From assembly GCA_048938445.1 (NCBI GenBank), contig JBHLME010000112.1, forward strand, positions 1-14,843: a stretch of DNA of 14,843 nt, written 5' to 3'. The notes below the pieces were generated by a model. The model had not been told where the DNA came from. It was given only the letters and a program-made list of their open reading frames with translations, and searched no databases. The DNA is from Promethearchaeota archaeon. Lineage in GTDB: Archaea > Asgardarchaeota > Lokiarchaeia > Sigyniarchaeales > SOKP01. This document shows positions 1 to 14,843 of this stretch, piece after piece. Within the stretch, counting starts at the first letter, position 1. Each line of letters begins with the position of its first letter. The position numbers were made by a program, and so were the translations under genes.

Positions 1-2
1 GA

Positions 3-827
3 TTTTTACCAAAATGGGGAGATAATTCTTATTTACTACAACTCCTTGAAATGATGATTCATCGTGAAGGAATTGGTAATATTTTTGCTGATGGCGTGCA
101 GATCGCTTCTGAAAAGATACCGGGTTCAAAAGAATATGCCATTCACGCAAATGGTCAAGAGGTTCCAATGCATGATTCAAGACAGGATCCCACGTTAGCC
201 TTAACCTATATAGCTGATCCAACACCTGGACGACATACAGCTGCCTCACTTTGTATAGATGGAATTGGTGTGAAATACTTTCTTGAGGGATTAGGTACTT
301 TTAAAGTTAATGATGAAAATGATTTGGGAAAATATCAAGCTAAAATAGCGAAATTTAAACAAACAATAGAAGCGACTGGTACATGTATCATTTCTCTCAA
401 TATGGGTGTTTTTCCATATTTAGAAATTATTCAAGCTATGACTGGATGGGATGTTTCAATTGGTGAGTTATTGGACACAGGGCATAGAATCCAAACCCTT
501 CGTCAAATGTTTAATGCTCGTGAGGGGGCAATTCGCCATTATATCCCCCAACGGGCAATTGGTTCCCCTCCTTTAATTAAAGGTCCATTAAAAGATAAAA
601 CTTACGATGTAGAAACTCTTGCTCAAGATTATTACGAAGCAATGGGATATGAGAAAAACGGAGTTCCGAAAAAAGAAACTCTAGAGCTCTTGAACCTAAA
701 TTTTGCTGTGTCAGATTTAGCTATTGCCAAAGGGATACCCGAAACCTTGGAAAATGAATATATAAAATCACAAATTAAAAAAAAATTCAATAAACCTACT
801 AAACTAAAGCCATTAAGCGGGGGTTAG
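3..827 (+). CDS. Aldehyde:ferredoxin oxidoreductase (tungstopterin AOR family), C-terminal part; 5'-truncated by the window edge
   Basis: Frame is open from base 3 (FLPKWGDNSYLLQLLEMMIHREGIGNIFADG). AOR-type motifs: WGD…REG.G..LADG, GQEVPMHDSR, PGRH, TGWD…GHRI..LR.MFN.REG, DYY..MG….G.P..ETL..L.L. Confidence 0.9.
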   Translation, partial: FLPKWGDNSYLLQLLEMMIHREGIGNIFADGVQIASEKIPGSKEYAIHANGQEVPMHDSRQDPTLALTYIADPTPGRHTAASLCIDGIGVKYFLEGLGTFKVNDENDLGKYQAKIAKFKQTIEATGTCIISLNMGVFPYLEIIQAMTGWDVSIGELLDTGHRIQTLRQMFNAREGAIRHYIPQRAIGSPPLIKGPLKDKTYDVETLAQDYYEAMGYEKNGVPKKETLELLNLNFAVSDLAIAKGIPETLENEYIKSQIKKKFNKPTKLKPLSGG

Positions 828-835
828 TTTTTTTA
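828..835 (+). terminator. Oligo-T tract, candidate archaeal intrinsic terminator
   Basis: Run of 8 T directly after the AOR TAG stop. T runs are common in this AT-rich sequence. Confidence 0.4.
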
Positions 836-998
836 TGATTTATTTAAATTATCTTAAATTAATCCGAATCTATAAAATATAAGTTTGTACAGCTAGGGAC
901 TACAAAAAAAACCTATAATTCTTGAAAATCCATTTTAATAATCTTAAATATTTTCCATCTTTTTAAAAAATTAGAGAAAAAAAAATTGGTGTTATCGA

Positions 999-1958
999 AT
1001 TCACGAATTTACTAAGGATCTTCAAGACTCTGGAAGCGCTATAGGGATTGCAATTGACAAGGTAGGGATTGTTAATGTTGAAAAAAAGGTAGAAATCATC
1101 CAAGAAGACAAGCATTATTCATTTTATCCCAAAATTTCCGCTTTAATCTCCCTTCCTGCCCAACAACGTGGAATTCATATGAGTAGAAGCTCTGAAACAA
1201 TTGAAGAAGTGATCAATGAAATTGTTTTTAAACCAGCTTCGACAATTGAAATCGTAGCAGATAGACTAGTGAAAAGACTGCTTGAAAGGCATCCTTATAC
1301 TTCAAATGTTGAAGTTAAATTGAAAGGTAAATTAATCATACAATCAAGGGAAAGTGGAATGAGTCACCGTAGTTATCAAAAAGCTTATGATGTAAGTTCA
1401 TTTGCAAAAGCTAGTAAAATTGAATCAGGAGAAATTGATTTTAATTACTTTATTGGGGCAACAGCAACTGGAATGACATGCTGTCCTTGTGCTCTCGGAA
1501 TGAGTAAAGAATACGCAGAACAGATTATAAATACAAGAAAAGACATTAACATTTCTGAAGATGATATAAAGAAATTACTCAATATTTTACCATTTTCATC
1601 ACATAATCAAAGATCGATGGGTACGATAATCTTACAAATAAAGGATTTGAGTGATCATGAAATTGACGTTTTTGATATCATTGACATCATCGAAGAAAGC
1701 ATGAGCGGGCGAATACAATCTGTATTAAAAAGACCTGAGGAAGCAGAATTAGTGCGGACAGCTCATTTAAAACCACTTTTCGCAGAAGATGTTATTCGTG
1801 AAATGGCAAAAAATTTTATAATCAAGGATTTTAAAAACTTAGAGGAAGATTTTAAAGTTATTTTTAAAATCGAGAGTTTTGAATCTATACATCCTCATAA
1901 TGTCTATTCTGAATTAAAGACAACAATAGGAGAATTGAAAGCTAAAATAAATCTTTAA
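999..1958 (+). CDS. mptA: GTP cyclohydrolase MptA (GCH IV; FolE2/GCYH-IB family). True start lies upstream of the ORF-track Met at 1179, probably ATT at 999
   Basis: Motifs RGIHMSR, GMTCCPCA, SHNQRS, LKRPEE, FAEDVIREM, ESIHPHN. The same frame upstream of 1179 reads DLQDSGSAIGIAIDKVGIVNVEKKV…SLPAQQRGIH, matching the family N-terminus. In-frame stop at 972-974; GGTG at 988-991. Confidence 0.9.
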   Translation: MHEFTKDLQDSGSAIGIAIDKVGIVNVEKKVEIIQEDKHYSFYPKISALISLPAQQRGIHMSRSSETIEEVINEIVFKPASTIEIVADRLVKRLLERHPYTSNVEVKLKGKLIIQSRESGMSHRSYQKAYDVSSFAKASKIESGEIDFNYFIGATATGMTCCPCALGMSKEYAEQIINTRKDINISEDDIKKLLNILPFSSHNQRSMGTIILQIKDLSDHEIDVFDIIDIIEESMSGRIQSVLKRPEEAELVRTAHLKPLFAEDVIREMAKNFIIKDFKNLEEDFKVIFKIESFESIHPHNVYSELKTTIGELKAKINL

Positions 1959-2005
1959 ATCCCTCCTTATGTTTAAATAAATAACCATAATAATTTTGAT
2001 TAATT

Positions 2006-3115
2006 TTAAGTAATATTATTTATTTTAAAATCTTTCAATGATTCTAAGACATTCTCAACAATCAGTCTATTTTTGTCTGCTACATTTATATCCTTAAATT
2101 GATTAAAATCAACACCATTTGGAAAATAACAGCAAACTATTGTATCATGAATGGATTTTTTATCAATAAAAGAACCAGGATCATAACCTACAACTTTAAA
2201 AGAATGTTTTAGTGCGATCTCTTGTGAATTGAGACCTTGTAAGGTTGTGGGAATTCTCCACTCAATTACATTCCAATCGCTATATCTTTTTAATATATCT
2301 TTTAAATTTTGTTGATTTAAATAACCTTGAATTATAATAATAGACTTATAATGATCTTCTTCTATAGAATAGCTGTTAAATGTTAGATTTGAAGATTTAT
2401 GAAGTAATATGGTATCTTTATTCATCCTTCTTATGTTTTCCTTGATGAGATTATAAAATTTTAATATATTTTCATTATCTAAAAGAACTATATTTCTGTC
2501 CCTGAGTTTCCAAAAATTCTTTATTGGAGAAAAATACATCACGACTGATTCAATCCTTCCAGATGTGAAAGATTTTTGGTTACTTGCTTTAAAATTTCTT
2601 TTATCTCCATAATTATTATAGTTAGGAATGAATCCATACGGAATGCATCGAATTTTTTCTGCAAATTTTTGTGAATGTAGATTATTTGCTCTTACATCAG
2701 TATCAAGTCGTATCACATCTTGTAATTTAGGATCTGATAAAAAACTAAGCACGCTTTGGGTTCCTAAAACTCTTGCAATTCCATAATTTTGATATTTATT
2801 TAAAATTACTGTCTTACTTGCACAAACAGATATTTTACTCTTTCTTAACATGACCCCTGTACCAACAATCTCATTTGATTTAATGTTTTCAACAACAAAC
2901 CATGTTTGATTTATATCATTAATTTCATTTATAAGTTGTTCGGGATCATACACTTTTGGATAAAGATAATTCCAACCATAAATATCTTTAAAAATTTCAC
3001 CAATTTGTCCAGCGTCTTCAGGAATTCCATACCTAAAACCGAATTCGAGATCATTTTTAGATTTAAAAGTGAATAGATATTTTTCCTTCTGACTAATAAT
3101 TGTTTGGTTTGACAT
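2006..3115 (-). CDS. GNAT-fold N-acetyltransferase-like protein with a C-terminal domain of unknown function
   Basis: 369 aa ORF. FRYG.PEDA..I..IF…Y, WFVVE…EIVG, acetyl-CoA-binding-like VILNKYQNYGIAR, N..SQKFAEK. Substrate unknown. Confidence 0.65.
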   Translation of the reverse strand: MSNQTIISQKEKYLFTFKSKNDLEFGFRYGIPEDAGQIGEIFKDIYGWNYLYPKVYDPEQLINEINDINQTWFVVENIKSNEIVGTGVMLRKSKISVCASKTVILNKYQNYGIARVLGTQSVLSFLSDPKLQDVIRLDTDVRANNLHSQKFAEKIRCIPYGFIPNYNNYGDKRNFKASNQKSFTSGRIESVVMYFSPIKNFWKLRDRNIVLLDNENILKFYNLIKENIRRMNKDTILLHKSSNLTFNSYSIEEDHYKSIIIIQGYLNQQNLKDILKRYSDWNVIEWRIPTTLQGLNSQEIALKHSFKVVGYDPGSFIDKKSIHDTIVCCYFPNGVDFNQFKDINVADKNRLIVENVLESLKDFKINNIT

Positions 3116-3470
3116 GTAAATTTCACTAAGTAATTAATTTATCACAATATTTTGTCTGTTAATATCCTACTATTTATTATGTAAATAAGTTATTGAATAT
3201 AAATTCAATGTATGAAAAATACATCTTACAATTTAGAGTTAAAAAATCTTTATTTTTTCCCTGAATTATTTGTATTTAAATTTGACAGGAATAATTATAA
3301 ATATGCTTGACAAGTAAAGGAATTTTTTAGATATTTATAATTAATCTAAAATTAATTAAAAAAAAGGGAATTTATTGTTTTTTAGCATACTATTTTTAAC
3401 CTTTTTATACTTGTTAGACAAATATTGAAATTATACTTTTTAATAAAAAATTAGATTTCCATAAATGTGA

Positions 3471-3896
3471 ATGAAAATGGTAGATGAAAAGATTTTAGCA
3501 TCCATATCTAAAATAATTGATGAAGGACCAAAAAATAATGATGATTTCCTTAAAATTTTCGAATATATTAAAGAAATCTCAATTGAAGACGCTAATATTA
3601 AGAAAAAAATTGAAAATCTAGATATTTCGGTACAATTAATCATACCTGACAGCACGGGAAAATTTTGGCTCACTTTTAAAGAGGGAAAAATGGATTATGG
3701 GGTAGGACAAATATATGAACCTAGTTGTACCGCAGAATTACCTACTTCAATATTAGCAAGTTTAATCCAAGGTGAGATAGATGGCCCCTCTGCGTATATG
3801 GCAGGGAAAATAGATTTAAAAGGAAATGTTGCTGATTGGACGGATATAAGGGAAATTTTAATAGAAACTATATCTCTTTTAGATGACCTAATCTGA
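3471..3896 (+). CDS. SCP2 sterol/lipid-binding domain protein
   Basis: Motifs GKFWL.FKEGKMDYGVG, PSCT.EL, GEIDG.SAYMAGKIDLKGN typical of the SCP2 fold. Start could be ATG 3471 or 3477. Confidence 0.85.
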   Translation: MKMVDEKILASISKIIDEGPKNNDDFLKIFEYIKEISIEDANIKKKIENLDISVQLIIPDSTGKFWLTFKEGKMDYGVGQIYEPSCTAELPTSILASLIQGEIDGPSAYMAGKIDLKGNVADWTDIREILIETISLLDDLI

Positions 3897-4037
3897 GCAC
3901 TTATTATTTTTATTTTTTTCTGCCAGAATTAAAATTATTATAAATAAATGATCAAATATTAATCAAGAAATCTTATTTTTATCTCCATATTATTTATAGT
4001 TAATTGTATATGATAATTTTACTAAAGGAAAAAAAGC

Positions 4038-4598
4038 ATGCCTGCTGTAGAAATCAAGTTTGATGATATCTATTTTAACCCAAAAGTTCAAACAATGTGT
4101 ATTTCATCAAACTTACATTGTCCTTTTTACAATCATTCACATTCCTGTCCTCCCGTAGCACCTTATCTAGAAGAGGAGGTCTCAAGCTATAAAAACTTTT
4201 TTCTCATTTATTCTATTTTTGATTTAGAATCCCAAGTAAAGAAGATGAAAGTAAAACATCCTAAAAGAAGTGAATATCGAATAAACCTAGAATTACAAAT
4301 GGAATATACTTTAAATGACGATTTGGAAAAAGAATTTGAGAAATTTTTAGAGGAATATAAAGATGATTACAATGAAAAGTTGCTATTGTATGCTGGTACT
4401 TGCAGGATCTGTTTTAATGAGAAAGATAAGAAGTGCACTTTCGATGACGGTATTCCATGCCGTTATCCGAATAGAATGAGATATTCAATGGAAGCTATTG
4501 GGATTGAAGTAATTAGGACAGTGATTGATTTAAATCTCGACATTGAATATCCTTCGAATAAAAAAGCTTATCGATTTGGCTTAGCTTGCTTTAAATAA
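4038..4598 (+). CDS. DUF2284-family predicted metal-binding protein
   Basis: Cys pattern C…CPFY…SCPP, GTCRIC…C…CRYP..MRYSMEAIGI; AAAGGA upstream of the ATG. Confidence 0.85.
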   Translation: MPAVEIKFDDIYFNPKVQTMCISSNLHCPFYNHSHSCPPVAPYLEEEVSSYKNFFLIYSIFDLESQVKKMKVKHPKRSEYRINLELQMEYTLNDDLEKEFEKFLEEYKDDYNEKLLLYAGTCRICFNEKDKKCTFDDGIPCRYPNRMRYSMEAIGIEVIRTVIDLNLDIEYPSNKKAYRFGLACFK

Positions 4599-4621
4599 GT
4601 GAATTTAATCATTTAATTGTT

Positions 4622-5773
4622 TTATTTAGAAAACATCTTAATCACTTTCATGTATTCTTTTATAGGTATTATCTTCGGATTTCTTATGTATCTAATGGGA
4701 AGAGGAGCATCACATCGAGAGCATAAACTAGAATTTTTTGTCCAATCCTTGAACTCATCGGCATGTGCAGGATATCTACACTCAGGACATATTATGATAC
4801 CTCTACCATTATCCTCCGGATATTTAGGTAATTCGAAACAGAAAATGCATTTAAAATCTTCCTTAGTTAAATTGACTCCTTTTGGTTTTAATTTCGCATA
4901 ATTAGTTTGTGGTTTATTTTTTTGAGTTCTTGGAGTTGCTTTTACTCTAGAAGGTTTTGCTTTAGTTTGCTTTGACCGGTTAGAAGCAGTTGTAGGTCTT
5001 GATGTCCTTCGAGTTGTAGTGCTTTGAGATCTTGATGTTGAAGATCTAGTTCTTGGAGTGGGTACGGTGTTATATTGTTGTCTTCTTGTAACGGGTCTAT
5101 TTTGAGGTCTAACATTTTCATTAATATTCCGTGTACGTGCTGTTATATAATCTTCTGTTATTTGGGGTAATGAAGATCTTTTTCCAAAAATTCCTGGATA
5201 GATCATTAATAATACTATAATAACCAGACTTATTATAAGGATGAGATCAAATGAATAATTAATTGGATTTAATAGAGTTTGAACCTGAGTAAAATAATTA
5301 AAGAAATAAATCCAATACCCTACTATGACAAATATTGTAGAAAATCCAATAAAGAATCCAAATGCTCGAGCACCTACAGATTTTGTTCCGAAATAAACTG
5401 AAATGTATTTTCTAAACATGTAATATAACGAGAAGAGGCTATAAAGTAAGTAAGGAAAACCAAAAAGAATACTCCACAAATTTAGAGATACATTTGAAGC
5501 TCCTAATAGGTTAACTCCTAATAATCCCGTATAATTACTCCAAACAGTAAATAATATACCTATAAATAATGGAAGAAGTATAAAAAAAGCCGTGTTATGG
5601 GGTGAATGATATTCACGATGTTGTTTTATTTTTTTAAAAAACTTAAGAGTAAATATAATCCAGATCCCGATCATGATCCATGAGATTAAGATATTAAAAG
5701 AGGATGCAATAAAAACTCCGTGGATAATCCCTATGATTAAACTTATTATTAAAATAATTACATTCCACATCAA
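4622..5773 (-). CDS. Multi-pass (about 6 TM) membrane protein with a basic S/T/R-rich linker and a C-terminal variant RING finger; putative membrane E3 ligase
   Basis: Six hydrophobic segments in the first ~195 aa, then a low-complexity linker, then C309-x2-C-x16-C-x2-C-x4-H-x2-E-x3-W-x6-C-x2-C354. Co-oriented downstream of E2 and JAMM. AGGAGTGA RBS at 5780-5787; start TTG 5773 or ATG 5770. Confidence 0.75.
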   Translation of the reverse strand: MMWNVIILIISLIIGIIHGVFIASSFNILISWIMIGIWIIFTLKFFKKIKQHREYHSPHNTAFFILLPLFIGILFTVWSNYTGLLGVNLLGASNVSLNLWSILFGFPYLLYSLFSLYYMFRKYISVYFGTKSVGARAFGFFIGFSTIFVIVGYWIYFFNYFTQVQTLLNPINYSFDLILIISLVIIVLLMIYPGIFGKRSSLPQITEDYITARTRNINENVRPQNRPVTRRQQYNTVPTPRTRSSTSRSQSTTTRRTSRPTTASNRSKQTKAKPSRVKATPRTQKNKPQTNYAKLKPKGVNLTKEDFKCIFCFELPKYPEDNGRGIIICPECRYPAHADEFKDWTKNSSLCSRCDAPLPIRYIRNPKIIPIKEYMKVIKMFSK

Positions 5774-5896
5774 ATTATTTCACTCCTAGATGTAATAATA
5801 AAAATAAGGATAAAAAAATTTAATGATTATCAATTCTTGTCCAATTTCTATTAATAAATAGAGGCTTTTTTATCATCGAATTAGATTAAAAAGTAA

Positions 5897-6724
5897 TCAG
5901 GAATCCTCATCATATTCCAAATACGCGGCTTTACCTTCAATTATGGGATTCATGAAGTTTAGAATGTCAGGAAGCATGCGGACATCTATAGCACCTCGAA
6001 TATTATAAGGAACTGAAAACCACCTCCTTGTTTGTAAATTTGCTCTATATATTTCAAAACCCAAGGATGTACCGTCAATTTGATAAGGATCAACAACAAG
6101 AGCAACCGCTTTTTTCCAAAGTTTTTGATATCTTGCTTGAGTACCCATATCTTCATTACTCATAAAAAGACCATATGAAGGATGGCTATGGTACCACCCA
6201 CAAATAAATAAATCATTTTTCTTGATATCTTTCCAAGCTTTCACGTAATTTTTATAATCCTTTATTTCAGCATAAACCGCATTACCATGACCCATTGGAT
6301 AAGCATCTTCTACAAGGAGGATAGAATCATTATTTTCTAATTTACCTGCAAGGAGTCCAATTACTTCAACCCATTGAGATCTTGGAATTTTAGAATGGGC
6401 ATATTTCAGTGCATGACTGGCGATCTTTAAAATTGCTTTAACAGTGATTTCTGTCTTCATTTTAGGCTTTTTCTTTTGTATCGGATATTTCTCATAGTCC
6501 GGAGTAATATATTCTTCTTTCTGTTTTTGCTCATGATTAATATATTCTTCAACAATTTGTTCCGCGACTACTTCGGGTTCTTCGGGTTTTTTATATTTTT
6601 TTTTATCCTTTTCTTCTGCTTTCAATTCTTCATATATTTCCTCAAGAAGTTCACGTTTTAGCCTTATTTTTTCCATTTTCTTCTTAATCGCTTCCGCTTC
6701 ATTTAATAAATCATCGTAGCTCAT
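5897..6724 (-). CDS. JAMM/MPN+ (Mov34, Rpn11/CSN5-like) metalloisopeptidase with an N-terminal charged coiled-coil extension
   Basis: Intact JAMM motif: E120 (EVIGLLAG), H179-S-H181-x7-S189-x2-D192 (GWYHSHPSYGLFMSNED), followed by ALVVDP. Confidence 0.95.
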   Translation of the reverse strand: MSYDDLLNEAEAIKKKMEKIRLKRELLEEIYEELKAEEKDKKKYKKPEEPEVVAEQIVEEYINHEQKQKEEYITPDYEKYPIQKKKPKMKTEITVKAILKIASHALKYAHSKIPRSQWVEVIGLLAGKLENNDSILLVEDAYPMGHGNAVYAEIKDYKNYVKAWKDIKKNDLFICGWYHSHPSYGLFMSNEDMGTQARYQKLWKKAVALVVDPYQIDGTSLGFEIYRANLQTRRWFSVPYNIRGAIDVRMLPDILNFMNPIIEGKAAYLEYDEDS

Positions 6725-6732
6725 CTAAAGAT

Positions 6733-6737
6733 TCACC
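6733..6737 (-). promoter_or_regulatory. GGTGA ribosome-binding site for the JAMM gene, overlapping the E2 stop codon (translational coupling)
   Basis: Minus strand reads TGG TGA ATCTTTAG ATG: the E2 stop lies within GGTGA, 8 nt before the JAMM ATG. Confidence 0.6.
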
Positions 6738-7260
6738 ACTTTTTATTAGCATATTTTTTCACGAGATGTTTTACTTTTTTCTCGTAAGTACTTGGATTAT
6801 TAATCATTTCTAATGCTGCTTTTTTGTTAAAAACATCTGTAGGATTGATATATTTACCTCGAGTATTGAACATGGCAATAATTGCTTGAATAACAGTTGT
6901 AATTGTTTTTGATGGGCTCCATCCTCCCTTCTTACCAATCAAGCTAGGATCTACGAGTGCCAAGCAAATATTACGCTGACCTTTATATTCTTGAGGCTTA
7001 GGCCAAAAATTTGGATGCCAAATTGGTGTATGCAGGCGCACAAATGGAGGTTTACTAGGATATTCTGGAGGAAACTGGACTTCAAGACGAAATAATCCTC
7101 CCTGAAATGCCGTACCATTTGGACCTTTTAACGTGATAGCAAGATGGTCTATAGCCTTGCTTTTTGGATTGAATGGCTTTAATTGTTCAATTTTACCATC
7201 CTTTAACATTTTTTTTAATCTCGAAAATTCTTGCGATACTCTACTATTTCTCGCGCTCAT
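6733..7260 (-). CDS. Ubiquitin-conjugating enzyme E2 (UBC fold)
   Basis: GP.GT.FQGG.F.L.V.FP.EYP.KPP.V.L.TPIWHPN, active-site ICL (Cys99), WSPS.TI..V..AI, NP.D.FN..AA. Confidence 0.96.
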   Translation of the reverse strand: MSARNSRVSQEFSRLKKMLKDGKIEQLKPFNPKSKAIDHLAITLKGPNGTAFQGGLFRLEVQFPPEYPSKPPFVRLHTPIWHPNFWPKPQEYKGQRNICLALVDPSLIGKKGGWSPSKTITTVIQAIIAMFNTRGKYINPTDVFNKKAALEMINNPSTYEKKVKHLVKKYANKKW

Positions 7261-7576
7261 AAAATCATATCTATTTTTTTTATTTTAATATAATAATATA
7301 AAGAAATTATTATAAAGTAATTTGGAATAATTTTGAAGTATTTTATAATTGCTTAAATCCAAAAAATAATGATTCTAAAGATATTATTATTGATTAAAGT
7401 CAATGATTTTTTATGTTTTTTTATTGTAATTATCCAATGAGTTAAATTTAGGATAATCCATAATTATATTATTTAATATTAAAATTATATACTTAATCAC
7501 ATATATTAGTTCGATAATCGACTAAGATATGATATTTTCAAATATAATAATTAATTTTTGGGAGATAAAGAAATAT

Positions 7577-7583
7577 GAGGTGA
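7577..7583 (+). promoter_or_regulatory. GAGGTGA Shine-Dalgarno site upstream of the LRR gene
   Basis: Strong archaeal SD match 6 nt before an in-frame ATA at 7590. Confidence 0.55.
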
Positions 7584-7589
7584 ATTACT

Positions 7590-8405
7590 ATAACTGAGGA
7601 GATTATTACCTATAGGAATAGTAAATTGCTAAAATCTGAAGTTGATATAATTAAGGAAATAGAGGAGGAACTTGGAATAGAATCGACATCTAGACCAGAT
7701 GCTTTTGATCTATTCGTCCCTTTACAATTTATTGCTGAAGATTATCGAATAAAGCATATCACTCTACATAAGTATCCATTTTCCTCATTCCCTGAAGCCA
7801 TAACTAAGCTTATTTATCTTGAAACCTTGAATTTTACTTCTACGGAATTAGAAAATCTTCCTAAATCGATTGGATACCTTAAAAATCTTAAAATTTTAGC
7901 GATAGACAATGGTAAATTATCAGATCTTCCCAATTCTTTAAAAAAGATTGATTCGATCACAACCTTAATGCTTCAAAATAATAATTTTACTCACATACCA
8001 GAAGTAATTACCGAATTAGAATCACTTGTATATTTATATCTTTCAGGTAATCAGTTAACATCGCTTCCTGAAAATATAGGGAAGCTTAAATCTCTTAAAG
8101 AATTAAATCTTAGTTGGAATAAACTTTCAAGTCTTCCTTCCTCAATAGGAAATCTTTCTTCACTTGAAAATTTAACTTTATCAAAAAATCAATTATCTGA
8201 GATACCTGATTCAATAGGTAAACTTGCTTCTCTTAAAGAAATATGGATTCATGAAAATATTTTAGAATCTTTACCCGAATCAATAGTAAATATAAAATCC
8301 CTTAAGAGTTTGCAAATAGATGGTAATCCAATTCACGATAAAACAAGTTCTAAAGTCAAGATTATATTAGAGAAACTCAAGAATATGGGTGTTGAGCTCG
8401 ATTAG
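7590..8405 (+). CDS. Leucine-rich repeat protein (about 8-9 repeats of 23 aa); ORF track starts it at TTG 7626, probable start ATA 7590
   Basis: Repeats of LxxLxxLxLxxNxLxxLPxxIGx, e.g. LKSLKELNLSWNKLSSLPSSIGN and LSSLENLTLSKNQLSEIPDSIGK; ends with a GNP cap and a short helix. No catalytic domain visible. Confidence 0.93.
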   Translation: MTEEIITYRNSKLLKSEVDIIKEIEEELGIESTSRPDAFDLFVPLQFIAEDYRIKHITLHKYPFSSFPEAITKLIYLETLNFTSTELENLPKSIGYLKNLKILAIDNGKLSDLPNSLKKIDSITTLMLQNNNFTHIPEVITELESLVYLYLSGNQLTSLPENIGKLKSLKELNLSWNKLSSLPSSIGNLSSLENLTLSKNQLSEIPDSIGKLASLKEIWIHENILESLPESIVNIKSLKSLQIDGNPIHDKTSSKVKIILEKLKNMGVELD

Positions 8406-8418
8406 AAACAAAAACTAA

Positions 8419-9642
8419 TCAATTAATTCTTAAAGTTAATAAAATCTCACCTTTTTTAAATCCTGCAACGGTAATGAGCTCTAGATCTCTTAATCCATTT
8501 TTTTTAATTGACTGTTCCAGATCAATCTCCTTTATATCGTTGAAATCAATTGTTGTCAGGATTGGTACCATTTCTGGATCAAGGTCATGACCTCGATCTA
8601 CTAGGGCATCAACAAGTTTTTGGCAAGGTTCATTACGACTTGTATGAATATCTTCGCGTACGACCTGCTCTCCACATTGAGTGCAATTAATTCTTCTTTT
8701 TTTTTCAATCGAATAAAATTTCATGGTCATTCCATTGAAAACTGTATAAGTTCTAATTGGTTCTCCTAAAGCATTATTTCCACGCAACCAATGAAGTATT
8801 TTAATGGTTTCATGTGATTGAATCGCAGATATAATAGCATTTATGGTAATAATTCCTGGATCATGCCTATCTATTATTTTTATTATATCTGCTTTGGAAA
8901 AGGGGGGTGGAAAATTATGTTTTTCTGATAAATCATTAGCTATTTTTTGTATGAACTCAATATCCTTGATTTTTGTTGGATCTGGATCTTTCTTGAATTT
9001 ATCCTGAAATGCCATATTTCCCTTAAAAACACAATGTACTCTCTTGCGTGGAATTCCAACTACCGTGCAAGCTGCCATATCATCATCTTCAACAGAAGGT
9101 AAAGGATTGCATTCAAAACATGCATTCTCATATGGAAAGATGGTATAAAAATGTCCATGATAACCTGAGACACCTCCATCTATCAAGGGCTTCTTAAAAC
9201 GCACGGCTTGGGCGTTTAAATTAAGTCTTGCATTCATCGAATCTAATCCACCAATGATTACATCTGCAGCATTATAGATTGCTGGATCAAGACGTTCTAA
9301 GGACGTGCTATACCCTTCAATGGTGATATTTGGATTGATCTTCCTTAACATTTTTGCAGCAGCAAGTGCTTTTGGTTGTCCCATTTTGGCATCAATAAAT
9401 AATATTTGACGATTTAGGTTTGAGTGTTCGATCACGTCTAAATCAACCAAATCGAGATGTCCAACACCCAACATCGCTAAATTTTTAGCTATTTCACACC
9501 CTAGACCGCCTACACCTGCAATTAACACTCTTGAATTTTTTACAATTGACTGAGACCATCCTTCAAGTCTAAACTGTCGATTGTATAATTCTCTCTCTTT
9601 TGCGGTTAAATCCTCACTAAAAAAATCAGAATCATTTTCCAA
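8419..9642 (-). CDS. Ubiquitin-like activating enzyme E1 (ThiF/MoeB adenylation domain, Uba3/Uba2-type catalytic Cys insert, probable C-terminal ubiquitin-fold domain)
   Basis: YNRQ.RL, GVGGLG nucleotide loop, D.D.IE.SNLNRQ, GLDS..AR, Zn pairs CFEC and CTQC, catalytic-like ACTVVGIPRKRVHC (Cys192), PGIITINAIISA. TTG start with GGTGA at 9648-9652. Confidence 0.95.
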   Translation of the reverse strand: MENDSDFFSEDLTAKERELYNRQFRLEGWSQSIVKNSRVLIAGVGGLGCEIAKNLAMLGVGHLDLVDLDVIEHSNLNRQILFIDAKMGQPKALAAAKMLRKINPNITIEGYSTSLERLDPAIYNAADVIIGGLDSMNARLNLNAQAVRFKKPLIDGGVSGYHGHFYTIFPYENACFECNPLPSVEDDDMAACTVVGIPRKRVHCVFKGNMAFQDKFKKDPDPTKIKDIEFIQKIANDLSEKHNFPPPFSKADIIKIIDRHDPGIITINAIISAIQSHETIKILHWLRGNNALGEPIRTYTVFNGMTMKFYSIEKKRRINCTQCGEQVVREDIHTSRNEPCQKLVDALVDRGHDLDPEMVPILTTIDFNDIKEIDLEQSIKKNGLRDLELITVAGFKKGEILLTLRIN

Positions 9643-9724
9643 TTATATCACCATTCATAATTATTATGTTAAAAAATAAAAAAACATTGAAAGTAAAAAT
9701 AACTTTCATTTTTAATTTATACCT

Positions 9725-10072
9725 TTAAAAAATTCCTGCGGTACTTGCAGGGATTAGAAGAACATCATCTCCATCAGCAACGCCATAATCGCTTAATGGA
9801 TTGCTTTCATCCATAGTAACACCACCATGTGATAAGTGAAAGTCATTAGGATTCAAACCAAAGATATTTCCAACAGTCTTCTTTACATCGCCTACCATAT
9901 TTCCATCATTAACGGTAAGTTTTTGTTTCTTTTCTCCAGGACCGATTGTAGACATGAAAAAAACAGAAATTTTTCTTCCTCCTGAGGGAATCTTGGATGC
10001 AGGAGTTTTTGAACTGATTGGTTCAGGCTCTTCTAATTCTTCTAGTTCTTCATCAAATTCTTCAAAACTCAT
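9725..10072 (-). CDS. Ubiquitin-like modifier A (beta-grasp), acidic N-terminal tail, C-terminus IPASTAG-IF (precursor form)
   Basis: Ubiquitin-like pattern V.D.K..V…F.L…G..MD…LSDYGV.DGD.V.L; immediately upstream of E1 on the same strand; AGGAG RBS at 10081-10085. Confidence 0.9.
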   Translation of the reverse strand: MSFEEFDEELEELEEPEPISSKTPASKIPSGGRKISVFFMSTIGPGEKKQKLTVNDGNMVGDVKKTVGNIFGLNPNDFHLSHGGVTMDESNPLSDYGVADGDDVLLIPASTAGIF

Positions 10073-10223
10073 GTAAATCTCTCCTTTTTTTTTTAATTTT
10101 CAATATACTTTTTTAATAAAATGACATCAAAATGATATTATAAAACCCTCTGGAAAGAAAGTGAAGTTTTTTCGGGAACTAATATTTTAAGTGATGATTA
10201 ATGAAATGTTTAAATACGGATCT

Positions 10224-10259
10224 TATATATAAAGGAGAAGCATATTAATATATATAAAG
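10224..10259. promoter_or_regulatory. Two copies of TATATATAAAG; candidate TATA boxes in the divergent modifier A/wHTH intergenic region
   Basis: Identical 11-mers at 10224-10234 and 10249-10259; they read CTTTATATATA on the minus strand, which fits an archaeal TATA box. Confidence 0.4.
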
Positions 10260-10332
10260 AATTTTAATTTGTCTTAGAGAGATAATAGAAAAGAAATAAC
10301 TGAAGAAATTAACTTAATAAAAGTATATTTAA

Positions 10333-11007
10333 ATGGATTCTACGAATAATATAGATTCTGTCGTGTTAGACTTAATAAAGGAATATTTATCCAAAAAAAC
10401 GTTCTTTTCAATAAAAGATCTTATTGATTATATAAATAATAGGGTAAAGATGAATCCCTACATAAATAGAAACAGAATCGAACTTGTCATTAAATCCTTA
10501 ATTAAAAAGAAAGAAATCATTCCAGGTACCAAGTTAATGAAAAATAATATAATAGACAATCAAACTAGAAAAAAAATATTTAATTATATAAAAAAAAATC
10601 CTGCAATAAACATCAATGAAATAATGAAACATCAAGAAATTGGAAGTAATCAAGCATTATGGCACTTATCAGCATTGGAGAAATTTCAATTTATCCGGTC
10701 AAAGAAGATTGGAAACCGTAGGATTTTTTTTATAATTGGCTCAAATCCGGAATTTGATGACATATATTATTACTTAAAGATGGAAATTGTCAATGAAATA
10801 ATTAAATTCATGGACAAAAATAAAAAAGCTCTAAAAATAACTGATATTGCTGATGGTTTAAAAAAAAACCACAATGTTATTAAAAAGTACCTAAATATTT
10901 TGGATGAACTCAATTTATTAGAAATAGAAAAAGAAAAATCTAGAGATACCTATAAAATAGATCAAGAAAGATATTCAGAAGTGATTAAACTTGTCAGTAA
11001 AAAATAA
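10333..11007 (+). CDS. Tandem winged helix-turn-helix transcriptional regulator
   Basis: N.TRKKIFNYIKKNP.I.INEI…WHLS.LEKF.FI.S.KIGN and a second HTH, LKITDIADGLKKNHNVIKKYL..L.EL.LL; a third wHTH-like segment is possible at the N-terminus. Confidence 0.85.
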   Translation: MDSTNNIDSVVLDLIKEYLSKKTFFSIKDLIDYINNRVKMNPYINRNRIELVIKSLIKKKEIIPGTKLMKNNIIDNQTRKKIFNYIKKNPAININEIMKHQEIGSNQALWHLSALEKFQFIRSKKIGNRRIFFIIGSNPEFDDIYYYLKMEIVNEIIKFMDKNKKALKITDIADGLKKNHNVIKKYLNILDELNLLEIEKEKSRDTYKIDQERYSEVIKLVSKK

Positions 11008-11063
11008 ACATGAACACTTCAAGTTTATGCCAATGGAATTTAAATTATTAATTAAACATATGT

Positions 11064-11900
11064 ATGTTGATAAAAAAATTGTTTAAAATTATGGAAAAAA
11101 AGTATAAAATTATAAGCGTTATAACAGTTTATGTTATATCAATCATCGTGTATGTTCTGTTTTTCTCACAGTTCATTCCTTACCTTAATTTGATTGTCAT
11201 AGGTAGTTTAACTGTGATCTCTACTGGTACTTTATATGCCATAATTCATGAATCAAACAACCAATATAAGAGAGAAAAGAAACTTAAAGTCTTAAAGCAA
11301 ACTAAATTAGAACTTGAAAAGTCAAGCGAATTTACAAAGAAATCTATTCAAGAATCGCCAGAGGTAATTGGAGAATATCTTGAAGCCTTTCCTTATATCG
11401 AAGACTATGTTGAATCTGATGTAACATATGAACAAGTTCCAATTATAAATGAGATCATCTTTTCAGACTTAAATCAAGAAGTATTGAAAAAGATTAATTT
11501 GTTAAATTTATCACAAATAGAAAAACTCCAATTTATTAGGGAACTTCTATATTATGAACCGGAAGAAAGAGATAATTTGATTGAAAACATGTTAGAAAAT
11601 CGAGACAAAATAGATGAGGATGTTATTTATTCAGTACCTTTAAAAACTCTTGAATTAGCAGATAAATTCAGGGTACATGTAATATCATTAGTAGAACCAG
11701 GAGAAAAGAAGAAAATAATAATTATTGAATCACTTGATATGATTATTGAAATAAAGAAAAAGGTTGGAGTTTTATTTGATTATAATCTAGAAGATTTTCA
11801 TCTAACTACGGGGGGTATAATGTTAGATGAAACTCTTCAAATAAAAGATTATTTTATCGAAGATGATGATGAGATTGTTCTAATTCCCATCCGTAAATAA
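11064..11900 (+). CDS. Membrane protein (2 N-terminal TM helices, helical middle) with a C-terminal ubiquitin-like domain paralogous to the two free modifiers but lacking the terminal Gly
   Basis: Hydrophobic IISVITVYVISIIVYVLFF and LIVIGSLTVISTGTLYAII; C-terminal PGEKK…IKKKVG.LF….EDFHL..GG..LDE…DY.I.D.D.I.LIPIRK. Start may be ATG 11091. Confidence 0.85.
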   Translation: MLIKKLFKIMEKKYKIISVITVYVISIIVYVLFFSQFIPYLNLIVIGSLTVISTGTLYAIIHESNNQYKREKKLKVLKQTKLELEKSSEFTKKSIQESPEVIGEYLEAFPYIEDYVESDVTYEQVPIINEIIFSDLNQEVLKKINLLNLSQIEKLQFIRELLYYEPEERDNLIENMLENRDKIDEDVIYSVPLKTLELADKFRVHVISLVEPGEKKKIIIIESLDMIIEIKKKVGVLFDYNLEDFHLTTGGIMLDETLQIKDYFIEDDDEIVLIPIRK

Positions 11901-11919
11901 ATTAAATGAATTAAGAGAT

Positions 11920-12261
11920 CTATCCTGCAATACTAGCAGGAATTAATAAAATATCATCACCATCTTTAACATTATATTCTATTAGAGGATTATTTTCATC
12001 CATTGTAATCCCACCGTGCGATAAATGAAAATCTAATGGATTCAATGCAAATAAATTACCAACTGTTTGCTTAATATCTTCAACTAGATTACCAGTATAA
12101 ACTACTAATTTATGCTTTTTTTCACCAGGTCCTATTGTTGACATGAAATAAAGTGCAATTTTTTTTCCTTCGTTGGTAGGAACTTTAGATTTTAATCCTT
12201 CTGATTCATCATGTTCCAGATCTTCATCAAGATCTTCATCAAATTCATCATCAAAATCCAC
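11920..12261 (-). CDS. Ubiquitin-like modifier B, acidic N-terminal tail, C-terminus IPASIAG-stop (mature form)
   Basis: 59 of 82 residues identical to modifier A over the folded domain (manual count). GTG start preceded by AGGATGTGA. Confidence 0.9.
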   Translation of the reverse strand: MDFDDEFDEDLDEDLEHDESEGLKSKVPTNEGKKIALYFMSTIGPGEKKHKLVVYTGNLVEDIKQTVGNLFALNPLDFHLSHGGITMDENNPLIEYNVKDGDDILLIPASIAG

Positions 12262-12457
12262 GTTTTATTCACATCCTTTAATTATAAGTTATTAGATTCA
12301 TGTGATTATTAGCTATAATATAAATAAGACTAAAAGTATATAAATAAATTCCATGCTTAAATTATTCTTCAATATTATGCCAAATGGTTTTTTTTAAGAT
12401 TAAAAAGATTTAATCTTTAGATGATAAAATTAATCAAATATTTTTGTGATATATTAA

Positions 12458-13657
12458 ATGATGAAGGATAAAATACCTCCTAAGTCTCAAATTCAAGAGA
12501 AGATTCCCAAAGAACAGTTAGAACAAATTCATGATAAGAAACTGTTAAAAAAAATCAAAGAAGAAAGAATGAAACTTAGTAAAGAAAAGGAAAATTGGGA
12601 AAAAGTTATAAAAAAAATGGAGGATTATCAAGGAAATATTAGGGATCTTGAAAAAAAAAGGAAAGAAAGAGAAATTGAAATTAGAGCACTTCTAGAGCAA
12701 CGTGATACTTTAAAAGATCAGTTATCAAGAACCCAAAAAAGTATAGAAGGCCAAAAGAAACGAATTGAAGATGAAAAGAGGCAATATATAAATACACTTC
12801 GTGAAAAAAATTATGAATTGGATCAGAAAAATACTGAATTAGAAAAATACAAACAAGAATTATTACGACTTAGAGAAGATATACAAAACGAAAAACAAAC
12901 TTTAGATATAGAAAAGGAAAAAGCTAAATCTCGTATTAAAGAAATTAAAACAAAAATTCCTGGGATGGAACGTAGGGAGGATTTGCTAAAGGATAATATT
13001 AGTACTTTAGAAAAAAAATTAAATGGATTAAAAAGGGATTATAGAGATCTTAAAAATGAAAAAGCTAACTTAATTAAAGATATAAATGACATGAAACAAA
13101 AAATTGCTGAAGAAGCATACAGGTTAAATGACCAAAAACGAAAGATCGAAGAACAAAAAAAAAGATTAAAATATAAAGACGACGATTTGGCACGAAAAGC
13201 ACATGATATCGAAAAGAAAAAGGATAAATTAGATAGAATAAAAGATAAGACTCAAAAAGACGTTCGAGACTTAGAAAAAGAGAAACAAAATTATCAATCT
13301 CAATTATCTAATTTAAAAAAAAAATTACCTCAATTAGAAGATAAAAAGTATGATTTAGAAAGCAAGAGAAGTATGCTAGAAGATGATATTAAAAGATTAA
13401 ATAATGAATACAAGGATTTAGATAATCAATTAAAAAAGATTGAAAATAAAACTAGAAATGAAGAGAAAGATTTAGAAAGAGAAAGAAGGCTAATTCAAGA
13501 TGAAAAAAATAAAATAAGGAAAGAAAGAGAAAAATTAGATAAAGATAGGCGAGCATTTGAAAAAGAAAAAAGAGAATTTCAAGAAATGGTTAGAAAAACA
13601 TTAAAATCTAAACAACCACCAAAGCAACAAATAAAATTTAAAACTCCTTCAAAATAG
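12458..13657 (+). CDS. Long coiled-coil protein of unknown function with an internal 123-aa repeat
   Basis: 399 aa, K/E/R/Q-rich heptads throughout, short Pro-containing head and tail, no ATPase motif or TM segment. Confidence 0.8.
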   Translation: MMKDKIPPKSQIQEKIPKEQLEQIHDKKLLKKIKEERMKLSKEKENWEKVIKKMEDYQGNIRDLEKKRKEREIEIRALLEQRDTLKDQLSRTQKSIEGQKKRIEDEKRQYINTLREKNYELDQKNTELEKYKQELLRLREDIQNEKQTLDIEKEKAKSRIKEIKTKIPGMERREDLLKDNISTLEKKLNGLKRDYRDLKNEKANLIKDINDMKQKIAEEAYRLNDQKRKIEEQKKRLKYKDDDLARKAHDIEKKKDKLDRIKDKTQKDVRDLEKEKQNYQSQLSNLKKKLPQLEDKKYDLESKRSMLEDDIKRLNNEYKDLDNQLKKIENKTRNEEKDLERERRLIQDEKNKIRKEREKLDKDRRAFEKEKREFQEMVRKTLKSKQPPKQQIKFKTPSK

Positions 13658-13666
13658 TAACTTCTT

Positions 13667-14722
13667 GTGAGCATTTCTAAAATTGATTTTATTAAAGGTA
13701 TTGAAGGAGATTATGTAGAGACAAAAAAAAACCATCTCTTTTTTGATATTAAAGGCGTTCATCATCCAAAAGATAGGAAAATTTGTTTTATACGATTTCA
13801 TCCCGATCCACTTGGCGATCGAGAAAAAAATGGAATAAAATATAAAAAAATATATGATTTGCGTGAAAGATATTCTTATTTGAAAAGAGAATATCCCGAA
13901 TATTTATTCTATTCCGAACAATTAGATTTGGAGTTACAAGGAGTAAAAAATGAAGATATTTTAAAAATTTATACTCCACGAGATTATTATGCGGAATTAC
14001 TTAAAAAATCCGACTTGTCCCGATTGGAAAAATGTTCTCTTGAATTATGTGAACTTTTTATTTCTGATGGAAATCTCCCAAAAGGATCTATTGGAATCAC
14101 CGGATCTCCAATGATTGGATTAAATAAAGAGATTTCGGATATAGATATAATGATCTATGGTACTGAAACGAGTTTAGATTTTCAAAAATCCCTTTCAGAA
14201 ATAATAAAGGATAGTAACAATTTTTGTAGGGAATATGCACTACAAGAATATCAAGTACATTATGATTGGAGAGTCGGAGGTTCAGATATACCTTTCGATA
14301 AATTTCTTCAATGTGAAAGGAGAAAACTCCACCAAGGTATGTATAAAGGTTTCGAATTTTTTATAAGATACTTAAAAAGTCCGAAAGACTGGCAAGGTGG
14401 GTATTATGATTATAAATATAAAAATCTTGGAAGGATTAAAATTAGAGCTAATATTTTGGACTCCACTGATTCCATATTTACACCTTGTTCGTATGAAATT
14501 GAAGTCTCTAAAATTTTAGAAAATGAGTCAAGTAAAAAAAATATTAAAAAGCAAGAAATCCTTAAAGTAAACTCGTTTAGAGGTAGATTTTGTGAACACG
14601 CTATAAAAGGAGAAGATGTAATAATTGAAGGAAAATTGGAGCGCGTTCTTTATAAAAATACTGAGAAATATTATCGTATTTTATTAAGCGATCAAGCTCG
14701 CGATAAAATGATACGTGCTTGA
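13667..14722 (+). CDS. Archaeal predicted nucleotidyltransferase (Pol-beta superfamily, COG1665-like)
   Basis: IGITGS..IGL….SDIDI.IYG catalytic signature; N-terminal EGD.VET…F.IKG..HP…F.R; C-terminal SFRGRFCE.A..GE.V..EGKLE. GTG start 9 nt after the coiled-coil stop. Confidence 0.8.
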   Translation: MSISKIDFIKGIEGDYVETKKNHLFFDIKGVHHPKDRKICFIRFHPDPLGDREKNGIKYKKIYDLRERYSYLKREYPEYLFYSEQLDLELQGVKNEDILKIYTPRDYYAELLKKSDLSRLEKCSLELCELFISDGNLPKGSIGITGSPMIGLNKEISDIDIMIYGTETSLDFQKSLSEIIKDSNNFCREYALQEYQVHYDWRVGGSDIPFDKFLQCERRKLHQGMYKGFEFFIRYLKSPKDWQGGYYDYKYKNLGRIKIRANILDSTDSIFTPCSYEIEVSKILENESSKKNIKKQEILKVNSFRGRFCEHAIKGEDVIIEGKLERVLYKNTEKYYRILLSDQARDKMIRA

Positions 14723-14724
14723 TA

Positions 14725-14732
14725 TTTTTTTT
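14725..14732 (+). terminator. Oligo-T tract, candidate terminator
   Basis: T8 beginning 3 nt after the TGA stop of the last gene. Confidence 0.35.
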
Positions 14733-14843
14733 AAAAAAATCTTTAATTAAACTTCATATGTTTACCAGATAAATTAAAATAGATATCGATAAAATTTATT
14801 AAATAATCTTAAAAAAAATAGAAAAAAATAAGAGTGAATCATA

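Follow-up and report, generated by a model that had tools for sequence, protein, structure and literature searches.

The operon of Caldiarchaeum subterraneum is reported to encode Rpn11, Ub, E2, E1 and a small RING finger protein and to have been reconstituted in vitro; mutation of the E2-binding Ile and Trp of its RING is described in the same report (PMC5654768). In the Asgard archaea, an ESCRT-linked Helarchaeota cascade is described as comprising E1, E2, a RING E3 and a pro-ubiquitin ending in GG+SPKN, and a RING E3 of this cluster type was reportedly reconstituted in vitro (10.1101/2023.07.25.550441). A discrete Ub gene region, with Ub, E1, E2 and JAMM assigned by InterPro, was reported for Lokiarchaeota by Hatano et al. 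2022 (PMC9192718).

The locus analysed here lies within 14,843 nucleotides of a Promethearchaeota archaeon (GCA_048938445.1 JBHLME010000112.1:1-14843), the whole of which is referred to as the window. It has the same five component types as the Caldiarchaeum operon and they are likewise clustered. The best solved relative of its JAMM protein is the Caldiarchaeum Rpn11-like protein (6fju, 1e-16), its Ubl fold is closest to the Caldiarchaeum ubiquitin, one modifier precursor has a tail that is presumably cut by the JAMM protein, and the E2-contact positions of the RING are occupied by Ile and Trp. The two systems differ, however, in several respects. The modifier of the window ends in Ala-Gly, while that of Caldiarchaeum is given in the published account as Gly-Gly plus 9 residues, and it has an acidic N-terminal extension of about 35 residues. 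In the window the RING, with Glu as ligand 6, is joined to a 6-TM domain via a basic tether, two genes encode modifiers, and a further Ubl-domain protein is anchored in the membrane.

Results

Gene content and conservation

The genes are listed in Table 1. The preliminary description had reported two modifiers, E1, E2, JAMM protease and a 6-TM RING protein on the minus strand, interleaved with a membrane Ubl, an LRR protein and a wHTH protein. In an ORF and motif check every one of these genes was found at its coordinates with the catalytic motifs intact, and the components and motifs confirm a complete Ubl/E1/E2/JAMM/RING set. The reported minus-strand order was correct as to the presence of the genes, but not as a single transcription unit, since plus-strand genes intervene between them in the window; in the relatives, unlike in the window, the operon is contiguous. 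An 8.4-kb contig from a second sample covers 7788-12260 with 3 differences, thus the gene order over this range is not an artefact of the window's assembly. The MAG of the window has 8.17% contamination, and the locus was found in no RNA run.

Table 1. Features of the locus, with positions counted from the first nucleotide of the window
Feature	Position (nt)	Strand	Description
TM-RING protein	4622-5773	-	383 aa from TTG; TM/Cys-rich, putative membrane E3
JAMM/MPN+ metalloprotease, Rpn11-like	5897-6724	-	275 aa; PF01398 (JAB) 1.4e-12
E2	6733-7260	-	175 aa; UQ_con 3e-25, canonical UBC fold
LRR protein	7626-8405	+	259 aa; LRR Pfam families
E1	8419-9642	-	407 aa; ThiF 5.2e-57
UblA, modifier precursor	9725-10072	-	115 aa; PF00240 5.5e-6
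Double winged-helix (ArsR-like) wHTH protein	10333-11007	+	224 aa; HTH_24, HTH_5, HVO_0163 N-terminal HTH
TM-Ubl	11064-11900	+	278 aa; membrane hairpin and C-terminal Ubl domain
UblB, second modifier	11920-12261	-	113 aa; encoded mature, end ...IPASIAG
Lys/Glu-rich coiled-coil protein	12458-13657	+	399 aa; divergent transcription

Gene neighbourhoods were compared across Asgard genomes, as had been proposed earlier. Ten of the 13 named loci extend to the TM-RING gene (3 end at contig edges), and the order Ubl-E1-E2-JAMM-TM-RING held in 10/10 of these. Identical gene order was found in distant families (L047, L048, L052, L055, L056, L057, L050), and in L049 and L054 the operon is split, its genes lying in two blocks. 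The polytopic RING protein proved to be real and conserved, being present in 136/301 sampled Asgard genomes and in 59/68 of the window's family. In whole families the operon is near-universal and syntenic (59/68, 26/28 and 18/21). Divergent TM-RING members carry the labels Heimdall-, Hod- and Kariarchaeaceae, and the TM-RING families share just 23-31% overall identity. Ubl–E1–E2–JAMM–TM-RING is a conserved Asgard operon.

Conjugation enzymes and modifiers

In the E1, Cys192 lies within AACTVVG and is aligned with the Cys of MCTIA in UBA3; CxxC pairs are found at residues 175/178 and 320/323. The best PDB matches were UBA3 (2.9e-35) followed by UBA7, UBA2, UBA6 and UBA1, with UBA5 at 6e-15, and a weak NCBIfam match to ATG7 (8e-13) was also obtained. 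The UBA3 alignment spans residues 32-350, including the catalytic Cys, and the E1 orthologues in 13 Asgard loci are 60-72% identical. The C-terminal region of approx. 85 aa may be an E2-recruiting ubiquitin-fold domain. The E2 has HPN at residues 82-84 and, downstream, Cys99 as its sole Cys; the 7-residue insertion between them (WPKPxEY), which appears as a gap against 7wlh_B, is kept in the orthologues (n=11 Asgard, 70-79% identity). The E1 alignment, the HPN and the catalytic Cys of the E2 are shared with the eukaryotic NEDD8/ubiquitin cascades, whereas the single-chain E1, the E2 insertion before the Cys and a modifier just weakly similar to ubiquitin or NEDD8 set the locus apart. The JAMM protein carries HSHPx7SxxD behind a charged N-terminal extension of about 90 aa, and presumably serves both UblA trimming (AGIF to AG) and conjugate removal.

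A single-Gly modifier with an acidic tail had been described, and both the AG end and the acidic N-tail are real and conserved across the family, the C-terminus of which is always …IPASxAG and never GG. UblA, 66% identical to UblB, ends in ...IPASTAG-IF. Since 77/118 family Ubls are encoded mature, ending in Ala-Gly, JAMM processing is not generally needed. The N-tail of UblA is acidic and disordered (net charge -10 in residues 1-20; family median -8), and its SKTP motif contains the invariant Lys22. With 26.5 bits UblA is slightly over the 25.4 cut-off of the Pfam ubiquitin family, while UblB (3.7e-5) and TM-Ubl (5.9e-3) are below it. The AF2 model of UblA has a beta-grasp core with pLDDT >90 over residues 31-110, and the folds closest to it were 6fno/6fj7/6fnn of the Caldiarchaeum ubiquitin (6fno_D: E 3.8e-8, 27% identity, rmsd 1.6). 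A second Ubl was found nearby in L002, L005, L006, L007, L010, L011 and L013, and near the operon also in L097, L047, L048 and L055.

TM-Ubl starts with a hairpin of two membrane helices and continues through an acidic stretch into a C-terminal Ubl domain, which shares 35% identity with UblA. The membrane-tethered modifier copy claimed before is a real and conserved membrane Ubl, but it is not a conjugatable copy, since it ends in LIPIRK and, having no terminal Gly, cannot be conjugated through its C-terminus. Its N-terminal 190 aa are present in 41/69 family genomes, mostly at a distance of some 4.6 kb from TM-RING when the hits were compared by hand. TM-Ubl regularly accompanies the locus as an accessory and is possibly a membrane docking or adaptor element.

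The TM-RING protein

TM-RING residues were numbered from the TTG at 5773; the next start, ATG, is at 5770, and the database copy has 382 aa. Residues 1-221 (nt 5111-5773) form the 6-TM domain; they are followed by a basic linker of disordered Ser/Thr/Arg/Pro sequence (residues 222-291) and, at the C-terminus, by a RING variant (residues 292-383, nt 4625-4900). Six TM helices and a confident C-terminal domain were obtained in the AF2 model (pLDDT 81.6), with residues 222-288 below 50. The topology signal is a positive-inside pattern: in 67 sequences the K+R medians were 3/3/5 in loops 2-3, 4-5 and after TM6 vs 0/0/0 in the alternate loops. None of the 299 TM-RING relatives is annotated, and profile and fold searches with the TM domain revealed no recognisable relative outside its own family. 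Among the 69 representatives of at least 320 aa retrieved by the TM-domain profile, 67 have the RING motif; judged from these sequences, the TM domain and the RING form an obligate fusion.

The RING motif is C309-x2-C312-x16-C329-x2-C332-x4-H337-x2-E340-x3-W344-x6-C351-x2-C354. No Pfam or NCBIfam match of this domain was found at E<=0.1 and none of 24 family members reached the Pfam RING cut-off, therefore its RING identity was shown by profile comparison and fold search instead. The hhalign comparison with Pfam-positive RINGs of the same genome gave 97.0% and E 8.9e-11 with the ligand columns in register, and sub-threshold RING profiles were found in the family members (Prok-RING_1 24/24, zf-RING_16 21/24, zf-RING_2 15/24). 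All PDB matches covering residues 285-383 were RING or U-box (3lrq_A, Z 7.6, rmsd 3.8, 72 aligned; 2ckl_B, Z 7.3), and the HRD1 RING (6f98) was among the Foldseek matches (TMt 0.5-0.77). The protein was thus correctly called a 6-TM RING protein earlier, although it has no Pfam match. Ile310, Phe311 and Trp344, invariant in the family, sit where the Caldiarchaeum RING has its E2-binding Ile and Trp.

At ligand position 6, where RINGs have Cys or His, Glu was found in 66/67 members and Ala once. The second zinc site may therefore be altered or lost, and ligase activity cannot be assumed. The E2 + RING co-fold scored 0.51 (best control 0.00), its runs agreeing in at least 96% of contacts with a partner pLDDT of at least 89. 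The mark was reached by 58/80 solved complexes and 2/110 mismatches, and scores of 0.60 or less comprise just 7 of those 80 solved complexes and both passing mismatches. As the pairing of RINGs with E2s is textbook knowledge, the model may have passed by memorisation; the co-fold weakly supports the E2-RING pairing.

Discussion

We consider it probable that the locus is a second, Asgard-specific Ubl conjugation system, paralogous to the ESCRT-linked GG-ubiquitin system and matching the Caldiarchaeum Ub/E1/E2/Rpn11/RING operon component by component. This is based on gene content, motifs, folds, homology, synteny, distribution, the topology signal and the coexistence with GG systems.

The cascade could be real and the TM-RING protein still not be a ligase: a degenerate RING would just dock the E2, and the protein would be a receptor or anchor for E2~Ubl, or the main substrate. 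Glu as sixth metal ligand, the Pfam cut-off never reached and the weak co-fold support are consistent with this, and the Lys-rich tether (6 Lys in the linker of the window's copy) would suit a substrate. Against this, neither the seven canonical ligands nor the Ile/Phe and Trp at the E2-contact positions nor the spacing varies between families with just 23-31% overall identity, a pattern that speaks for selection to keep the RING functional. The low Pfam score is also shared by the 87-aa RING of an ESCRT-linked cluster (L094; zf-RING_2 5e-4, no better than TM-RING), and it is from this cluster type that the Helarchaeota RING E3 reportedly reconstituted in vitro derives. We regard a non-ligase role as unlikely.

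The Lokiarchaeota Ub region of Hatano et al. 2022 (PMC9192718), with its Ub, E1, E2 and DUB genes, is most likely the present operon, which would then be partly known, and the NCBI label of the modifier is 'ubiquitin-like domain-containing protein'. It could be argued from this that the locus is the ordinary, already catalogued Asgard ubiquitin system without a separate role. However, GG-ending Ubls are found in the window's own genome (C176, C80) and in all 5 others checked, i.e. in 6/6. One Helarchaeota genome has the present system (L008) and the complete ESCRT-linked cluster L094, E1/E2/Ub(...TRTEGG)/87-aa RING, on separate contigs. The two share enzyme families, but in L094 the modifier ends in GG and is about 81 aa long, the RING is soluble, the neighbours are UEV, ESCRT-II, Vps4 and Snf7 genes, none of which adjoins the window's operon, and the E1 and E2 are only 29% and 31% identical to the window's. 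The ESCRT-linked E2 also scores higher with eukaryotic UBE2D (81 bits) than the window's E2 does with its best eukaryotic E2 match (60.5 bits). The coexistence with GG ubiquitins and the enzyme identity of about 30% indicate a paralogous system, distinct as had been claimed, and the ordinary-system explanation is very unlikely.

Still more improbable is a role in conflict or virus defence, as with the bacterial Bil and CBASS Cap2/Cap3 modules. The Ubl, E1, E2 and JAB set is shared with bacterial defence operons, the E1 adenylation domain matches CBASS 'E1-E2' models (1.4e-18), and HerA-like ATPase-Ubl and VWA-Ubl fusions occur near some loci. PADLOC gave no match for E2, Ubl, TM-RING or TM-Ubl, however, and only 2.4e-4 for JAB; the E1 reached 125 bits with UBA3 vs 65 with the CBASS models, and the near-universal operon with its conserved E2 is unlike patchy defence islands.

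The single terminal Gly, the membrane-embedded partner and a TM domain restricted to its own family would fit a modifier joined to a membrane lipid, as ATG8 to phosphatidylethanolamine, with the membrane protein as platform. ATG7 and ATG3 differ from a UBA3-like E1 and a UBC-like E2 with HPN, which are the enzymes present here; ATG7 is just a weak match and a RING is typical of Lys-directed transfer, so we give lipid conjugation very little chance.

Processed UFM1 ends in a single Gly, which the modifier end resembles. Ufm1 homologues are reported in nine Asgard clades (Koestlbacher et al. 2026, PMC12962969), but there is hardly any chance that the locus represents an archaeal version of the UFM1 pathway, and the UFMylation likeness suggested in the preliminary description fails as homology, for the E1 is UBA3-like (125 bits vs 58 for UBA5), the E2 is UQ_con with HPN, UFM1 is absent among the best 50 PDB fold matches of the Ubl model and a search of the genome with PF03671 gave no match at E<=0.01.

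For the membrane-associated Ubl conjugation system favoured here, we infer each enzymatic step, the location of the substrates at the membrane and what the tails and TM-Ubl do, as follows. The JAMM protein would cut the two extra residues of UblA, UblB being Ala-Gly-ended already like most family members. The terminal Gly would be adenylated by the E1, linked as a thioester to Cys192 and handed over to Cys99 of the E2. The RING of the six-pass membrane protein, in the cytoplasm on its long basic tether, would bind E2~Ubl and help to pass the Ubl on to lysines of proteins located on the cytoplasmic side of the membrane, and the JAMM protein would undo the modification. The linker charge (+19 in the window's copy, family median +17) is complementary to the Ubl tail charge (median -8); the acidic N-tail may bind the ligase at its basic tether; alternatively, the invariant Lys of the SKTP motif in this tail may be where chains form. 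In the Gly-less TM-Ubl, the same partners that bind Ubl may find a fixed point for docking.

Eukaryotic membrane RING ligases of ERAD include Hrd1 and Doa10/MARCH, with Herp/Usa1 and TMUB as membrane UBL partners. A polytopic membrane domain with a RING predicted to be cytoplasmic and a membrane-anchored, non-conjugatable UBL protein, encoded here by an adjacent gene, resemble this architecture, from which alone ERAD-like tagging of proteins at the membrane is suggested. However, homology of the TM domain is undetectable, HRD1 (9uav_B, Z 6.1) being among generic helical fold matches, and the organism has no ER. The resemblance would be a functional analogy at most.

The LRR protein, earlier taken as part of the design, does not belong to the conserved system: no LRR gene was found between the E1 and E2 genes of L097, a locus from the same genus, or in any other locus examined, many paralogues lie elsewhere in the window's genome, and the gene is a private insertion of this genome. 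The Lys/Glu-rich coiled-coil protein, which has just coiled-coil/SMC-like sub-threshold matches (Pfam, NCBIfam), is a conserved operon neighbour, with homologues inside 12/13 named loci and in L050, L056, L057 and L097 (59% identity in the last). The wHTH protein, with numerous paralogues in the window's genome, occupies the same position in L006 (62% identity) and L097 (65%) and is a candidate local regulator.

Gene content of the locus

The window is the entire contig C32 of a 4.63-Mb Asgard MAG (completeness 96.5%, contamination 8.17%), with a GC content of about 25-36%. The nine ORFs delineated in a preliminary description of this DNA were all recovered by ORF calling with the same coordinates, and inspection of the motifs located the catalytic residues assigned there to the E1, the E2 and the JAMM protease at the same positions. 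A ThiF-type E1 with a catalytic Cys (Pfam ThiF, 5.2e-57), a UBC-type E2 with HPN and Cys (UQ_con, 3e-25) and an MPN+ JAMM protease (JAB, 1.4e-12) are clustered together. Three proteins score against the Pfam ubiquitin family (PF00240): UblA (5.5e-6), UblB (3.7e-5) and TM-Ubl (5.9e-3), the latter two below the cut-off. The further Pfam domains in the window are LRR families and two winged-helix domains.

Positions 7788-12260 are also covered, with three differences, by an 8.4-kb contig of a separate sample, thus the LRR-E1-UblA-wHTH-TM-Ubl-UblB order is not specific to one assembly. The contigs of study P2 are short fragments, and none of them bridges the LRR/E1 junction with 31 nt on each side. 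No RNA dataset containing the locus was listed, and the contigs compared with it are from DNA. The flanking genes in 1-4598 are apparently unrelated to the conjugation system.

Features of the window and their positions
Position	Strand	Feature
3-827		Aldehyde:ferredoxin oxidoreductase, C-terminal part
1179-1958		FolE2-type GTP cyclohydrolase
2006-3115		369-aa ORF, no Pfam match
3471-3896		SCP2 domain protein
4038-4598		DUF2284 protein
4622-5773	minus	TM-RING (383 aa)
5897-6724	minus	JAMM protease
6733-7260	minus	E2
7626-8405	plus	LRR protein
8419-9642	minus	E1
9725-10072	minus	UblA
10333-11007	plus	wHTH protein
11064-11900	plus	TM-Ubl
11920-12261	minus	UblB
12458-13657	plus	Coiled-coil protein
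13667-14722		Nucleotidyltransferase-domain protein

Modifiers with an Ala-Gly end

UblA and UblB are 66% identical to each other and end in AGIF and AG, respectively. The modifier core was modelled by AF2 as a beta-grasp, the best PDB matches of which are the Caldiarchaeum ubiquitin structures (6fno_D, E 3.8e-8, 6fj7 and 6fnn; 27-28% identity, rmsd 1.6-1.8), followed by ISG15, NEDD8, Hub1 and ubiquitin. The first 20 residues form an acidic tail with a net charge of -10 (median -8 in 52 sequences); a conserved SKTP motif follows it, and Lys22 is invariant. Lys65 is the last Lys or Arg of UblA, so that trypsin would leave a remnant of 48 residues, and Asp-N or Glu-C one of about VLLIPASTAG. At E<=1e-3 the modifier family numbers 907 relatives. 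Among the best 120 of these, 118 carry the IP[AS]SxAG motif, with the Gly being terminal in 77 of the 118 and followed by 1-4 extra residues in 41, and the distant families retain the end as IP(V/H/A)STAG. The single-Gly modifier proposed in the preliminary description therefore holds for the family as well; instead of a Gly-Gly end, exposed directly or after processing, the modifiers of the window have Ala-Gly. TM-Ubl consists of two N-terminal TM helices and a C-terminal Ubl domain 35% identical to UblA. It had been described as a membrane-tethered copy of the modifier: it is indeed a membrane Ubl, but not a conjugatable copy, since it ends in LIPIRK and the Gly is absent.

Elsewhere in Asgard archaea, large operon-adjoining proteins end in a window-type Ubl domain with an AG terminus. 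HerA-like ATPase-Ubl fusions of 580-602 aa and VWA-Ubl fusions of 585-587 aa are examples (L007:6333-8075, L011:1910-3718, L010:9691-11448; database proteins P0258, P0260 and P0261), therefore whole enzymes might be conjugated via their own C-terminal Ubl. The metagenome proteins P0241 and P0242 represent a tandem di-Ubl (229 aa) and a 534-aa Ubl-ThiF, the latter being either a Ubl-E1 fusion or a read-through gene call.

Enzymes of the ubiquitin/NEDD8 type

The best solved relative of the E1 is UBA3 (2.9e-35, 125 bits, over residues 32-350), followed by UBA7, UBA2, UBA6 and UBA1. Cys192, within AACTVVG, was aligned with the Cys of the UBA3 'MCTIA' segment, which we take to be the catalytic Cys of UBA3, and two CxxC pairs are located at 175/178 and 320/323. 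For the E2 the matches are canonical UBCs (1.5e-15); its sole Cys, Cys99, lies downstream of HPN, and a 7-residue insertion between HPN and this Cys is conserved among the orthologues. The JAMM motif reads HSHPx7SxxD, and the closest relative of the protease is a Caldiarchaeum Rpn11-like protein (1e-16), then Rpn11 and CSN5. Since the E1, E2 and JAMM are closest to UBA3, canonical UBCs and an Rpn11-like protein, the enzymes are of the ubiquitin/NEDD8 type and not of the UFM1 type.

The suggested resemblance to UFMylation was not borne out. The Ufm1 family PF03671 had no match in the Ubls (E<=0.1) or in the window's genome (E<=0.01), and UFM1 entries were absent from the best 50 PDB fold matches of the modifier. 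UBA5 matched the E1 with 58 bits (6e-15), far behind UBA3; UFC1 is not known to have HPN, a motif which the UQ_con-type E2 of the window bears. UFM1 homology was rejected on these grounds. Ufm1 homologues in nine Asgard clades are reported in the accessible text of Koestlbacher et al. 2026 (PMC12962969); the window's Ubl family is not Ufm1-like by the tests used here.

A RING variant on a six-TM protein

The TM-RING protein gave no Pfam or NCBIfam match at E<=0.1, and all of its 299 database relatives are 'hypothetical', none of them with a Pfam domain. In its AF2 model (67 sequences; pLDDT 81.6), six TM helices precede a segment without order (222-288), and the C-terminal domain is modelled with confidence. 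By VIA-align and Foldseek the PDB matches over residues 285-383 are all RING or U-box E3 domains, with the cross-brace fold. The VIA-align matches, headed by 3lrq_A (Z 7.6, rmsd 3.8, 72 aligned) and Ring1b (2ckl_B, Z 7.3) and continuing through TRIM, CHIP, Rad18, RNF4, UHRF1 and RNF168 down to Z 5.8, are middling by the tool's own caution. Foldseek returned probabilities up to 1.00 and TMt values of 0.5-0.77, the HRD1 RING and the EL5 RING-H2 included, with E no better than 0.03. Since the fold Z values are middling, the sequence-profile test carries weight. By hhalign, a profile of 24 RING-variant domains, drawn from close and distant families, was aligned with one built from six proteins of the window's genome in which Pfam recognises zf-RING_2 (probability 97.0%, E 8.9e-11), and the ligand columns were in register. 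In single-sequence Pfam scans of the 24 members the matches were all below the cut-off (Prok-RING_1 in 24/24, zf-RING_16 in 21/24, zf-RING_2 in 15/24); the 87-aa RING of L094, a locus of the ESCRT-linked cluster type, scored no stronger (zf-RING_2, 5e-4).

The motif of the variant is C-x2-C-x12-16-C-x2-C-x4-H-x2-E-x3-W-x6-C-x2-C. Seven metal ligands stand in canonical RING spacing; at position 6, 66 of 67 members have Glu, where the Pfam-positive RINGs of the window's genome, equally spaced, have Cys. Asp339 was tried as the eighth ligand and rejected; it is invariant in the close alignment A2, but is swapped in distant families that keep Glu340. As judged from the motif, the second zinc site may be weaker with Glu at ligand 6, and this speaks for the strongest rival reading, in which the protein is an anchor or a self-substrate and not a ligase. 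On the side of a ligase stand the cross-brace fold and the profile match. A co-fold of the E2 with the RING domain gave weak support for binding, with a score of 0.51 against 0.00 for the best control. Of 80 solved complexes 58 attained the mark, as did 2 of 110 mismatches, but scores of 0.60 or less comprise just 7 of the 80 and both mismatches, and the structure predictor may know RING-E2, a textbook pairing, from solved structures. The runs agreed in at least 96% of the contacts with a partner pLDDT of at least 89.

Soluble proteins of 407 aa (L053:8567-8764) and 199 aa (L058:8563-8712) from other Asgard families have a RING of equal spacing with His replacing the Glu; no Ubl operon adjoins them.

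The median K+R counts over 67 sequences were 3 in the TM2-3 loop, 3 in the TM4-5 loop and 5 after TM6, against 0/0/0 in the alternate loops. Since the positive residues are concentrated in these segments, the N-terminus and the RING are predicted to be cytoplasmic. The tether between TM6 and the RING is rich in Thr, Arg, Ser and Pro, with a net charge of +19 in the window's copy (median +17, range +7 to +23). A search of 1.84 billion representatives with the TM-domain profile yielded 95 proteins, all from the TM-RING family. The RING motif was present in 67 of the 69 representatives of at least 320 aa, and these 67 had Glu at ligand 6 in 66 cases and the Trp in all; thus, on the sequences collected, the TM domain and the RING variant are an obligate fusion and a closed family. 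No usable match to residues 1-225 was obtained from the ESM Atlas, and VIA-align and Foldseek found only generic helical matches for the TM domain (APH-1, prob 0.14; HRD1, Z 6.1).

Conservation of the operon

Thirteen loci from named Asgard MAGs (Promethearchaeota, Borrarchaeum, Helarchaeota, Sigynarchaeum and Sifarchaeum) contain an E1 with 60-72% identity to that of the window. The Ubl-E1-E2-JAMM-TM-RING genes are on one strand in 10 of the 10 named loci that reach the TM-RING gene; the other 3 of the 13 stop at contig edges. In more distant families of the phylum the order is kept in four loci (L047, L048, L052 and L055), with identities of 44-46% for the E1, 56-59% for the E2, 41-44% for the JAMM, 24-29% for the TM-RING and 50-55% for the Ubl, and in two (L049 and L054) the operon is split into an E2-JAMM-TM-RING block and a Ubl-E1 block. 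The enzymes of the distant families are in every case nearer to those of the window than to the paralogues dealt with in the next section. The comparison of gene neighbourhoods suggested at the outset thus revealed synteny at both distances.

Of 301 genomes sampled across the phylum, 136 gave a match to the TM-RING profile, and so did 47 of the 90 high-quality ones. The window's own family accounted for 59/68, and others for 26/28, 18/21, 8/11, 7/11 and 6/7, where weak matches can be soluble RING-only proteins, as in L053 (the 7/11 family) and L058; in one further family 0 of 76 searched genomes had a match. The most divergent named members bear Heimdallarchaeota, Hodarchaeota and Kariarchaeaceae labels, and none is non-Asgard.

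Relation to the GG-type systems

Other Ubl components are present in the window's genome. Contig C176 carries JAB (177 aa), E1 (291 aa) and E2 (182 aa) genes and an 84-aa Ubl ending in VVGG, C5 (113-3493; L016) carries a 169-aa E2 and a 530-aa E1, and C80 an 84-aa Ubl ending in GGI next to a small GTPase. For the E2 of the window, identity is 34.5% with the C5 enzyme and about 27% with that of C176; the E1 of the window is 45% identical to the C5 E1 (N-terminal 156 aa) and 28% to the C176 E1. The C5 enzymes are therefore the closest paralogues of the window's pair. The Ubls of the window are barely or not detectably related to the GG-ending Ubls of the same genome.

In each of five other genomes with named loci, the AG-type Ubl is accompanied by at least one of two families of Ubls ending in GG: three of the five have ...TRTEGG and two have ...ATQAGG, of which G322 contains a further copy truncated by the contig end. 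The L094 cluster, from the Helarchaeota-titled genome that also contains L008, encodes an E1 (338 aa), an E2 (156 aa), a ubiquitin ending in ...TRTEGG and the 87-aa RING, its neighbours being genes for a UEV protein, ESCRT-II and Vps4 and a pair of Snf7 genes. Identity to the window's enzymes is 29% for the E1 and 31% for the E2, and the best eukaryotic match of the L094 E2 (UBE2D, 81 bits) exceeds those of the window's E2 (60.5 bits) and the C5 E2 (65.6 bits). Since the GG systems coexist in the same genomes and the enzymes have diverged, pairwise identities and PDB bit scores indicate that the operon is a different system, as had been proposed, and a separate ancient paralogue of the GG-type systems.

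The C176 genes (13266-15743; L014) form a third Ubl system, with the Ubl on the opposite strand and a Cys-rich 248-aa protein alongside. The C5 E1 has a long charged insertion after the adenylation domain; there is no Ubl nearby, and the contig starts just upstream.

The Caldiarchaeum/Asgard ubiquitin operon shares with the window a beta-grasp modifier and a clustered ThiF E1, UBC E2 and MPN+ JAMM. Its E3 is a small soluble RING and its modifier ends in GG, whereas here the RING is the C-terminal domain of a six-TM protein and the modifier family ends in Ala-Gly. According to the accessible text on Caldiarchaeum (PMC5654768), Rpn11 trims pro-ubiquitin, and E1, E2 and RING are all needed for substrate modification; the preprint text consulted on Helarchaeota describes the in vitro reconstitution of an ESCRT-linked cascade with a GG pro-ubiquitin (10.1101/2023.07.25.550441), the type to which L094 belongs. 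Hatano et al. 2022 (PMC9192718), in the text available, scored the co-location of InterPro Ub, E1, E2, E3 and JAMM genes, the E3 being IPR018611, a UFL1-type signature. The Ub gene region which that study describes in Lokiarchaeota is most likely the window-type operon, and any RING lacking an InterPro signature would have escaped the method. The available text of Liu et al. (10.1101/2020.10.19.343400) and Makarova et al. (PMC11188069) deals with the ESCRT-ubiquitin link only. Literature searches on Asgard archaea brought up no membrane-embedded RING, Ala-Gly modifier or membrane Ubl protein; the genes may be listed in supplements such as the asCOG tables of Liu et al. and the figures of Hatano et al. 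The operon type is known; on these searches, the unannotated polytopic RING, the distinct modifier and the evidence of a separate ancient paralogue are new.

Proposed mechanism and implications

On the basis of homology to the Caldiarchaeum cascade, the JAMM would trim modifier precursors where required, the E1 would adenylate the modifier and form a thioester at Cys192, the modifier would be handed to Cys99 of the E2, and the RING would stimulate transfer at the cytoplasmic face of the membrane. The JAMM would also reverse the modification, and deconjugation is probably its main role, since 77 of the 118 Ubls among the matches listed are encoded mature. The location of the putative ligase in the membrane, the opposite charges of its tether and the modifier tail, and the adjoining TM-Ubl suggest that the reaction is organised at the membrane.

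A role in defence is unlikely, since the operon is near-universal, syntenic and slowly evolving and the PADLOC models (2023) matched only the E1 adenylation domain (1.4e-18) and, weakly, JAB (2.4e-4), with none for the E2, Ubl, TM-RING or TM-Ubl, so that the known CBASS Cap2/Cap3 and Bil systems were rejected.

ERAD membrane ligases have Herp/Usa1-type partners, and the likeness of TM-RING and TM-Ubl to Hrd1/Doa10 and such partners is drawn as an analogy and gives no evidence of homology; the HRD1 TM match is among the generic helical ones. We consider it possible, though less likely than not, that a common ancestor of the Lokiarchaeia and Heimdallarchaeia types possessed a membrane RING ligase with dedicated Ubl, E1, E2 and isopeptidase, which tags membrane proteins, whether integral or peripheral, so that they are extracted, turned over or sorted. 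If true, membrane ubiquitination in the style of ERAD/MARCH would have had a precursor among prokaryotes, or have been invented independently by them, prior to any endomembrane system; the membrane Ubl without Gly would take the role of Herp/Usa1-type adaptors, and the acidic modifier tail would dock on the basic ligase tether.

Asgard ubiquitin systems serve the reconstruction of the eukaryotic cell's origin, and to our knowledge discussion and reconstitution have to date been confined to the ESCRT-linked cascade of the GG type, whose RINGs are small and soluble. The window represents a second, separately conserved cascade in many Asgard lineages, Heimdallarchaeia-labelled ones included, and its predicted ligase is an integral membrane protein annotated in no database. 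Should it be active, it would be the first membrane-bound ligase of the ubiquitin type in archaea, and how Ubl tags came to serve the sorting and quality control of membrane proteins would become directly testable, since the five components are small and co-expressible. The Ala-Gly end, the acidic SKTP tail and the Glu-substituted RING offer handles for further work.

Accessory genes and a second TM-RING gene

The same-genus locus L097 has the order TM-RING-JAMM-E2-E1-UblA, wHTH, TM-Ubl, UblB and coiled-coil, that is, the window's order minus the LRR gene, and L006 has the same accessory gene set. The N-terminal 190 aa of TM-Ubl were found in 41 of 69 genomes of the window's family. Coordinates were compared by hand in the 31 genomes that combine a TM-RING match with a strong match to TM-Ubl (E < ~1e-22), four further genomes being unjudgeable: the two genes are within about 6 kb on one contig in 25 of the 31, and on different contigs or 40 kb apart in 6. 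A divergently transcribed Lys/Glu-rich coiled-coil gene is present in 12 of the 13 named loci and in L050, L056, L057 and L097, and is a near-constant neighbour across Lokiarchaeia-type loci. In L006 both this gene and the nucleotidyltransferase-domain gene adjoin the operon (40% and 59% identity).

Contig C235 of the window's genome (4.7 kb; L093:1-1678) starts within a second TM-RING gene, 41% identical to the window's and followed by a homologue (73% identity) of the window's FolE2 gene, a pairing also seen in L006. The second gene may be a genuine paralogue or belong to a fragment of another Asgard genome, the contamination of the MAG being 8%.

The LRR protein, initially counted as part of the system, was rejected as a component: its gene, between E1 and E2, is a private insertion of the window's genome, absent from L097 and from every other locus examined, and LRR paralogues are numerous elsewhere in that genome. 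Below threshold, the protein matches NCBIfam models of bacterial type III effector families in their LRR regions; there are E3 ligases among these families.

Follow-up and report, generated by a model that had tools for sequence, protein, structure and literature searches.

Two Ubiquitin-Like Paralogues in One Gene Neighborhood

The window, that is, the whole stretch of 14,843 nucleotides that was analyzed, comes from a Lokiarchaeal genome and carries two paralogous genes for ubiquitin-like (Ubl) proteins on its minus strand. Paralogue A (9725..10072, minus) is an open reading frame of 115 amino acids ending in Ala112-Gly113-Ile114-Phe115, and paralogue B (11920..12261, minus) encodes 113 amino acids, starts with GTG, and ends in Ala112-Gly113, directly followed by a TAG stop codon (11920-11922). 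Position 12261, in the start codon of B, was T in contigs of four other sequencing runs (X2, X3, X4, and X7), which gives ATG. Residues 1-31 of A form a disordered acidic N-terminal extension and residues ~32-111 a beta-grasp domain; the N-termini of A and B align with those of their homologues, and an acidic extension of ~30 residues is kept in each modifier. The first-pass annotation had put the identity of the folded domains at 59 of 82 residues, and our recount of the last 82 residues up to Ala-Gly (AG) gave the same number (72% in the fold). By BLASTP, the likeness was far above chance (62/89 identities, E = 1e-46). Against PF00240, A scored 26.5 bits, over the Pfam cut-off of 25.4, and B scored slightly below it (23.8 bits). 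The AF2 model of A is a beta-grasp with strands at 34-41, 48-55, 78-82, and 103-108 and a helix at 60-71; pLDDT was ~90 over residues 31-110 and below 50 over residues 113-115. The PDB fold match ranked first for A was Caldiarchaeum ubiquitin (6fno_D, E = 4.6e-8), from its complex with Rpn11, and the Foldseek top matches, Caldiarchaeum subterraneum ubiquitin (CsUb), Hub1, ISG15, and ubiquitin, each had a probability of 1.00. As beta-grasp ubiquitin-like modifiers, A and B belong to a large family from Asgard (Loki-type) archaea in which the reactive end is Ala-Gly rather than Gly-Gly.

An E1-like activating enzyme with a ThiF fold (8419..9642, minus; 407 amino acids, PF00899, E = 5.2e-57) lies 82 bases downstream of A. 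The same strand encodes an E2-like conjugating enzyme with a UBC fold (6733..7260; 175 amino acids, PF00179, E = 3e-25), an Rpn11-like JAMM/MPN+ metalloprotease (5897..6724; 275 amino acids, PF01398, E = 1.4e-12), which is the candidate enzyme for tail trimming and deconjugation, and a membrane protein with a Cys-rich RING-like C-terminus (4622..5773). The last had no Pfam match, but its place is conserved in relatives, and its position and Cys pattern make it the presumed E3. Ubl, E1, E2, RING-type protein, and JAMM are found together at the locus, four of the five with Pfam matches. In every one of the 28 loci of relatives with both an E1 and an E2 (L045 included), the E1 adjoined the A-position Ubl. 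This gene neighborhood speaks for a covalent attachment of A and B to target lysines via E1 and E2.

Several homologues have been named "molybdopterin converting factor small subunit" by JGI, and PF02597 is among the precomputed Pfam entries for two of the tandem forms (P0121 and P0271), as would be expected if A and B were sulphur carriers of the MoaD/ThiS/SAMP kind and not protein modifiers. We regard this as very improbable: neither A nor B matched PF02597 at E values up to 0.1, ubiquitin was the best family for both, the best fold matches were ubiquitin, Hub1, and ISG15, and an E2, a RING-like protein, and an Rpn11-like JAMM share the locus.

On the plus strand, a membrane-anchored third paralogue (11064..11900) converges with B at a distance of 19 bases. 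Its C-terminal Ubl domain (38% identity to A, E = 4.6e-15; PF00240, E = 0.0059) ends in IPIRK without AG, and its full-length orthologues in relatives all lack AG likewise. A winged-helix (double wHTH) protein (10333..11007, plus), with matches to HTH_24, HTH_5, and the HVO_0163 N-terminal HTH, is divergent from A and conserved in its place; it is a possible local regulator. The first-pass annotation had also given A and B separate upstream regions, and this proved correct, since the two sequences differ and each is conserved within the genus. The region upstream of A (10073..10332), common to A and the divergent wHTH gene, has a block, ~70-130 bases ahead of the ATG, that is conserved across four genomes of the genus, and the region upstream of B (12262..12457), common to B and a divergent coiled-coil gene, has in four genomes of the genus an invariant TATTTATATA block together with other conserved blocks. 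A search for RNA sequencing runs covering 9600-12450 listed none, and the contigs of X2, X3, X4, and X7 come from DNA.

A Conserved Ala-Gly End with Variable Tails

Reading of the minus strand confirmed all the endings given in the first-pass annotation, namely GCA GGA ATT TTT TAA for A (9739-9725), GCA GGA TAG for B (11928-11920), and ATC TCT TAA behind the stop of B (11919-11911). The tail codons of A, ATT TTT (9728..9733, minus), encode Ile-Phe behind Gly113 as a putative propeptide. Gly113 is hence blocked by two residues in A and free in B. Neither protein has a Gly-Gly end; both end in Ala-Gly, with the terminal Gly itself retained. Read-through of the TAG in B was considered and rejected: position 11920 is T in two contigs of run X7, which changes TAG to TAA and keeps the stop, and 79 of the best 120 homologues likewise stop at AG.

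The family comprised 907 homologues at E values up to 0.001, and 119 of the 135 genomes in the taxonomic family carried the gene. Conservation of the terminal AG had been named beforehand as a point on which the first reading could fail; the survey of C-termini found this end in 119 of the best 120 homologues, and the motif was kept in relatives down to ~40% identity. What follows it was far from constant: the 41 of the best 120 homologues that do not stop at AG carried 1-4 further residues, and their 28 different tail sequences had no common motif. Tail length ranged from 0 to 6 residues in the genomes surveyed and reached 8 on one tandem form.

Cleavage after AG is implied by tandem di- or tri-Ubl genes, which are represented by 12 metagenomic protein clusters of a sister clade. 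One of the di-Ubl genes, P0275, is located on a 45-kb contig. In all 15 of their 15 internal junctions, the AG (within STAG in 14 and SQAG in 1) leads directly into the acidic N-terminus of the next repeat. When 400 genomes of the phylum were searched with the di-Ubl protein P0122, matches occurred in 18 of them (17 of family f16 and 1 of f17), nearly all spanning one repeat only, and no tandem gene was confirmed; the tandem forms thus rest on the 12 metagenomic clusters. An apparent Ubl-E1 fusion of 534 amino acids (P0284) was set aside, as it loses the IPAS.AG end, runs through junk sequence into the E1, and looks like a frameshift or assembly error. A full-text literature search found no paper on the Ala-Gly end or on tandem Ubl genes in Asgard archaea, although supplementary alignments (e.g., those of PMC5654768 and PMC9192718) may already show such ends.

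Predicted Processing by a JAMM Protease

The catalytic motif of the JAMM protein at the locus is complete (Glu120 and His179-x-His181-x7-Ser189-x2-Asp192; the zinc site HSHPSYGLFMSNED starts at residue 179), with Glu120 being the catalytic Glu that the first-pass annotation had assumed, and its catalytic residues were invariant among 17 orthologues. The folded complex of JAMM(88-275) with A(30-115) scored 0.87 against 0.31 for the best control. The score mark that it passed is attained by 58 of 80 complexes of solved structure and by 2 of 110 mismatched pairs, approximate counts that are only a rough guide here because our own alignments were used for the complex. Contacts agreed to at least 97% between runs, partner pLDDT was at least 90, and the predicted interface joined JAMM residues 120, 179, 181, and 189-192 to A residues 105-115, which take in the AG-IF end. 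Memory of solved Rpn11-ubiquitin complexes may explain this pass. The variable tails, the tandem genes, and the complex model are indirect support for a cut of the pro-form after its terminal Gly by the JAMM of the operon.

The precursor-trimming mechanism as such was already shown in Caldiarchaeum. The C. subterraneum operon (CsUb, E1-like, E2-like, small RING finger protein, and CsRpn11) has the same components as the locus described here, and according to the available text of two papers (PMC5654768; PMC6043591), CsUb carries a C-terminal propeptide that is cut exactly after the terminal Gly by the Rpn11-like JAMM adjoining the operon; its pro-form is refractory to E1 and becomes active once cleaved by Rpn11 or truncated by a stop codon. 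Unlike A and B, CsUb is encoded by a single gene and has a Gly-Gly end and a 9-residue tail, whereas here the end is Ala-Gly, two free paralogues stand beside a membrane-bound Ubl domain, and A and B each carry the conserved acidic extension. The replacement of the penultimate Gly of CsUb by Ala, which recreates the AG end, made processing by Rpn11 much slower in the part of PMC6043591 available to us, so a cut after AG here presumes a co-adapted protease.

Two further systems bear comparison. The Helarchaeial (Asgard) pro-ubiquitin, encoded with E1, E2, and a RING E3, has a short tail (Ser-Pro-Lys-Asn) past its reactive end, and its mature form was functional in vitro, but it ends in Gly-Gly, unlike A and B, and no paralogue pair is described in the accessible portion of the preprint (bioRxiv 10.1101/2023.07.25.550441). 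The bacterial Bil operon (BilA Ubl, BilD E1, BilB E2, and BilC JAB protease) also has a JAB/JAMM enzyme that exposes the terminal Gly of its Ubl, and the excerpt available of PMC10557695 reports its conjugate remnant as Ala-Gly, a precedent for the AG end; however, it is an antiviral operon without a RING E3, and its likeness to our locus is one of fold only, judged by description rather than by sequence comparison.

That A needs trimming and B is born mature, as first proposed, appears well supported for this genome by the tandem genes, the modeled JAMM-A complex, and the Caldiarchaeum analogue. A would be made as a pro-form in which Ile-Phe blocks the carboxylate of Gly113, and a JAMM would have to cut after AG before the E1 could adenylate it. 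B would be translated ending in AG and need no trimming. The protease in question is most probably the JAMM encoded at the locus, but six JAB-domain matches occur elsewhere in the genome, four of which correspond to separate additional frames whose JAMM motif is intact, so the trimming enzyme could be another JAMM. There are, moreover, two further E1 and E2 sets (on contigs C5 and C176). Hence neither a single JAMM nor a single cascade, both taken for granted in the first-pass annotation, can be assumed.

These additional enzymes raise the question of whether A and B might serve different enzyme sets or targets, the paralogues being kept for divergent surfaces and the tail being incidental. 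Twenty-three of the 82 fold positions differ, A has Thr and B has Ile immediately before AG, and both genes are under purifying selection, with dN/dS values to the nearest relative of 0.08 (A) and 0.065 (B). The B lineage is also old, occurring in at least three genera, and the B-position Ubl invariably neighbors the membrane Ubl-fusion and coiled-coil genes rather than the E1. Nevertheless, the C176 set has its own adjoining Ubl with a Gly-Gly end, another Gly-Gly Ubl lies on C80, and A and B keep the same loop and the same C-terminal stretch, IPAS.AG, which is set against the JAMM in the model. In 11 loci of relatives, moreover, the two are no more than ~2.2 kb apart. On balance, separate enzyme sets or targets for A and B seem unlikely to us.

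Tail State across Relatives

The first-pass annotation had gone further and proposed that JAMM-dependent entry of A and free entry of B provide two differently regulated inputs to one cascade, a reading under which the tail difference would be a selected design. Consistent with such a design are the distinct, individually conserved upstream regions, the inertness of the tailed pro-form towards E1 in Caldiarchaeum (as given in the available text of PMC5654768), and the A orthologues of the genus itself, all four of which have a 2-residue tail (IF, VF, KV, and AI), as might be seen under weak selection to keep A tailed. We found that the state of the two positions was variable. Among 15 genomes holding both, A was tailed and B bare in 3, both were tailed in 9, both were bare in 3, and the reverse state, A bare and B tailed, occurred in 0, the last being a further point in favor of a selected design. 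In the first batch, chosen regardless of tail, 8 genomes held both positions (A tailed and B bare, 3; both tailed, 2; both bare, 3). The second batch included six g2 genomes taken from rows with an alignment extending to residue 115; this skews their A counts in favor of tails, while their B states were unselected. B was therefore tailed in 9 of the 15 genomes and in 2 of 4 genomes of the genus, among them the sister genome G004, and the tails had no motif in common.

Phylogenies pointed the same way. At least 6 changes of tail state were required on a tree of 26 copies, in which the B of this genome (G000_B) was sister to G004_B, tailed with KSP (SH-aLRT 93), and at least 22 on the tree of the best 120 homologues, compared with 29-35 in ten shuffles. 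Sister sequences were repeatedly unlike in tail state, which appeared almost unstructured on the family tree. The tail state is not tied to the paralogue, and these data do not bear out the specific idea of a two-input switch by design; selection for two such inputs is improbable in our view, and the tail difference is probably not a built-in switch. It is the weakness of the constraint that the lability of the tail indicates; the absence of any function does not follow.

Whether the ATC TCT TAA behind the stop of B (11911..11919) is a relic or due to chance was a question raised at the outset. In B of G004, the same place reads AAG TCA CCC TAA, with the second stop at the same frame position, and the TAG of B is one substitution away from the AAG of G004. 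This KSP tail fits a possible 3-residue relic, although the triplets might also be raw material for a tail. The second stop alone is not significant, because chance would place an in-frame stop within three codons in ~21% of cases (~0.077 stops per codon on the strand of B, calculated from the window composition of 29% G+C). In this genome, B probably lost its tail recently, when a nonsense change struck the first tail codon.

Probable Evolution of the Tails as Labile Propeptides

Based on these distributions, we consider it likely that the difference between A and B, real in this genome, is an evolutionarily labile state and not a conserved division of labor. Short tails may be gained and lost in both paralogues by single mutations that make or break a stop codon. 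An AG-cutting JAMM would always be present, as it is needed for deconjugation and, in the sister clade, for the cutting of poly-Ubl precursors, so short tails should cost little and be close to neutral. The most likely reading of the tail is thus a labile propeptide, allowed to persist by the constant presence of such an enzyme.

A different case could be made from the genus itself, where B would have lost its tail through separate nonsense changes here and in G001, and G004 and G005 keep it. The bare end would then be a recent adaptive step, yielding a modifier pool independent of the zinc protease. We think this has little chance of being right. If it were true, conjugation of B could continue under limiting JAMM activity with A still gated, and, taken with the tandem genes of the sister clade, precursor gating and a polyubiquitin-like architecture would already have been tuned in Asgard archaea.

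No prokaryotic model of how eukaryotic ubiquitylation arose is closer than the ubiquitin systems of Asgard archaea. The fixation of Ala-Gly in this family, together with the crippling of Rpn11 processing by the same change in the one archaeal system tested (as far as the available text of its report goes), offers a natural case of co-adaptation of modifier end, protease, and E1. As for labile propeptides, the free turnover of tails suggests that precursor forms can arise without selection, given a cutting enzyme. Eukaryotic Ubls are likewise mixed: ubiquitin, SUMO, NEDD8, ATG8, and UFM1 are tailed, and ATG12, URM1, and FAT10 are encoded in mature form, as listed in the available part of a review (PMC11354881). 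Eukaryotic precursors are processed by cysteine-protease DUBs, whereas only JAMM enzymes are evident here. Even so, tail turnover would be a simple route to the eukaryotic mix of precursor and mature forms, and the tandem AG-type genes resemble eukaryotic polyubiquitin, in which cuts after the reactive Gly separate the head-to-tail repeats and the last repeat bears a few extra residues.

The Modifier Locus and Its Two Ubls

The minus strand of the window (G+C content, 29%) encodes a membrane protein ending in a Cys-rich, RING-like region (4622-5773), an Rpn11-like JAMM protease (5897-6724), an E2 (6733-7260), an E1 (8419-9642) and Ubl A (9725-10072). These are followed on the plus strand by a double winged-helix (wHTH) protein (10333-11007) and a membrane protein (11064-11900), and then by Ubl B (11920-12261, minus strand), which is convergent with the membrane protein gene, and past it by genes for a coiled-coil protein and a nucleotidyltransferase-like protein. 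Relatives repeat the order RING-JAMM-E2-E1-UblA-wHTH-(membrane Ubl)-UblB-coiled coil, and homologues of the Ubl genes were labelled Promethearchaeota or Lokiarchaeia by their sources. The E2 and E1 genes are separated by a leucine-rich-repeat gene on the other strand (7626-8405, plus); no match to it was found in any of the 28 relatives' loci holding both E1 and E2, so it is an insertion specific to this genome.

We confirmed exactly the 59/82 identity claimed between A and B, over the last 82 residues up to Ala-Gly (AG) (BLASTP: 62/89 identities, E 1e-46), as well as the 3' ends described in the first-pass annotation, GCA GGA ATT TTT TAA for A and GCA GGA TAG, then ATC TCT TAA, for B. Both genes are under purifying selection, with dN/dS against the nearest relative, G004, of 0.08 (A) and 0.065 (B). 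B starts with GTG here (12261), whereas four other sequencing runs, including one of a near-identical strain, have contigs with ATG at this place. The predicted model of A is a beta-grasp (pLDDT about 90 over residues 31-110), with low confidence in the first 28 residues and at 113-115. Among solved structures it best matches Caldiarchaeum ubiquitin as seen in complex with Rpn11, followed by Hub1, ISG15 and ubiquitin, and the family profile retrieves ubiquitin chains by sequence as well. Both proteins carry a conserved, disordered N-terminal extension (A, residues 1-31, 9980-10072; B, residues 1-30, 12170-12261), with an acidic start (MSFDEFDEDLE-like) and then an S-K-T-P-x-x-K motif, whose Lys22 is invariant across 33 aligned sequences. 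No comparable extension exists in ubiquitin; this one recalls the flexible N-terminus of SUMO with its chain-forming lysine.

The membrane protein at 11064-11900 has N-terminal membrane helices and a C-terminal Ubl domain, a third paralogue 38% identical to A, that ends IPIRK and cannot be conjugated because it lacks AG. Its full-length orthologues, found in relatives' loci always between the wHTH gene and B, also lack AG; the product may serve as a docking or decoy Ubl bound to the membrane. The upstream regions of A and B are indeed separate, as had been claimed, and mutually unlike, each with blocks conserved in four genomes of the genus: before A (10140-10200), an A-run then CTT-A...TCTTTCCA; before B and the coiled-coil gene (12330-12400), an A-run then CC...TTGG. 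The wHTH protein, whose gene lies between A and B, may bind at these blocks.

Conservation and Proposed Cleavage of the Ala-Gly End

The first-pass annotation had named a lack of conservation of the terminal AG as one thing that would refute its reading; AG is present in 119 of the best 120 of 907 homologues (E up to 0.001), the remaining one having AR, so this test does not refute it. The stop falls right at AG in 79 of these 120, while 41 carry a tail beyond it, of one residue (10), two (27), three (2) or four (2); the 41 tails comprise 28 distinct sequences and share no motif. Among 50%-identity representatives, relatives as little as about 40% identical keep the IP-x-S-x-AG motif. The bacterial BilA modifier provides a precedent for such an end, its conjugates leaving an Ala-Gly remnant (PMC10557695). 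In PMC6043591, Caldiarchaeum CsRpn11 processed a Gly77Ala mutant much more slowly than a Gly78Ala mutant; we infer that the enzymes of the A/B locus would have to be adapted to Ala at the penultimate position. AG-type Ubl domains also occur in larger proteins of about 255-585 aa (loci L043, 3619-4401; L044, 12703-13470 and 13765-14658; L050, 9691-11448; proteins P0125-P0133), in most cases at the very C-terminus, ending at AG or in a tail beyond it. If E1 charges them, whole proteins would be conjugated.

Tandem Ubl genes are one line of evidence for cleavage after AG. We found 12 protein clusters with two (9) or three (3) units, which belong to a sister clade sharing about 50% identity with A and lie outside its own subfamily. 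All 15 internal junctions read AG (STAG in 14, SQAG in one) followed immediately by the acidic N-terminus of the next unit, and the last unit is tailed in 11 of 12 clusters, as in the polyubiquitin pattern. These head-to-tail genes are an archaeal counterpart of polyubiquitin genes; full-text literature searches turned up no mention of AG-family tandem di-/tri-Ubl genes. The genes (P0121, P0271-P0280, P0122) are metagenomic, some on contigs of 26-170 kb. In one relative (L091, G237:C23, 6086-7100), E1 adjoins two tandem Ubl genes, of which the first has tail YLV and the second none, and a tailed B is also present; this pair could be an intermediate toward fused tandem genes.

The same cleavage is supported by the locus JAMM, which carries Glu120 and a His-x-His-x7-Ser-x2-Asp motif; Glu120 and the zinc-motif residues are invariant in 17 orthologues. 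When JAMM 88-275 was folded together with A 30-115, the predicted complex scored 0.87 vs 0.31 for the best of three controls, passing a mark reached by 58/80 solved complexes and 2/110 mismatched pairs, counts that are only rough given the custom alignments. At least 97% of contacts agreed between runs, the partner pLDDT was at least 90, and JAMM 120, 179, 181, 189-192 and A 105-115 are among the residues listed at the interface. The pass may reflect memory, because like complexes have been solved (6fno, 6fnn), and the model shows likeness, not binding. In Caldiarchaeum, as PMC5654768 reports, tailed pro-ubiquitin is refractory to E1, and Rpn11-cut ubiquitin and a stop-codon-truncated form are both active.

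Tail State of A and B among Relatives

In a first batch of 20 stretches round each genome's best match, chosen regardless of tail, the E1-adjacent copy was tailed in 12 of 18 genomes (G011, where the ORF has a run of N, was counted as bare). B is bare and A tailed in this genome (IF), its congener G001 (AI) and G018 (KLI); both are tailed in the congeners G004 (A VF, B KSP) and G005 (A KV, B YF), and both are bare in G006, G015 and G024. A second batch of 20 stretches was biased to tailed A and unselected on B, because its six g2 genomes were picked from alignments reaching residue 115. B was tailed in all six and in G237 (KYFV, LYFI, KINI, CYIERI, KYLL, LYLIKS, KCIC). Among the 15 genomes with both positions, nine had both tailed, three both bare, three only A tailed and none only B. 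A tree of 26 copies requires six or more changes of tail state, and our B is sister to the tailed B of G004 (SH-aLRT 93) within a genus-level B clade (94). A FastTree of the best 120 homologues (41 tailed) needs at least 22 changes vs 29-35 in the ten shuffles listed. Such splits and tree changes, with so little structure, indicate a tail close to unstructured in evolution.

The sequence behind the B stop had been read as a tail relic or chance. At our TAG ATC TCT TAA, G004 has AAG TCA CCC TAA, G005 TAT TTT TGA and G001 TAA; a single substitution separates TAG from AAG or TAT, while the second stop occupies the frame position of G004's real stop. An in-frame stop within three codons arises by chance alone about 21% of the time. 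In a related strain (run X7), TAA at the B stop is followed just behind by two compensating single-base indels, as expected of non-coding sequence. On balance, we lean towards this stretch being a tail relic or the raw material for one.

Of the proposal that A is gated by JAMM and B protease-independent, the anatomy is correct, and the best reading retains that A needs trimming and B does not; a designed dual input to one cascade is unsupported. The tail is most likely a labile propeptide, whose trimming would follow the mechanism already established for archaeal pro-ubiquitin. What deserves note is the fixed Ala-Gly end, the sister-clade tandem genes and the extra N-terminal extension.

Other Ubiquitin-Type Sets in the Genome

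A and B probably use the E1 and JAMM of their locus, partners assigned by neighbourhood only. The genome contains seven JAB-domain matches (the locus JAMM and four distinct further frames keep the zinc motif intact), three UBC-type matches above the cut-off and five ThiF-type genes. Contig C176 (L094, 2267-4744) holds a compact JAMM-E1-E2 set with its own 84-aa Ubl, with VVGG at the stop, and C80 (L092, 1710-1964) an 84-aa Ubl ending Gly-Gly-Ile, adjoining a small GTPase gene; thus, the coexistence of tailed and bare modifiers in this genome extends beyond A and B. C5 (L093, 113-3493) carries an E2 and a 530-residue E1.

Follow-up and report, generated by a model that had tools for sequence, protein, structure and literature searches.

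We identify here a gene whose product, TM-Ubl, is very probably a cytoplasmic, membrane-anchored Ubl protein that cannot be conjugated. It lies within 14,843 nucleotides of a contig from a Loki-type Asgard archaeon (Promethearchaeota; JBHLME010000112.1, positions 1 to 14,843; hereafter, the window), in a cluster that also encodes two free modifiers and an HTH protein. From gene pairing and complex prediction, the best-supported partner of TM-Ubl appears to be this adjacent HTH protein, and not E1, E2, JAMM, or the membrane RING-type (TM-RING) protein. An overall explanation to which we give an even chance is that TM-Ubl serves as a membrane tether for the HTH regulator, with its dead-end Ubl domain acting as a link to the tagging enzymes. 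The genes concerned and the parts of TM-Ubl are as follows.

9725..10072, minus strand: UblA, free modifier with the end STAG-IF
10333..11007, plus strand: HTH gene, adjoining TM-Ubl on the same strand; 224-aa tandem winged-helix protein, the predicted partner
11064..11900, plus strand: TM-Ubl gene; start probably 11091, with a stop that recurs in the contig of a second sample and in a diverged one
11109..11246, plus strand: membrane hairpin, N-in and C-in (TM1, residues 16-34; loop of about 8 aa; TM2, residues 43-61)
11247..11363, plus strand: basic, poorly conserved tether, residues ~62-100, with a variable and gapped family alignment
11364..11648, plus strand: conserved helical module and Y-x-P-P linker, residues ~101-195, the predicted HTH-binding part
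11655..11897, plus strand: ubiquitin-fold domain, residues 198-278, ending LIPIRK without Ala-Gly
11920..12261, minus strand: UblB, free modifier with the end SIAG, convergent on the TM-Ubl gene

The TM-Ubl open reading frame encodes 278 aa and closes with a TAA stop at 11898-11900. Translation probably begins at Met10 (11091) and yields 269 aa, since most orthologues start there, an identical database protein has 269 aa, and the Atlas record begins at residue 10. The two N-terminal transmembrane helices proposed in a first-pass annotation are recovered as Kyte-Doolittle hydrophobic segments (residues 16-34 and 43-61) and as helices 2-34 and 38-70 of the AlphaFold model. Across the family, mean K/R counts are 4.0 for the N-terminus of about 9 aa, 0.3 for the loop, and 7.1 for the 25 aa past TM2 (29 of 51 members, those giving exactly two hydrophobic segments). 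By the positive-inside rule, both termini are predicted to face inward, which places the Ubl domain in the cytoplasm. The part that had been called a helical spacer is in fact composite. A helical domain is indeed present at residues ~101-195 (core helices modeled at pLDDT 85-92), yet it is strongly conserved and mobile, and residues 61-106 form a separate basic stretch with pLDDT below 50 in the AlphaFold model.

The C-terminal domain has the modifier-like character originally ascribed to it, as it is 35% identical to UblA and 34% identical to UblB and has PGEKK, DFHL, GG, and LIP in common with both, with LIPIRK and no glycine at its end. The AF2 model of residues 201-275 has a pLDDT of about 90, and its top Foldseek match in the PDB is the Caldiarchaeum ubiquitin 6fno_D (E value of 2e-6, TM score by target of 0.79), among at least 500 PDB matches at an E value of 0.001 or below. 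Against ubiquitin, ISG15, and archaeal ubiquitin, the Foldseek probability is 1.00, with TM scores by target of 0.79 to 0.93, and a profile of the domain matches ubiquitin chains in register. The Pfam model PF00240 matches TM-Ubl alone with an E value of 0.0059 and 16.8 bits, under the 25.4-bit cutoff, and a precomputed PF00240 match is present on many orthologues. The domain is thus a true ubiquitin fold of the ubiquitin superfamily (beta-grasp, PF00240-like).

What sets the domain apart is its end. None of 75 orthologue tails carries an [ST]-A-G end, with a stray Gly out of register in 4, and the conserved family tail is LIPSRK followed by basic residues (S-R-K-x-K). By comparison, the AS[T/I/V]AG end, with or without a short extension, is present in all 145 neighboring free Ubl genes (68/68 upstream and 77/77 downstream), and an AG end is kept in 18 of the 19 distant fused Ubl domains fetched. 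A second sample's 8,421-nt contig spans the entire TM-Ubl gene with zero differences within it, and a diverged contig shows the same stop. With an AG-ending extension seen in none of the orthologue tails, the possibility of truncation or sequencing error, raised alongside the initial claim, was rejected on the basis of these tails, the free-Ubl ends, and the second sample's contig; by this comparison, the missing Ala-Gly is a family trait and not an error. TM-Ubl therefore lacks the C-terminal GG or AG of a conjugatable modifier (type I Ubl) and corresponds instead to an integral UBL-domain protein (type II), in which a ubiquitin fold lies inside a larger protein without a conjugatable end. 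From the lost Ala-Gly end it is predicted to follow that E1 cannot activate the domain, so that its description as non-conjugatable is borne out. All 76 TM-Ubl domains analyzed fall in one clade (support of 1.0, stem length of 1.82), which points to a single origin from the cluster's own modifier, with the Ala-Gly end then lost.

The position of the gene between two free modifiers was correctly noted at the outset; the minus-strand stop of UblB begins at 11920, leaving a convergent gap of 19 nt (11901-11919). Co-occurrence with the locus is also evident, since common synteny around TM-Ubl was found at 80 genomic loci, and 64 homologues of the same length were found. Gene order in the cluster is fixed as HTH, TM-Ubl, convergent Ubl, coiled-coil, and NTase, with the convergent Ubl within 150 nt of TM-Ubl at 71 of 76 assessable loci. 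Among 400 genomes of the phylum, full-length TM-Ubl was found in some 92, all of which belong to four genera within a single family. The HTH gene accompanies it at 77 of the 80 loci, the remaining 3 starting within the TM-Ubl gene. In the 135 genomes of the family, TM-Ubl and HTH occur together in 90 and are both missing from 40, with TM-Ubl alone in 2 and HTH alone in 3, such that the two are concordant in 130. At locus L033, on a closed chromosome, TM-Ubl is intact and the HTH gene is reduced to its C-terminal 77 residues.

The helical module of about 90 aa appears, from sequence comparison, to represent an undescribed mobile domain family. It has no Pfam match in TM-Ubl, in stand-alone forms, or in receptor forms; no match to PDB sequences below an E value of 0.89; and no Foldseek match in the PDB at an E value of 0.001 or below, the best being generic three-helix bundles at E values above 2. 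Searches of the Atlas give only unnamed clusters. The same module ends large receptor-like membrane proteins, both in this genome (C206, C8, C80, C168, C127, and C112) and in the databases (P0086, P0104, P0114, and others). In this genome, each of the six other module open reading frames is followed directly, on its own strand, by an HTH paralogue. Across 12 further genomes of the family, such a paralogue lies within 1.5 kb at 10 of 21 distinct module places other than TM-Ubl; the 11 without such a neighbor include the modules most similar to that of TM-Ubl, and the module is thus not always paired in cis. These receptor-like Asgard proteins resemble TM-Ubl in their C-terminal module and, in this genome, in the HTH paralogue that adjoins each. 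They differ from it in having large extracellular parts, a single transmembrane helix before the tail, no Ubl domain, and an HTH gene that is downstream rather than upstream, and an 8-Cys/His zinc finger precedes the module in 3 of 5 examined. A UBA/CUE-like, Ubl-binding role for the module was also considered, and no support for it was found.

Complex prediction suggests that the module probably binds the HTH protein. Pfam assigns HTH_24 to residues 76-117 and HTH_5 to residues 154-196 of the latter, and NCBIfam models for ArsR/SmtB (E value of 1.3e-8) and the SdpR family (E value of 2.6e-7) match it below their cutoffs; judging from these weak matches, there is a resemblance between its first winged helix and regulators of the ArsR/SmtB and SdpR types. 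For TM-Ubl with the HTH protein, the ipSAE was 0.79 in each of three runs, against 0.01 for the best of 3 controls. This score is the model's own confidence. Among solved complexes, 58 of 80 attain the 0.79 mark, as do 2 of 110 mismatched pairs, counts that are approximate here because our own alignments were used. As no solved structure resembles the module, the score is unlikely to come from model memory. At least 97% of contacts are common to the three runs, and the partner pLDDT is at least 86. The interface comprises TM-Ubl residues 102-201 and HTH residues 19-130, with the module and linker contacting the ArsR-like first winged helix, recognition helix included. The Ubl core is left free in the prediction, in that no confident contact is named for it, which does not show absence of contact.

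Conservation patterns point in the same direction, in a test that is not independent of the alignments used for the complex prediction. The 50-residue HTH interface holds 23 of 42 invariant positions (odds ratio of 6.9, P of 2e-7), an enrichment that persists within residues 1-135 only (odds ratio of 4.3, P of 2.5e-4); on the module side, the interface takes in 15 of the 22 conserved positions, which is borderline (P of 0.051). All 14 paralogues of this genome, with a module neighbor or without one, retain the HTH interface signature W110-H111-L112...F118, which therefore does not tell the two kinds apart.

When these predictions are placed together, a mechanism can be proposed. TM-Ubl is very probably an inner-face membrane protein built from a hairpin, a basic and flexible tether (about 40 aa), the module of about 90 aa, and a dead-end Ubl. 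The module, together with the linker after it, would enfold the N-terminal half of the HTH protein, with the recognition helix of the first winged helix among the parts covered, and TM-Ubl might in this way tether the regulator at the membrane or serve as its anti-factor. The dead-end Ubl could then give the tagging machinery (E2, RING, JAMM, or a Ubl reader) its point of action on the tethered complex, or let that complex report on the machinery, and transcription of the cluster would thereby be coupled to the state of the Ubl system or of the membrane. This regulatory logic, with the role of the Ubl domain included, we hold to be somewhat short of an even prospect.

A more far-reaching and rather unlikely extension, taken as a whole, is that the TM-Ubl/HTH pair forms a feedback sensor. 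The module would park the cluster regulator at the membrane; the dead-end Ubl would recruit E2, RING, JAMM, or Ubl readers, with tagging, de-tagging, or extraction freeing or destroying the regulator; and the module on receptor-like proteins, with their zinc fingers and HTH paralogues, would mark a wider Asgard family of transmembrane signaling pairs. In eukaryotes, membrane-tethered transcription factors of the Spt23/Mga2 and Nrf1 type are mobilized in a ubiquitin-dependent manner, and a sensor of this kind, if true, would be a prokaryotic forerunner of that mobilization.

A shared DNA element in the cluster, found through k-mer counts across loci, may be an operator of the HTH protein or a plain promoter motif. 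Its copies in the window are as follows.

7322..7339, minus strand: second exact copy, ~62 nt before the E2 start (7260)
10150..10169, minus strand: degenerate copy in the UblA/HTH divergent spacer, aligned by eye with low confidence, with 5 mismatches to a 20-nt consensus taken from other loci
11016..11033, plus strand: exact copy of ACTTCAA-N2-TTAT-K-CCAA, 48 nt upstream of the ATG at 11064 and 75 nt upstream of the ATG at 11091
12366..12383, plus strand: third copy, mismatched at 1 position, ~75 nt before the start of the coiled-coil gene (12458); it coincides with direct repeat D13

Across loci, the core CTTCAA-N6-KCCAA occupies two fixed places, the UblA/HTH divergent spacer (67 of 80 loci) and the region upstream of TM-Ubl (47 of 80), and the total of 201 matches compares with 50 in shuffled loci. 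A repeat search of 10073-12457 gave 17 direct pairs and 50 inverted ones, most of them rich in AT, and did not single out the element. A second conserved k-mer run lies in the UblB/coiled-coil spacer of other loci and has no match in the window at up to 2 mismatches.

A different role for the anchored Ubl would be that of a scaffold similar to HERP/Usa1, docking on or organizing the TM-RING-type protein and recruiting downstream factors for ERAD-like quality control. The parts list is indeed that of HERP, with a membrane hairpin and a cytosolic, non-conjugatable UBL, and a gene for a multi-pass membrane protein of this RING type lies at 4622-5773 in the window and in the same cluster at no fewer than 56 of the 80 loci, a lower bound as many loci end at contig edges. 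The PGEK loop, F-x-L-S-S-G-G, and I-x-L-I-P are moreover kept by the Ubl domain as in the free Ubls. We nevertheless find this reading unlikely, as the block of HTH, TM-Ubl, Ubl, coiled-coil, and NTase genes persists at L033, L042, and L065, where the nearby E1/E2/JAMM/RING block is absent or broken (at L033, no E1, E2, or JAMM gene lies within 10 kb of TM-Ubl). The TM-RING protein also has neither a Pfam or NCBIfam match nor the helical module, and the tightly linked, predicted partner is the HTH protein.

Comparison of the tethered and free Ubls bears on two further proposals. The same conserved residue is found in both groups at 21 of about 78 positions, including the beta1-beta2 loop PGEK, the segment aligned with ubiquitin 41-47, and beta5. 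A further 13 positions are conserved in both groups with differing residues, and the switches from free Ubl to TM-Ubl include T to L209, G to E211, K to T216, K to I218, and, at the position aligned with ubiquitin His68, L to A272; here the family has Ala, this protein Val, and the free Ubls Leu. Together, the common and switched positions indicate that the Ubl domain of TM-Ubl is under purifying selection of its own. Were the domain a decoy or inhibitor, competing with free modifiers for E1, E2, or JAMM and so damping or localizing conjugation, the 21 common positions would be expected, but the 13 switches speak for a retuned surface rather than a mimic, the tail gripped by E1 is replaced by the basic S-R-K-x-K tail, and neither the conserved module nor the HTH pairing is given a role, which makes this proposal improbable.

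It is conceivable, at a comparably low probability, that the domain is instead an anchored acceptor or primer, in which E2~Ubl modifies a retained lysine of the Ubl domain, either to grow anchored chains or to flag the tether, or the HTH protein bound to it, for removal. Two invariant free-Ubl lysines survive in the family, K215 (88%) and K231 (100%), and the Ubl domain adjoins the predicted HTH-binding segment; two near-invariant free-Ubl lysines are nevertheless lost, K216 to Thr (96%) and K218 to Ile (93%). Modification of this sort is compatible with the tether explanation that we prefer. An artifact or a decaying gene, in which a modifier copy, cut short or shifted in frame, became joined fortuitously to a membrane open reading frame, can be dismissed given the same-length homologues and syntenic loci, the conserved LIPSRK and basic tail, the single constrained clade, the identical gene in the second sample, and the shared stop of the diverged contig.

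Among prokaryotes, the nearest relatives of the eukaryotic ubiquitin system are found in Asgard archaea. The parts of published Asgard work that we consulted concern tags, E1, E2, RING, JAMM, and a link to ESCRT (PMC5654768, PMC9192718, and bioRxiv 2023.07.25.550441). Within the literature that our search covered, no description of a non-conjugatable, membrane-anchored Ubl protein or of the helical module was found. If our analysis holds true, an archaeal lineage had already separated transferable tags from Ubl domains built in as adaptors, and had likewise come to anchor a Ubl at a membrane. The TM-Ubl/HTH pair would be a first handle on the regulation of such a cluster, and a new protein module would be added along with a candidate family of receptor/regulator pairs, with two small soluble parts that lend themselves to work in vitro. 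The scope of these statements is that of TM-Ubl itself, four genera of one family, and their functional steps are inferred.

Among known systems, the free UblA and UblB and the ubiquitin of Caldiarchaeum subterraneum (PDB entries 6fno and 6fj7) have the same ubiquitin fold as the TM-Ubl domain. TM-Ubl differs from the free Ubls in its lack of an Ala-Gly end, its fusion behind a hairpin and module, its 13 switched positions, and its separate, long-stemmed clade.

HERP (HERPUD1)/yeast Usa1 and TMUB1 are integral-membrane UBL-domain proteins of eukaryotic ERAD whose UBL is not known to be conjugated. The analogy to HERP and TMUB1 drawn in the first-pass annotation stands as far as a parts list goes, with a membrane anchor, a cytosolic, non-conjugated UBL, and a membrane RING-type protein within the same system, and does not extend further. 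The domain order of TM-Ubl is reversed, it carries in addition a module whose predicted partner is a winged-helix protein, and its sequence is unrelated to theirs apart from the beta-grasp fold; outside the UBL, no homology to HERP/Usa1 was seen, as TM-Ubl matches no Pfam or NCBIfam family besides ubiquitin. MUB/UBL3, which are prenyl-anchored ubiquitin-fold proteins with a C-terminal CAAX lipid anchor, likewise place a ubiquitin fold that is not a transferable tag at the cytoplasmic membrane face. TM-Ubl is instead anchored by an N-terminal helical hairpin, and no CAAX box is found at its end, which is IRK without Cys (S-R-K and basic residues in the family tails).

For Bacillus subtilis, the part of the SdpI/SdpR literature that we consulted describes a membrane protein whose gene adjoins that of an ArsR-type autorepressor, with membrane sequestration of the latter proposed (PMC2910880). 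The resemblance lies in the weak matches of the HTH protein to ArsR/SmtB and SdpR models and in the presence of the recognition helix in the predicted interface. TM-Ubl has no homology to SdpI, its binding part is a soluble helical module, and the tether carries a Ubl. With these differences in mind, SdpI holding SdpR may offer the closest working analogy for the proposed tether, with membrane anti-sigma/sigma pairs as a looser one.

TM-Ubl, the membrane-anchored ubiquitin-like protein considered here, is encoded in a ubiquitin-like gene cluster of the Loki type (Promethearchaeota). The cluster lies on C32, the contig that is the window in full, within an assembly of 4.63 Mb (256 contigs, 96.5% complete, 8.2% contaminated), and the only three Ubl-domain matches in this genome all fall inside the window. 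The genes are arranged as follows.

Genes of the ubiquitin-like cluster in the window
4622-5773, (-), multi-pass membrane protein with a Cys-rich end, without family match
5897-6724, (-), JAMM (JAB, E 1.4e-12)
6733-7260, (-), E2 (UQ_con, E 3e-25)
7626-8405, (+), LRR gene, 259 aa (LRR_14, E 9e-33)
8419-9642, (-), E1 (ThiF, E 5.2e-57)
9725-10072, (-), UblA, C-terminal end STAGIF
10333-11007, (+), tandem winged-helix HTH gene
11064-11900, (+), TM-Ubl gene, 278-aa ORF
11920-12261, (-), UblB, C-terminal end SIAG
12458-13657, (+), coiled-coil gene, Lys/Glu-rich product
13667-14722, (+), NTase-like protein, 351 aa (weak nucleotidyltransferase match, PF01909, E 3e-4)

The first-pass annotation placed the TM-Ubl ORF at 11064-11900, converging on UblB. 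The ORF, its stop and the convergence stand, with 19 nt separating the two stop codons; the true start is probably Met10, at 11091, instead. Of the two N-terminal transmembrane (TM) helices and helical spacer first described, the TM pair is retained (hydrophobic segments at residues 16-34 and 43-61), and the spacer resolves into two parts, a tether that is basic and disordered and, after it, a conserved domain. In an AlphaFold model based on 51 family members, residues 2-34 and 38-70 are helical and further helices lie within 110-178; residues 61-106 have pLDDT <50, and a beta-grasp domain at residues 201-275 has pLDDT ~90. TM-Ubl belongs to the ubiquitin fold superfamily: Foldseek matches of the Ubl domain in the PDB are ubiquitin-family chains throughout, headed by Caldiarchaeum ubiquitin (6fno_D, E 2e-6, TM by target 0.79). 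The domain is 35% identical to that of UblA and 34% to UblB, and the motifs PGEKK, DFHL, GG and LIP, recognized from the outset, are common to all three proteins, TM-Ubl ending in LIPIRK and then a stop. Inside the Ubl coding region, a 17-nt inverted repeat (11790-11838, +; 94% complementary, 15-nt loop) pairs the codons of E-D-F-H-L-T with those of L-D-E-T-L.

Exactly two hydrophobic segments were counted under a crude threshold in 29 of the 51 members, the other 22 showing one or three because TM2 is only mildly hydrophobic. In the 29 two-segment members, Lys and Arg average 4.0 per ~9 residues in the N-terminus, 0.3 per ~7 residues in the inter-TM loop, and 7.1 in the 25 residues after TM2. 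By the positive-inside rule, this charge pattern places both termini, and hence the Ubl domain, in the cytoplasm; the extracellular domain that would have undermined the original proposal is not borne out.

The absence of an Ala-Gly end is a family trait. A word-indexed search returned 64 proteins, one identical and the others 41-66% identical, nearly all of 262-282 aa and, where a source is named, from Promethearchaeota or Lokiarchaeota. In the alignment of the query with 50 of these (the omitted 14 being the identical protein, near-duplicates and partial rows), the proteins end in LIPSRK and one to a few further residues, mostly basic. Relatives are encoded in 83 stretches of genome contigs, of which 80 loci were retained and 75 tails parsed. 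None of the 75 carries an [ST]-A-G end, with a stray out-of-register Gly in 4; L053 and L059, which with three other loci fall outside the parse, have IIP in place of L[IV]P and also basic tails. By comparison, the AS[T/I/V]AG end, sometimes with a short extension, is present in all 145 free Ubl genes of the same loci (68/68 upstream, 77/77 downstream). TM-Ubl is accordingly not a conjugatable modifier, as first proposed. An AG-ending extension or a sequencing error is ruled out by these tails and by reproduction of the stop: an 8421-nt contig from a second sample shows 3 differences over 11000-12300, none in the TM-Ubl gene, and a diverged contig from a third study has the stop at the same place. 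The AG end is kept in 18 of 19 more distant fetched proteins with a C-terminal Ubl fused to other domains. Many Asgard proteins among database entries P0074-P0115 join unrelated N-terminal domains (zinc-ribbon plus coiled coil, a P-loop ATPase-like part, tandem Ubl repeats) to a C-terminal Ubl with a STAG end; such proteins would be fusions conjugatable as they stand, or precursors of a polyprotein-like kind.

The tethered Ubl domains form one clade (76/76, support 1.0), whose stem measures 1.82 substitutions per site. Among ~78 aligned positions, 21 hold an identical residue conserved at ≥85% in tethered and free Ubls, and 13 are conserved within both groups with residues that differ between them. 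In the ubiquitin register taken from a profile alignment, the Ile44 position is Ser in both groups (Thr in the window's TM-Ubl), and the His68 position is Ala in the TM-Ubl family, Val in the window's copy and Leu in free Ubls. The window's protein (P0001) keeps free-Ubl-like residues where the family switched (K216, family Thr; H246, family Leu) and deviates from the family consensus at H205, I207, V272 and I276; this genus's copy may have branched off early or diverged less.

Co-occurrence with the locus, a check suggested in the first-pass annotation, is evident from near-invariant synteny across the 80 loci. The order runs, on the left, GTP-cyclohydrolase-like (+), membrane RING-type (-), JAMM (-), E2 (-), E1 (-) and Ubl (-), and, on the right, HTH (+), TM-Ubl (+), Ubl (-), coiled-coil (+) and NTase-like (+). 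Counted over 80 loci, many interrupted by contig ends, matches were found for HTH in 77, coiled-coil in 73, NTase-like in 67, E1 in 66, E2 in 61, JAMM in 57 and RING-type in 56; the 3 loci without an HTH match start within the TM-Ubl gene. A convergent free Ubl lies ≤150 nt from TM-Ubl in 71 of 76 assessable loci (median gap 41 nt). The window's LRR gene, on the opposite strand between E2 and E1, splits the enzyme operon, and any LRR match is confined to 1 of the 80 loci. The NTase-like protein is 56-62% identical in inspected loci. L042 and L065 retain the right-hand block with the left-hand block not intact, and the linkage of the coiled-coil and NTase-like genes to HTH, TM-Ubl and Ubl persists where the E1/E2/JAMM block is missing. 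L033, on a closed chromosome, combines an intact TM-Ubl gene with a remnant of the HTH gene that encodes only the final 77 residues; genes for E1, E2 and JAMM are all absent within 10 kb of TM-Ubl, and a free-Ubl-like segment lies in a 519-aa ORF ~7 kb upstream. This locus is a naturally occurring setting in which the function of TM-Ubl could be examined apart from its usual neighbours. Matches at E ≤ 1e-10 occur in 175 of 400 genomes of the phylum. Full-length matches, by our own reading of the table those with a best E ≤ 1e-60, occur in ~92 of the 400, all confined to four genera within the family to which the window belongs (3/6, 4/10, 50/54 and 35/42 genomes); weaker matches outside these genera span the Ubl part only.

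The loci also share an upstream element, CTTCAA-N6-KCCAA, derived from k-mer counts in intergenic spacers. With ≤1 substitution it matches 201 times in the 80 loci, versus 50 in shuffled loci, and 114 of the 201 matches lie at two fixed places: the UblA/HTH spacer, pointing toward UblA (67/80 loci), and ~50 nt before the residue-1 position of the TM-Ubl gene (47/80). The window has five matches at ≤3 mismatches against 1.18 expected, a count reached in 3 of 200 shuffles, and its UblA/HTH spacer holds only a degenerate copy, read by eye. The longer pattern occurs as follows.

Copies of the longer element pattern in the window
11016-11033, +, 0 mismatches, upstream of TM-Ubl
7322-7339, -, 0 mismatches, upstream of E2
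12366-12383, +, 1 mismatch, upstream of the coiled-coil gene

The element may be an operator or promoter motif. The E2 unit, separated from E1 by the LRR insertion, thereby carries an exact copy of its own. Among 71 UblB/coiled-coil spacers of related loci, 58 share a second conserved run (~14 nt, with ACACTTTAG inside it), which was not found in the window at ≤2 mismatches.

The helical module of TM-Ubl is reused elsewhere. Among 57 proteins found at E ≤ 0.001 by an exhaustive search of representatives, residues ~96-181 recur as a lone unit (total length 72-107 aa), as tandem copies, or as the C-terminus of long membrane proteins, often directly after an 8-Cys/His zinc finger. In the window's genome, a module profile found five other ORFs of 690-1896 aa. 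Each has a hydrophobic segment at the N-terminus, then a large part that is presumably external, a further TM helix and a cytoplasmic tail with the module at its end, and three of the five have the zinc finger; a sixth, weaker match lies on contig C112. The finger (C-x2-H-x11-C-x2-C-x4-C-x2-C-x9-10-C-x2-C, 8 ligands) has only weak B-box and zinc-ribbon matches in Pfam; its carriers are on contigs C206, C168 and C127 of this genome and among the database proteins P0086, P0094, P0104, P0106, P0114, P0118 and P0121. The module itself has no assignment in Pfam, PDB sequences, Foldseek or Atlas and, modelled alone, reaches a mean pLDDT of 68.8 with a confident three-helix core.

In the window's genome, linkage to the HTH protein extends to these other modules. 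In tblastn, the window's HTH protein has paralogues at 25-34% identity in its own genome; each of the six other module ORFs is followed directly by one of them in the same orientation, and further paralogues adjoin no module. Results are mixed in 12 other genomes of the family: three TM-Ubl loci each have the HTH gene upstream, and 10 of 21 distinct other module places have a paralogue directly downstream; the remaining 11, which include the modules closest to that of TM-Ubl, lack one within 1.5 kb. An HTH orthologue at E ≤ 1e-70 is present in 93 of the family's 135 genomes. Both TM-Ubl and HTH are found in 90 of the 135, TM-Ubl only in 2, HTH only in 3 and neither in 40, with 4 of the 5 discordant genomes being partial matches that resemble contig ends. 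As these genomes are kin, the counts show linkage, not independent co-evolution.

TM-Ubl residues 96-278 (alignment A2) and the HTH protein (alignment A5, 73 rows), folded together, gave an ipSAE of 0.79 in each of three runs, against 0.01 for the best of three controls, with contact agreement of ≥97% and partner pLDDT of ≥86. In calibration, 58 of 80 solved complexes attained this mark, as did 2 of 110 mismatched pairs, counts that hold only roughly because custom alignments were used. The confident interface comprises TM-Ubl residues 102-201 (the module and a Y-x-P-P linker), none at or beyond 202, and HTH residues 19-130. In the Pfam HTH_24 register, HTH residues 104-119 form the first winged helix's recognition helix, and this winged helix resembles ArsR/SmtB (E 1.3e-8) and the SdpR family (E 2.6e-7) below cut-off. 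The module and linker are predicted to grip the HTH protein by its N-terminal half, across the first recognition helix. In a test that shares its alignments with the folding and is not independent of it, 23 of 42 invariant HTH positions lie in the 50-residue interface (p 2e-7; p 2.5e-4 for residues 1-135 alone), and module-side conservation is borderline (p 0.051). A W-H-L...F signature is present in 14 of 14 HTH paralogues, with or without a module neighbour.

The architecture, topology, lost conjugatable end, single origin, HTH linkage, module reuse and shared element are observed or computed. The preferred reading is that TM-Ubl may tether the HTH regulator at the membrane, by analogy with SdpI, which is proposed to sequester SdpR (PMC2910880). 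Next to the bound regulator, the Ubl domain, free and retuned, would then act as a contact point for the enzymes of the cluster or for Ubl readers. Less probably, TM-Ubl is a HERP-like scaffold for the RING-type protein, a decoy, or an anchored acceptor, the last of which would be compatible with tethering of the regulator.

Searches of the literature on Asgard and Lokiarchaeota ubiquitin, including passages of PMC9192718, bioRxiv 2023.07.25.550441 and PMC12962969, yielded no description of the TM-Ubl family or its module. The analogy first drawn with HERP and TMUB1 holds in part: the sole likeness of TM-Ubl to HERP/Usa1, TMUB1 and MUB is an anchored, non-transferable Ubl, with no homology to them beyond the fold and no CAAX box in TM-Ubl. 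Among known architectures, TM-Ubl can be classed with the integral UBL-domain proteins of type II.
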